This document shows positions 1-53,241 of a DNA stretch of 53,241 nt, piece after piece (position 1 is the stretch's first letter; each line of letters begins with the position of its first letter). The position numbers and the translations under genes are program-made. Location: IMG/VR virus record IMGVR_UViG_3300007619_000003, positions 1 to 53,241 of that record. The stretch is one strand, 5' to 3'. The DNA is from a virus (taxonomy: Duplodnaviria; Caudoviricetes). The notes under the pieces were generated by a model. That model was given only the letters and a program-made list of their open reading frames with translations, was not told where the DNA came from and searched no databases.

Positions 1-2
1 CG

Positions 3-512
3 CTCGGTGGCGGCGGCGGGTCGGGGGGCAACCAGCCTTCGCTCTTCGGTGGCGGCGGTGGCGGGAGCGGATCGAAGGGCGGGGACTCCGTCCACGGCGG
101 GAGCGGTGGCGGCAGCGCGATCGCAGACAGCGACGGCGTCGCCGGCGGGGACTCCGTCCATGGAGCGACGGGCGGCGGCGGCGGCGGTGGAACCAACGCG
201 GGCAGGACGACCGCATACTCCGGTGCCGCCGGCGGCGGGCGTCTAAACCCGGACGCGGCAGGAGCGGCGGGCGGAGCTCCGGGAGCGGACGGCGCGACGG
301 CGACGATGACTCAGGGCGGCGGCGGCGGCGGCGGCGGCGACGCTGCGGTGGGTACCGCGCCGGTGACCGCGTCGGACGGCGGGAAGGGCGGACTCGGCGG
401 CGGAGCTGGCGGCGGCGGCGGCTCCGCCGGCTCGACCGACTCCGGCACGAACACGGGCGGAGACGGCGGGATGGGCGGGGACGCCCTTGGCATCATCGAA
501 GCCTACTTGTGA
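3..512 (+). CDS. Gly-rich tail fibre-like structural protein, C-terminal part (5' truncated by window edge)
   Basis: Frame 3 is open from base 3 (LGGGGSGGNQPSLFGGGGGSGSKGG...) to TGA at 512. Glycine-rich repeats end in GIIEAYL, and the gene precedes the lysis genes. Confidence 0.7.
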   Translation, partial: LGGGGGSGGNQPSLFGGGGGGSGSKGGDSVHGGSGGGSAIADSDGVAGGDSVHGATGGGGGGGTNAGRTTAYSGAAGGGRLNPDAAGAAGGAPGADGATATMTQGGGGGGGGDAAVGTAPVTASDGGKGGLGGGAGGGGGSAGSTDSGTNTGGDGGMGGDALGIIEAYL

Positions 513-581
513 TAGGCTACCGCCGGGCTCGAGGGGGGCGCGTCTGGCCTTAGGCGCGAACCCCCGAGACCACTATTCCCC

Positions 582-908
582 ATGGCTGACGGCATCTATC
601 CCGGTTGCGTCGACCCGGTCAAAAGCGTTCTGGCGATCACGTCGTCCGACGCCGCGTTCGATCTGTCGAACGTTACGGCAGGGCGCATCGTCGCCGTCTT
701 CGACAACGACGAAGAAGTCAGTTGGGCGGCGACGCTCAGCGACCAGACGTCGACGACGCTCACGCTGACCCGGCTTCACGCCGCGACGGACGTCCCCGAC
801 GGCGTCGAGGGGACCGCGTATCTCCGGGCTTCGCTCGATACTCCGGACAGTGCCGAGCCGCTCGAGACGACATCGCGCCCCGTCCCGGTCCTGAAGTTGG
901 GTAGCTGA
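582..908 (+). CDS. Hypothetical beta-rich tail-associated protein
   Basis: 108 aa, Thr/Val/Asp-rich, genome-typical codons, directly after the tail fibre gene. Confidence 0.6.
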   Translation: MADGIYPGCVDPVKSVLAITSSDAAFDLSNVTAGRIVAVFDNDEEVSWAATLSDQTSTTLTLTRLHAATDVPDGVEGTAYLRASLDTPDSAEPLETTSRPVPVLKLGS

Positions 909-1003
909 TGTCGGTGACGGTGCGAGTCATCACCGGAGTTCAGGTCTCCGTCAGCGTGATAACGGGCGTCGCGGTAGCCGTCAGCGTGCAGGGAGCTGGA
1001 TAG
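908..1003 (+). CDS. 31-aa Val-rich repeat micro-protein (MSVTVRVITGVQVSVSVITGVAVAVSVQGAG)
   Basis: TGATG stop/start overlap with the upstream gene; internal VxVxVITGV repeat; below the ORF track cutoff. Confidence 0.45.
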   Translation: MSVTVRVITGVQVSVSVITGVAVAVSVQGAG

Positions 1004-1004
1004 C

Positions 1005-1013
1005 TGATACGCT
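1005..1013 (+). promoter_or_regulatory. Extended -10 promoter (TGaTACGCT) 7 nt before the endolysin GTG
   Basis: Same geometry as the TACCCT/TACGCT elements before other genes; no Shine-Dalgarno. Confidence 0.4.
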
Positions 1014-1020
1014 TTGGGGC

Positions 1021-1419
1021 GTGATCTACCTCGACGTCTGCCACTACGGGCGTATCAGCGACCGGCGTCTGGACACGGCGCACCCCGACTTGCAGCGGCT
1101 CTTCCGCGAGGTCATCCGCCGCGTGTCGGAGGACCGCGACCTTTCCATCGCCTGCGGCTACCGGGGGGAAGAAGCGCAGATGGAAGCGCTCCAGGACGGC
1201 AAGTCGGACAAGCGCTGGCCGGAGTCCGACCACAACGTCAAGCCGTCGCGGGCGGTCGACGCTTGGCCGTACCCCGTCGCCTGGGACGCCGAGGGAGTCA
1301 AGCGCTTCCACTACCTGCGGGCCGTGGTCGAGCTCGTTGCGCGTGAACTCGGCATCGAGCTGAAGCCCATGATTTCCTGGGACCCGGGTCACTACGCATT
1401 GGCGGAGACGAATCGATGA
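1021..1419 (+). CDS. Endolysin, M15-family (L-Ala-D-Glu type) zinc peptidase
   Basis: HPDLQRL...CGYR...Q...SDHN...AVD...WDPGHY motifs of T5-like M15 endolysins. Confidence 0.88.
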   Translation: MIYLDVCHYGRISDRRLDTAHPDLQRLFREVIRRVSEDRDLSIACGYRGEEAQMEALQDGKSDKRWPESDHNVKPSRAVDAWPYPVAWDAEGVKRFHYLRAVVELVARELGIELKPMISWDPGHYALAETNR

Positions 1420-1757
1420 GCAATCTGTGGGACGCGGCGGGAGAGCTGCTTCGGAAACACGCGGTCGAGGCGGCGCTGAGCGTCATCGTAGCGGCGGGCG
1501 GAGCCCTCGCGGCTTGGTTCCGCAAGAAGACCCGGGAGTGGAACGCCGTCAAGGAGACCGTCCGCGCGGTCGAGAACGAGTCGACGGAGCCGGGCGGCTG
1601 GGTCCCGGGCCCGGAGCGGCGGAAGCGTGCGCTCTCCCGGCTCCGGACGACCAACCCGGGGATCGGCACCGTCCGGGCGAGCCAGCTCATCGAGCAGGTG
1701 CTTCCCGACGTCCGGGCGGAGTCGGACCGTCCGCCGCCGCTCCCGAAGGACCGGTGA
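1416..1757 (+). CDS. Putative holin (single TM segment plus charged C-terminal domain)
   Basis: ATGA overlap with the endolysin; hydrophobic AALSVIVAAGGALAAWF followed by basic residues. Confidence 0.6.
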   Translation: MSNLWDAAGELLRKHAVEAALSVIVAAGGALAAWFRKKTREWNAVKETVRAVENESTEPGGWVPGPERRKRALSRLRTTNPGIGTVRASQLIEQVLPDVRAESDRPPPLPKDR

Positions 1758-1908
1758 CGCGGAATTGCCGCCGTCGTCGGGCGGGCTCAGGCGGCGACGC
1801 TGCGATCCGGCCCGGTCCGGGCGGTTCGTCGCAGCCGGGGCAAACGGGCTTAGAACGCCGATTTGGCGGTCTGGGCCTCGGCGCCCCGGTCTGGTACGGC
1901 GGGCCGGT

Positions 1909-2913
1909 ATGAGCGCTCTCTTCCCCGGGCTACTCGCCGCGCTACTCGCCCTCGCTGCCCCGCCCGGGCCGGAGGGCCACGCGGAGCGCCGGAACCGGCT
2001 GCGAGACGTCGCCGCCGTCGCGGCGCGGGAAGTCGACCGGGCCGTGATGACGGGCGCTCTCCCCGGCGCGGAGCGCCGGCTCTGGGCTGCCGCGGTCGCC
2101 GCGACGCTCGCGCGGGAGAGCGGGAACGTCTCGCGGGCGGTCCACGCGGGGAGCCGGCTCGGCGACTCAGGGCGGTCAATCTGCCTCATGCAGATCAACC
2201 TGGGCAACCTGGCCGGCTATGCGCCGAGTCCTACGTGGAGAGACGGCCGAGTTCCCCCTTCGTCGCGTCGGCTTCTGTGGAAACGGCTCGCCGGTCTGGA
2301 CGTCGAGTCGACTCGGCTCTGTGTCCGCGGCGGCGTCACCTCGCTCGCGCGGATGCGCCGCTACTGCCGGCGACGGGTCCCGCGCCGGGAGCTACTCGGC
2401 GCGGCGCTCTCCGCGTACATGCACGGGTCTAGCTGCGCGGTGAGCGACGAAGGGCGGAGACGTCTCGCTCTCGCGCGGGCGCTACACCGGCGGTATCTAC
2501 GGCGGGAGCTCGCCGATGAGCGCGACGGCTTCGGCCGGGGTAAGCTCGCCAGCGAGATAGTGGCTAATCGAATTGGCGTCGAGCGTCGAGCCGTCGCTGA
2601 GGTTCCAGACGCCGTCGACGGGCGGCGGCCCGACGACGACCAGGGGCGCGCCGGCTACCGTCTGTACTCCGCCGGCGCCGTCGGGGACCTGCTGCCGCGC
2701 GTTGCCGATGACGGTGCCGATGTTGAGATCAGAGACCGGGCGATAGTCGAGCAGCAGGTCCGGGCCACCCGACTCCAAGTCGCGCACGCGCTTGACCTCT
2801 CGCCCTCCGACCGAGCCCAGATGCTCCGTCGAGTTCTTCACTCCCCGCCCCCTTCCCGTACGCCGCGGCTGCGGCAGTCCGTCGCGTCGTCTCATAACAA
2901 CGGTGCCTTGTAA
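1909..2913 (+). CDS. Exported lytic transglycosylase (SLT/lysozyme-like)
   Basis: Signal-like N-terminus MSALFPGLLAALLALAAP, catalytic-type ARES, GDSGRSICLMQIN and a later ALSAY motif. The C-terminal ~135 codons overlap an antisense gene. Confidence 0.6.
   Translation: MSALFPGLLAALLALAAPPGPEGHAERRNRLRDVAAVAAREVDRAVMTGALPGAERRLWAAAVAATLARESGNVSRAVHAGSRLGDSGRSICLMQINLGNLAGYAPSPTWRDGRVPPSSRRLLWKRLAGLDVESTRLCVRGGVTSLARMRRYCRRRVPRRELLGAALSAYMHGSSCAVSDEGRRRLALARALHRRYLRRELADERDGFGRGKLASEIVANRIGVERRAVAEVPDAVDGRRPDDDQGRAGYRLYSAGAVGDLLPRVADDGADVEIRDRAIVEQQVRATRLQVAHALDLSPSDRAQMLRRVLHSPPPSRTPRLRQSVASSHNNGAL
2497..2841 (-). CDS. Hypothetical protein (114 aa)
   Basis: GTG start after a G/A-rich stretch; protein-like composition (KNSTEHLGSV...ELTPAEAVALIGELPP); last gene of the minus-strand block. 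Confidence 0.5.
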   Translation of the reverse strand: MKNSTEHLGSVGGREVKRVRDLESGGPDLLLDYRPVSDLNIGTVIGNARQQVPDGAGGVQTVAGAPLVVVGPPPVDGVWNLSDGSTLDANSISHYLAGELTPAEAVALIGELPP

Positions 2914-3740
2914 GCGTGCATGCCCGCGAGGTTCGCAGCCCCGAGTTCCGCGAGCGAGCCGGGGAACAGCCACATAACCCCGAGGTCGACGTTGTCTGGC
3001 GTCACGCTCATCATATACTGGTTGGTGTTCGGATCGAAAAGGATGGGGTCAGGCGACGCCGTGAACGTCGCCGCGAGATCTACCTGATCGTAAAAAATGG
3101 ACTGGCGTTCGGTCGCGGTGGGGTTCGACTCGTCAAACTCGGCGATGAGGAAATGCCACAGGCTGTCCGTCATCAAAGTGCTCGCTGGACGGTGCCGCTG
3201 CTGATTCGTTCCGTCATCCGAGACGTAAAAATCGAGCAAGCCAGTGTTAGTCCAAACTAGCCGAGGACCCCGGTCTCCAGCGCCAGCGCTGTGCTGCAGC
3301 ATGATTCCCGTGCCGGTGGGTGCCCCATCGGGGAAGCGCATCCAGCCGCCCATCACGAACGAGCCGGTATTGCCCCACTGCAGCGCAGACGAGCGACAAG
3401 TCCCGCTCGAGTCGAACCGGTACTGCGTGTAGCCGTTGTTGGTGATCTCGGACGGCTGGTTCGCGAGCGTCGTCTCGACCTGATTATACGCCGTGTCGCC
3501 GCTGCCCTCGGGCCAGGTCCAGCCCGCATCGCCGAGGTCGACGCCATCTTCCGGATCCCACCACCGAAGACCCGCCACGGACTCCGGCCCCCAGCTCCCG
3601 CTCGCTCGGATGCCCCGGCGCTTGCGAGCAACGCGCCGGCGGTGCGCGCGTGAGCTCGCTCGCTGTTTCTCCGGCGTCCAGATGCGACCGCTGTCGCCTT
3701 CGAACGGGACCCAGACTTCGCTACTGGGCTGCGCGATCAC
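2892..3740 (-). CDS. LamG/concanavalin-A-like domain protein (putative receptor-binding or virion accessory protein)
   Basis: GSFVMGGWMRF...LLDFYVS...LWHFLIAEFD...SIFYD pattern typical of LamG jelly-rolls; region visibly lower in GC. Confidence 0.65.
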   Translation of the reverse strand: MIAQPSSEVWVPFEGDSGRIWTPEKQRASSRAHRRRVARKRRGIRASGSWGPESVAGLRWWDPEDGVDLGDAGWTWPEGSGDTAYNQVETTLANQPSEITNNGYTQYRFDSSGTCRSSALQWGNTGSFVMGGWMRFPDGAPTGTGIMLQHSAGAGDRGPRLVWTNTGLLDFYVSDDGTNQQRHRPASTLMTDSLWHFLIAEFDESNPTATERQSIFYDQVDLAATFTASPDPILFDPNTNQYMMSVTPDNVDLGVMWLFPGSLAELGAANLAGMHAYKAPLL

Positions 3741-4333
3741 CGTTCGAAGCCGTCGACCTCGAACACCAGGCGCCCGGTACCGCCGGCGCCCATCAGGATT
3801 TCGTTGCGCACGAGGATGCCGTCGTCGTCGCCGAGGACGCAGACGACGTGCGGGTCGTCTTCGCCGCCCTTCTGTTCATCGATGAACCCGCGCTGGACGA
3901 TGGCGCTCGCCGCGAGCTCGCTGAAGCTCCCGCGGGCGAGCAGGGCGCCGATGGTCTGCGTGCCTGCCGTCAGCGCACCGGTCGTCCCGATGCGCCCGGA
4001 GAGCCCGGTCGCGTCGAGCCCCGGCGCCCGCGGGACGACGACGCCCGCAGTGCCGCCCGTGTGCGCGGCCGAGTAGGACGAGAGGAGAAACGCCGCGACG
4101 CTCATCTCCTGAGCAACGGTGAAGCCCGCCACCGTCTGCCAGGTGAAGCGAAGCCGCGTCACGTGAAACGACTTGAGCGGCGACGGCGCGACGTAGCGCA
4201 CGGCCGCGAGATGCCCGGCACTAGCGGTCCCCGCCGCGACTGTCGTCAGCAGTCCACTCGCCATGGTGAGCGAGTAGAAGTGAGCGCGCGACAGGCGCGT
4301 CGGGTCCTTGGTGGTATTTGGCCGCGCGGTCAT
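3737..4333 (-). CDS. Putative virion structural protein, paralogue A
   Basis: 198 aa; shares FYSL, TASAGHL, HTGGT, ALTAGTQT, VRNxxLM and FExDG with the neighbouring gene. Confidence 0.7.
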   Translation of the reverse strand: MTARPNTTKDPTRLSRAHFYSLTMASGLLTTVAAGTASAGHLAAVRYVAPSPLKSFHVTRLRFTWQTVAGFTVAQEMSVAAFLLSSYSAAHTGGTAGVVVPRAPGLDATGLSGRIGTTGALTAGTQTIGALLARGSFSELAASAIVQRGFIDEQKGGEDDPHVVCVLGDDDGILVRNEILMGAGGTGRLVFEVDGFER

Positions 4334-4339
4334 CGGACC

Positions 4340-4972
4340 CTATGCGGTCGGGGTATCGCGGAGCCAGCCGTCGAGCTCGAAGATCAGATGCCCCGCGATC
4401 CCGTTCGCCATCAGGACCGAGTTCCGGACGACCACGCCCTCGTTCGTTCCGAGGATGAAGAGCGGGTGCTTATCCGGGCTCTTCCATTCGTAGCCAAAGC
4501 GAGTGTGCTTGACCGTCGCGGCGTCGGCGAGGGCGAAGTCGTCGATGAAGCCGAGAGCTTCGGCGAACGTCTGGGTGCCCGCGGTCAGGGCGTCGGTCCC
4601 GGCGACGCGCGCCGTGATCGCCGTGATCGCGGGATAGGTCGGGGCACTCGCGCCGGCTTCCGCCCGGCTGACGGGGACCTGGTTCGCCGCTCCGGTACCA
4701 CCGGTGTGTAGCGCTGAGAACGCCGTGACCTTGTGAGCCTGGAAGCCGACGGCCTGCTCCGACGACGGGTCGACCGTCGCGAGGAAGCGCATCGCCATCC
4801 GCATGACGTGAAGCTCGCCCTGGGCGCCGGTATTCCGCATGCCGATGAGATGGCCCGCGGAAGCCGTCGCCGCGGCGACCGCGGTGATGGCGCCGGTCCG
4901 GGCGCGGAGCGAGTAGAACGCCGCTCGCTTGAGCTTGCCGACGTCGTTGAGGCGGGTAAGCGGTAGGACCAT
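4340..4972 (-). CDS. Putative virion structural protein, paralogue B
   Basis: 210 aa; AAAGGAAG RBS; paralogous to 3737-4333. Confidence 0.7.
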   Translation of the reverse strand: MVLPLTRLNDVGKLKRAAFYSLRARTGAITAVAAATASAGHLIGMRNTGAQGELHVMRMAMRFLATVDPSSEQAVGFQAHKVTAFSALHTGGTGAANQVPVSRAEAGASAPTYPAITAITARVAGTDALTAGTQTFAEALGFIDDFALADAATVKHTRFGYEWKSPDKHPLFILGTNEGVVVRNSVLMANGIAGHLIFELDGWLRDTPTA

Positions 4973-5013
4973 GACCGGGCTTCCTTTCGTTTAGAGTCTC
5001 GGTGGACTCCTGA

Positions 5014-5042
5014 AAGGTACCGGCCACGGCGGTCAGCGTCGA
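5014..5042 (-). promoter_or_regulatory. Sigma70-like promoter TCGACG-N17-TACCTT for the minus-strand structural block
   Basis: 17-nt spacing; upstream of the RBS and ATG at 4972. Confidence 0.4.
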
Positions 5043-5452
5043 GCAACTCGCCGCTGGCGGTATCCTAGCGGCCTCTGCCTCTGCCGCGTCGGGTCGCAGA
5101 CGCCGGCTTCGGCGTCGAGCGCTTCGCTGTACGCTTCGGCCATCGTCAGCGCCGGGCGGTAACTGTACTGCGCATCGGAGAGAACGGCGGCGGCCGCGAA
5201 CGTGGCGACCGCGTCCTCGAAGCCCGCCCACTCGCCGGCCTGTCCGCGAAGGAAACGCTCCGCCCATCGCTCCGCGACGTCGAGCAGCTCTTCCTCGAGG
5301 TCGGAGACCGGCCGGAGCTCCTCACCCGATACGGGATGCATGTACCCGCGCGGCCCGTCGTCCCAGTCGACGTGCTGAAGGTAGTCACGCCGGAACGTCT
5401 TCGCGTTCGGGCGAATCGTCCCGCGCCGCCCGTCGTGGTGGATGACTCTCAC
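5033..5452 (-). CDS. Hypothetical protein
   Basis: 139 aa; 4-nt overlap with the upstream gene. Confidence 0.55.
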   Translation of the reverse strand: MRVIHHDGRRGTIRPNAKTFRRDYLQHVDWDDGPRGYMHPVSGEELRPVSDLEEELLDVAERWAERFLRGQAGEWAGFEDAVATFAAAAVLSDAQYSYRPALTMAEAYSEALDAEAGVCDPTRQRQRPLGYRQRRVARR

Positions 5453-5754
5453 GAATCCTCGCCGAGTAGCCGGGCGAGCTTCATCGCGAGCGGACGGCGA
5501 TACGAGAGCGGCGGCGCGTTGTCGCCCCGGCGCCAGCGACGGATGGTCGATGACCCGACGTTGAACAGCGTCGAGAGCCGGCTCGCCGTGAGACCGAGTT
5601 CCCGGCGTGACGCTTCGAATAGCTCACACCAGCGCGCCGGCTCTTCGACGGCGGGCGAGCAGAGCTTCCGGGCGAGCTTCGCCCGCCGCTCCCGGACGTC
5701 GCTCTCGAGCGCTTCGAGCGCGCCCGGGTCTTCCCGGTAGTCACGGAGCGTCAT
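5449..5754 (-). CDS. XRE-family helix-turn-helix protein
   Basis: RRELGLTASRLSTLFNVGSSTIRRWRRGDNAP. Confidence 0.75.
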   Translation of the reverse strand: MTLRDYREDPGALEALESDVRERRAKLARKLCSPAVEEPARWCELFEASRRELGLTASRLSTLFNVGSSTIRRWRRGDNAPPLSYRRPLAMKLARLLGEDS

Positions 5755-6011
5755 CGCGGAAACTTCACGTAGGTGTTGGCCTCGGTCAGTCGCACGAGCT
5801 CGTCCCTGAGCCGGTCCCGGTCGGCGAGTAGCTCGCGGGCGAGACGCTCGAGCATCTGCTCGCGGGTCAGGCCGTTGCGGAGCGCGAGGTTGACGACGCT
5901 ATGGACCGTCGGGTCCCTCACGAACTCCCGCTCGAAGCCGCCGACTAAGCTCCGCTCGCTATCCTCGCGGGCGACCTGCGTCGCCGTCTTGCCTTCGCCG
6001 GTCACGGTCAT
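5751..6011 (-). CDS. Hypothetical protein with coiled-coil C-terminus
   Basis: MTVTGEGK... start; 4-nt overlaps at both ends. Confidence 0.55.
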   Translation of the reverse strand: MTVTGEGKTATQVAREDSERSLVGGFEREFVRDPTVHSVVNLALRNGLTREQMLERLARELLADRDRLRDELVRLTEANTYVKFPR

Positions 6012-6235
6012 TCGCCGGTCCCCCTGTTGGCCGCCGCCCGGAGCCGTGATGCGTTCGCCGCGCTCGTCGCCATCGCTTCTGCCATCACTCGTCGCCCGCC
6101 TTCGATCTTGTCGACGTGCTCGACGACGCGAACGCCGCGGCAGTAGTGCTGAAGCCCGCCGCTGGGCATCGCCGGGCAGGGCGAAGTGTAGGTGCCCCAT
6201 GTCCCGCCGCAGACCGAACAACGCGGACGGCTCAC
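6008..6235 (-). CDS. Small Cys-containing hypothetical protein
   Basis: GTGA overlap with the sbcC stop; CSVC...C...HYC. Confidence 0.45.
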   Translation of the reverse strand: MSRPRCSVCGGTWGTYTSPCPAMPSGGLQHYCRGVRVVEHVDKIEGGRRVMAEAMATSAANASRLRAAANRGTGE

Positions 6236-8568
6236 AGGTCCACCCGCGAGTCCGCGAGCTCGGCGAGCTCTGCCGAGTGCGAGACGAAGAGAAGCTTGTC
6301 GGCGCCCATCATCGAGCAAGCCTGGCGGAGCATCGCGATCCAAGCCTGGCCGTTCTCCGGGTCGAGCGCGGCGCCGGCTTCGTCGCGGATGAGCGTCGGG
6401 CGGACGACGCCGAGCTCCCGGGACGCGAGCGTGGTCAGCGCGAGCGAAACGCCCTCGGCGATGATGGCCCGCTCGCCGCCGGAGAACGTCTCCGCCTTCG
6501 ACTCGCGGCCGGACTCGGAGTCGATGACGATGACGTCGAGCGTCTCGAGCGTCTTCTTACCGCGGGAGTCGAGCGACTGGCTCCGGACGTCGACCGTGAA
6601 CCGTGGACCGAAGCTCGAGTGCAGGAGCGAGTTCGTCATTGCGACGAGCTCGGGGAGCGCGGCGTCGATGACCGTGGCCTGCAGGCCGTCCTTGCCGAGA
6701 TCCGCGGCGAGCTTCTTCCAGTCCGCGAGTTCCACGCCGGCGACGGCCGCCTCCCGCTCGAGCTCGGCGAGCTTCTCCGCGCTCTTCTTCGCAGCTTCGA
6801 GTTCGCCCTGGGCGGCGCCGAGTTCCAGCGTCGCCGTCTCGTCCGCCTTCTCCGCGGCGCGGAGAGCCTCGTCGCTGGGGTCGATGCCGGTCACGGGCTC
6901 CGGGATGACGACGGCTCCGGCCGCGCGCTCGAGATCGTCGCGCGTCTCGGTCGCCGCTTCGAGCTGGGGGCCGAGTTCTTCGAGGCGGGCTTCCGCCGCG
7001 GCGAGCGGCTTCGCCAGGCGAGCGGTCTTCTCGAGCTTCGGGAGCCCGGCCTGTAGAGATGTCCGCTCGGCCGTCATCTCAGCGACGCGGTCGTCGAGCT
7101 CTTTCCGCTCCGCCGCGAGCCGGGTCTCCTCGGCGACGAGCTCGGCGAGCCGCGCTTCGCTCTTCCGCTTGTCCTCGGCGTAGCCGGCGAGAGCGTCGGC
7201 GCCGGCGGCGAATCGCTCCGTCTTCCGGAGCTCGTCCTCGAGCGCGCAGCGCTTCCGGTCGACGGCGTTCCGGTCCGCTTCGAGCCGAGCGACTTCATCC
7301 GGGGCGGCGACGGCTTCGTCGTCGCGGGAGAGCGTTGAGCCCGCGGTCTCCCGGGCGGCTTCGATCGACGAGTGCGAGTCCCGGATGGCGGCGAGCCCTT
7401 GCCGGAGCCCGGCGATCCGATCGCCGCTCGAGCGTTCCCGGGCCGCGTTGACTTCCTTCGTCAGCGTCCGGAAGTTGTCGGTCTCCGCGAGCACTCGCTC
7501 CTGGAGCCCGGGGAGTTCGTCGACGGCGGCGCGAACGGCGGCCTCGTTCGAGAGCGCCGCGTCGCAGCGCTGGACGCGGTCCTCGAGCTCCGCCCGTTGA
7601 CGTTCGACGTCGGCTCGTCTCGCGGAGATCCCCCGGAACTGCTGGAGAAGCCCGGTGGTCGAGAGTTCCGCGATGCGCGCGCTCGTCCTCTCGAGCTCGG
7701 TCTCCGCCGCCCGGATCTCGTCGGCCCGCCCGAGTATCGCCCGGTTGTTCGCGACCCGTTGGTCGAGCGCGGTGACGGCTTCGGTCGCCTTCCGTATTTG
7801 CTCCTGCAGCTCGTCGCGGCGCTGAAGCGCGGCGGTTCGCTCGGCGGCGAGCTTGTCCGCCTGGGCGGCGAGCGCCACCATCTGCGCGTGCTTCGCCCGC
7901 TCGTCCGCTACCCGCTCCGCCGCGACGTCCGCCGCCGCCATCTTCAGCTCGACCCGGGTCTCCGCGTCCGCGACGCTGACCGCCCGGTCGCGCTCGCTCT
8001 TGACCCGGTCCGCCGCGACGGTGAAGTCCCCGCTCGCGGAGCTCGCCCGCTTCCGCGCCTCGGCGGCGAGCGCCTCGAGCCGCTCGACGCCGAGCATTCG
8101 GAGCAGGAGCGTCTTCCGGTCCGCCGGGTCCGCGTCGATGAAGCCCTCGCTCTGCTGAGCCGCGATGGTCGTCACGAGCAGAACGTCGAACGGGGGGAAG
8201 TGCTCGGCGACGTACCGGTCGACCGCGGACCGCTTCGTCGACTCGACGAGCGGGCTCCCGTCGCCGTTGGTCAGGAGGGCGTCACCCTTCCGCCCGACGG
8301 AGTCGACGAGCTGCTTGATCCGGTAGCGCTGCCCGTCGTGTTCGAACGTCAACTCGACGAACGCGTCCCGCGCCGTCGCGAGATCGACGAGCGTCCCGCG
8401 GGTCGGCGTCGTCCGGAAGATCGCTCCGGGCATGGTCTCGAGCAGCGTCGACTTCCCGGAGCCGTTCGCCCCGCAGACGGCGACGAGCGGGCCGTGGAGT
8501 TCTTCGAGGTCAACGGCGAAGTCTTCGAACGGGCCGAGTCGATGGATGTGGTGCTTCAGATATCTCAT
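6232..8568 (-). CDS. sbcC: SbcC/Rad50-like SMC ATPase
   Basis: Walker A GANGSGKS, Q-loop AAQQ, long coiled coil, signature FSGGE, Walker B LIRDE, H-loop FVSH. Confidence 0.92.
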   Translation of the reverse strand: MRYLKHHIHRLGPFEDFAVDLEELHGPLVAVCGANGSGKSTLLETMPGAIFRTTPTRGTLVDLATARDAFVELTFEHDGQRYRIKQLVDSVGRKGDALLTNGDGSPLVESTKRSAVDRYVAEHFPPFDVLLVTTIAAQQSEGFIDADPADRKTLLLRMLGVERLEALAAEARKRASSASGDFTVAADRVKSERDRAVSVADAETRVELKMAAADVAAERVADERAKHAQMVALAAQADKLAAERTAALQRRDELQEQIRKATEAVTALDQRVANNRAILGRADEIRAAETELERTSARIAELSTTGLLQQFRGISARRADVERQRAELEDRVQRCDAALSNEAAVRAAVDELPGLQERVLAETDNFRTLTKEVNAARERSSGDRIAGLRQGLAAIRDSHSSIEAARETAGSTLSRDDEAVAAPDEVARLEADRNAVDRKRCALEDELRKTERFAAGADALAGYAEDKRKSEARLAELVAEETRLAAERKELDDRVAEMTAERTSLQAGLPKLEKTARLAKPLAAAEARLEELGPQLEAATETRDDLERAAGAVVIPEPVTGIDPSDEALRAAEKADETATLELGAAQGELEAAKKSAEKLAELEREAAVAGVELADWKKLAADLGKDGLQATVIDAALPELVAMTNSLLHSSFGPRFTVDVRSQSLDSRGKKTLETLDVIVIDSESGRESKAETFSGGERAIIAEGVSLALTTLASRELGVVRPTLIRDEAGAALDPENGQAWIAMLRQACSMMGADKLLFVSHSAELAELADSRVDL

Positions 8569-8697
8569 GAGGGGACCTTCCTCTTCTGGGGGGAGGGGGC
8601 GAGGGGGGCCGACGGTAGAGTGGCGACGGCGACGGGTCCAGTCACCGGCGGCGGACCGTGATGACGCGTAGCGCGCCCGCGATCTTCTCGGCGTCGC

Positions 8698-9852
8698 TCA
8701 CGACGCCTCCAGGTCGTGGAGCTTCGCGAGAAGCGGGTCGCGTCGGCCAACGCAGTCGTCGTTCGTCGAGTCCCAGTAGGCGACCAGCTTGTCGGCCACG
8801 GACAGAGCCCGTGCGACTTCCGGAGCCCGCGCCCGGGTCTCGATGCGGAGACGGTCCTCGACCTTCACCGTAGCGCCCGCGCCCCGGAGCTGCTCGGCTC
8901 GAGCTTCCGCCGCCGCCCTCGCCGGCTCCCGCTCGCTCGCCGCGACGTCGTACCGGAGCCGGACCTCGGCGCCAGCTCCGATTTGCGCGAGCTGCTCGGC
9001 CGTCAGATCCGTCACGAGCTCGCCGTCCTTCCACTCGCCCGAGACGTGGAGCATGGGCGGCGCCGGCGTCGGAATGCGATCCCACTCGACGCAGTGATTC
9101 CCGTCGAACGTAGCGACCACGTACCCCTTGTCCTCCGTCTCACCGAAGTTGCACCGGCGGGGCGAGCCCGGATAGACGACGGGGACGCGCCAGTTGCCGG
9201 CGTCGATCGCCCACTCCTGGCCGAGGTGGATGTGGCCGAGCGCCACGAAGTCCGCTTCCGCGCAGGCCAGGTCGTCGAGCGAGAGTTCGAGTTCCTGGCC
9301 GACGAGAGGCGGCTGGCTCGTACTCGTTCTACTCCCCCGGACCATCGCGTGAGAGAGAAGAATCCGCGGCTCCTCGTCCCGGGCCATCCCGCCCCAGCCG
9401 GTCAGGATGGCGCGCAGAGCGGTCTTCGCGTCGTCTTCTCCATTCCCCGCGTGTCCGGGCGGGAGCGACGCGAGTAGGTGCGCCGTCCGCGGCCAGGGCA
9501 GGAGGCAGAAGCGGAACCCGCCGAGTCGGATGGTCGCCGGCGACGAAGCCGCCCAGATGTCGTGGCCCCCAGCGAGCCGGTTCAGGAGGTCGATGTCGCG
9601 CGGGTCGTCGTGGTTGCCGGCGACGACGGCCAGCGGCATCTCGTCCGTGACGGCGGTCATCCACTCGGCGACCGCGATGCGTTCCTCCGATGTGCTCCGC
9701 CGTTCGAACACGTCGCCGGCGTGAGCCATCGCGTCGCAGCCCCGGGCCGCCGCGTCGGCGGCGATCCAGAGCATGATCCGCTTGTAGTCCTCGAAGCGGC
9801 TCCGCCCGTCAGCATGGGTATCGGCCACGAGCGCTAGTTTTCGGATGGTCAC
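8698..9852 (-). CDS. sbcD: SbcD/Mre11-like metallophosphoesterase nuclease
   Basis: ADTH, AGDVF, AGNHD, SHA, ALGHIH, YPGS motifs; adjacent to sbcC. Confidence 0.93.
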   Translation of the reverse strand: MTIRKLALVADTHADGRSRFEDYKRIMLWIAADAAARGCDAMAHAGDVFERRSTSEERIAVAEWMTAVTDEMPLAVVAGNHDDPRDIDLLNRLAGGHDIWAASSPATIRLGGFRFCLLPWPRTAHLLASLPPGHAGNGEDDAKTALRAILTGWGGMARDEEPRILLSHAMVRGSRTSTSQPPLVGQELELSLDDLACAEADFVALGHIHLGQEWAIDAGNWRVPVVYPGSPRRCNFGETEDKGYVVATFDGNHCVEWDRIPTPAPPMLHVSGEWKDGELVTDLTAEQLAQIGAGAEVRLRYDVAASEREPARAAAEARAEQLRGAGATVKVEDRLRIETRARAPEVARALSVADKLVAYWDSTNDDCVGRRDPLLAKLHDLEAS

Positions 9853-10961
9853 GTCGGCATCTCCTCTTCGTCGGTACCCGGCTCCGGGTCGCCGAAGTCC
9901 GGAATGTCGTCTCCCTCGACGTCGATGGCTTCTCCGACGGGCGGCGGCGCGTGTCCAGCGTCCGACGGGGCGGCGGGTAGCGCCGCCGGCGCGGCAGCTC
10001 CCGAGCCGTACAGCGTCTGAGCGCCTCCGAGCGCCGCCTGAGCGGTCATCCGCGCGAACTCCCGGCGGAGCTCCGGGTCCTCCGTCTGGCCGGTGAAAGT
10101 GAGGCGGGCGACCGCGAACGGCTTCTCGAGCTCGTTCGGGTAGTAACTCCGCTTGACCCCGAGCGACGCGATGGCGCGGTTCTTTGCCTTGCTCTCCGCG
10201 TGGCGCAGCAGGAACTTCCGGAGCTCGAGGAGCTGACCGGCGCCGTCGTCCCGTCGCCCCTTGAAGTTGGGGTCGGCCTGGCGCTCCTTCGCTTTCTCGA
10301 CGATCTCGTTGTACTGGTCGCTGCCGTCGCGGAGATCCATCTCGACCTCACCGCTGACCTGGCGCGGCGTCCCGTCGTAATTGCGCGCGGTCCCTACGGC
10401 GCGGAAGTGGATGTATCGGGGATCGCTCGCGTCGTCGAGCCGGCCCGTCGCGACCATGTCCCAGGTCCCGCCGGCGGCCGCCCAGATCTGTTCGAGCGGT
10501 CGTTTACTCAGCCCGACCTTCCCGCCACCGACTTCATACACGTCGCCCGGTCCGCGCTTGTTGACGTTCAGCCATTTGCCATTCCTGGAAAAGTTGTCCT
10601 GGCTGATGTGGACCATCGAGACGCTGACGCCGAAGCCCGCCGGGACGTGCTCGATTTCGGTCGCCGGCGCGACGAGGTGGAACTGTTCGCTGAGCTCCCC
10701 GAGACGGCGACTGATCTCGTTCGGCTCCGAGATGCGGATGAGCGCGGCGGTCTCCTGCTCTACCCTCGCGAGAGCGGAGCCGGGCTTTCGTCTCCGGGTC
10801 TCGAGCTCCGCCTCTGCGGCCTGAGCAACGTCGGCCCAGCGTTGCCGGGTCGCTTCCTTCTGTTGGGGGAGCCAGGTCACGAAGTCCTCGAGGAGCTGGT
10901 CCTCGGCTTCGCTGACGGGTACGGCGGACGCGTTACGCCGTGGGATGGCGGGTTCGGGCAT
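9849..10961 (-). CDS. Putative single-strand annealing recombinase (Rad52/Sak/Red-beta-like)
   Basis: RHAESKAKNRAI motif and acidic C-terminal tail; coupled to sbcD; AGGAG RBS. Confidence 0.65.
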   Translation of the reverse strand: MPEPAIPRRNASAVPVSEAEDQLLEDFVTWLPQQKEATRQRWADVAQAAEAELETRRRKPGSALARVEQETAALIRISEPNEISRRLGELSEQFHLVAPATEIEHVPAGFGVSVSMVHISQDNFSRNGKWLNVNKRGPGDVYEVGGGKVGLSKRPLEQIWAAAGGTWDMVATGRLDDASDPRYIHFRAVGTARNYDGTPRQVSGEVEMDLRDGSDQYNEIVEKAKERQADPNFKGRRDDGAGQLLELRKFLLRHAESKAKNRAIASLGVKRSYYPNELEKPFAVARLTFTGQTEDPELRREFARMTAQAALGGAQTLYGSGAAAPAALPAAPSDAGHAPPPVGEAIDVEGDDIPDFGDPEPGTDEEEMPT

Positions 10962-11008
10962 TTCGGTTCTCCTTGGTTTACTGGTCCCGGGCGCGAAGGC
11001 GCTCGAGC

Positions 11009-11317
11009 TTACTTTCGCTCGCGGCTCGCGACGTCGCAGCGGATGGCGGTCAGAGCGTCGCGGGCGAGCTGCGCCGCCATCTTCCCCGAGAGCGCCGACC
11101 GGCTCAGGGCGCCGGAGGCGAGTAGGACGAGCGCGTGCGTCTCCTCGTCGGCGAGCTCCGCCGCCTTCTCGTCCCAGCGCTGAAGCGCCGCTTGCTGCTT
11201 GGCGTACCCGGCGACGAGCTTCTCGAGGTACGGGCGTTCGATCTCTTTGCCGTCCGTCAGGACGCTCCGGATGTGGGCGAGCGCTTCGTCGGCGGTCGGT
11301 CGTTTCGGCTTTGTCAT
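11009..11317 (-). CDS. Hypothetical protein
   Basis: 102 aa helical; TAGAAT 8 nt upstream of the ATG. Confidence 0.6.
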   Translation of the reverse strand: MTKPKRPTADEALAHIRSVLTDGKEIERPYLEKLVAGYAKQQAALQRWDEKAAELADEETHALVLLASGALSRSALSGKMAAQLARDALTAIRCDVASRERK

Positions 11318-11320
11318 GGT

Positions 11321-11348
11321 CCGGGATTCTACGCCCGTAGAATCCCGG
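11321..11348. promoter_or_regulatory. Perfect 13-bp inverted repeat CCGGGATTCTACG-cc-CGTAGAATCCCGG (operator or promoter)
   Basis: Intergenic palindrome with a TAGAAT -10-like hexamer on each strand. Confidence 0.55.
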
Positions 11349-11359
11349 GATACCAGTGG

Positions 11360-11719
11360 CTAGTCGTCCTCGCGCGGCGGCAACAGAAGATAGTCGCGGT
11401 CTTTCAGGCAGAGATTCAGGTCGAGGGCGACCTGGACCGCCTTCTCCCGGGCGGCTCCGGTCTCGCCTTTCTCGACGAGCCGGGCGACCTCCCAGGCGCG
11501 GCCGGCGAGCTCGCGAGCGAGACAGTCGACGCGGCGGCTCTCGTTGTCACGGAGGGGCTTCGCAGCGGCCGGGCTCCCCGGCGGCGGGAGCTTCCCGCCC
11601 TTGTGGCAGGCGAAGCAGCGGGCGCCCCGCCGTCCCTTCTTCCAGTCGACCTTGTCGCCGGCGGCGTACGGCTCGCGGCAGACGTTGCAGTTCCCCGGAT
11701 ACTTGCTCTCGATGATCAA
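11360..11719 (-). CDS. Small zinc-finger protein
   Basis: SKYPGNCNVC...RCFACH. Confidence 0.6.
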   Translation of the reverse strand: MIIESKYPGNCNVCREPYAAGDKVDWKKGRRGARCFACHKGGKLPPPGSPAAAKPLRDNESRRVDCLARELAGRAWEVARLVEKGETGAAREKAVQVALDLNLCLKDRDYLLLPPREDD

Positions 11720-11818
11720 CGGTCGATGCTCGTAATAGTGCTGGCGACGGCCCGGACTCCACTCCGGACCGCCGCCCCGGGGCGGGAGCGGGGAGATACG
11801 ACCCGACCCGCCCGGTGC

Positions 11819-12931
11819 TCAGGTCAGCTTACCCGCTACGGCCTGGAGATCCAGCCGCCGCTCTTCGCTGACGTCCTCGCGGTTCGCAACCCAGCTCAGC
11901 GCGTTGACGAACCGCCACATCGTCTTTCCCGCTGGGACGTTCAGCTCGTCGTTCGAGGTGAACGCCGCCTCGACGAGCCCGCGCTCCGTCTTCGAGAGCT
12001 GCTTGCCGACCTTCGCCCAGGCGGTTTTGAAGTCCGTCTCCGTCTCGTGCATAGCGCGAATCGCCGAGCAGCGCTCTTCGATGAAGTCGTCCCCGAGCAC
12101 GGCCTTGACGACGTCCGTCGTCTGCGACGCGAGCGCCTGCTCGCTCAGCTGGTAGGTCCGGTTGCTGTACTGGATCCCCTCCTGGAGCTGCGCGCCAACG
12201 TGAGTCTTCTTGAGCTCCTTCTCGCCGACCATCCCGTTCAAACACCAGAGCCGGAGACAGAACGCGGTAACGTGATAGGTCCCGTTTCCGAAGTCGGAGT
12301 TTCCCCAGTGCAGGCCGAAGGCGAGCGCCTCGCCGGGTACCGGTTCGTAGATCTTCGGGATGACGACGCGGACCGCATGACGCGTCTCCGTCGCGTGCCC
12401 GCTGATGGGCTGCGCGCCGACGTTCTTGCACGCGCCGATGAACGCGTCGAGCATCGGGCGGGAGTCCATCCGCTTAAAGCGGTCGGACAAGACGCCGCGG
12501 ACCTGCTCGTCGACGCGGCGGACGAGGACCTGCCCCGGCTGGTTGGCGAGATGCTGCGCGAGCGAATGCTCGAGAAGCGAGCCCTTCCAGCTCGCTTCCG
12601 GATCGCCGTCGAGTAGCGAGCGCCCATAGGCGACGGGCATTCCGGCGCGCTGCATCACCTGGCCGAAGGCGTAGCTCGAGACGTCGAACGTCTCGTCACG
12701 CAGCGCGTAGCGGACGCGGGACGGAACGCGGCGGCTCGGTCCCTCCCGCTCGGCGTCGACGAGCTCGACCGCCGGGTAGCCATGCTCGACGCGGACGCCC
12801 GTCCGCTTCGCGGGGAGGACCTCGTCGACGGGACGGGTCGAGAGAATCGACTCGATGACGGGTCCGGCGGAGCGGAGTCCGTCGCGGAGGGTAGTCTCGA
12901 GGCGGGTACGGGCGAAGGTCATGTCGGTCAC
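11819..12931 (-). CDS. DUF932-family protein
   Basis: RGVLSDRF...WGNSDFG...LRLWCLNGM...TMWRFVNALS motifs; AGGAG RBS. Confidence 0.8.
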   Translation of the reverse strand: MTDMTFARTRLETTLRDGLRSAGPVIESILSTRPVDEVLPAKRTGVRVEHGYPAVELVDAEREGPSRRVPSRVRYALRDETFDVSSYAFGQVMQRAGMPVAYGRSLLDGDPEASWKGSLLEHSLAQHLANQPGQVLVRRVDEQVRGVLSDRFKRMDSRPMLDAFIGACKNVGAQPISGHATETRHAVRVVIPKIYEPVPGEALAFGLHWGNSDFGNGTYHVTAFCLRLWCLNGMVGEKELKKTHVGAQLQEGIQYSNRTYQLSEQALASQTTDVVKAVLGDDFIEERCSAIRAMHETETDFKTAWAKVGKQLSKTERGLVEAAFTSNDELNVPAGKTMWRFVNALSWVANREDVSEERRLDLQAVAGKLT

Positions 12932-13197
12932 TTAGTATCTCCTTGGGGTGTAGGGTCGTCCGCGCGCCAGCATGGCGGGCAGAGAAAAACTGCGACGTAG
13001 AGTCCGCGGATTCTGAGCCCGAACGCGTCGCGCCCGCCGACGTCCATCGTCGACTTCGCGCCGCAGTCCGCGCAGGTGACGACCTCCTCGACGCTCTCGC
13101 GGCGGCGGGTCGCCGTCGCTTCCGCCGCGCCCGAGAGCGAGCGCGGACGGTCTTCGACGATGCTCGTCTCGAGCATCCAGGCGGGGCGGCGGGTCAC
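12928..13197 (-). CDS. Small Cys-motif hypothetical protein
   Basis: CADC...CPPC; 4-nt overlaps. Confidence 0.5.
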   Translation of the reverse strand: MTRRPAWMLETSIVEDRPRSLSGAAEATATRRRESVEEVVTCADCGAKSTMDVGGRDAFGLRIRGLYVAVFLCPPCWRADDPTPQGDTK

Positions 13198-13436
13198 TCC
13201 GATCCGTCGAGCGTACAGGAGCACACGGGCTCGTTGTCGTCGGAGACGTCGCTCCAGTCGGCGAGCGTTACGCGCGCCCGGAGCCAGTTACCCGCGCCCG
13301 GCGAGCGACCCGTCTGGACCCGATCGGTCAGCTCCACGACCTGGTACACCTCGCCATCGTCTCCCGAGACGTACTCGCCGACGTCCGGGAATCCGTTGCC
13401 GCGCTCGTAAATCACCGCCTCGTGGGTCTCGCTCAC
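13194..13436 (-). CDS. Hypothetical acidic protein
   Basis: GTG start overlapping the upstream stop (SETHEAVIYERGNG...). Confidence 0.6.
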   Translation of the reverse strand: MSETHEAVIYERGNGFPDVGEYVSGDDGEVYQVVELTDRVQTGRSPGAGNWLRARVTLADWSDVSDDNEPVCSCTLDGSE

Positions 13437-13699
13437 GAGAGATCCTCCGCGGTCAGCGCGTACGACGCGACGTCCGCCGTGCCGTCGGGCTTCGCGATCT
13501 GCGCGTAGATCGACTGACCTACGGAATACCCGTCGGCCTCGCTGAGACCGGCGGCTGCGACTTCCAGCGCGTCGACGACGGCGTCGCGCGCTTCGCTGTC
13601 GTCGTCGGCCTCGATCGCTACGTCGACGTGGCTCGGCCACTCGCAGGGCCCGGACCTCGCCGGGTCAGCATCGTAGATCGTGTAGGTGTAGTTGCTCAT
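13433..13699 (-). CDS. Hypothetical acidic protein
   Basis: GAGGAG RBS; MSNYTYTIYDAD... Confidence 0.65.
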   Translation of the reverse strand: MSNYTYTIYDADPARSGPCEWPSHVDVAIEADDDSEARDAVVDALEVAAAGLSEADGYSVGQSIYAQIAKPDGTADVASYALTAEDLS

Positions 13700-13703
13700 G
13701 TCT

Positions 13704-13985
13704 TCACTCCTCGTTTCGGGGCCAGCGGGTCCGGTCAGTCCCTGGTCGCGTAGCTCCACGTGGCGATCGCTGCCACCACGGGTAATCGCCGGCGAGCTCG
13801 ATGACGCGATCGCCACCGGGCTCGTCCACCGTCTCGCGGCGCAAGGGTCGCCGAGGGGCGCAGGTTTGGCGACGAACCTCCCGTGCGGCCGTCACGGTCT
13901 CGACTTCCATCCATTCGTTGTCAGGGATTACGACGTCGACGTCCGGCCCTTCGAGCAGCATCCGGGCGAGTTCGTGGGCCTTCAC
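13704..13985 (-). CDS. Hypothetical protein
   Basis: GTG start, KAHELARMLLEGPDVDVVIP (a common phage small-protein N-terminus). Confidence 0.55.
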   Translation of the reverse strand: MKAHELARMLLEGPDVDVVIPDNEWMEVETVTAAREVRRQTCAPRRPLRRETVDEPGGDRVIELAGDYPWWQRSPRGATRPGTDRTRWPRNEE

Positions 13986-14182
13986 TTCACGCTCCCGCGT
14001 GAAGCTCGGAGCGCGCGCTCGAAACAGGCGAACGCTTCGACGCACGTCGCGTTCTGCGTCGGCCGCGCATGCCTCGCGCGCTTTCGCCCGGCGAGCACAG
14101 TCTCGACTTCTCGGACGGCGACGATGCGGCGCCCGCCGTACACTCGGTACGCTGGCGGCAGTTGGGCTTCTCTCTTCGTCAT
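13982..14182 (-). CDS. Hypothetical protein
   Basis: 66 aa; 4-nt overlaps. Confidence 0.45.
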   Translation of the reverse strand: MTKREAQLPPAYRVYGGRRIVAVREVETVLAGRKRARHARPTQNATCVEAFACFERALRASRGSVK

Positions 14183-14439
14183 GTGACCCTCTCGGTGGTG
14201 AAGCGCTCCCCCTCGGCGAACGCGAAGACGAGCGGCTCCGCTCGGCGGGCATCCCGGGGGGCAACCCGGACGACCCAGCGGAGCGCGTCGAGCTTCGTCG
14301 CTTCGGCGGGGACGCCCCGCTCGTACAGGACGGCGGCGAGCCAGCGGGCTCGGTCGCCGAGCATCGTCCCGCCCAGCTGAACGACTTCATCGTTCGGAGC
14401 CGCGGACGGAAGCGTATCGGAGCCGGCGCGGCGGCTCAC
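14179..14439 (-). CDS. Hypothetical protein
   Basis: GTG start in a chain of 4-nt-overlapping ORFs. Confidence 0.45.
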   Translation of the reverse strand: MSRRAGSDTLPSAAPNDEVVQLGGTMLGDRARWLAAVLYERGVPAEATKLDALRWVVRVAPRDARRAEPLVFAFAEGERFTTERVT

Positions 14440-14633
14440 GATGCCTCCTCGGGATCTTCCGTGATGACGACCTCCTCGGGCCACTCGGTGGGGGCCGTGG
14501 CCGGCGAGACGGCGCCCCGCCGGGCGCGGAGCTCGTCGCCGTAGCCGACGTAGAAGCACTGCGAGTAGCGCCCCGCCGCCCGCTCGACGCGGACCGGGGG
14601 GGGCGTCGCGACGCGGACGTCCCAGGCGCTCAC
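14436..14633 (-). CDS. Hypothetical protein
   Basis: GTG start; 4-nt overlaps. Confidence 0.45.
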   Translation of the reverse strand: MSAWDVRVATPPPVRVERAAGRYSQCFYVGYGDELRARRGAVSPATAPTEWPEEVVITEDPEEAS

Positions 14634-15094
14634 GAGCGGACTCCCGCGTTGTAGGCGGCGGCGGCGGCGAATGCGGCGTCGGCTTTCGCGAAGCTCGCCA
14701 TCTCGCAGGCGGGCTCCTCGTCGACGTAGCAGTCGACGGCGAACTCCCCGGTCGCGGCGTTCCAGCGCGTCTGCGCCGTCCCGTGTCCGCGCCGGAGCGC
14801 CGTCTCGAAGAAGCGACGGTCGAACCGGACGTGGTACCACCCGCCGCCGGCGGCGGCGACGTACAGCCAGCCGGGCCCGGACGTCTGGCGGCCGAAGCGG
14901 GTGCCACCGGGCGGCGGCTCGCGGCGGACGGCGACCCAGACGGGCTCCTGTCCGCGCCACTTCCCGAGTACGAGCGAGTAGCCCTCCGGCGCGAAGCCGG
15001 GGCGCTCGCGGCGGACCCAGGGATGCAGCCATTGCCAGGACCCGGCGAAGACGACGACACCGTCCTTCCGGACGCGGGCGCTCGGCGCGCTCAT
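14630..15094 (-). CDS. Hypothetical protein
   Basis: 154 aa, Trp-rich; coupled overlaps. Confidence 0.6.
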   Translation of the reverse strand: MSAPSARVRKDGVVVFAGSWQWLHPWVRRERPGFAPEGYSLVLGKWRGQEPVWVAVRREPPPGGTRFGRQTSGPGWLYVAAAGGGWYHVRFDRRFFETALRRGHGTAQTRWNAATGEFAVDCYVDEEPACEMASFAKADAAFAAAAAYNAGVRS

Positions 15095-15438
15095 CGGAAC
15101 GCCCTCACGATCGCGCGGAGCTCGTCGAGCATCCGTCGGTACTCGCGACCCTCTTCGGTCGCGAGCCAGGCTTCCCGCTTCCCGTCCGCCCGGAGCTGCT
15201 CCGCCCGGAGAATCGGAGCGAGCGTCGCCCGGGTCCGCGGAGCGCTCCGCAACGCCGGGCTCTCGAGACGCACGCGCTCGGCGCCGAGCCGGACGTGGAA
15301 CGCCCGCCCCGTCTTCTCGTTGTACCGGTAGCCGACGAGCGGGCGGGCGAAGACGACGGTCGAGCCGTCATCGGAGAACGAGACCGACGAGACGATCAGG
15401 ATCCGTCCGTCGAGCTCGACGGTTCGGACGGGCTTCAT
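15091..15438 (-). CDS. Hypothetical protein
   Basis: 115 aa; GGAGG RBS; coupled overlaps. Confidence 0.6.
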   Translation of the reverse strand: MKPVRTVELDGRILIVSSVSFSDDGSTVVFARPLVGYRYNEKTGRAFHVRLGAERVRLESPALRSAPRTRATLAPILRAEQLRADGKREAWLATEEGREYRRMLDELRAIVRAFR

Positions 15439-15854
15439 CCGACCTCCCGATCTTCGACGCGGGAGAGGGTCAGGCCGAAGCCGGCGAAGTTCCGCTCGAC
15501 GGCGTCGAGAAGACCGCGCGGGACGTCGAGCCAGGCGGAGCGATATCCGCGATCGTTCGGGACTTTCTCGCCCGTCAGCGCGTCGAAGACGGTCGGGAGC
15601 CAGCCGTCGTGAAGGTACTCCGCCGCCCGGGCGAGCTCCGCGAGCGTCGCGTCCGCGGAGAGCGCGGCGGCGAGAGCTTCTTCAACCTCCGGCTCGTCTT
15701 CGCGGACGGCCTGGCGGCGCGCCGTCTCGAGCTCGGCGCGGGTTACCACGCCGAGCCCGATGACCCACTGATGCCCGAACTTCCCGAGCGTCAGGACTTC
15801 GAACCGGCGGTCGCCGTCGACGCCCCGGCGGACCCACTCGAACAGGCCGCTCAT
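15435..15854 (-). CDS. Hypothetical protein
   Basis: 139 aa; coupled overlaps. Confidence 0.6.
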   Translation of the reverse strand: MSGLFEWVRRGVDGDRRFEVLTLGKFGHQWVIGLGVVTRAELETARRQAVREDEPEVEEALAAALSADATLAELARAAEYLHDGWLPTVFDALTGEKVPNDRGYRSAWLDVPRGLLDAVERNFAGFGLTLSRVEDREVG

Positions 15855-16081
15855 CGCGCCCTCGAAACGTTCAGGTGGAAGACGACGTCCCCGACCCGGA
15901 GCGACAGCCCCGAGTCCTGGCAGCCCCGACGCCCTTCGAGGCGCTCCGCGTCGACGCGGGAGTCGCTCTCGTGGAGCTCGACGACGAGTTCCTCCAGGTC
16001 GGCGAAGTCCGCGCGGTCGAGCGCGGAGACGAGCGCGTCGGTCAGGCGAGCCCGTACGCGGGCGAGTTCTCTCTTTTCCAT
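15851..16081 (-). CDS. Hypothetical protein
   Basis: 76 aa; first gene of the coupled early chain. Confidence 0.55.
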   Translation of the reverse strand: MEKRELARVRARLTDALVSALDRADFADLEELVVELHESDSRVDAERLEGRRGCQDSGLSLRVGDVVFHLNVSRAR

Positions 16082-16218
16082 CGGTATCTCTTTCCGGCGG
16101 CCGCCCCGGGTGGAGTCGGGCGGGCGCCTCGTTGGTTTCTACTAAGGGGAACGGCGCACGAGGGCCAGACCGTAGGAAAACCCACGGCGGCCGCTCCGCT
16201 TTTTTCGCCGTCCCGGCT

Positions 16219-16731
16219 CTACACGCAGGGGCCGGAGACGGTCCGGCAGCAGGCTTTCCCGCCGGGGAGACCGGCGCCCGGGGACCGGCAGACGCCGGCG
16301 CCGCAGTCGGACTGTTCGTCGCACCAGTCGCCGACGTCGCCGCCCTGGCACACCCCGGCGGCGCAGTAGAACGCGCGATCGCAATCCCGGTCCTCCTGGC
16401 ACGCGTCCTGGTAACCGCCGGTTCCCCACGGCTCCTCGACGGGCTCTTCCGGCTCGTCGGGAGCCGCTCCCGCGTCCGCCGCGGGCGGCTCGACGGGTTC
16501 GTCCGGCTCGTCGAGAACGGGCTCCGCGCCTGCGTCCGGGGCGGGCGCCGGCTCGTCGGGCTCGTCGGGCTCGTCGGGCTCGTCGAGCTCGGCGAGCTCG
16601 GCGGCGGGGCGCTCGGCGGAGAGCCCCACGAGATCCGCGACGGGCGCGGCGGGCGCCGGCTCGGGGACTTCGCCGGGCGGGGCGCCGCAGGCGAGTAGCA
16701 CGAAGGCCACGACCAGGGAAAGGCGGGTCAC
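16219..16731 (-). CDS. Lipoprotein with Pro/acidic linker and Cys-rich repeat domain
   Basis: Signal MTRLSLVVAFVLLA-C lipobox, DEP repeats, two CxxDxDC-type units. Confidence 0.75.
   Translation of the reverse strand: MTRLSLVVAFVLLACGAPPGEVPEPAPAAPVADLVGLSAERPAAELAELDEPDEPDEPDEPAPAPDAGAEPVLDEPDEPVEPPAADAGAAPDEPEEPVEEPWGTGGYQDACQEDRDCDRAFYCAAGVCQGGDVGDWCDEQSDCGAGVCRSPGAGLPGGKACCRTVSGPCV
16550..16585. repeat. Tandem 9-bp repeat (GGCTCGTCG)x4 encoding DEP repeats
   Basis: Four exact copies. Confidence 0.85.
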
Positions 16732-16952
16732 TTCTGACCCCGGGCGCGCAGGGCGGCGAGCTTCGCGCGGGAGCGAGCGAACGCCTGGCGCGCTTCGATG
16801 AGGTTTTCGGCGGCGGCGGAGCCCGTCGTGATCGCGACGACGCGGTTCCGCGACGCGTAGCGGGCGAGCCGCGGGAAGCGGGCGGCGAGTAGCTCGAGCG
16901 TCGCTGCGACGTTCGCGCGTCCGTCCGGGCGGCGGTTGCTGGAGTGGTTCAT
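16728..16952 (-). CDS. Hypothetical protein
   Basis: 74 aa; GGAG RBS; first gene of the leftward arm. Confidence 0.55.
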   Translation of the reverse strand: MNHSSNRRPDGRANVAATLELLAARFPRLARYASRNRVVAITTGSAAAENLIEARQAFARSRAKLAALRARGQK

Positions 16953-17163
16953 GCTACTCCGATCGGCGCCCCGCCGAGAAGCTGAAGCTTCTTCCTGCGC
17001 GCTGGTCGTCGGGCCCCATCGCCCTCCGTCCCCAGGTTACCTACAGGGTGGGGAAAAACAAATCGCTAGCCCGATTCAGTACGCTCGGCGATCGTGTCAG
17101 CCTCGAAGTGGGTTTCCCCGAGAGAGCGTCGCGCGCCATCTCGGGGAGAGGAGGTAGCGTTCC

Positions 17164-17496
17164 GTGAGAGAGAGTAGACCGACCGTCGAACCGCCGTCAA
17201 TTCTGCGCCGCCCGCCGGCGAGCGTCGCCGCAAGTTTCGCGCCCGATGCGACGCCCCGGGAGAGACGGCTCATCATCGGCGGCGAAGCGGTCCTCGGGCG
17301 CCCGCTCGCCTTCTACGCCTGGCGGCGGGACTCTATCCGCGCCGTCGCGCTCGTGCAGCTGGCGTACGAGGCGAACGACCCGTACCTCCTCGACCGCCCC
17401 GGACGCGTCACCGTCGAGTCCGTCATCGCCGAGCTCCGAGAAGCGAAGGACAGCATCGAGATCTTCGAGACGGTAATCGATGAGCTCCGCCGATGA
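17164..17496 (+). CDS. Hypothetical protein
   Basis: 110 aa; overlaps the helicase start; true start uncertain. Confidence 0.5.
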   Translation: MRESRPTVEPPSILRRPPASVAASFAPDATPRERRLIIGGEAVLGRPLAFYAWRRDSIRAVALVQLAYEANDPYLLDRPGRVTVESVIAELREAKDSIEIFETVIDELRR

Positions 17497-19024
17497 GCTC
17501 GTCCTCGCCCAGTCGCGCATAGCGGCCGAGCTGCTCGGCGACTGGTACATCCGCCCGAAGACCCGCGAGGAGTGGGAGGAACTCCCGCTCGACCTCTTCC
17601 CCGACGTCAAGCTCAGGGCGATTGCCAAGCTCGCGAACGAACGGATCGACCCCGAGCGGCTCGAGACGGCGCTTGCGCGGAACGGCGGGCGGGAGAGCTG
17701 GCCCTTCCCCGGCGACGCGGTCGACTTCCTGCTCAGCATGCCGACGCGGGCGAAGTCGTTCGCGGCGCTCGCCCACGAGCTGCGCGACGTCCACGGGCGG
17801 CGCGCGCTCCGGGACCAGCTCGGGGAGCTGCGCGACAGTACGGGCAAGCAGTCGACGGCCGAGCTGCTCGAAGCGCTCGAGAAGACCCGCTCTTCCCTCA
17901 GCGCCGGCGTCAGCGACCGCTTCGAAGTCATGAGCGAACGCGTGCTCCTGACGCCGCCCGGACCCACTACCTGGATCTGCAAAGGGCTCTCGCTCGCGGA
18001 AGAGGAGCAGCCCGTCGTCATATTCGCCCGCGCCGGCGAAGGCAAGAGCTGGGTCGCCTTCGAGCTCGCCGTCGCCGTCGCGAGCGGCTCTCAGTTCTGC
18101 GGCGTCCTTCCCGTCAAGCGCGGCAAGGTGCTGTACCTCGATTACGAGGTTGGCGAGAAGTCGACCCGGCGGCGCGTCCAGACGCTCGCGAAGGGACGGC
18201 AGCGCGGCCCGTTCGAGGGGCGGCTCCGCCCGGTCATCTCGCCGCGCTTCCGGCTCGACGATCCGAAAGCCGAAGACATCCTGGCCCGCGAGACGGACGG
18301 CCATCTCCTCTGCGCCATCGACTCGTTCGCCGCCGCGTACGGCGGCGTGGACGAGAATACGCCGCAGGTCGGGCAGCTTCTCGGGATGATGTACCGCGTC
18401 ACGCGCCGGACCGGCTGCCAGTTCCTGCTCGTCCATCACTCGCGGAAGCGGTCCCGCGATGGCGGCCAGGGCGGCCAGGGCGGGAAGAACGACGAGAGTG
18501 AAGACCTCGAGGCGATGCGCGGGAGCGGCTCGATTCCCGCGCAGTCGTCGGCGGTCTGGGCCCTGAACGGTAAGCTCGCCGAGGGCGCCCGCCTGACCAA
18601 CCCGAAGAACCGCGTCGCGAAGAAGTCCGACGGCTTTACCATCACGCTCTGTCAGGCGGCGGACGACCCGCGCGATCCGGCGATGGGCGCGCTCCGTCTC
18701 GAGTGCCGCCCGCTCGAGACCGAGCCCGACGAAGAGTCCGGGTTGCAGCGTGACCAGTCGCTCGCCAAGGCGTCGGAGCGGGTCCTCGAGTTCGTCCGCC
18801 ACCACCCGATGACGTCGACCCGGCGGCTCGCGGAAGAACTCGGACTCAAGGACCGGGTCATCCGGGTCGCGCTCGAGCGGCTCGTCGAAGACGGCGTCGT
18901 CGAGCGCGGAAACCCGGGGGGGAGACAGGCCGGGCGCGGGAGCGCCTGGGTCGCCGTCGGCGCCGACGGGACGAAGCCGTTCGACCAGGGCGACATGTTC
19001 CCGGAGCCCGACGACGGCCTATAG
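17480..19024 (+). CDS. AAA_25/RepA-like (SF4-type) replicative helicase with C-terminal winged helix
   Basis: Walker A ARAGEGKS, VLYLDYE, Walker B CAIDS, LVHHSRK, RGSGSI; C-terminal STRRLAEELGL...ALERLVEDGVV wHTH. Confidence 0.85.
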   Translation: MSSADELVLAQSRIAAELLGDWYIRPKTREEWEELPLDLFPDVKLRAIAKLANERIDPERLETALARNGGRESWPFPGDAVDFLLSMPTRAKSFAALAHELRDVHGRRALRDQLGELRDSTGKQSTAELLEALEKTRSSLSAGVSDRFEVMSERVLLTPPGPTTWICKGLSLAEEEQPVVIFARAGEGKSWVAFELAVAVASGSQFCGVLPVKRGKVLYLDYEVGEKSTRRRVQTLAKGRQRGPFEGRLRPVISPRFRLDDPKAEDILARETDGHLLCAIDSFAAAYGGVDENTPQVGQLLGMMYRVTRRTGCQFLLVHHSRKRSRDGGQGGQGGKNDESEDLEAMRGSGSIPAQSSAVWALNGKLAEGARLTNPKNRVAKKSDGFTITLCQAADDPRDPAMGALRLECRPLETEPDEESGLQRDQSLAKASERVLEFVRHHPMTSTRRLAEELGLKDRVIRVALERLVEDGVVERGNPGGRQAGRGSAWVAVGADGTKPFDQGDMFPEPDDGL

Positions 19025-19470
19025 CGCGGCGCGTCTAGCTCTGCGTTAACGCGTGTTCCATGAGTTAAACCGGACGTCGCCGAACGCTTACCTAAGAGGC
19101 GCGGTGTCTCAGCGGGTTTCCCGAATAGTCCCGGGGCTCTGGGGTGATAGTTCGACGCTCGCTGGAACACGGCGTCGAACTAATGAGACGCGGAGACGGT
19201 GGGCTTACCGAAGCGACGTTTCGCTCCGGGCTTGTCGCCTTAACGAGGTGTCTCACTAGTTACACAAAAGTTCGACATGCTTGTTTTTGCCTGTCGTTCT
19301 GTTTGGGCCCGGCGTTCAGAATCGCGAATCCAGTATGAATATAGGGCGATTAGTCAGTGTCTCATTAGTTAAACGGGACCTCTTAAAAGTTAGACGAGCG
19401 TCGACAGGAGCGCGTCCGCCGCCGGGGACCCCTCCCCCCCCGTCAGGGGGGGGGGGGAGGGGTTCCTCCC
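19025..19470. other. Putative replication origin (AT-enriched, iterated motif, hairpins)
   Basis: Non-coding, downstream of the helicase. GYGTCTCAYTAGTT at 19248 and 19357, inverted at 19178, partial at 19104. Inverted repeat 19148-19182; C/G-run hairpin 19428-19463. Confidence 0.6.
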
Positions 19471-19604
19471 CCGGCGCGGTCCGCCGCTCCACGCGCGGGC
19501 TGGGCACCGTTCGGAGCGTTCGAAGTTTCACCGCGGCGGCGAGTCCCGACCGAGTGACCCGACCGTCGCGCGCGCCGCGAACGGGCAGCCGATCCGATTT
19601 CGAC

Positions 19605-19634
19605 TAGACGGAGCCGCGCCGCGTCGGGTACCCT
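19605..19634 (+). promoter_or_regulatory. Promoter TAGACG-N18-TACCCT
   Basis: Shares the TACCCT -10 with the late promoters; 10 nt before ATG 19645. Confidence 0.4.
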
Positions 19635-19644
19635 CCGGGACTCG

Positions 19645-20028
19645 ATGGCGAAGGACGACTCGGCTCCGAAGACATCCCCGACCGGCGCAGGATCGGGGAA
19701 GCCGTCAGCGGCTGGGTCGGCCACCGCCGCCACCGGAGCGAGCGACGCGGAACCCGCCGAGGACCCGGACGTCGTTCGACGTCGAGCGATCGCTGACGAC
19801 ATCCGGTCCGCCGCTCCCGCGTCGGCCGACCCGAACGAGTGCCTGGCGATCGCGGAGAACGTCGCCGGCGGAGCGTACGAGAGCGGACAGGGCGACCTGG
19901 CGGGAGACCTGGCGGGCGTCGGCTGCCCCGAGGGCGATCGGCGCGCCATCTGTCGCCGCGTCGGAGTCTCGACGGAGCCCGTTCCTCCGCCGCCGCCGGA
20001 TGCTCCCGCTCTCGCCGCCGGCGAATAG
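19645..20028 (+). CDS. Hypothetical protein
   Basis: 127 aa, Ala/Pro/Asp-rich. Confidence 0.6.
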   Translation: MAKDDSAPKTSPTGAGSGKPSAAGSATAATGASDAEPAEDPDVVRRRAIADDIRSAAPASADPNECLAIAENVAGGAYESGQGDLAGDLAGVGCPEGDRRAICRRVGVSTEPVPPPPPDAPALAAGE

Positions 20029-20088
20029 CGTCGCCGTAGACACGGGCCGGCCGATCGCGTAGCTTCCGGGCTTTCCCCCGGAGAGACT

Positions 20089-20469
20089 ATGGCGAAGACA
20101 GATCCCGACGTCCCGATGGTCCGGAAGGACCTGACCGATGAGCAGGTCGAGGAGCGGAGCAAGGTGCTCGCGTCGCGCATCGTCGAGCGGATGAAGCTCG
20201 AGGAGAAGAAGCGGGACGCGGACAAGAAGTGGGCGGCTCAGCTGAAGCTGCTCGAAGAGCAAATCGATACCCTGGGACGCGAAGTCCACGAGCGGGCGTC
20301 GATGGTCCCGAGCCAGCTCGAGATGGGGCGCGACCCGGACGAGCCACCGCCGATCCCCGGAGTCGAGGCGTCGTCGTCGGCGCGGAAGAAGCGAGTCCGC
20401 GGGAGCAAGAAGTCGGCGCCGCGAAAGAAGAAAGCGACTCGAGCGAACGGCATCGCCGCTTCGCCGTAG
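20089..20469 (+). CDS. Hypothetical coiled-coil protein with basic tail
   Basis: GGAGAG RBS; coiled coil followed by Lys/Arg-rich C-terminus. Confidence 0.7.
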   Translation: MAKTDPDVPMVRKDLTDEQVEERSKVLASRIVERMKLEEKKRDADKKWAAQLKLLEEQIDTLGREVHERASMVPSQLEMGRDPDEPPPIPGVEASSSARKKRVRGSKKSAPRKKKATRANGIAASP

Positions 20470-20502
20470 CCCTCTCACCCACCCAAACGAAAGGAACCCC
20501 AA

Positions 20503-20784
20503 GTGACGGAAGGCCCCCGGCACAAGGCGCCCGAGATTGACCCGCTCAGTAGAGCGTGCGTCGGTCTCGGGCTTTTTTCCCGCGAGCGCGCGCTCGAGGA
20601 CGCGGCTCTCGTCGCGGTGACGCTCGCCCAGATGCGGAAGGAGCTCGACGCGGTCATGGCGGAGCGGTCCCGTCTCATCGCCCAGGGCGACTGCGGCATC
20701 CCGGTTACCCAGAGCGAGCTCGACGCGCTCGACGATATCGAGCGACAACTCCGCGCGGCGCTCGCGAGTGCGCCTGGGGCGTAA
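20503..20784 (+). CDS. Hypothetical protein
   Basis: AAAGGA RBS; 93 aa. Confidence 0.6.
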   Translation: MTEGPRHKAPEIDPLSRACVGLGLFSRERALEDAALVAVTLAQMRKELDAVMAERSRLIAQGDCGIPVTQSELDALDDIERQLRAALASAPGA

Positions 20785-20787
20785 GCG

Positions 20788-20994
20788 ATGAGCGGGAAGG
20801 ACCCGGGCGAATGCCGTTCCTGCGGCGGTCTCATCTACTGGGTGACGATGGCGAGCGGGAAGCGGATGCCGGTCGACCGGGGCGGTCAGAAGCGGGTCGT
20901 CGACGTCGACGGGACCTGGCGGGTGATGACCGCGTTCCGCTCGCACTTCGAGTCGTGCAAGGACGCCGACCAGCACCGGAGACCGCGGTCGTGA
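20788..20994 (+). CDS. Small phage zinc-finger protein
   Basis: CRSCGGLIYW...GKRMPVD...SHFESC. Confidence 0.75.
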   Translation: MSGKDPGECRSCGGLIYWVTMASGKRMPVDRGGQKRVVDVDGTWRVMTAFRSHFESCKDADQHRRPRS

Positions 20995-21323
20995 GCGGCT
21001 TCAACGACGACCTGTCCCGCGCGATGCGCGAGCTCGAGGCGGAGACGGGCTTGACCGGCCGGGTCGGGGAGACGGTAGAGGTCCGCCCGGCGACGGACGA
21101 CGAGCAGCGCGAAGCGCTCGAGCGGGAGCTCGGCCGCGACGTAACCGTCTGCGCGGAGTGTCTCCGCGCGTCCTGCTGGCACGGCGAGTTCATGTGCGAG
21201 CGGAGCCGGGACGCGAACGTCCGGACGCTGACGGTCCGCCAGCTCCGCTCGCTGAACCTCGAGCACCCGGACAACTACAGCCGGGAGCGGGTCGCCGAAG
21301 TCCACGGGAGCGAGCCGGAGTGA
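20991..21323 (+). CDS. Hypothetical Cys-motif protein
   Basis: GTGA overlap; VTVCAECLRASCWHGEFMC. Confidence 0.65.
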   Translation: MSGFNDDLSRAMRELEAETGLTGRVGETVEVRPATDDEQREALERELGRDVTVCAECLRASCWHGEFMCERSRDANVRTLTVRQLRSLNLEHPDNYSRERVAEVHGSEPE

Positions 21324-21556
21324 GCAACGTCTACCACGCCGTTGGGCACGACGGCCGAGCTCGCTGCGACCACGGCCTTGAGCTCGAGCTCTCGGCGGGG
21401 CGCACGTCGGGCAGCGTTCCGGCGCCCCAACGCTGTAAGCGCGCGGCTTGCGTCGTTCACTGGTGCGACGTCGACGTCGACCGTAACGGCTGCTCGCTGT
21501 TCGGGAAGGCCGCGCCGGCGAACGCATGCCGTCGAGCTCGACCGAGGGACGTCTGA
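21320..21556 (+). CDS. Small His/Cys zinc-binding protein
   Basis: YH...C...VPxxxRCxRxxC...W motif, also present at the RuvC N-terminus. Confidence 0.5.
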   Translation: MSNVYHAVGHDGRARCDHGLELELSAGRTSGSVPAPQRCKRAACVVHWCDVDVDRNGCSLFGKAAPANACRRARPRDV

Positions 21557-22152
21557 TGCCGAAGCGACCCGCCCCGCCGCCGCGTCCGCCGCCGCCCTAC
21601 CGGGCAGGCGACGCCGTCCCGCCGGCGGAGCCGCCGAGCTTCGAGCCGCCGGAGTTCGACCCGGAAGCCGTCGACGCGAAGCGGCGGGTCGAGCTCGCAG
21701 CGGAGATCGGTAAGACGACGTCGGCCGAGCTTCTGGTGATGATGGGCGACGTTCTCTCCCGCTCGGTCTTCCATCCCGGCGGGTTCGGGCTCGCCCCGCT
21801 CGACTCGCAACGTCTCAGCGACCTGGAGTGGATTCGCCGCATCGTCCTCGCCGACGAGAAGAGCCGAAGCCAGAGACGTCGACTCTTCACCGTCGAGAGC
21901 GACGGGACTCCGGAGGGGACGCGGCTTCTCCTCGACGGTGAAGAACTCGAGGCGCCCATCACTCACATCGCCTGGACGATTCCCGGACCGGACGAGCCCG
22001 CGGAGCTCGAACTCCGGATGACCGCTTGTCCGTCGTGGGACCCGACGACGCGAGAGCTGACGCACCCGATCCGCTCGACGCTCGCCGCGCTCCCGTCGAA
22101 CGTGACCGTGGTCGTCGACGACCCGAACCGCCCGGAGCGGGAGACGGAGTGA
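21556..22152 (+). CDS. Hypothetical protein with Pro-rich N-terminus
   Basis: TGATG coupling; 198 aa. Confidence 0.6.
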   Translation: MPKRPAPPPRPPPPYRAGDAVPPAEPPSFEPPEFDPEAVDAKRRVELAAEIGKTTSAELLVMMGDVLSRSVFHPGGFGLAPLDSQRLSDLEWIRRIVLADEKSRSQRRRLFTVESDGTPEGTRLLLDGEELEAPITHIAWTIPGPDEPAELELRMTACPSWDPTTRELTHPIRSTLAALPSNVTVVVDDPNRPERETE

Positions 22153-22376
22153 TCGGCCAGTTCCACCTCGGCGAGTTCCGGCGGGCCATCTTCGCCCCGC
22201 CGGCATTCGTCGCTGACGTCGACCGTTGGGTCCGGTCCCGGCCCGGGTTCGCGGGCTGGTCCGTCGAGTGCGAGCCGGCGCTCCGTGACGACCAGTGCTT
22301 GGTCTTCGACGCCGCCGGGCGGATGACGTTCGTCCGCGTCGTCCGGTTCCGTCTCGTCCAGGGTGGCAAGTCATGA
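22149..22376 (+). CDS. Hypothetical protein
   Basis: GTGA coupling; 75 aa. Confidence 0.5.
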   Translation: MIGQFHLGEFRRAIFAPPAFVADVDRWVRSRPGFAGWSVECEPALRDDQCLVFDAAGRMTFVRVVRFRLVQGGKS

Positions 22377-22600
22377 GCGACGTCCTACTGTTCGTCGGCG
22401 CGTTCGCGCTCGGGGCCCTGACCTATCGGAGCTACGTTCAGCGGCAATCGTCAGCGCTTCCGGCCCTAGCGACGGAGCTGGAGCGGTACGCGTCGGCGCG
22501 CGGGAAATCGCGCCCGTGCGAGTTCTGCGGCGAGCGCCGGGGCAATACGCTCGACCGCGGTTGGTATCGTTGCAACGCTTGCGGGGAGCCCTCGCAGTGA
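22373..22600 (+). CDS. Membrane-anchored zinc-ribbon protein
   Basis: N-terminal TM segment; CEFC...CNAC. Confidence 0.6.
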   Translation: MSDVLLFVGAFALGALTYRSYVQRQSSALPALATELERYASARGKSRPCEFCGERRGNTLDRGWYRCNACGEPSQ

Positions 22601-22749
22601 AGCTGGCGATTGAAGGGCAGTGGCTCGCCCCGAGGCGCTGCCCGAAGTGCCGACGGCTCATGTACGCTCACACTTGCGCGACCGATGACCGCTGCCAGCC
22701 TTGCCGTAACGCCGACCCGGAAGCGCGCCCGGAGCGGGGGCGGTCGTGA
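22597..22749 (+). CDS. Small zinc-ribbon protein
   Basis: CPKC...CQPC; coupled at both ends. Confidence 0.45.
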   Translation: MKLAIEGQWLAPRRCPKCRRLMYAHTCATDDRCQPCRNADPEARPERGRS

Positions 22750-24449
22750 AGCTCCGTCTCGCGGACGGGCTCTCGATGGACGCGAGCGAAGCGGCGACGC
22801 AGACGTTCGCGGCGCTCGCGGGGAAGGGCCAGGGCAAGAGCTACCTCGCGGGGAAGTTCGTCGAGCAGCTCGTCGGGGCGAGCTGCCCGACCGTCGTCGT
22901 CGAGCCCGTCGGGAACTGGTGGCCGCTCCGGCTCGGGAAGGACGGCAAGTCGCCGGGGCTCCCGATCGTCGTGATCGGCGGAGAGCACGGAGACGTCCCG
23001 GTCGAGCCGACGCAGGGCGCGGAAGTCGGGCGGTTCCTCGTCGAGACGAACGGCTCGGCCGTGATCGACGTCTCCGGCTTCTCGAAGACGAAGCGGCAGT
23101 CGTTCGTCGCCGACTTCGCCGAAGCGTTCTACATCGCGAGCCGGAAGGCGGCGACGCCCCGGATGCTCGTCCTCGAAGAGGCGCAGGTCTTCGCGCCCCA
23201 GCACGCGGCGCGCGGCCAGGAGCGGATGCTCGGCGCGATGACGGACATCGTCCGGCTCGGTCGCAACCACGGGATCGGGTCGATGCTCGTCAGCCAGCGG
23301 CCGCAGAGCGTCTCGAAAGAAGTCCTGAACATGGTCGAGTGCCTGTTCGTCGGCGGGATGCGCGGCCCGCACGAGCGGAAGGCGATCGCGGGCTGGGTGA
23401 CGGAGCAAGCCGACGGCGAGGGAGAAGTCGCGGCGCAGCTCCGGCGGCTCCCGGAACTCCAGCCCGGGGACTTCTTCTGCTGGTCCCCGTCCTGGCTCTC
23501 CGTCGCGAAGCCGATCCGCGTTCTGCCGAAAGACACCTTCGACGGGACGTCGACGCCGAAGCTCGGCGGCTCACGTGCGCGGGCGCCGAAGCTCGCCCCG
23601 GTCGACGTCAGCGCGCTGACCGCCGCGCTCACCCCGCCCGCGAAGGAGCCGCCGAAGCCGGGGAGCGGGCCGTCGAACCACGCGCATGTCGAGCGGGAAC
23701 TCCGGGGCGAGCTCGCCGAAGCGAAGCGGCGTCTAGCGGCTTCGCTCGCGGAGGGCGCCGAGCTCCGGGAAGGGCTCCGTCAGATACACGCGGCGCTCGA
23801 CCGACTTCTTGCGACGATGGAAAGCACGACGCTCGGGAAGAGTTTCCCGGGCGAGCCTGTGCCGGCGAATGGGCGCGGAGACGCGGAGCAGGGGGGATGG
23901 GCTCCCCGCCCGCCCGCGCTCGCTCTCGCCGCCGGCGACGACGCCGCTACGGTAGGCGGGCGCCCGACGAAGAACGGGGCTAGCGCGTCGGGAGACTACG
24001 CGCTCGCCCTTCTCCGCTCGCTCGTCGCCTACGGGCCGTCGACGCGGCTCCGGCTCTCGCTCGTCTCCGGGAAGAGCCGGACGAGCTCGACGTTCGCCGC
24101 CGCGCTCCGGGAGCTGAAGGCGGTCGGGCTCGTCGAAGAGTCCAGCGGGGAGCTACGCGCAACCGCGGACGGGAAGCAGAGCGCCGGGAAGGTCGCCGTC
24201 CCGAAGGGTTATGAGCTCTTCGACCACTGGTGCGCGCGGCTCGCCGCGTACGACCGCAGGAACTTCCAGGTGCTCGCCGGTCGCGCCCGGGGGTACACTC
24301 GGGCAGAGCTATCGGACATGACCGGCCACTCCCGGACGAGCTCGTCGTTCGCGGCGAGTCTCCGGCGGCTCCGTGGGCTCGGCCTGGTCAGCGAGTCCGG
24401 CGGCGCGTTACGTATCAGCGACCAAGCGAAGGAGACGATGGAGCTATGA
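22746..24449 (+). CDS. HerA/DUF87-like P-loop ATPase with duplicated C-terminal wHTH
   Basis: AGKGQGKS, VVVEPVGNW, LVLEEAQVFAPQ, GRNHGIG, SQRPQ; two repeats of TRxxLS...SRTSSxFAAxLRxL...GLVxES. Confidence 0.85.
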   Translation: MKLRLADGLSMDASEAATQTFAALAGKGQGKSYLAGKFVEQLVGASCPTVVVEPVGNWWPLRLGKDGKSPGLPIVVIGGEHGDVPVEPTQGAEVGRFLVETNGSAVIDVSGFSKTKRQSFVADFAEAFYIASRKAATPRMLVLEEAQVFAPQHAARGQERMLGAMTDIVRLGRNHGIGSMLVSQRPQSVSKEVLNMVECLFVGGMRGPHERKAIAGWVTEQADGEGEVAAQLRRLPELQPGDFFCWSPSWLSVAKPIRVLPKDTFDGTSTPKLGGSRARAPKLAPVDVSALTAALTPPAKEPPKPGSGPSNHAHVERELRGELAEAKRRLAASLAEGAELREGLRQIHAALDRLLATMESTTLGKSFPGEPVPANGRGDAEQGGWAPRPPALALAAGDDAATVGGRPTKNGASASGDYALALLRSLVAYGPSTRLRLSLVSGKSRTSSTFAAALRELKAVGLVEESSGELRATADGKQSAGKVAVPKGYELFDHWCARLAAYDRRNFQVLAGRARGYTRAELSDMTGHSRTSSSFAASLRRLRGLGLVSESGGALRISDQAKETMEL

Positions 24450-25075
24450 GCTTATGCGGAGACTTCAACCCGACGATCGGACCCGAAGGGGCGCGGTGCC
24501 AGCGGGACGCGGGTCACGACGGACCGCACGTCTGCGGCAAGCGGCAGTGGCTTCCACGATGCGAGAGCGTCGAGCCGGGGGGGACGTGGAAGTGTACGCT
24601 CGAGAAAGGTCACGCCGGGCTGCATTACAACGGACCGTCGAACCGTAAATGGCTCGGGAACGGTCCGCTCAGCCAGCTGTGGTGCCGCTGGCAGGGCGGC
24701 GTTCTTTACATCGGGCGCGACGACGTCTCGCTCCAGCTGTTCCAGGCGGACCGCCGACACCTCCTCGACCGGCTACTCGAGAGCGGAGCGGGTAATTTGG
24801 AGAAGCCCGTGACCGTCGGCGTGACGCTCGAACAGGTTCCGATGGGTACGATGGTCGCTCAGCGCGAACCCGTCCAGGGGCTCTCCGAGGCAAGGGCGCT
24901 GATTGAGCGGGCGACGGCGCACCTCGCCGAGGGCTCGACGCCGGACAGCTACAACCTGACCGAGCGACTCGCCATCGACTTGAACGAAGCGGCTCTCAAC
25001 GCGCAGCTCGCGCAGGCGGCGCTTCGCGCGAAGACGCGGGTCCTCGAGGACCGGCTCGGGGACGTCGAGGGCTAG
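24446..25075 (+). CDS. Hypothetical protein with two CCHH-type motifs and a coiled coil
   Basis: C..RCQRDAGHDGPH and C..KCTLEKGHAGLH. Confidence 0.65.
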   Translation: MSLCGDFNPTIGPEGARCQRDAGHDGPHVCGKRQWLPRCESVEPGGTWKCTLEKGHAGLHYNGPSNRKWLGNGPLSQLWCRWQGGVLYIGRDDVSLQLFQADRRHLLDRLLESGAGNLEKPVTVGVTLEQVPMGTMVAQREPVQGLSEARALIERATAHLAEGSTPDSYNLTERLAIDLNEAALNAQLAQAALRAKTRVLEDRLGDVEG

Positions 25076-25076
25076 C

Positions 25077-25478
25077 GTGGAGCCGCCGACGCCAAGCGTT
25101 ACGGGCGGGGAGACGTGGGCGAGCGTCTTCGGTTACTGCGGGAAGTGCGGTCGTCGGCTTGTCGCGGCCCGGACGGCGGACGGTCCATGGTTCTACGGTT
25201 GCCGCGCCTGCCATCCGAGCGAGCCGACGAGCGAACTCGTCGAGCGAGCGAAGAGCGTCCAGCGCCGGCTCTGGGCGACCATGGAAGCCGAACAGGAGAG
25301 GTGGCTACGCGGCGCCGCGTTCCGCGCCATCGCCCGCGCCTGGTACGTCAACGGCGGTCCCTACTGGCTCCGCCGCCCGCGCCGCTGGGCTCGCGCCTAC
25401 CGCTGGGCGCTCCGCCTACTCGGCGTCGACGTCGCGCTCGCCGTCGCCCTGGCGGTCGCCCGCTGGTGGCTCGGATGA
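25077..25478 (+). CDS. Zinc-ribbon membrane protein
   Basis: CGKC...CRAC; hydrophobic C-terminus. Confidence 0.5.
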   Translation: MEPPTPSVTGGETWASVFGYCGKCGRRLVAARTADGPWFYGCRACHPSEPTSELVERAKSVQRRLWATMEAEQERWLRGAAFRAIARAWYVNGGPYWLRRPRRWARAYRWALRLLGVDVALAVALAVARWWLG

Positions 25479-26275
25479 AGCTCTTCGCCGGGCAGGTGGA
25501 AGTAATCGGCGGCGCCCGTGGGGGCCGGCGCTACCACGTCTCGAGACCCGGCGACCAGCGGCACCCAGCCTGCTCGTGGGATCGGACGCTCACGAACGAA
25601 TGCGAGCCGGCGCAAGTCCCCCTCGTTCTTCGCTGCCAGCGGCCAGGGTGTAAGCAGCTGTGGCCGCCGGAGTCGCCGAGAAGCGACGGGAAGAAGCCGC
25701 CCGAAGCGAAGCCCGCGATCGAAGTTCGCGTCGCGGAGAACCCGGAGCGCTTCGACCCGCAGGCGGGAACGCGCATTCTCGGGATCGACCCGGGCTTCCG
25801 CTTCGTCGGTATCGGGGTCATCGTCATCACGCCGACGGCCGTCCGATGCGTCCACAGCGAGCGGTTCGTCACGAAGCCGAGCGACGGGAAGCCCGGGCGG
25901 CGGCTCGACATGATCGCGGTCCGCATTCACGACGTCATCTCCCGCGAGCTCCCCGACTGCGTCGGCATCGAGAACGTCTCCAACGTCGGGCACGGCAAAG
26001 GGGAGACGAACGCGGCGAGCTCCGAGATGCTCAAAGTCCCGGGCATCGTCCGCGGGCTCGCGGTGGTCTACGGCGGCGTCCCCGTCTTCGACATAGCGAC
26101 GTCAACCGCCCGCGTGGCGACGTTCGGGAAGGGGAACAGCCGCGGCAAGACGAAGAGCGACGTGGTCACGGCGGTCCAGCGCATCTGCGGATTCCGCCGG
26201 AAGCCAAACCAAGAAGTAGCGGAAGCGATCGCGGTAGCCTTCGGCGCGTTCCGCCAGTACCATTCGATGCGATGA
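25475..26275 (+). CDS. ruvC: RuvC-like Holliday junction resolvase with N-terminal Zn-binding extension
   Basis: RILGIDPG, PDCVGIE, GKGNSRGKTK, EVAEAIAVA. Confidence 0.85.
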   Translation: MKLFAGQVEVIGGARGGRRYHVSRPGDQRHPACSWDRTLTNECEPAQVPLVLRCQRPGCKQLWPPESPRSDGKKPPEAKPAIEVRVAENPERFDPQAGTRILGIDPGFRFVGIGVIVITPTAVRCVHSERFVTKPSDGKPGRRLDMIAVRIHDVISRELPDCVGIENVSNVGHGKGETNAASSEMLKVPGIVRGLAVVYGGVPVFDIATSTARVATFGKGNSRGKTKSDVVTAVQRICGFRRKPNQEVAEAIAVAFGAFRQYHSMR

Positions 26276-26535
26276 GCGACGCCGACGACACCAGGCGGGA
26301 GTGGCACGAGGAACTGTCCCTGGCCGCTCTCGGTCGCTATCACCCGAGCATCGCGGAAGTTCTCCGCTGGTTCCGGTACGACCATCTGCCGCCGGGGCTC
26401 CAGCAGGTCTCGCGAGACTTTGCCGGCCTCGCCGTCCTGACGGCTTCGCGCTCTCAGAACGCGGAGACGACGGTCGCCCTCCGGAAGCTTCTCGAGTCGA
26501 AGGACGCCGCGGTCAGGGCGTCGGTCCCGGAATGA
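26272..26535 (+). CDS. Conserved small phage helical-hairpin protein (HLPP...ETTVALRKLLESKDAAVRA)
   Basis: Recognisable widespread phage hypothetical motif; ATGA coupling. Confidence 0.75.
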   Translation: MSDADDTRREWHEELSLAALGRYHPSIAEVLRWFRYDHLPPGLQQVSRDFAGLAVLTASRSQNAETTVALRKLLESKDAAVRASVPE

Positions 26536-26744
26536 TCGCGGCGAGCCCGAAGCCACCCGGGGACGACCCGGATCTCCCGGCGCGGGTCACGCGTATCCGG
26601 ACGACGGACGGGGGCACGGCGATAGAGCCGCTCGCCGCCATCCCGGGGCAGCCCCGGACGGAGACGATAGCCGAACCCCCGGGGAACCGGCGGCAGCGGA
26701 GAGCGGCTGAGAGCAGGGCGCGGAAGCGCTCCCGCGGGCGCTGA
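26532..26744 (+). CDS. Hypothetical protein
   Basis: ATGA coupling; NRRQRRAA basic tail. Confidence 0.5.
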   Translation: MIAASPKPPGDDPDLPARVTRIRTTDGGTAIEPLAAIPGQPRTETIAEPPGNRRQRRAAESRARKRSRGR

Positions 26745-26755
26745 GTCGGGACGAC

Positions 26756-26784
26756 TTGCCGGCCGAGCCGGCCGGGTGTACGCT
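26756..26784 (+). promoter_or_regulatory. Promoter TTGCCG-N17-TACGCT for the modification/packaging operon
   Basis: Canonical spacing; 10 nt before ATG 26795. Confidence 0.5.
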
Positions 26785-26794
26785 CGTGGAATCA

Positions 26795-27112
26795 ATGCCG
26801 GGCGAGCCAGCAGGCGGGAGAACGCGGTCGGCGGAGGACGTCGAGGCCGACCGAGCGGAGCAGGCGGAGCTCGCCGCGCTCTGCGGCCAGCGTCTGAAGG
26901 CGGCCCGGAAGCACCGCGGTTGGACGCAGTACGACCTCGCGGAGAAGAGCGGCATCTTTCAGGGCCACATCTCCCACTTCGAGTGCGGCATCCGCGTCCC
27001 GCTCGTTCGGAACTTATTAAAGCTCGCCGATGCGCTGGGCCGCTCGACGGACTTTCTTCTCGGTCGCACGACCATCGAGCTCCCCGACCCACCGGCGAAG
27101 AAGTCGACCTGA
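26795..27112 (+). CDS. XRE-family HTH transcriptional regulator
   Basis: RLKAARKHRGWTQYDLAEKSGI...ISHFECG...LADALGRSTDFLLGR. Confidence 0.9.
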   Translation: MPGEPAGGRTRSAEDVEADRAEQAELAALCGQRLKAARKHRGWTQYDLAEKSGIFQGHISHFECGIRVPLVRNLLKLADALGRSTDFLLGRTTIELPDPPAKKST

Positions 27113-27759
27113 TGGCAGCGAAGAAGAAGCGCGCGGCAAAGAAGACCCGGGCCCGGCCGCAGGCCAAGGTGACGGGGAAGGTCGTCATGGCCCGGCTCGA
27201 CCGCGTCCGCCCGAACGACTGGAACCCGAACCGGATGACCGAGTTCCAGATGGAGTCGACCCGCGAGGGTATGCGGACCGGCGGCTGGCTCGCCGCGTAC
27301 GCGCTCCTGGTCTGGGGGAAGGACGAGAAGGGGAAGCGCCGCGACGTCATCATCGACGGCGAGCATCGCTGGCGGATCGCGAACGAGCTCGCGATGCCCG
27401 AAGGGCCGATGGTCTTTCTCGACGGGCTGACCGAGAGAGAAGCGAAGAAGCTGACCATCGCGCTCGACAACAAGCGGGGCGACTTCGACCGCGTCGCGCT
27501 CCGGGACCTGATCGGCGACATCGGCGTCGTCGACGGTCTCGGCTTCGAGCTCGGCTTCGACGAGGCGAGCTTCACGGCCCTGATGGACCCGGGGAACCCG
27601 CTCCCCCCGGGCGACTTCTCGTCCGTCGACATCAACGCGAAGACCACTTACTGCTGCCCGAAGTGCGGCTATGAGTGGAACGGCGCCCCTGCGGCGAAGA
27701 CCGCGAAGAAGACCGCGAAGAAGAAGACGAGCAGGCGAGCGGCATCGGCGGGAGCGTGA
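27112..27759 (+). CDS. ParB/Srx N-terminal-like domain protein with C-terminal zinc ribbon
   Basis: PNDWNPN, IIDGEHRW, CCPKCGYEW; Lys-rich termini; TGATG coupling. Confidence 0.85.
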   Translation: MAAKKKRAAKKTRARPQAKVTGKVVMARLDRVRPNDWNPNRMTEFQMESTREGMRTGGWLAAYALLVWGKDEKGKRRDVIIDGEHRWRIANELAMPEGPMVFLDGLTEREAKKLTIALDNKRGDFDRVALRDLIGDIGVVDGLGFELGFDEASFTALMDPGNPLPPGDFSSVDINAKTTYCCPKCGYEWNGAPAAKTAKKTAKKKTSRRAASAGA

Positions 27760-28892
27760 AGCCGCCGTTCCGGCTCCCGTCGATGGCCGAAGTCGCGGCG
27801 GCGCGCGGTACCGCCGGGCTGACCGTCGCCTCGACGTTCGCCGGCTGCGGCGGCTCCTGTCTCGGCTTCGAGATGGCCGGCTTCCGAACGGTCTGGGCGA
27901 ACGAGTTCGTCCCCGCGGCGCGCGAAGTCTACGCGGCGAACCACCCGGGCGTTCCGCTCGATGACCGCGACATCCGGAAGGTCCAGCCCGCCGACGTCCT
28001 GGGCGCCGTCGGGCTCGAGCGCGGCGAGCTCGACGTCCTGAACGGCTCCCCGCCCTGCGCGTCGTTCTCCATGAGCGGAAAGCGAGACGCCCACTGGGGG
28101 GAGGTCAAGAAGTATTCGGATAGGAAGCAGCGGACCGACGACCTGTTTTTCGAGTTCGTCCGTCTGCTCGACGGAATCCAGCCCCGGGCGTTCGTCGCGG
28201 AGAACGTAGCGGCGATCACGCAGGGGGTGGCGGTCGGATACTTCAAGGAGATCGTCCGCGCGCTCGAGGGCGCCGGCTACCGCGTCGCCTGCCGGATACT
28301 CGACGCTCAGTGGCTTGGGGTTCCTCAGACCCGGCGGCGAGCGATCATCCTCGGCGTCCGAAAGGATCTCGACCGAGAGCCCGACTTCCCGAAGCCACTC
28401 GGCTATCGGTACTCACTCCGCGACGTTCTCCCCGACCTGAAGCGCCGCGCCGCGATGGTCGGTCCCGGGCTCGTCCGCGACGGCTCCATCGTCGGGACGG
28501 CCATCGAGAAAGAGTGGCGGAAGCTTACCCCGTACCGGGGTAAGCTCCGAGAGTGGGCGCGGCTCCACCCGGGGCAGAAGTCGAGCAAGTACCTGAACCT
28601 GATCCGCGCGAGCCCGGACGAGCCCTCGCCGTGCATCACCGCCGCCGGCGGCGGGCGGGGCGTCGCGTCGGTCACGCACCCGTACGAGCCGCGGAAGTTT
28701 TCGATCGACGAGCTCCGCCGGGTCTGCGGCTTCCCCGCCGATTTCGTTCTGACGGGTACGTATCAGCAGCAGTGGGAGCGACTCGGCCGCGCAGTCCCGC
28801 CGCCGATGATGCGCGCCGTCGCGGCCGCGCTCCGGGACGGGCTCTTCACCGAGCTCGACCGGACGCGGCGGAAGTTCCGGGAGGCGAGCTGA
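27756..28892 (+). CDS. DNA cytosine-C5 methyltransferase homologue, predicted carboxymethyltransferase (motif X Asn-to-Arg)
   Basis: Motif I FAGCGG, IV GSPPCASFS, VI AENV, VIII PQTRRR, IX ELRRVCGFP, X LGRAVPP. Confidence 0.92.
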   Translation: MKPPFRLPSMAEVAAARGTAGLTVASTFAGCGGSCLGFEMAGFRTVWANEFVPAAREVYAANHPGVPLDDRDIRKVQPADVLGAVGLERGELDVLNGSPPCASFSMSGKRDAHWGEVKKYSDRKQRTDDLFFEFVRLLDGIQPRAFVAENVAAITQGVAVGYFKEIVRALEGAGYRVACRILDAQWLGVPQTRRRAIILGVRKDLDREPDFPKPLGYRYSLRDVLPDLKRRAAMVGPGLVRDGSIVGTAIEKEWRKLTPYRGKLREWARLHPGQKSSKYLNLIRASPDEPSPCITAAGGGRGVASVTHPYEPRKFSIDELRRVCGFPADFVLTGTYQQQWERLGRAVPPPMMRAVAAALRDGLFTELDRTRRKFREAS

Positions 28893-29596
28893 TGGCCGAC
28901 GAGAGTTCGATCGGGCATCTGCCCGACGGGAAGTGGGAGTTCGACATGAGCGTGACCCGGGTCTTCGACGACATGATCGCGCGGAGCATTCCGCAGTACG
29001 ACGCGCTTCGCGGTCTCGTCGCTTCGCTCGCCCGGCGCTTCGGCGCCGATGGCGGGACCGTCCTCGACCTCGGATGCTCGACGGGCCTCTCCATCGAAGC
29101 GCTCGCCGGGAAGGCTCGCCGCGTCGTCGGCGTCGAGATCAGCGAGTCGATGCTCGACGTCGTCCGCACGAAGTTCGTCAGCTACGGGAACGTGGAGATC
29201 GAAGCGCTCGACCTCCGCCACGACTTCCCGGAGATCGATGGCGTCGACGTCGCGCTCGCCGTCTTCACGCTACAGTTCGTCCCGGTCGAGTACCGCGCCG
29301 GGGTCGTCCGCCGGGTCTTCGACTCGCTGGCTCCCGGCGGGGCGTTCATCGTCGCGGAGAAAGTCCTCGGCGAAACGGCGACGACGCAGGCGGCGTTTGT
29401 CGACGTCTATCACGCGTTCAAGGAAGAGCAGGGCTACAGCCGGGAAGAAGTCGACCGGAAGGCGCTCTCGCTCGAAGGACGACTCGTCTCCCTGACCCCG
29501 GCCGGCAACGAGGGTCTACTCCGCGCCGCTGGCTTCTACCGCGCCGAGTGCTTCTGGCGCTGGGCGAACTTCACGGCCTGGCTGGCCATCAAGTAG
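28892..29596 (+). CDS. cmoA: CmoA-like carboxy-S-adenosyl-L-methionine synthase
   Basis: WEFDxxVxxVFDDMIxRSIPxY, DLGCSTG, FTLQF, LAPGGxxIxAEK, FKxxxGYS, AGF...NF all match the CmoA pattern. Confidence 0.85.
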   Translation: MADESSIGHLPDGKWEFDMSVTRVFDDMIARSIPQYDALRGLVASLARRFGADGGTVLDLGCSTGLSIEALAGKARRVVGVEISESMLDVVRTKFVSYGNVEIEALDLRHDFPEIDGVDVALAVFTLQFVPVEYRAGVVRRVFDSLAPGGAFIVAEKVLGETATTQAAFVDVYHAFKEEQGYSREEVDRKALSLEGRLVSLTPAGNEGLLRAAGFYRAECFWRWANFTAWLAIK

Positions 29597-29601
29597 GCGC
29601 C

Positions 29602-30201
29602 GTGGCGGGTCGACCGAAGCGGCGCTCGAAGAAGAAGCTCGAGGAGTCTGCGCGCGAGAAGCGGGCGCGGGAGACGCTCCAGGCGGAGCGGCTCGAGCAG
29701 GAGCAGATGATCCTGACGACGATGAGCCAGGGGCGCTGGGTCCCGGGGGTTACGCCCCTCCAGCTAGCGAAGCAGTGGGGCGTGACGCAGAACGTCGTCG
29801 TTCAGCTCTCGCGGAAAGCGAGCGCGACGCTCCGGTCGCTCTCGAAGATGACGCCCGAGTTCCGGGAAGAAGTCCTCGCCGAGTGTCTCCAGACCTTCCG
29901 GACGATCCGGGCGTTCGCCCTCTCGAAGGCCTCGGTCCCCGACGAGCGGAACCCGGCGCCGCTACTCGACGTCGCCCTGCGGGCCACGCGCGCCCTCGGG
30001 CAGTACACTGGGGTGGAGCCCGATGGCCGACGCGACGACGACGACAAGACGCACGACCCGTTCAGCGGCTGGAGCCGGCAAGAAATCGAAGACTACGTCT
30101 CGGGCCGGAAAGCCCGACGCGCGCTCCCGGAAGGCGTCGGCGAGTTCGAAACGATCGGCGAAGAAGTCGACGACGAGAGCGGCGAAGCCGCCGTCCACTG
30201 A
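29602..30201 (+). CDS. terS: Putative terminase small subunit
   Basis: HTH-like QLAKQWGVT, helical body; immediately upstream of terL. Confidence 0.6.
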   Translation: MAGRPKRRSKKKLEESAREKRARETLQAERLEQEQMILTTMSQGRWVPGVTPLQLAKQWGVTQNVVVQLSRKASATLRSLSKMTPEFREEVLAECLQTFRTIRAFALSKASVPDERNPAPLLDVALRATRALGQYTGVEPDGRRDDDDKTHDPFSGWSRQEIEDYVSGRKARRALPEGVGEFETIGEEVDDESGEAAVH

Positions 30202-31714
30202 CCTCCGGAGCCTGAGCGACGACGAGCTCCGGACGCGCGCGCTCGCGCGCCGGCGGCTCGACGAGATGGACGCCGAGTTCGATCTCCGGACGTTCATGAG
30301 CCTGTACTCCCCACGGCTCGGGGACCCGTACCATCTCGCCGAGCTCTGCGAAGCGCTCGACGAGTCGATGAAGCGCCCGGTCATCATCCTCGCGGAAGCG
30401 CCGCCCCGTCACTGGAAGACGGTGACGATTCTCCACCACATCGCGCGACGGCTGAAGTACCGCCCGACCGAGCAAAACGCGTACGGGACTTACTCCGGCG
30501 GGCTCGCGTTCCGGAAGTCCCGGCTCTGCCGCGAGTACGCGGGACGCGCCGGCGTCTTCGCTCGACCGGCGGAGCTCCACCTCGGCCCGGGCGAGAAGGC
30601 GAAGGACCCGGCGGCGACGGTCAGCTTCTGGCAGACGCCGCAGGGCGGCGGGCTCGTCGCCGGCGGCCGCCACGGCGCGTTCGTCGGCGAGGGCTTCGGG
30701 TTCATCTACATCGACGACCCGTTCAAAGACCGGCCGGAAGCGGAGTCGGAGAAGATTCAGGACGCGGTTTACGAGGGGATGTTCCAGGGGACGATGTTCA
30801 CCCGTCTCGAGCCGGGCGGTTCGATCTGCATCTCCCACCAGGCGTGGAACGACCGCGACCTGAACGCCCGGCTCCGCGAGTGGGCGGTCGAAGAAGGGCT
30901 CGGCGCCGAGGTCATCGACATCCGACTGCCCGCCGTCTCTCGCGCGACGTACGACCGGCGCGGGCGCCTGACCGGCGGCGTCCCGCTCCACCCGGGGCGC
31001 TACAACATCCGCGCGCTCCGGCGGATCCAGCAGGCGATCAGCGACTACAACTTCGAGAGCCAGTACCAGCAGAAGCGGGTCCCGCGCGGTAAGCGGATCT
31101 TCGTCGAGCCGCAGATGTACGACGAGCCGAACTTCGACGGCGCGATCGTCCTCGTCTCCTGCGACCCGGGCATCGTCAAAGACAAGAAGAAGGACCCGAG
31201 CGGGTTCGTCGTTACGTCGGGCTATCTCGACCGCGGCGGCTCGGTCTGCATGGACGTCCTGTTCGCCGAGGAGCGCCATGAGGAGATCCCCGAGACGGTC
31301 GACGCGCTCGAAGAACTCCACGAGGACTTCTTCCACTCGCCGATCCTGCTCGAGGAAGTCTCGGCGTTCAAAGCGGTCAGCCAGATCGCGCGACGGCTCG
31401 ACCAGGAGCGGACGAAGCGGGGCGAGCAGCCCGCGAACCTTCCCATCGAGAGCTGGCTCCCGGAGGGTTCGAAGTTCGTCCGCGCGCTCCCCTGCGCCGG
31501 CGGCGTCCGCTTCGGTCGCGTCCGGGTCCCGAAGACCGGCTTTTGGGTCCCGGCTTTCCGGAAGCAGATGCGGCGGTTTACCGGCCGAGAGGGCGGAAAG
31601 GACAACATGATCGACGCCCTGACCCAGGCGTACGACTGGTACGACAAGAATCTCGCGAGCGCCGGGCTCCGCTCCCGGACCGGCGGAGAGCGGGAGATGG
31701 CCTCAGGATTCTGA
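30023..31714 (+). CDS. terL: Terminase large subunit (start may be later, e.g. ATG 30266)
   Basis: Walker A PPRHWKT, Walker B IYIDDP, ESQYQQ, nuclease SCDPG...KDNMIDALTQA. Confidence 0.92.
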   Translation: MADATTTTRRTTRSAAGAGKKSKTTSRAGKPDARSRKASASSKRSAKKSTTRAAKPPSTDLRSLSDDELRTRALARRRLDEMDAEFDLRTFMSLYSPRLGDPYHLAELCEALDESMKRPVIILAEAPPRHWKTVTILHHIARRLKYRPTEQNAYGTYSGGLAFRKSRLCREYAGRAGVFARPAELHLGPGEKAKDPAATVSFWQTPQGGGLVAGGRHGAFVGEGFGFIYIDDPFKDRPEAESEKIQDAVYEGMFQGTMFTRLEPGGSICISHQAWNDRDLNARLREWAVEEGLGAEVIDIRLPAVSRATYDRRGRLTGGVPLHPGRYNIRALRRIQQAISDYNFESQYQQKRVPRGKRIFVEPQMYDEPNFDGAIVLVSCDPGIVKDKKKDPSGFVVTSGYLDRGGSVCMDVLFAEERHEEIPETVDALEELHEDFFHSPILLEEVSAFKAVSQIARRLDQERTKRGEQPANLPIESWLPEGSKFVRALPCAGGVRFGRVRVPKTGFWVPAFRKQMRRFTGREGGKDNMIDALTQAYDWYDKNLASAGLRSRTGGEREMASGF

Positions 31715-31720
31715 CCCGCG

Positions 31721-31749
31721 TGGACGCAGCCGGGGCGCGCCGGTATTAT
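31721..31749 (+). promoter_or_regulatory. Sigma70-like promoter TGGACG-N17-TATTAT
   Basis: Immediately after the terL stop; heads the small-ORF block. Confidence 0.5.
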
Positions 31750-31791
31750 TCCGCCCGCGGTATTCCCCGCCCCTCACCGGAAGGCCCCCCG

Positions 31792-32073
31792 ATGACTGAC
31801 CTCAACCTGCCCCGCTGGAACGGCTTCCGCCATACCCACGACGTTTTCTATCGGGGCAACCCGTTCCCCGTGATGGCTCGCGTAATCGAAGGCGCGGTCT
31901 TCTTCTATCGCGCGGACGGTCTCGTCGAGTGGGTGAGGCCCCCCGGTCGAGTCGGCTGGCTCTATCGCGGGCGGGAGGTCAGCGACGTCGGCTGCCGCGA
32001 GATCGAACCGAACGTCGGGAGCGAGCTGCGCGCACTGATGGCCAATTCGCTCCGGGCGACGGGGGACTCGTGA
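31792..32073 (+). CDS. Hypothetical protein
   Basis: GGAAGG RBS; 93 aa. Confidence 0.6.
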   Translation: MTDLNLPRWNGFRHTHDVFYRGNPFPVMARVIEGAVFFYRADGLVEWVRPPGRVGWLYRGREVSDVGCREIEPNVGSELRALMANSLRATGDS

Positions 32074-32435
32074 CGACCGAGCTCGGTGGGAAGATCGCGA
32101 GCGCCGCCTACTGCCACGGCTTCCAGGCGGGTATCGGGTGGCTGCTCGACCGCTCCCGCGCCGTCGACGATTCGGACAAGACGCTCTGGCTCTTCCTCGC
32201 CCGGAGGTCGATGGGCGACGCTGCCGGGTGGGGAGCGGCGTTCGCGCTCAAGCAATGGCGAGAGCAGCGGGAGGCGATGGAGGCGACCGCGCGGGCGGAA
32301 GCGAGCAAGCACGCGGTGGGCGCCGGCGAGCTCCCGAAGCTTCTCGAGCGCGCGGCGCAACCCGGTTCGGAGCTCGCGCGGCGCATCATCCGTACGGTCA
32401 AGGCGGCGCGCGCCGCGTGGGGGGCGTCGTCGTGA
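32070..32435 (+). CDS. Hypothetical protein
   Basis: GTGA coupling. Confidence 0.55.
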   Translation: MTTELGGKIASAAYCHGFQAGIGWLLDRSRAVDDSDKTLWLFLARRSMGDAAGWGAAFALKQWREQREAMEATARAEASKHAVGAGELPKLLERAAQPGSELARRIIRTVKAARAAWGASS

Positions 32436-32746
32436 AGGCGCGCGTCCGTCACTTGACCCTGACGAACCTCGGGCTCGCTCAGGTCCCGGCGCGACCGGGC
32501 GGCGCACTCCGAACAGTGCAGATGAATGACCACTATGCTATCGAGGTTTCCCTCGACTGCGACGCCGACTTCGCCGAAGCGTTCTACGCCTGGCTGGACG
32601 AGCGCGAGGTCATCGACGCGCCGTCGCCGGGCTCGAGCCCGTTCGCGCCGGGCGTCGAGAAGCTCGGCTGCGAGCACGACTGGTATCAGTATCCGCCGGG
32701 CCATCCCTTCATCGAAAGGTGCCGGAAGTGCGGGGCGAGTCGATGA
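32432..32746 (+). CDS. Hypothetical protein with CxHxW...CxxC motif
   Basis: CEHDW...RCRKCG; coupled. Confidence 0.55.
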   Translation: MKARVRHLTLTNLGLAQVPARPGGALRTVQMNDHYAIEVSLDCDADFAEAFYAWLDEREVIDAPSPGSSPFAPGVEKLGCEHDWYQYPPGHPFIERCRKCGASR

Positions 32747-32970
32747 GCCGTAACCTACTCGCGCCCGGCGACGTCGTTCGGAGCGTCCGCGGGGACTGGA
32801 CGCACGAGATACTTTTCACCATCAAGCGGGTCGAGTCGTGGGGCGTCAGGGCGGAGCGGAGCCTCGAGCGACCCGTCGGCGGCGCCTCGACCCGGACGCT
32901 GACCGTCGAACTCCGCTGGGGCTCGTTCGTCCCGCACGCCCCGGACCCGGATAAGGGCGGGCTCTCGTGA
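32743..32970 (+). CDS. Hypothetical small beta-barrel-like protein
   Basis: PGDVVR...VESWGV; coupled. Confidence 0.55.
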   Translation: MSRNLLAPGDVVRSVRGDWTHEILFTIKRVESWGVRAERSLERPVGGASTRTLTVELRWGSFVPHAPDPDKGGLS

Positions 32971-33506
32971 CCGACGCGCGCCGCCGTCTGCTAGCGCTCC
33001 TGCTTCACCGGGCGGGCGAGCTTCAGCTACTCAGGGACCCGGTCGCCCGCGCCGCGATCGGGCGGACCGGTCCCCGGATGCGCTGCGGCGCTCCCGGCTA
33101 CCCCGACCTGGTCTGCATCGGCTGGCCCGGGCATCAGCTCCCGCACTTCGCCCCGGGCGGCTGGACGTGGTTCGACCCGGACTCGTCTCAGCGCGAGAAG
33201 CCGAACGCGGCGGCGCTCCCGCACTGGGAAGCCGTTCTCCCGCCCGCGGTCGGTACCGATGGCTGGGCGCGCCCCTGGTGCTACCGGTGCAACAAGCCGG
33301 TCGCCGACGTCAAGCGGGTCCCGCTCCGCGACGGGCGGACGGCGATCACGGTTCTCTGCCACGGGCAGTGGCAGGCGGTCGTCGCGACGCGCGAGCAGGT
33401 CGGTCGCATCCAGGAGTGGAAGACGGCGTTCGGGCCCGGTCAGCCCGGGCTGCTTCAGCTCTCCGACGCGACGGCGACGAAGCGCCCGGAGCTCCCCGGT
33501 GGCTGA
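32967..33506 (+). CDS. Hypothetical Cys/His protein
   Basis: C..VCIGWPGHQLPH and CYRC...CHG motifs. Confidence 0.55.
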   Translation: MTDARRRLLALLLHRAGELQLLRDPVARAAIGRTGPRMRCGAPGYPDLVCIGWPGHQLPHFAPGGWTWFDPDSSQREKPNAAALPHWEAVLPPAVGTDGWARPWCYRCNKPVADVKRVPLRDGRTAITVLCHGQWQAVVATREQVGRIQEWKTAFGPGQPGLLQLSDATATKRPELPGG

Positions 33507-33759
33507 AGAGCGCCCACGTATTCCGCCGGCGCTGACGGACCTCCGGGAAGCACTAGAGGTGGTCGGTGGAACGCCGGTCCCGTTCACCGATCATGACGAC
33601 GCGGTCGAAACGATAGCGACAGCGAGTCGGCTCTTCGAGGCGCTCGACTCGATTCCGACATGGAGGCTACTTGCGATGAAGCGTGGAGAGATCGACGTCA
33701 GCGAGGAGTGGCGTCCGATCGTCGAAGCCGAGCTCGAACGGCGCGGAGCCTTCGGATGA
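33499..33759 (+). CDS. Hypothetical protein
   Basis: GTG start overlapping the upstream gene end. Confidence 0.45.
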   Translation: MAEERPRIPPALTDLREALEVVGGTPVPFTDHDDAVETIATASRLFEALDSIPTWRLLAMKRGEIDVSEEWRPIVEAELERRGAFG

Positions 33760-34409
33760 GCCGCGTCTGGACGCGCGACGACTTCCCGCCATCGCGCGTC
33801 CCGCGTCGTCGCTTCAGCGGACGCCCGCCGAACCGGTCGTGGCCGGAACTCATCGAGCTGTGGAAGACCGAAGCCGCCGAAGCGAAGAAGCTCCGCGGCT
33901 TCGACGCGGACGTCCGCCTGAAGCTGCTCGATGCCGGCATGCGCGCATGGATGGAGCGCGCTCACCAGAAGTGGCTCGAGCAGGGCGGCGGCGGGCTCGC
34001 GACGGTCGAGCAGGCGCGCGAGATCGTCGCCGCTGGCTACCCGCTTCACCCGCTCAGTCGTCCGGAGGTCGTGGCTTCCGCCGGGGCATCACTTGCGTCG
34101 CCCGCGAATCCCAGTCCGGGAGATGCTCCGTCTCGAGCTCGTCATCGGACCAGTCGCAGAGCGGCGGCGGACGGATCGTCGACTCTAGCGTCGCCTGCTG
34201 CTCCGGCGGACCATCGCGGAGAACGTCCCGGAGAGCTTCCCGGACCCGGGACTCAGACGTCTCTACTTCTGCCCGCTCGCGCTTCCGCCGCTTCTGGATC
34301 TGAATCCGCCGGAGCCGGGCGCGGTAAGCCTTCCGCAGGTCGGCGAAAGCCATCCTCCCCTGTTCGCGCGCGCGCCAAAGCTTCGCCCCGAACGCGATCG
34401 CGACGATGA
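33756..34409 (+). CDS. Hypothetical protein (C-terminal half overlaps an antisense gene)
   Basis: ATGA coupling; first ~100 aa protein-like, remainder low-complexity. Confidence 0.45.
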   Translation: MSRVWTRDDFPPSRVPRRRFSGRPPNRSWPELIELWKTEAAEAKKLRGFDADVRLKLLDAGMRAWMERAHQKWLEQGGGGLATVEQAREIVAAGYPLHPLSRPEVVASAGASLASPANPSPGDAPSRARHRTSRRAAADGSSTLASPAAPADHRGERPGELPGPGTQTSLLLPARASAASGSESAGAGRGKPSAGRRKPSSPVRARAKASPRTRSRR

Positions 34410-34470
34410 GGGCGACCACCAGGGCGAGGTAGAGCACCCCGGCGAGGACGTGGACGGCGACCGCGGACAT
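34054..34470 (-). CDS. Single-pass membrane protein
   Basis: Strong TM VLAGVLYLALVVALIVAIAFG followed by a basic stretch; TGcTAAGAT extended -10 lies 5 nt upstream of the ATG. Confidence 0.6.
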   Translation of the reverse strand: MSAVAVHVLAGVLYLALVVALIVAIAFGAKLWRAREQGRMAFADLRKAYRARLRRIQIQKRRKRERAEVETSESRVREALRDVLRDGPPEQQATLESTIRPPPLCDWSDDELETEHLPDWDSRATQVMPRRKPRPPDD

Positions 34471-34524
34471 CCCCGATCTTAGCATTCGTCGACGGTATCG
34501 GCCGGACGGTGTAACTTGTGAGCC

Positions 34525-37500
34525 GTGGCGAAGCGGCGAAGACGACGCAAGCGGTATAACGACGGCCAGCAGCTGAGGGGCGTCGAGGCGGTGCAGCCGG
34601 CGCACGGCATTCTCAGGGGCCGCTACTTCCCGAACGTCCCGCGGGAAGAGGCGTACCGCCCGCACTTCGGCCGGTCGCTCACTCTCCAGACGATCGACGC
34701 GGCCATCCGGTCGCTCGAGGTGGGACTGATGCGCCGGTTCACCGACATCGCGACGGAGTCGCTACGGCTCGACCTCCACGCGTCGGCTCTTTGGCAGAAA
34801 CGTCTCAACCGGCTCGGCGCGCTCGACTGGCGCGTGAAGCCGGCGAGCGGCGATGGGGTCGAAAAGCAGCGGGCAGAGGACTACGCAGGCTTTGTGCGCC
34901 AACAGCTCGAGCAGATGCCGAGCTTCCGTCAGGTGTTACTCGACGCCAACCAGGCGACGTTTCACGGGCGCTCCGCCGGCGAGCTCGAGTGGGAGCTCGT
35001 CCGATCCCGCTGGCGCGTCTGCGACGTCCACTGGATTCACGCACGACGTCTCTCGTTCGGGCCGAACCGCGACCTGCGCATTATCGACCTCAACCGCGAG
35101 GTCGCCGACTTTCGGGACGAGGGCTTCGCCCTCGAGACGATCCCGTACAAGTTCCTACCGTACAAGCCGCGCATCTTCGGCGAGTACCCCGAGCGCGAAG
35201 GGCTCGCTCTCCGCTCGACGTTCTGGTCGTTCTTCGGTCGGGTCATGGAGCGGGAGCGGCTCCATCTCATCGAGATCTTCGGCAAGCCCTGGCGCGTCGG
35301 GATCGTCAAGGACTCGGCGAAGAACGGCACGACCATCAACCAGGACCAGATCGACGACGCGTTCGATTCGCTCAACCGACTCGGGGGACACTCTACCGCC
35401 GTCCTGCCCCTCGACATGGATCTGCTGATCGCTCAGCCGCAGCGGGGCGCGGGAGAGATTCACGAGCAGGCGATCGACCATGTCGAGAAAGCTCAGTCGA
35501 AGCTCTTCCTCGGCGGTACCGCGACGACGGACGCCGTCTCGACCGGACTCGGATCGACCATCGGGGACGCGCACACGAACGAAGAAGATCTCATCATCGC
35601 GAGCGACGCCTGGCGGCTCTCCGAGGTCATCGAGCGGTTCCTGACGGACGCGATCATCGTCGTCAACTTCGGCCCGGAAGCTATCACTCACGCTCCCGAG
35701 TTCGAGGTCGTTACCGAGCCGCCACTCGACCGCGCCGCGGAAGCCGAGCTGATCGACAAGACGCTCTCGGTCGGAGTGGATATCGCGCTTTCCGAAGCGC
35801 GCGAGCGGCTCGGCGTACGCGAGATCGACCCGGACGAGCCGTATCTCCGGAAGGCACCGCGCAACCTGAATGGCCAGGTCCCCGCCTACCTACCCCAAGC
35901 CGAGGTGATCTACCCAAGCGGGCTCCCGGACGCCGGTAGGATCCGAGACGTCCCGGAAGTCCCGGGCGCGTTCCCGATCGGCGAGCGCCCGCTCCCGCCT
36001 GAAGACCCGCTCGCTAGCGGCTTCGGCGATGGCCCCCCCCGGCTACCCCCGGCGCCGGACAACCCGGCCCTACCACCCGTCGGAGAGACGGTAACCGCCA
36101 GCGAGGACGAGCTCGGCGACGCGGACATCGAAGCGCTCGCCGCGCAGATGACGGAGCACCGCGTTCAGAAGTGCGCTCACGGCCACAAGAACCGCTGCTG
36201 GAAGTGCGGCGTCGAGCGGGTCCGCGGTCTCGAGCTCGACGACGACGGGACGCCGCTGACCGACGCCGACGGCGAGCACGTCTGGCAGGTAGCCTGGCGA
36301 CCTATCAAGAAAGTGGCGAGCGCGCGCCGACTCGCGTCGACCGCGCCCGGCTCCGATGGAGGGCTACACGCGCACCGGCTCGACCGGGCGGAAGAGAGTA
36401 CGGCTCTCGACGGGCCGCACGCGCACGCGTACCGGCTCCCCGGGGGGCAGGTCGTTTACACGGAGATCGGCGGAGCGCATGAACATGAGATCGACCGGCA
36501 CGGCGACTTCGTCTGGGGCGGCCGGCACGCCCACTGGCTGACGCTCCCGAGCGGGGACCGGCTCCGGACGGAAGTCGACGGGGACCACTCCCACGACCTC
36601 CTGGTCGACGAGACCGCCCCTGGTGGCATGCACTGCCATGCGCTCGTTCTCCCCGACGGCGCGACGGTCGAGAGTCTACGCGTCCGGGATGCGGTCGACG
36701 ATGGACTCGGGCTCCGGGCGACGGCGACGGCGGTCGAGCGCTACGGCGGGACGGTCTGTCTCGCGGAGCAGCCCTCGACCGTCTTCGGCTCCCCTGATGA
36801 CCTGATGAAGCGCGGCGTCCCGGACGTCGCGAAGGCGATGGGCTCGTTCGCGGCGCGCATCGCGAACGCCGTCGACGGGAAGAAGACGCCCCGGGCGATC
36901 CGTTCGGCGCTCGCCGGTATCCGGAACCCGGAGCGGGGCGCGGTCCGCGAAGCGCTCCGCCGCGAGCTTCTAACCGGGCTGATGCTCGGCGCGCTCGACT
37001 CCGCGTTCGAGGGGGACGAAGAAGTCGAGATCGAAGTCGAGACGTTTAGCGCGCTTCAGGCGGAGGTCCGGCGGCTCCTGACGTCGCGGAAGCTACTCGT
37101 CGATACCGATCCGAAGTTCGTCGAGCACCCGATGGCGGAGGCGATTCGCGTCTTCGAGAGCCGCGAGGTCGTCACGCCGGAGGTCTTTCGGGAGCTGAAC
37201 TCCGTCGCTCGCCAGCGGGCGTTTACCATCGCCGGTCTCGCCGACGAAGAGCTGCTCGCCACCGCCCGGGCGGAGCTGAGCCGCCGTATCAAGGAGGGCG
37301 CTGACCTCGCGAACTTCCGGGATTTCGTCGCGGAGCGGCTCGAGGGCGCGGGCTGGACGCCGACGAACGCGTCGCACGTCGAGACGATCTTCCGGAACAA
37401 CGTCCAGGCAGCCTACTCGGGCGGGCGGTGGCGTCAGATGAGCCAGCCCGACGTCGCCGACGCGCGCCCGTACCTCCAGGTGCTCACGCCCAACGACGGC

Positions 37501-37728
37501 CCGCCCCGCCAGCGCCCGAACCATCAGGCGACTCACGGGAAGATCTTCCGCGTCGATGACCCCGCTTTTCCCGCCGCTCTCCCGCCCTGGGACCACAACT
37601 GTCGGTGCCGTATCCGCTCGCTTTCGAAGCGACAACTCGCAGGGCGACGAGCGACGAACGGGTCGTGGCTCTCGTCTCAGGGGCTACCCGCTCCGGGCTT
37701 CGGAGGGGGCGCGGCGGGCTTCGCTTGA
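34525..37728 (+). CDS. Mu gp29/DUF935-like portal protein fused to a Mu gpF-like head morphogenesis domain
   Basis: Portal motifs D.H..A..QKR, A.FHGRSAGELEW, EIFGKPWRVG, SKLFLGGT; C-terminal RAFTIAG, ETIFRNNVQAAYSGGRW, RPNH, PPWDHNCRC. Confidence 0.88.
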   Translation: MAKRRRRRKRYNDGQQLRGVEAVQPAHGILRGRYFPNVPREEAYRPHFGRSLTLQTIDAAIRSLEVGLMRRFTDIATESLRLDLHASALWQKRLNRLGALDWRVKPASGDGVEKQRAEDYAGFVRQQLEQMPSFRQVLLDANQATFHGRSAGELEWELVRSRWRVCDVHWIHARRLSFGPNRDLRIIDLNREVADFRDEGFALETIPYKFLPYKPRIFGEYPEREGLALRSTFWSFFGRVMERERLHLIEIFGKPWRVGIVKDSAKNGTTINQDQIDDAFDSLNRLGGHSTAVLPLDMDLLIAQPQRGAGEIHEQAIDHVEKAQSKLFLGGTATTDAVSTGLGSTIGDAHTNEEDLIIASDAWRLSEVIERFLTDAIIVVNFGPEAITHAPEFEVVTEPPLDRAAEAELIDKTLSVGVDIALSEARERLGVREIDPDEPYLRKAPRNLNGQVPAYLPQAEVIYPSGLPDAGRIRDVPEVPGAFPIGERPLPPEDPLASGFGDGPPRLPPAPDNPALPPVGETVTASEDELGDADIEALAAQMTEHRVQKCAHGHKNRCWKCGVERVRGLELDDDGTPLTDADGEHVWQVAWRPIKKVASARRLASTAPGSDGGLHAHRLDRAEESTALDGPHAHAYRLPGGQVVYTEIGGAHEHEIDRHGDFVWGGRHAHWLTLPSGDRLRTEVDGDHSHDLLVDETAPGGMHCHALVLPDGATVESLRVRDAVDDGLGLRATATAVERYGGTVCLAEQPSTVFGSPDDLMKRGVPDVAKAMGSFAARIANAVDGKKTPRAIRSALAGIRNPERGAVREALRRELLTGLMLGALDSAFEGDEEVEIEVETFSALQAEVRRLLTSRKLLVDTDPKFVEHPMAEAIRVFESREVVTPEVFRELNSVARQRAFTIAGLADEELLATARAELSRRIKEGADLANFRDFVAERLEGAGWTPTNASHVETIFRNNVQAAYSGGRWRQMSQPDVADARPYLQVLTPNDGPPRQRPNHQATHGKIFRVDDPAFPAALPPWDHNCRCRIRSLSKRQLAGRRATNGSWLSSQGLPAPGFGGGAAGFA

Positions 37729-37780
37729 GTCTACGGCGCCGGCGAGTTCGTTGAGCGGAACGCTTCCGGGCGTTACCCTT
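37726..37780 (+). promoter_or_regulatory. Late promoter copy 1: TGAGTCTACGGCgCCGGCGAGTTCg-TTGAGC-N17-TACCCT
   Basis: 28/30 identity to 44420-44449 plus the same -35/-10 geometry. Confidence 0.75.
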
Positions 37781-37787
37781 GACGAAG

Positions 37788-39281
37788 ATGCGGCGCGCGC
37801 TCGACCAGAGTAGCTACTTCCCGAGGCTCTTCTCCGAGCCCTGTCGGTTCGTCGAGGACGACGGCTCGACCGGCGGCGCGACGCCGCAGATGAAGTGGAT
37901 CCAGGTCGCCCGCGAGGGGCGATACGACGGGCACTGGCAGGGCTCGTTCGACCTGACCCGCGAAGTCTTCGCGAGCTTCGTCAAGAATCTCCACGCTCAT
38001 CCGCAGTTCCGACTCGGCGACGTCGAGGTCGACGGCAAGACGATCCGCGCCGGGTCGAGCCCGACGATCCCGTTCGATTACGAGCACTCGAGCGAGATGA
38101 ACGCGACCGAGGGTTCGATCCCCCAGAGCGGCGCTCCCGCTCCCGCCTGGGTGTACGACGTCCAGATGCGCGACGGTCCCGCCGGCGCCGAGCTCTGGGC
38201 GCTCGCGTGGCTCGGCGATCAGATTCGCCGACAGATCAGCGCACGCGAGTACCGGCAGACCTCGATCGCTTTCGATATGGAGAGCGTCGACTTCAAGTCG
38301 GGGGAGCCCGCGGGACCAGCGCTCACATCCATCGCGTTTACGAACCACCCCTTCCTCCGCCACCTGGAGAGCTACGCCGCGGCGAACCGCAACGGTAGCG
38401 AGCCGGGGCGCGGTATGTCAGAGCAACGGGCGTCGGAGACGTTCGACGACCCACACCCACGGAGAACCGCCATGACCGTTACCGCCAACGACGACAAGAA
38501 GAGCCAGGAGCAGTTCCGGACGAACCTCTGCGCGAAGCTCGGCATCCGCCGGCTCGCCGACGACGACGCGATCGAAGAGGCGGCGGGAGAAGCCGCCGGC
38601 GGGCAGGGCGACCTCGACAAGGTTCTCAAGGCTCTCGGCGTCGACGACACCGGCGCGGCGATGGAGGTCATCCCGAAGCTCCGCGACGGGCTCGCCCGAC
38701 TCCAAGCCGCCGAAGCGGAGCTCCAGGAGATGCTCGGCGCGACGTCCGCTCAGGACGAGATGATGAGCGCAGCCGACATCGGCGCCGCCCTGAAGGCCCT
38801 GAAGAAAGAGGGCGACAAGGCCCTCGAGAAGGCCCTGAGCGCCTTCCGCTCCCAGTGTCTGCGCGACGCGGAAGCCGCCGCGACAAAGACGTTCAAGCTA
38901 ACGGCGGGCAACGAGAAGGCCGACCGGCTTCCGTACAAGAAACTTATGGAAGCGCGCGCCGAGGGCCGGAAGGCGTTCCTGCAGGAGTACGGGCTCCGTG
39001 AGGACGTCGACACGACCCACCTGACGCGCACCTACGCGGCGAGCTCCGGCGGCCAGCAACACCGCCCGCCGGCTCTCGACGTCCGCGACGACGCGACAAG
39101 CGGGAGCGGCGACGGCGACCGTCAGACCGTTCACCTGTCGTCGCTGACCGGCGACAACCCGACGGACAAGATCGTCAAGTATCTCCGGGCGAAAGACCCG
39201 GAGTTCAAGAAGCTCTCCCACCGGGAGCAGATTCGGCGCGCCGTCGAGTTCATGCAGAAGAACGAGGTCATCGCCGCGTAG
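37788..39281 (+). CDS. Mu gpI-like prohead protease/scaffold
   Basis: WIQVA, IPFDYEH, APAPAWV, EYRQTS, SIAFTNHPFL; helical scaffold C-terminus. Confidence 0.85.
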   Translation: MRRALDQSSYFPRLFSEPCRFVEDDGSTGGATPQMKWIQVAREGRYDGHWQGSFDLTREVFASFVKNLHAHPQFRLGDVEVDGKTIRAGSSPTIPFDYEHSSEMNATEGSIPQSGAPAPAWVYDVQMRDGPAGAELWALAWLGDQIRRQISAREYRQTSIAFDMESVDFKSGEPAGPALTSIAFTNHPFLRHLESYAAANRNGSEPGRGMSEQRASETFDDPHPRRTAMTVTANDDKKSQEQFRTNLCAKLGIRRLADDDAIEEAAGEAAGGQGDLDKVLKALGVDDTGAAMEVIPKLRDGLARLQAAEAELQEMLGATSAQDEMMSAADIGAALKALKKEGDKALEKALSAFRSQCLRDAEAAATKTFKLTAGNEKADRLPYKKLMEARAEGRKAFLQEYGLREDVDTTHLTRTYAASSGGQQHRPPALDVRDDATSGSGDGDRQTVHLSSLTGDNPTDKIVKYLRAKDPEFKKLSHREQIRRAVEFMQKNEVIAA

Positions 39282-39332
39282 CGGAACCGCGAGCTCCGAA
39301 GCGCGCGAATCTCTCGAAGGAAGGAAGAATCC

Positions 39333-39734
39333 ATGCCAGCTCTCACCCGACAGGTCCCCGACGGCGCCATCGCCCCGGGCTTCAACGACGAGGTGTCGAC
39401 CGCGATCGCGGCCAAGCGACTCGTCATTCACGATGCGGCGGCTGGCCAGGACGGCGTGGCCGTCGCGACGACCACGTCGGCCCCGTTCGTCGGCGTGACG
39501 ATGGCAGCGATCGCAGCGGGGACACGGGGCGACGTTCAAGTCCGCGGTGAGGCGATTCTCACCGCGGGCTCCGGCGGCGTCACCATCGGGGCGAAAGTCA
39601 CTGGGGCCGCCGCGGGCAAGGGGATCATCACGACGACCAACAACCATCACGTCGCGGGCGAAGCTCTGACCGCTGCCGCCGAGGACGAGGAATTCATCAT
39701 CCGCCTGACCCCGGGCGCTCAGCACGGCGCGTAA
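39333..39734 (+). CDS. DUF2190-like capsid decoration/cement protein
   Basis: Ala/Gly-rich, FVGV...GDVQVRG...IGAKV...GEAL; between protease and MCP; strong RBS. Confidence 0.75.
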   Translation: MPALTRQVPDGAIAPGFNDEVSTAIAAKRLVIHDAAAGQDGVAVATTTSAPFVGVTMAAIAAGTRGDVQVRGEAILTAGSGGVTIGAKVTGAAAGKGIITTTNNHHVAGEALTAAAEDEEFIIRLTPGAQHGA

Positions 39735-39790
39735 GCGTCTCACCCATTCGAGCCCTCTCGGTCCCTACCCACATCCAAGGAAAACCCGCC

Positions 39791-40840
39791 ATGTATCTGA
39801 CGGCCCAACTCATCGAAGATTCGCCTGCGGGCAAGGCGGGTCAGCGCGTCCAGTTCGCTCTCAACCCGAGCGACGTCCACATCGCCCACGAGATCGACAC
39901 CTTTCTCGCGGGCTTCTCGCCGCAGGGGTATCGGGCCGACGAAGCCTGCCCAGTGACGCTCGTCGACAAGGAGACGGACCGCTTCCGAACCTTCGGATCA
40001 AACAACGTTTTCCAGCAGGTCGAGGTCCGGACGTCGCGACAGGCGTCCATCCGTGAAGTCGACATCGAGACGAGCACCAGCCTGTACCTGGTCGAAGAGC
40101 GAGCGCTCGGGGCGTTCGTTCCGCGAGTCACGCAGGATCAGGCGACGTTCGACGTCAAGATGGGTCACTCGACCCGGATTCTCGAGGCGCTCGGTCTCGA
40201 CCGCGAGATCCGGATCTTCGGTACCGGCGGGCTCTACACGACGACCGCCAACTGGAACGCGAACAACGTCGTGGCTCTGACGGGCGGCGGCGCCCAGTGG
40301 GACGACCCAGAGAACGCGGACCCGATTCTCGACATTCAGGAGCGGATCGAAGCGTCGGCCCAGCCCATCACGGGCACCTACCTGAACCCGATGGTGGCGC
40401 ACCGCTTCCTCGCGGCTGACCGCGTTCGCTCGCACATGCGCCAGATGCTCGGCGACAACGCTCCGAACGCAGACGTCATCGGCGCGTCAGGCGTCCAGAG
40501 CGCCGTCGACTTTGTGATCCCCGGGCTTCCGCCCTTTCACGTCGTCGCGGGCAAGGTACTGAACGAAACGACCGGCGCTCTCGACTACATCCTGGGCGAC
40601 TCCGTCATCGGCGTCTCGTTCCCGACGAACGGGCAGCCCACGGACGGGAAGAGCACCATGACCGCGATCACTTTCCGGGAGCGCGGCCTCTCTGGGAACG
40701 GCTTCACTACCCGGGAGTTTGAGGTCAATTCGCGCGGCCTTCAGGGGGGGACGATGATGGTGTCCGGCCACGCCGAGGACGAGCAGATGATCGCGAATAA
40801 TTGCGGCTTTCTGCTCAACGACGTACTGCTCGACGCCTAG
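39791..40840 (+). CDS. Major capsid protein
   Basis: 349 aa; AAGGA RBS; ADEACPV, LDREIRI, WDD...DPILDI, ending GFLLNDVL, typical of HK97-fold capsid E-like proteins. Confidence 0.82.
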   Translation: MYLTAQLIEDSPAGKAGQRVQFALNPSDVHIAHEIDTFLAGFSPQGYRADEACPVTLVDKETDRFRTFGSNNVFQQVEVRTSRQASIREVDIETSTSLYLVEERALGAFVPRVTQDQATFDVKMGHSTRILEALGLDREIRIFGTGGLYTTTANWNANNVVALTGGGAQWDDPENADPILDIQERIEASAQPITGTYLNPMVAHRFLAADRVRSHMRQMLGDNAPNADVIGASGVQSAVDFVIPGLPPFHVVAGKVLNETTGALDYILGDSVIGVSFPTNGQPTDGKSTMTAITFRERGLSGNGFTTREFEVNSRGLQGGTMMVSGHAEDEQMIANNCGFLLNDVLLDA

Positions 40841-40924
40841 CGCTTCTCCTGCGAGAAGGACCCGGACGCGGCCGCCTCTCTCCTGGGGCTGGTCGCGTCC
40901 GCCTTTTCCAGCTACCCTCACCGC

Positions 40925-41608
40925 ATGGCGAGAGCGGCGAAGCGAGCGAGCGGGAAGAGCGGCGGCGGGAAAAGCGGCGGCGCGAAGAGCGGCGGCGCGA
41001 AGGGCGCCCGCGTCTCCGCGAAGGAGATGGCGGCGCGGGCCGCGCTCGAGAATACCGGCGGCGAAGACCCGAACGAGATCGCGAGAGTCGAGGCCGCTCT
41101 GACGGCGCCGCTACCTGAGCCGGAGGAGCTCCCCATCGACGAGGAGAACGCGGTCCTCGTGGGTCCCACCGAAGTCGACGTCGCGGCTCCCCCCGATATC
41201 CCGGACGCACCCGAAGCGAGCTCGCTCCCGCCGCCGCCGCCCGTCGCTCCCGCGCCGCCCGTCCTTCGTCATCAGCTATCGGTAGTCTATCGTCCGGACG
41301 CGAAGCGCCACATGTCGAAGATGGGTCTGGTCAGCACCCAGAACTGGATCGGTCGCTGCAAGGGGCACCGGGTCTCGGTTCGGTACGGGGCGCCGCTCTC
41401 GACCATCCCGCACTGCGTCCGGGAGATGCTCGCGGACGCGGGCATCCGCTTCGGCTATGCGCCTCCCCCCCCCGGCCAGGGCGCGGAGACGGTTCGCGAA
41501 CCGCCGCGAGCTCGCCGCGCGGATCGGAACCCCGACAAGGGCGGGGACAAGCAGCGCCCGTTCCGCTCCGTGCGCGGTCTTCAGTCGGCGCTCCGGTCGC
41601 GACCCTGA
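40925..41608 (+). CDS. Hypothetical protein with KSGG repeats and a Pro/acidic linker
   Basis: 227 aa after the MCP; TACCCT 6 nt upstream of the ATG. Confidence 0.65.
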   Translation: MARAAKRASGKSGGGKSGGAKSGGAKGARVSAKEMAARAALENTGGEDPNEIARVEAALTAPLPEPEELPIDEENAVLVGPTEVDVAAPPDIPDAPEASSLPPPPPVAPAPPVLRHQLSVVYRPDAKRHMSKMGLVSTQNWIGRCKGHRVSVRYGAPLSTIPHCVREMLADAGIRFGYAPPPPGQGAETVREPPRARRADRNPDKGGDKQRPFRSVRGLQSALRSRP

Positions 41609-41612
41609 CGCC

Positions 41613-41960
41613 ATGCGCCGCCGCGTCCACGTCCTCTGCGCCCTGAACGTGGCGCTCGCGATCGTCGCCTGCGGCGCAGCGGTCCCGGAGTCAGTGACGG
41701 CGAAGACCGCCCTGCGCGCCGTCGACGATAGCGTCGAGTTCGCGTGCCGCGGGCTCGCCCAGCAGCTCGCGAAGAAGGGCGGAGCGGAAGCCGACAAGGT
41801 CATCGCCGCGACCTGCGCCGTCGAGGGCTTCACCCGGTCGCTCCGGGAGATGCTACTGAGCCAACAGATCGAGGCGGCGAAGGCGGCGGGCGTCGCCGTC
41901 CCTGACATCAACAGCGGAGCGCTCGAAGACGACGCCGGCGTCGCGCTGCCAGCGGAGTAG
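41613..41960 (+). CDS. Lipoprotein
   Basis: MRRRVHVLCALNVALAIVA-C lipobox; helical body. Confidence 0.65.
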   Translation: MRRRVHVLCALNVALAIVACGAAVPESVTAKTALRAVDDSVEFACRGLAQQLAKKGGAEADKVIAATCAVEGFTRSLREMLLSQQIEAAKAAGVAVPDINSGALEDDAGVALPAE

Positions 41961-41964
41961 GCCC

Positions 41965-42462
41965 GTGGCACTGTTCACTACTCGACAAGAGCTCGAAGAC
42001 AAGATGGGCGCGCAGCGCGTCCTCGACTTGTTCGACGACGACCGGGACGGGACTCTCGGCCAGGGCGACCTGGCGCGCCTCGAGGAGACGATCTCGGAAG
42101 CTGAAGATACGACGACCGGGATACTCATTCACAAGGGGTGGGAGCAGAGCGAGTTGAAGGGTCTAGCGCGCGACCGATCGCTCCGGCGGGCGACCACTCA
42201 GATCGTCATGCAGCTCGCCGGCGAGCGTCGCCCGGAGTTCAACGACGCAGAGGGGCGGTCGCTGTACGACTTCCAGGGAGAGCGCGGACGCAAGACGCTC
42301 AAGGAGTTCGCAAAGGGCGTGCAGCGCTCCCGCCTCGAAGCCGTCCATGGGAAGAACGACTCGCTCCGCGGACGCGTCAGCCAGTCGACGCCGGTCTCGA
42401 TGTTCGGGCGGGACCCGAGCGATACGGAAGAAAGCTACGCGGGACGCGACGGCGGGTTCTGA
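41965..42462 (+). CDS. Mu gp36/DUF1320-like head-tail adaptor
   Basis: FTTRQELE..G...LFDDDRDG...I.EAE pattern; position after the MCP. Confidence 0.75.
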   Translation: MALFTTRQELEDKMGAQRVLDLFDDDRDGTLGQGDLARLEETISEAEDTTTGILIHKGWEQSELKGLARDRSLRRATTQIVMQLAGERRPEFNDAEGRSLYDFQGERGRKTLKEFAKGVQRSRLEAVHGKNDSLRGRVSQSTPVSMFGRDPSDTEESYAGRDGGF

Positions 42463-42588
42463 ATGCCGACCGGCAAGCAGCTCAGCGTCGCGGGGATCGC
42501 GTGCGCGGTCGTCGGTGGCGGCATCGGCATCGGTCTTTGGGAACTCTTAGGCTGGCTCGCCTCTCACGTCTCGGTAGGGTGGCAGTAA
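42463..42588 (+). CDS. 41-aa membrane micro-protein
   Basis: MPTGKQLSVAGIACAVVGGGIGIGLWELLGWLASHVSVGWQ; ATG directly after the upstream stop. Confidence 0.5.
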   Translation: MPTGKQLSVAGIACAVVGGGIGIGLWELLGWLASHVSVGWQ

Positions 42589-42612
42589 ACCGGAAAACCA
42601 GGAGAGAGATTA

Positions 42613-42792
42613 ATGCCTGAGACGAAGACTTACGTGGGAGCGAAAATCATCCGAGCGTACCGGGAGCCGAAGGACGGTCGCGAGGGTTACCACGTCATCT
42701 ATCCCGACGGTTACGAGTCGTGGTCTCCGAAGGAGACGTTCGAGGCCGCCTACCGCGAAGTGACGCCGGCCGAAGCCCAGCTCGTTCCATGA
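42613..42792 (+). CDS. 59-aa conserved phage domain (YxGxKxIxA...EGYxVxYxDGYxSWSPKxxFExAY)
   Basis: AGGAG RBS; motif recognised; missed by the ORF track (<60 aa). Confidence 0.8.
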   Translation: MPETKTYVGAKIIRAYREPKDGREGYHVIYPDGYESWSPKETFEAAYREVTPAEAQLVP

Positions 42793-42989
42793 CCTCGCGC
42801 CGCGTCACCGGCGCCCGCGAAGCGTCGAGCGCGGCAGCGGAACTCCGCCGGCGAGCTCGCGACAAGTGGGCGATGGCCGAGCGGACGCGGGACCCACGGG
42901 CGCAGGCGCAGCTTCGGCGCGAAGCCGACGCGCTCGAGACGAGCGCCCGGGCCCTGGAGTCTTCGCCACCCTCTCGCTACCTCCTGTGA
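42789..42989 (+). CDS. Hypothetical helical protein
   Basis: ATGA coupling; 66 aa. Confidence 0.45.
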   Translation: MTSRRVTGAREASSAAAELRRRARDKWAMAERTRDPRAQAQLRREADALETSARALESSPPSRYLL

Positions 42990-42992
42990 GCG

Positions 42993-43418
42993 ATGGCGGA
43001 GACGGTCGAGATCGACTTTTCGGCGATGATGGGCGCCGTCCAGGGGCTCTCTCGCCAGCTCTCGGACGCCCACCGGACGCTACCCGTCATCGCCGAAGCG
43101 CTCGTCTCGAGCGTCCAGGACGTGTTCGAGCACGAGGGGCAAGTGGGGGGGAAGCCGCGCTGGAAAGAACTCAAGCGGAAGCGAAAGCGGAACCGCGGCG
43201 GCGGTCAGAAGATTCTTCAGGACACGGGCATTCTCGCCGGATCTATCGCGCCGGCGAGCTCTGACCGCTGGGTCGCCGCCTACACCGGAGTAGCGTACGC
43301 GAAGTATCACGTCTCCAAAGAGCGCCGGAAGGTCATCCCGCTCCGCGACTTCTTCGACATCGACCGCGCCGAGTTCTATGCTGAGGCAGCCGACTTTCTC
43401 CTGAGCAAGTTCCGCTAG
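42993..43418 (+). CDS. Mu gpG-like virion morphogenesis (tail completion) protein
   Basis: FEHEG...WKELK...ILQDTGILAGSI...YAKYH...IPLRDF. Confidence 0.85.
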   Translation: MAETVEIDFSAMMGAVQGLSRQLSDAHRTLPVIAEALVSSVQDVFEHEGQVGGKPRWKELKRKRKRNRGGGQKILQDTGILAGSIAPASSDRWVAAYTGVAYAKYHVSKERRKVIPLRDFFDIDRAEFYAEAADFLLSKFR

Positions 43419-44422
43419 TGACCGAGCCCATCGACTTCGACACCATCGGCCAACTCGGCCGGGCGCTGTTCGCCCAGCTCGCGCCGATGAGCGGCTCGCG
43501 CGCGACGGGTACCGCGACCCTGACGAACGAGACGGGCTCCGACGTCGACGTCCCCGCCGGGACCTATCTCCGCCCCAACGTAGGCGGGGAGGCGCGGGAG
43601 CACCGCCTCTACAAGGTGGCGCCGAACCCGGCGACGATCTCGTCCGGAACCATCGCGAGCGGTCAGTGGTGCGGCGGCGAGTGGACAATCCCTGCGAGCG
43701 GGAGCGGGAGCGTGAGCGTCCAGAGCAACGTGGGCGGCGCTCATCAGAACCTGCCGGCGGGCTCCAGCTTTCGCTTCCTCCGCCCCGTCACGGGCATCGC
43801 GGCCGCGGCGACGCTCGACGCCGCGATCACGAACGGTACGAACTCGAGCATCCTCGTCGGTCCGGCTCTCCTGACGCGCTTCGTCTTCTGGGAGCAGTTG
43901 ACGGCGGGGCAGTCGGCGTCGGAGTTCTTCCGCGCCGGCGCCGGCTCGTTCCCCGCCCTGCTCCTGGTCTGGACGCAGAGCCAGACGCTGCAGGGTCGAA
44001 CGAGCGGAGGCAAGCAGGGCTCGACGCGGCTCGCTCGGGGCGACCGGGCGTTCCGGGAGTCGTTTACCGCGTACATCGGGACCGGGCTCGTCGGCTCCGC
44101 CGAGCAGCGGCGGGAGCAGGGGCTCGTCGCTATGCAGACCGCGACTCGGCTACTCACGGACCGGCAGAACAACCGGGACATGGAACCGCTCTCGACGATG
44201 GGGGCAGGCGTGGAGATCACGAACCGTTCGCTGGCGGTCGCAGGGCAGTCGCACTTCATCTACTCGTTCGAGTTCGAGCTGAATACCGTTCTATCGAAGC
44301 TCGAGGAGCGGACGTTCGGCGACTGGGACGTCAACGCGATCCAGGCGAAGCTCCCCGCCGGCGAAGCGCCGGAGCCGACGACGCCGCTGACCATCGTCGA
44401 CGTCGCAGACGACATGTCCTGA
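43418..44422 (+). CDS. Putative tail terminator (Mu gp37-like position) with an inserted baseplate-J-like beta domain
   Basis: N-terminal ATGTATLT...VPAGT...G..QNLPAG...ITNG; C-terminal FPALLLVW...YSFEFEL; lies between gpG and sheath. Confidence 0.55.
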   Translation: MTEPIDFDTIGQLGRALFAQLAPMSGSRATGTATLTNETGSDVDVPAGTYLRPNVGGEAREHRLYKVAPNPATISSGTIASGQWCGGEWTIPASGSGSVSVQSNVGGAHQNLPAGSSFRFLRPVTGIAAAATLDAAITNGTNSSILVGPALLTRFVFWEQLTAGQSASEFFRAGAGSFPALLLVWTQSQTLQGRTSGGKQGSTRLARGDRAFRESFTAYIGTGLVGSAEQRREQGLVAMQTATRLLTDRQNNRDMEPLSTMGAGVEITNRSLAVAGQSHFIYSFEFELNTVLSKLEERTFGDWDVNAIQAKLPAGEAPEPTTPLTIVDVADDMS

Positions 44423-44474
44423 GTCTACGGCTCCGGCGAGTTCCTTGAGGGGGGCAGGCGCGTGGCGTACCCTT
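44420..44474 (+). promoter_or_regulatory. Late promoter copy 2: TGAGTCTACGGCtCCGGCGAGTTCc-TTGAGG-N17-TACCCT
   Basis: Near-identical to the element at 37726. Confidence 0.75.
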
Positions 44475-44481
44475 GTGGTCG

Positions 44482-44868
44482 ATGGCTACCGCGCCCGCGC
44501 CCAAGTTCGCCCTCTTCGTCTCCTCCGTCGCGGGGAAGCTCGTCAGGCGGTACGGAACGGCGGTTCACATCGGCGCCCGGGCGGAAGTGCTCAACCCGCA
44601 AGAAGAGGACCCGTCTCGCCACCGGTACAAGTACCGCTACCAGACGAGCGACATCGTCGCGATCCCCGAAGCGGAGTTCGCCCGCTATCGGAGGGAGTAC
44701 ACCCGCGCGCTCTCCGACGGCTCGCTGAGAAAGCGGAGCGCCCAGGAGTGGCAGGCGCAGATCGACGAGGCGACGAGAGCCTCCGAAGAGGCCGCCAAGA
44801 GCAAGGCCGAGAAGAAGAAGAAGACCGAGGCCGAGTCTCAGAAGGCCGCCGGAGGTAGGACCAAATGA
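44482..44868 (+). CDS. Hypothetical protein upstream of the sheath (Mu gp38-like position)
   Basis: EYTRALSDGSL motif; ATGA overlap with the sheath gene. Confidence 0.7.
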   Translation: MATAPAPKFALFVSSVAGKLVRRYGTAVHIGARAEVLNPQEEDPSRHRYKYRYQTSDIVAIPEAEFARYRREYTRALSDGSLRKRSAQEWQAQIDEATRASEEAAKSKAEKKKKTEAESQKAAGGRTK

Positions 44869-46376
44869 CCATCGCGAAAGCCGTCGCCTCGAGCGTCAAG
44901 ACACCCGGGCTCTACCAGACCGTCAACCTACTCGGCGGCGCGTCGAACCCGGGGCTCAGCTCGCTCCGCGTTCTCATCATCAGCCCGCCGAATACCAGCG
45001 GCGGAGACATCACCCCGAACACGGAGGTCCGCGAGGTCTTCGGCCCGGACGATGTCGCGACGGCTCTCGGCTCCGGGAACCCGGGTCATCTCGCGTCGAA
45101 GCGGCTCTTCGGTCACCACGGCATCGCGAGCTGCGACGTCATCGCTCCGGCGGAGAGCGCCGGCGCGGCCGCGACGGAGACCCAGACGTTCAGCGGGACG
45201 GCGACGGAGAACTCGACGCTCCGCTTCCGCATCCATGGACGAACCGCCGACGTCTCATGGCTGTCGGGTGAGGCTTCGACCGCGTTCGTCGCGCGAGCGG
45301 TCCCCATCATCAACGCCCTCGGTGCGGACCTCTTCCCTACCGCGGCGGCAAATATCTCCGACATCGACTATACCGCGAAGTCGAAGGGCCCCTGGGGGAA
45401 CGACGTCCGGATCAACGTCTCCGTCATCGAGGGCGGCGGCGGCATCACCATCTCCGCGAACCCGGCGACACTCGGGACCGGGACGACAGAGCCGAGCATC
45501 GCGACGGCCCTGACGAACATCGACACCCGGGAGTACGGCCTGATCGTTCTCTGCATCTCCAACGCGGACGCGACGGACGCGTCGAGCTCGTCGAATGGGG
45601 AGCTCCTCCGGGACCACATTCAGGGGCTGAATACCGGGAACGCGGCGAAGCTGCAGTTCGGGATCGTCGGCCACACGGGAGTGATCGCGGACGTCAAGGC
45701 CGGGGCGGCAGACCGGAACGCGGCCGAGATGGAGTACGTGTACGGTCAGACGTTCGAAGACTTGCCCTGCGAGCTCGCCGGCGCGGAAGCGGGAGACACC
45801 CTCCGGTTCGTCTCGCTCCGCGCGAACTACAACCGGATCGGGAACAAGCTCGACCTCTACGGCCCGGCCGACGTCGCGGTATCGAAGCCGACGGACGCGG
45901 AGGTCGAGGATCTGCTGCAGAGCGGCGTGACCCCGCTCAACTTCGAGCTGGGAACGAATGAGATCTTTCTCGTCCGCCCGATCACGACGCACTCGCTGAA
46001 CGGGGCCAATCCCGACTTCCGCGCTCTCGACGTCAGCGACATCCACGGCATCTATGCGGTCGCCCGCGATCTCCGGACGGCGACGCCCATCGAGTTCGCG
46101 AACGCGAGTATCAGTGAAGACCTCCCGCCGAATGCGGACCCGCTCCCCCCGGGTGTCGTCGAGCTCAAGGACGTTCGCGCGTTCGTCTTGTCGCGTATCG
46201 GCTTCTGGATCAAGCAGGGCGTCGTCAACCGGGCCGCGTTCCAGGCGGCGGTCGACGCGGGCGACTTCACCTTCGAGCTCGACGCGAGCGACCCGACGCA
46301 GGTGAACAACATCCTCCCGCTGAGTATCGTCAAGCCGCTCGCGAAGATCGGGAACGTCATCCAGAAGGTCGCCTGA
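44865..46376 (+). CDS. Mu gpL-like contractile tail sheath protein
   Basis: KTPGLY, TAKSKGPWGND, LLQSGVTPL, RPITT, DPTQVN; GGAGG RBS. Confidence 0.9.
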   Translation: MTIAKAVASSVKTPGLYQTVNLLGGASNPGLSSLRVLIISPPNTSGGDITPNTEVREVFGPDDVATALGSGNPGHLASKRLFGHHGIASCDVIAPAESAGAAATETQTFSGTATENSTLRFRIHGRTADVSWLSGEASTAFVARAVPIINALGADLFPTAAANISDIDYTAKSKGPWGNDVRINVSVIEGGGGITISANPATLGTGTTEPSIATALTNIDTREYGLIVLCISNADATDASSSSNGELLRDHIQGLNTGNAAKLQFGIVGHTGVIADVKAGAADRNAAEMEYVYGQTFEDLPCELAGAEAGDTLRFVSLRANYNRIGNKLDLYGPADVAVSKPTDAEVEDLLQSGVTPLNFELGTNEIFLVRPITTHSLNGANPDFRALDVSDIHGIYAVARDLRTATPIEFANASISEDLPPNADPLPPGVVELKDVRAFVLSRIGFWIKQGVVNRAAFQAAVDAGDFTFELDASDPTQVNNILPLSIVKPLAKIGNVIQKVA

Positions 46377-46400
46377 CGCGCGGCGCGAGGGAAGTAGACC

Positions 46401-46781
46401 ATGGCCACAGGCGAGCAAAAAAAATACCCGCAGTCCTTCATCGCGCAGGGACCCGGGGACTTCATCTCGGTTCAGAACTGGAACTCGACGACGACGAACA
46501 ACGCCAAACAGGTCCACACGCTTCGCGAGAAGGGCTCCGGCTACACGCTCGGGACCCAGGAGTCGACCACGAACTTCGACTGCGTCCTCTCCGAAGACGG
46601 GCCGGAGCGCAACTTCTGGCGGCAGTGCATCGAAGGTGAGCCCATTCAGCTGCGCCACAAGATCCCCGGTGGGGACGTCCACACCTACAACGGCGTCTAT
46701 CAGACGATCGCGACGGACGGTCCCCTCGACGACGCGACGAAGGTCAGCGTCACGTTCATCGGCCACCAGGAGAAGCCGTAG
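46401..46781 (+). CDS. Tail tube protein
   Basis: 126-aa beta-rich protein directly after the sheath. Confidence 0.75.
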   Translation: MATGEQKKYPQSFIAQGPGDFISVQNWNSTTTNNAKQVHTLREKGSGYTLGTQESTTNFDCVLSEDGPERNFWRQCIEGEPIQLRHKIPGGDVHTYNGVYQTIATDGPLDDATKVSVTFIGHQEKP

Positions 46782-46853
46782 GCTTTTCCAGCGGCGGTCA
46801 AGCTGACCCAAAAAAACAGCGGGGGAGCGGGCGTCGGGGCAAGGCCCGGCGCA

Positions 46854-46892
46854 GACGGGGCGCCTTCCGGCCGGAGGCGCCCCGTCGCTTTT
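46854..46892 (+). terminator. Rho-independent terminator
   Basis: GACGGGGCGCCT...AGGCGCCCCGTC stem followed by GCTTTT. Confidence 0.7.
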
Positions 46893-46914
46893 CCGCCCGC
46901 GTCGACCGCTCGGC

Positions 46915-46943
46915 TTGACGTCCAGAGTCTACGCGCGCAAGAT
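46915..46943 (+). promoter_or_regulatory. Promoter TTGACG-N17-CAAGAT containing the GAGTCTACG core
   Basis: Downstream of the terminator; shares 9 nt with the late-promoter element. Confidence 0.4.
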
Positions 46944-47014
46944 TATCGGAGGTAGCCCGTAGCGCCACCGAGTCCCCCCCCTCACGACCTACGGGCTGCC
47001 GCCTTTTCTTCCCG

Positions 47015-47701
47015 ATGGCCGACGACGAGATCCTGAGTCTACCGCTCCCCGACTTCGCGAAGCTCGGCGTGGTCGAGTCGAACGATCAGCTCTATCTCCC
47101 CGTAGAGGTCCGCCGCCGGACGAAGACCGGCGGGGTCGAGGCGGATGAAGTTCTTCTCTGTGAGCCGACGAACCGCCAGCGCTTCCAGGCGCGGGTCGAC
47201 GCGAGAGCCTACTGCAAGGCGCGGCAGCTCGACGCCGACCTGGACAAGGACCACTTCGAAAACATCGAGAACGTCGCGCTCCTGACGTACGCACTCCGGG
47301 ACAAGAAGACCCAGGGTCAGCTCGAACCGAACGTAGACTCGCTACTCGACCGCTACCACGACTCGACCCTGGCCGAACTCTGGGGAAAGCTCAACAAGTG
47401 GTGCGAGATGCTCGACCCCAGATTCGGCGAGCTCTCAAAAGAACGACTCTGGCAGGTGATCGAAGGGATGGCGCGCGGCAACCTACTCCCTTTAGTCGGT
47501 ATGCCCACCTACGCGCAGAGCACCTGTTTTTCACTTATGGCCGTGGAAGCCTGCAGCTCCCCGAACGCGCCCTCTTGGATCACCTCGTCAGGGACATCCA
47601 GTGCGGAGCCGTCGACCGAGAGTTCCTCGAGCGAGTCTTCGGCTCCGGCTTCTTCGACTAGTTCGTCCAAGGCGTCGAAGCGCCGGAGAAAGAAGGCTTA
47701 G
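47015..47701 (+). CDS. Tail assembly chaperone (0-frame product; -1 frameshift product ends at 47661)
   Basis: Between tube and tape measure; in-frame slippery C CCT TTA at 47488-47494. Confidence 0.75.
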   Translation: MADDEILSLPLPDFAKLGVVESNDQLYLPVEVRRRTKTGGVEADEVLLCEPTNRQRFQARVDARAYCKARQLDADLDKDHFENIENVALLTYALRDKKTQGQLEPNVDSLLDRYHDSTLAELWGKLNKWCEMLDPRFGELSKERLWQVIEGMARGNLLPLVGMPTYAQSTCFSLMAVEACSSPNAPSWITSSGTSSAEPSTESSSSESSAPASSTSSSKASKRRRKKA

Positions 47702-47926
47702 GTGGGTTTCCGGGAAGCGTTCGCGGACGGCCACCCCGGCTTCATCGACATGAAGGGGAAGCGCTGCGGCGTCGTCGTCGTCGTCGGGCGGGTAGAGAAC
47801 AACGGCGCCGGGACGGCTCGGTGGAAGTGTCGCTGCGACTGCGGCGCGGTCTTCGTCAAGACGGGGATCTCGCTCCGGGCGAAGCCGCCGAAGTCGTGCA
47901 AGTCGCATCGAGAGCGCCGGAGCTGA
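47702..47926 (+). CDS. Stand-alone WxCxCDCG zinc-binding module (homing-endonuclease-associated remnant)
   Basis: IDMKGKRCG...RWKCRCDCG...SLR...SC; no nuclease domain follows. Confidence 0.65.
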   Translation: MGFREAFADGHPGFIDMKGKRCGVVVVVGRVENNGAGTARWKCRCDCGAVFVKTGISLRAKPPKSCKSHRERRS

Positions 47927-48165
47927 TGCCCGTCGACGAGCGCTGGGCGTTCCCGCCCGCCCACTGCCCGAGCTGTACGCCCCAGGGAAGGAAGCTGCGC
48001 TTCCCCGCGTCCCCTGGTCAAGTCCGGCCCGAAGCGGGTGCCCGGGCCGTGATACTTTCCGGCATCGTCCCGCGTCTCCGAACGATTCTCATCGCCTTCG
48101 CGATCGCGCTGGCCGCCGGTCTGGGAACCGCCTGGCTGGTCTTCTGGTACCTGGTCGAGCGGTAG
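47926..48165 (+). CDS. Small membrane protein with CxxC
   Basis: TGATG coupling; HCPSC; C-terminal TM segment. Confidence 0.5.
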   Translation: MPVDERWAFPPAHCPSCTPQGRKLRFPASPGQVRPEAGARAVILSGIVPRLRTILIAFAIALAAGLGTAWLVFWYLVER

Positions 48166-48192
48166 CCGGGGCCCCGTGATACCCTCGGGGTC

Positions 48193-50247
48193 ATGCCAGC
48201 CGGTGAGGGCGAAGCCGCCGTCAAAGTCTCTCTCGACTCCGCCGAGTTCCTCGGGGAGCTCCGGAGGATGGCGACCGAGCTGAAGAAGGCCGGGGACGAG
48301 GGGAAGAAGAACTTCAAGGGGATCGGCGCCGGGGTCGACGCCGCGAAGGGGAAGATGCGCGAGATGGCCGGGACGGCGAAGACCGCCCTGAAGGCCGTCA
48401 TCTCGCTCGGCGGCGCGTTCTCGTTCGCTCAGGGGATCCGGGGAGCGACCGATCTCGACGCCCGGATGCGGGCGCTGGCCTTCCGCATCGAGGTCGCGAC
48501 GAAGAAGGGTCAGGACCACCGGGAGCTTCAGACCGAGCTCGAACGCGCGGCGGCGTCGACGTCCCGGACGACCGAGGAGATGGCGGGCGCGTTCGACGAG
48601 GTCTTCAGCGCGACCGGCAACCTACAGTTCAGCCGCCAGGTTCTCGGCGCGATCGGCGATACGGCGACCGCGACGAGCGAGAGCGTGCTCGACGTCGCGA
48701 CGGCGGCGCAGGTGATGCAGCGGAAGTTCGGCGTCTCCGCCGTCGAGATACGCGGCGCGCTCGCGTCGATCTTCGAAGGCGCAAAGCCTGGCGGGCCGAA
48801 GTTCACCGCGCTCGTCAACGTCATCGACACGCTCGGTGCGGCGGCGGTCCAGGCAGGGCTGAAGGGGAAGAAGGCGATGGACTTCATCATCGGCGCCGTT
48901 CAGGTGACCGACGAAAAGTTCGGCTCGCTCGGCCAGCAGGTGACCGGTATTCAGAACCTGCTGCTCAATCTGCAGCAGTCGAACCGACTGAAAGCGATCG
49001 CGAAGGAACTCGCCATCCCGGCGGACCAGCTGCTGAACGAGGGCGACTTCCTCGGCGTCATGCGGAAGATTCTGAGCAAGGGGCAAAAGGGACTCGACGA
49101 GCTGCGCGCGAAGTTCGTCGGACCGGAGGAGCAGAAGGCGCTCAAGATCCTGTTCACCCAGCCGTTCGAGGAAGCTCTCGAGCGCGCGAAGGCGAGCGGC
49201 CTCAAGGGCCGAGACGCCATCGACCAGGCGCTCGGGGTTCTCGACTCACGCATCGGGGAGTTCGGCAAGTCGACCCTGACAGCGGCGGACATCCAGAAGC
49301 GGGCGGCGGCGGAGGCGGAGCAGCCGCAGGCGCAGATGCGCAAAGCGCTCGAGACGCTCTCGAAGTCGTTTACTCAGCCGGAGATCATTCAGGGCGTCAA
49401 CGATCTCGCGAAGATGCTCCCCGGAGTAGCGAAGGCGCTCGGGTCGTTTCTCTCGTTCGCGGCGAAGCACCCCATCCTTGCCGGCGCTCTCGGCGTCGGG
49501 GGTAACGTCGGCCAGGCGTTCCTTCAGGGCTTCGTCCGGGAGGCGGTCGCGAAGGGCGTCGCACAGAAGGTCATGATGGGCCACGCGAAGGGCGGGATCG
49601 ATGCGGCCAAGAAGATCCTGACCGCCCACGTTACCGGCGGCTCGAGACTCAAGGGCGCACTGATCGGCGGCGGTGTACTCGCGGCGGCCGCCATCGCGGC
49701 GGCGTACGCGAAGGAAGCGATCGACGAAGCCGCCAACGAGGACGCGTCGGCGACGGGCGGGCTCTCCATCGCCCGCGCGAAGGCCGCGTCCCGGACGGGC
49801 TCTATCGAGGAGCAGGAGAAGCAAGCGCGTCTCCTAGAGGCCGCCATCAACCGGGCGAAGGCGAGCGAGAGTTCGACCATCACGAGACTCGGCAAGGGCG
49901 CGGCGGACCTCTTCGGCGGCGAGGGCGACTATGGGTTCGACCAGACGGCGGACGAGATCGCCCGGGCTGAGCGCGACCTCCGCGAGAAGCGGGCCTTCAT
50001 CGAGCAGCAGAAGAACCCGACGGTTGCCGCGGCCGCTCCCGCGGCGCCCGCCGCGGCGCCGGCGACGGTCGCTCTCGACAACATGGCCTCGCGGCTCATC
50101 GCAACAGCTACGGCCGACGCGATGGGGGCTCGTGTTCTCAACGTCCGACTCGTCAACTCCCCGGGCGGGATCGGGGCGTCCGCGCGGAGCGTTGGCGGTC
50201 GCGGCCCGCTGCGGGTTCCGGAGCCGGCGCAGGGCGGAGGTATCTGA
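48193..50247 (+). CDS. Tape measure protein
   Basis: 684 aa, Ala/Gly-rich helical with hydrophobic segments; position after the chaperone. Confidence 0.88.
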   Translation: MPAGEGEAAVKVSLDSAEFLGELRRMATELKKAGDEGKKNFKGIGAGVDAAKGKMREMAGTAKTALKAVISLGGAFSFAQGIRGATDLDARMRALAFRIEVATKKGQDHRELQTELERAAASTSRTTEEMAGAFDEVFSATGNLQFSRQVLGAIGDTATATSESVLDVATAAQVMQRKFGVSAVEIRGALASIFEGAKPGGPKFTALVNVIDTLGAAAVQAGLKGKKAMDFIIGAVQVTDEKFGSLGQQVTGIQNLLLNLQQSNRLKAIAKELAIPADQLLNEGDFLGVMRKILSKGQKGLDELRAKFVGPEEQKALKILFTQPFEEALERAKASGLKGRDAIDQALGVLDSRIGEFGKSTLTAADIQKRAAAEAEQPQAQMRKALETLSKSFTQPEIIQGVNDLAKMLPGVAKALGSFLSFAAKHPILAGALGVGGNVGQAFLQGFVREAVAKGVAQKVMMGHAKGGIDAAKKILTAHVTGGSRLKGALIGGGVLAAAAIAAAYAKEAIDEAANEDASATGGLSIARAKAASRTGSIEEQEKQARLLEAAINRAKASESSTITRLGKGAADLFGGEGDYGFDQTADEIARAERDLREKRAFIEQQKNPTVAAAAPAAPAAAPATVALDNMASRLIATATADAMGARVLNVRLVNSPGGIGASARSVGGRGPLRVPEPAQGGGI

Positions 50248-51209
50248 TGGCTCAAGCTCGCTCGTCTCAATCACAGTACGCCGTCGGTAGCTGGCAGGTC
50301 GGCGACGGCCAGAAGATCTTCTTCCCCGTCCTCTCGGTCTCCGACCAGATCGGCAATCGGCTCGTCGAGCACGAGCGGCCGAACCGCGCCGGCGCAAAGA
50401 TTCAGAGCACGGGCTCGAAGGCTCGGCGTTGGTCGCTCAGCTGCATCTTCAGTACGCAGATGACGGAGCCCGGAGCCGATAACGATCGTCCGCTCTTCCC
50501 CGACGTCTATCGACTCCTGCAGCGCTCGTTCGACGAACAGGAGACCGGGAATCTGGTCGTCCCGGGGCTTGGTCTCATCCGCGCCCGGGCGGAGACGATG
50601 AACGGGACGGAGACGTTCGACGAGATCGACACCGTCCGCCCGGAGCTCGTCTTCGTCCAGGACAACGAGGACTCGCTCGACCGCTCACTCATCCGCCCGC
50701 CGACGGCCCGGGCAACGACGCGGCGCCAGGCGGAGCAGACGGTCTTCACGGCTCAGGCGGTAGGCGGCCACGATACGGACCTCGACGGGCTCGTCGAGCT
50801 CGCGGCGAACCTAGAGGGTGCGCTTCAGGAGCCGGGGCGCTCCATCAACAAGGTTCAGACGCAGGTCCGGCGGAACCGGCGAGCCATCCAGAGGATCCAG
50901 AGGGCGGGGACGCAGGTCGGGCGGGACGTCTCCGGACCGTTCTCCGACCCGCGCGGAAGCGCGGCGGAGCGCCAGCTCGTCATTCTCCGCGACCGCCAGG
51001 CGGCGGCGGCGAGCGAGCGGAGCCGGTCCCTGCCTCGGACGATTCCGATCACGGTCGACGTTCCTCAGACGACCATCTTCGACATCGCGGCTCGCTACCG
51101 TCAGGCGGCGGACGTCCTGCTAGACTTGAACGACGCGGGGATCGCGGACCCGTTTTTCTTGCGGCGCGGGGACGTGGTCCTCGTGTACCTGACCGACCCT
51201 CAGGCATGA
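50247..51209 (+). CDS. Mu gpN-like DNA circularisation/tail protein with LysM-like C-terminus
   Basis: GNRLVEHERPNR.GA..QSTG.KARRW, GNLVVPGLG; TIFDIAARY...LLDLN...IADPFFL. Confidence 0.85.
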   Translation: MAQARSSQSQYAVGSWQVGDGQKIFFPVLSVSDQIGNRLVEHERPNRAGAKIQSTGSKARRWSLSCIFSTQMTEPGADNDRPLFPDVYRLLQRSFDEQETGNLVVPGLGLIRARAETMNGTETFDEIDTVRPELVFVQDNEDSLDRSLIRPPTARATTRRQAEQTVFTAQAVGGHDTDLDGLVELAANLEGALQEPGRSINKVQTQVRRNRRAIQRIQRAGTQVGRDVSGPFSDPRGSAAERQLVILRDRQAAAASERSRSLPRTIPITVDVPQTTIFDIAARYRQAADVLLDLNDAGIADPFFLRRGDVVLVYLTDPQA

Positions 51210-52342
51210 CCGACACCGTCACCCTCGAAGCGAACGGCGTCGGCGGGCCGAGCTTCGTCACCTTCGCCGTCGAGGGCTTCACCAGCGTCAGCATCCGCAA
51301 CTCCATCGTCGAGCCCGCAGAGGTCTCGGTCGAGCTCGGCGATGATACGGGCTGGGACCGTCTCTCCTCCCTGACCGGGCTCGGCTCGGAGTACCAGGTG
51401 TACGTCAACGACCGACCGAGGATGCGCGGCCGCGTCGAGGCCGTCGACTCCCCTACCGACGCCGGGAAGGGAACCGTCCAGCGCCTGGTCGTTCGAACGA
51501 AGCTCTCCGACGCGATCTATTCGAGCGCGCCGGCGGGCATCCGGATGCGAGACATCACCATCAAGGACTTCATCCTTTCCTGCTACGCGTCCGTGGGCCT
51601 GACCGAGACGGACTTCGACTTCCGCGGCGACGTCTCCCGCGACCTGATGACGGGGCGCGGGTCCCGCGGTCAGCGCCCGCCGATCGCCATCGAGCGCATC
51701 AAGACCGACCAGGCGAAGGTACAGCCGAACGAGACCATCTTCGTCGCCGTCGATCGGCATCTCCGGCGCCACGGCTTCCTACACTTTGACGGCGCTGACG
51801 GCCGGATCGTCGTCGCCGCTCCGGATGACCAGCAAGACCCGCTCTACTTCTTCCGGGCGTACAAGGAGCGTCAGCTCGCTCAGGTCAACAACGTGGTCTC
51901 CGTCCAGCGCGGACTCGACGTCAGCGGGTCGCCTACCCACCTCGGCGTCTTCGGCAAGAGCTGGAAGGCGGACTTCACGAAGGCGAAGATCGGGAGCGTC
52001 CTATTCAACCCCGACCTGATCGCCGCCGGATTCAACCGTCGTATCGTCATCATCGACGAGGGGCTCCGGTCGCGAGCGTTCGCCGAGCGCCGAGCCAGTC
52101 GCGAGTTCGCCGCGCGCAACAGAGGGCTCGAGCGGCTGACCATCGTCTCCGACGGGCTATCGTATCGCGAGGGCGGCGACGTCATCCCGTTCGCGCCGGA
52201 TACCGTCGCCGACGTGCTGGTCAGCGAGATGGGAGGAGCGCTCGGCGCCTACTTCGTGGAGAGCGTTCAGATGGATCGGAGCGCGTCCGGCGGCGACCTG
52301 ACGACGCTGGTCATGGTTCGGCAGGGAGTCTGGGAACTGTGA
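51206..52342 (+). CDS. Mu gpP/gp44-like baseplate hub protein
   Basis: SVSIRNSI, VYVND...GRVE, KVQPNETIF, FAPDTVADV, YFVESV. Confidence 0.82.
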   Translation: MTDTVTLEANGVGGPSFVTFAVEGFTSVSIRNSIVEPAEVSVELGDDTGWDRLSSLTGLGSEYQVYVNDRPRMRGRVEAVDSPTDAGKGTVQRLVVRTKLSDAIYSSAPAGIRMRDITIKDFILSCYASVGLTETDFDFRGDVSRDLMTGRGSRGQRPPIAIERIKTDQAKVQPNETIFVAVDRHLRRHGFLHFDGADGRIVVAAPDDQQDPLYFFRAYKERQLAQVNNVVSVQRGLDVSGSPTHLGVFGKSWKADFTKAKIGSVLFNPDLIAAGFNRRIVIIDEGLRSRAFAERRASREFAARNRGLERLTIVSDGLSYREGGDVIPFAPDTVADVLVSEMGGALGAYFVESVQMDRSASGGDLTTLVMVRQGVWEL

Positions 52343-53106
52343 GCTTCGTCGACCAGGTCATCGAGTTCGCGAAGGTGCTCGGCTCCGCCATCGGCGGGAC
52401 GAACGCGGGCGTCACGTACAACCTGACCGGCATCGGCGACTTCCTGGAGGACGTCGCCGGGAACGTGATCGGCGACGACGCGAGCGACGAAGCGGGAGAG
52501 CATGCGGACGAGCAGCCCGCCTACCAGTCGCTGGGCGTCGTCGCGCGGCCGCTCCCGCCGGAAGGGCAGTTTCACGCGGAGAGCATGGCGGCGCGGACGA
52601 GCGACGGAATGGAGCCCTTCGCCTACCGGGACCTGCGCATCAACCGCGCCCTGAACCCGACGGGCGCCAGCTCCGCCCCAAAGGAGGGGCAGCTGTTCTT
52701 CGCCGGCTACGCCGGCGCGTTCCTGAGCCACGAGCTCGCGGCGGCGGACAGCGGCGACAAGAAGCCGAACGTCACGACGCTGTACGTCCCGTACTCGTTC
52801 TCTGGCGACGTCCCGGGGAAGGCGCACGCGGTCGTCATCGACCCGACCATCGGGATCCAGATCGTCAACGGGGAGGGCGCGTTCCTGACGTTGTCGAACG
52901 ACGTCGGGAACGGGGAGCCTGGCATCTCCTGGGGAATGGGGACGACGACCTTCGGTCGGATCAGCGAGAGCGAGACGCTTATCCACTCGCCGAAGATTTA
53001 TCTCAAGGGCAACGTCTATTTGGGGGCGAGCGCGGAGACCGGCGTCCCGCTTCTCCCCGGGCCATCCTCACCGCCGGGTCCGAGCGTGTACATCTCCCCG
53101 TTATGA
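52339..53106 (+). CDS. Baseplate spike (Mu gp45/gpV-like)
   Basis: QSLGVVARP...RDLR...PKEGQ; position after the hub. Confidence 0.7.
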   Translation: MSFVDQVIEFAKVLGSAIGGTNAGVTYNLTGIGDFLEDVAGNVIGDDASDEAGEHADEQPAYQSLGVVARPLPPEGQFHAESMAARTSDGMEPFAYRDLRINRALNPTGASSAPKEGQLFFAGYAGAFLSHELAAADSGDKKPNVTTLYVPYSFSGDVPGKAHAVVIDPTIGIQIVNGEGAFLTLSNDVGNGEPGISWGMGTTTFGRISESETLIHSPKIYLKGNVYLGASAETGVPLLPGPSSPPGPSVYISPL

Positions 53107-53241
53107 CCGCCTGCGCGTTCCCGTCGGTCCCGAGCTTCGGGCTATCAGTCCCGACGCCGGTCGTCCCCGCGGTCCCGGGGCTGCCGGGGATCACCCTCTC
53201 CGGCGCGCTCGCGGCGCTCCCTGGGGTCCCGTCGGTCCCGA
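53103..53241 (+). CDS. Pro-rich hypothetical baseplate-region protein (3' truncated)
   Basis: ATGA overlap; MTACAFPSVPSFGLSVPTPVVP... open to the window end. Confidence 0.5.
   Translation, partial: MTACAFPSVPSFGLSVPTPVVPAVPGLPGITLSGALAALPGVPSVP

Follow-up and report, generated by a model that had tools for sequence, protein, structure and literature searches.

The window analysed here, which is the whole of IMG/VR record IMGVR_UViG_3300007619_000003 (53,241 nucleotides, linear, estimated 88% complete), carries a pair of overlapping genes that appear to form a CmoA-CmoX DNA modification unit, located just upstream of the terminase genes of a tailed phage. In the reading we favor, with a probability of roughly 0.8 on the basis of sequence and fold comparisons, the CmoA homolog supplies carboxy-SAM (Cx-SAM) and the adjacent DNA methyltransferase (MTase) homolog uses it to write 5-carboxymethylcytosine (5cxmC) through the mechanism typical of C5-MTases, Arg345 serving to hold the carboxylate. 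The gene pair belongs to an already published system, and adds one candidate to a family of thousands.

According to this scheme, the CmoA homolog would convert SAM and host prephenate to Cx-SAM, which the MTase homolog would bind through Arg345; Cys101 would then attack C6 of cytosine, and the carboxymethyl group would be transferred to C5. The carboxylate of 5cxmC probably stays free, and because CmoY, the partner that acts on it in the published system, was not detected, the pathway probably ends with free 5cxmC. Protection from host restriction is the likely purpose, by analogy with the published phage, and a link to packaging is suggested by the gene position together with earlier predictions for ParB-terminase loci (PMC4738411, PMC8256090).

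The published system was characterized by Yang et al. (Nat Commun 2025; PMC12783734) as CmoA, CmoX and CmoY of Synechococcus phage S-B43. The S-B43 CmoA makes Cx-SAM; its CmoX (SpCmoX) accepts Cx-SAM only, not SAM, and writes 5cxmC in GC motifs, giving a product that resists HhaI. Arg350 of SpCmoX replaces Asn304 of HhaI, and the R350N mutant has no activity with either cofactor. Glycine is added by CmoY; in S-B43 virion DNA, 5cxmdC was present as the glycine amide, with none of it free. A comparison of wild-type and delta-cmoA Escherichia coli has already been published for this system. The same paper lists 5,615 CmoX candidates, defined by SPPC plus R350, whose neighbors include 4,257 CmoA, 2,251 ligase and 1,660 ParBc genes (PMC12783734). 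Both enzyme steps and HhaI resistance are thus published for S-B43; for the window, the activities of CmoA and the MTase, the end product and the purpose are predicted from residue equivalence, fold and gene linkage. The first-pass proposal of Cx-SAM synthesis, 5-carboxymethyl-dC and restriction protection is supported to that extent, by analogy with S-B43.

Examination of the MTase bore out its description as an intact C5-MTase. The open reading frame begins with GTG, matches Pfam PF00145 (E 1.5e-54) and TIGR00675 (166 bits, cut-off 100.65), and contains FAGCGG, SPPC (residues 98-101), ENV, QTRRR and a motif X that reads QQWERLGRAVPP. Its top PDB match is SpCmoX itself (8YF3, E 2.5e-63; 40.5% identity over 336 aligned positions). 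All nine SpCmoX active-site residues named by Yang et al. (F25, E47, F48, D69, S95-P96-P97-C98 and R350; PMC12783734) are kept, as F28, E50, F51, D72, S98-P99-P100-C101 and R345, so that both the SPPC motif and the R350-equivalent arginine of the published definition are present. The canonical motif-X asparagine of SAM-dependent C5-MTases is absent: the CGC codon that had been singled out from the sequence encodes Arg345, and this residue aligns both with Arg350 of SpCmoX and with the asparagine of DNMT1 GNAVPP. Since 106 of the 120 closest homologs (the window protein included) carry Arg at this position and 14 carry Asn, Arg345 is no sequencing accident. The variable region aligns poorly to that of SpCmoX and differs from it, and the GC target therefore need not carry over to the window enzyme. 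Word counts were uninformative as to the target site: GGCC is under-represented across the window (285 observed versus 470 expected from trimers), possibly reflecting avoidance of a host restriction site, and the GC odds are 1.0. As a separate observation, 14 of the 120 closest MTases contain a second copy of motifs IX-X (for example, P0122, P0123, P0124, P0125, P0127 and P0128), which is N-terminal, before motif I, in 13 of the 14 and resembles a circular-permutation intermediate.

The MTase and cmoA frames overlap at TGATG (28890-28894), as described previously, and the cmoA frame is intact. Its product has TIGR00740 (CmoA) as top NCBIfam match (E 3.4e-44), scoring 151.3 bits against a cut-off of 193.3; the validated S-B43 CmoA (SpCmoA) scores lower still (115.6 bits). 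The best PDB sequence matches are YecO and CmoA, and phrog_4752 is matched over its full length (E 8.4e-64). An AlphaFold model (pLDDT 91) has 4gek as top Foldseek match (TM 0.81), and the top six rows are all CmoA/YecO (TM 0.81-0.82). In a CmoA tree, phage-type proteins lie on a branch separate from bacterial CmoAs (SH-aLRT 97).

The local gene order is HTH regulator, ParB-like gene, MTase, cmoA, probable small terminase and large terminase (Table 1). No gap separates the ParB-like gene, which overlaps the MTase start (GTGA), from the MTase, or the MTase from cmoA, and the cassette is closed. The ParB-like protein scores below the cut-off against Pfam ParB_N (E 0.07). The frame downstream of cmoA had no match in a PHROG search, and is probably the small terminase subunit given its position. 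Searches of the contig by tblastn and profiles revealed no CmoB, in agreement with the first-pass annotation, and no tRNA genes were found in it. Two CmoY queries also had no match to the 88%-complete contig (tblastn, best E 0.53), nor did the PF00733 profile (asparagine-synthetase-like ligase), with about 12% of the genome estimated to be missing. This lack of a detectable CmoY, the directly adjacent ParB-like gene and the absence of two E. coli CmoA residues, Arg199 and Asn132, had escaped the first-pass annotation. Elsewhere in the window we observed an SbcC/SbcD-like pair (6232-9852, minus strand), a 567-aa P-loop ATPase (22746-24449) whose PHROG matches are all partial, and a 1067-aa protein (34525-37728) in which a His-rich repeated segment lies between a portal region and a minor-head-protein region. 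PHROG profiles identify terminase, portal, major head, tail sheath and tape-measure genes, and the phage has a contractile tail.

Table 1. Features of the cassette in the window and ParB-ParB-Rossmann genes of related phages. Coordinates refer to the sequence named.
Feature	Sequence	Coordinates	Strand	Basis or remark
ParB-like protein, C-terminal CCPKC motif	window	27112..27759	+	PHROG 620 ParB-like, E 2.4e-15
CmoX-type DNA cytosine-C5 carboxymethyltransferase candidate, 378 aa	window	27756..28892	+	8YF3 match and conserved residues
SPPC catalytic motif, Cys101 = SpCmoX Cys98	window	28047..28058	+	
Motif-X Arg345 codon CGC = SpCmoX Arg350	window	28788..28790	+	alignment
Phage-type CmoA, Cx-SAM synthase candidate, 234 aa	window	28892..29596	+	TIGR00740, PDB, Foldseek, phrog_4752
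Probable terminase small subunit	window	29602..30201	+	position only, between cmoA and terminase large subunit
Terminase large subunit ORF	window	30023..31714	+	phrog_38, E 3.9e-44; true start may be further in
ParB-ParB-Rossmann protein	L173	6442-7989		
ParB-ParB-Rossmann protein	L105	2262-3782		
ParB-ParB-Rossmann protein, gp2	Gordonia phage Evaa (L260)	702-2237		cultured phage
ParB-ParB-Rossmann protein	HJ05 (L261)	1032-2624		cultured phage
ParB-ParB-Rossmann protein	SM1 (L262)	3149-4705		cultured phage

Similar to S-B43, the window phage has a C5-MTase homolog with SPPC and a motif-X arginine, an adjacent cmoA and no cmoB, and its ParB-like gene corresponds to the ParBc neighbor reported for the CmoX family (PMC12783734). 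Unlike S-B43, it has no detected CmoY, its gene order is ParB-cmoX-cmoA-terminase rather than cmoA-cmoY-cmoX, and its proteins share only 40% (CmoX) and 31% (CmoA) identity with the S-B43 enzymes. The closest cultured MTase (53.5% identity) is encoded in Streptomyces phage TurkishDelight, in which gp122-125, known to us as the genes of an annotated record, follow a ParB-MTase-...-cmoA order and include a CmoA with Ala at position 199; a ligase gene with a glutamine amidotransferase domain lies between its MTase and cmoA. The engineered carboxymethyltransferases M.MpeI N374K and M.CviPI variants have likewise shown that a basic residue at the motif-X asparagine permits Cx-SAM use (PMC13288465, PMC8829811), a likeness drawn from these reports; they differ in being engineered, in having Lys (M.MpeI) and in lacking a dedicated synthase gene. 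With the CmoA/CmoB pathway for tRNA cmo5U in E. coli, the window shares the CmoA fold and SAM-binding residues, but neither cmoB nor a tRNA gene, and Asn132 and Arg199 are replaced. Phage loci with a modifying enzyme and ParB beside terminase have been predicted to act with packaging (PMC4738411); the examples considered are adenine methylases, and CmoA goes unmentioned in the main text of that paper.

The first-pass annotation had raised the question whether the motif-X arginine and cmoA co-occur across phages, and in the loci surveyed they do. Among the best 80 of 547 confirmed viral MTase relatives, all 80 carry Arg and 79 have cmoA within the locus; 65 loci also match the window ParB-like protein (BLAST) and 30 match CmoY. 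Two scans for Asn-type relatives gave 32 loci (26 with a motif Asn, five with the motif not visible and one without a match), and cmoA is present in none of the 26, 24 of which have at least 2.5 kb of downstream sequence; several of these loci are near-duplicates with finite flanks, so the counts are not independent. Searching from the CmoA side, we found a C5-MTase in 47 of 162 loci, with Arg in all 43 in which motif X is visible, and cmoB in none of the 162. The Asn-type close relatives (loci L341-L372) carry WARLGNAVPP or WERLGNSVPP, and include P0123, P0124, P0125, P0127, P0132, P0133, P0134, P0140, P0161, P0167, P0181, P0199 and P0209. A 13-member Asn clade close to the window MTase (SH-aLRT 100) sits within the Arg proteins in each of the two trees, and a second clade of seven members is likewise surrounded by Arg proteins in the best tree, for which distant Asn enzymes served as the root. 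This nesting suggests reversion from Arg to Asn, and possibly a natural return to SAM use in these cmoA-less relatives. Reversion is not proven, as an AU test did not reject grouping the 13-member clade with the distant Asn outgroups (p 0.289).

It is the CmoA active site that speaks most against the first-pass model. Using E. coli numbering, the window protein retains Tyr39, Gly64, Ser66, Asp117, Glu164, Lys165 and Lys198, but Asn132 is replaced by Val124, Arg199 by Ala191 and Val205 by Arg197. Arg199 has been described as the key residue for carboxylate binding in the E. coli enzyme (Byrne et al. 2013, PMC3663124). However, the active SpCmoA also lacks both residues, having Glu188 and Leu122 at the sites of Arg199 and Asn132, so that the idea that loss of Arg199 marks a dead CmoA is largely rejected. 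To place this change in context, we surveyed 202 non-identical CmoAs with an assignable neighbor, leaving out 101 of 303 that had none. Arg199 is kept in all 23 cmoB-linked proteins, in 57 of 114 linked to CmoX and in 58 of 65 linked to a second acceptor (see below), and Lys198 is invariant. Of the 64 CmoAs without Arg199, 44 have an arginine at one of positions 203, 205 and 207, as against none of the 138 with it, although these are related sequences and the counts are not independent. Among the 120 closest homologs, Arg is found at 205 in 21 of 35 Ala-type and one of 79 Arg-type proteins. These patterns lead us to hypothesize that the carboxylate-binding arginine has moved, to Arg197 (position 205) in the window protein; the candidate substitute in S-B43 CmoA is at 203. 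Strict compensation by Arg197 is not established, as 14 of the 35 Ala-type homologs do without it.

Other variants were seen among the surveyed proteins. A CmoX-linked group of 38 (L264-L268, L272, L276 and similar) combines Glu at 199 with Arg at 207. Three further residues, Glu at 34, Phe at 132 and Asp at 164, are found at nearly equal frequency (37, 38 and 38 CmoAs), and the sequences of this group suggest a reorganized active site. P0027 (406 aa) combines a CmoA domain with a PF00733 (Asn synthase) match, a possible CmoY-CmoA fusion or read-through. Seven phage-type cmoA loci with long flanks (L166, L168, L182, L183, L185, L186 and L187) have no match to CmoX, CmoB, CmoY or the second acceptor, and may contain a further acceptor type.

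The residue changes in CmoA and the modest identity to the only validated enzymes count against the favored reading. An alternative that we consider improbable is a decaying cassette, in which a true carboxymethyltransferase is paired with a weak or dead Arg199-less CmoA and any Cx-SAM is of host origin. The Ala at the Arg199 position and the retention of Arg199 in every cmoB-linked CmoA fit such decay, and the Asn clade near the window MTase together with the cmoA-less Asn loci suggests that lineages close to this one can lose the system. Decay is disfavored by the intact cmoA frame, by the invariance of Ala191 in all 29 aligned clade members at 55-80% identity, by the lack of Arg199 in half of the CmoX-linked CmoAs as well as in active SpCmoA, and, among related sequences, by the restriction of Arg at 203, 205 or 207 to proteins without Arg199. 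Less probable again is that the first gene encodes a conventional 5mC methyltransferase using SAM and that the small methyltransferase next to it is unrelated. Pfam and NCBIfam do name a plain C5-MTase, and the CmoA score is under the family cut-off, but the coupling of Arg to cmoA (79 of the best 80 of 547, versus none of 26 Asn-type loci), the failure of SpCmoX, with the same arginine, to use SAM (PMC12783734), and a second gene whose fold and profile are closest to CmoA all argue otherwise.

Somewhat likelier than either, though still unlikely, is that 5cxmC is only an intermediate, which a ligase or other enzyme converts to an amide or ester. This is compatible with the favored CmoA-MTase pathway for its first two steps, and would agree with the virion DNA of S-B43 and with the CmoY matches in 30 of the best 80 related loci; as the linear contig is 88% complete, the ligase may sit in the missing part, or else be an unrecognized gene. 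Against this, neither the CmoY queries nor PF00733 had a match in the contig, and the window cassette is closed, whereas the ligase lies inside the cassette in both S-B43 and TurkishDelight. In the published tally, too, ligases are about half as frequent as CmoA (PMC12783734).

In related phages, outside the window, the acceptor slot of a ParB-acceptor-cmoA arrangement holds a protein of about 505 aa instead of CmoX. It joins a pair of ParB-like parts to a class I Rossmann domain (hereafter, ParB-ParB-Rossmann), matches phrog_5475 (function unknown), and has conserved NSFRR, DFGAG, VLNSVPF and PKVQKYH motifs, with no PPC and no C5-MTase motifs. Among 260 sequences with a CmoA match (259 loci and the window), 79 have this protein, 56 have a C5-MTase and none has both; its gene is upstream of cmoA wherever positions are listed. 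When this protein was searched for in its own right, cmoA was present in 76 of the best 80 of 318 viral loci, and in all 75 with at least 1.5 kb downstream, although cmoA-linked members had been used to build the query and seed contigs are among the matches, which favors high linkage. These 80 loci have no CmoY match and three C5-MTases, all distant Asn types. A distant member in E. coli phage 613R2 (22% identity), our single control, has neither cmoA beside it nor NSFRR. In the cultured phages Evaa, HJ05 and SM1, the gene is beside or near a CmoA-like gene, and the next gene is annotated as terminase in Evaa and as hypothetical in HJ05 and SM1. In a tree of 121 representative CmoAs, 14 linked to ParB-ParB-Rossmann interleave with 88 linked to CmoX, giving nine changes, at least four of them forced by strong branches.

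These associations make the ParB-ParB-Rossmann protein a candidate second Cx-SAM-using enzyme; alternatively, it may simply use SAM, or its substrate may be protein or RNA. A fold search gave no clear target, the best rows being class I methyltransferases with tied scores (METTL6 at Z 13.4, with 203 positions aligned at rmsd 3.6, followed by Z 12.8), and no title among the 50 listed matches names a DNA amino-methyltransferase, which does not exclude one. Our searches of open-access literature listings revealed no description of it, and Yang et al. report finding no N6-adenine or N4-cytosine carboxymethylation candidates (PMC12783734). A broader reading, whose chances we see as evenly balanced, is that of a modular ParB-acceptor-cmoA-terminase cassette in which the acceptor has been swapped repeatedly, ParB-ParB-Rossmann being a second natural enzyme that carboxymethylates DNA with Cx-SAM, but one that acts on a different atom (adenine N6 or cytosine N4, for instance), and the window phage having free, unligated 5cxmC and a CmoA with a moved carboxylate-binding arginine.

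The window pair represents a ligase-free, high-GC member of the CmoX family with a divergent variable region, and is a possible tool enzyme with another target. Its CmoA and relatives indicate that phage CmoAs can do without Arg199. Because R350N alone inactivates SpCmoX, the Asn-bearing relatives without cmoA may reveal how cofactor choice switches. If the ParB-ParB-Rossmann protein acts on DNA, it would be the source of a new natural modification in phages that are already cultured, and under the broader reading cultured phages, Gordonia phage Evaa among them, would contain an unreported base.
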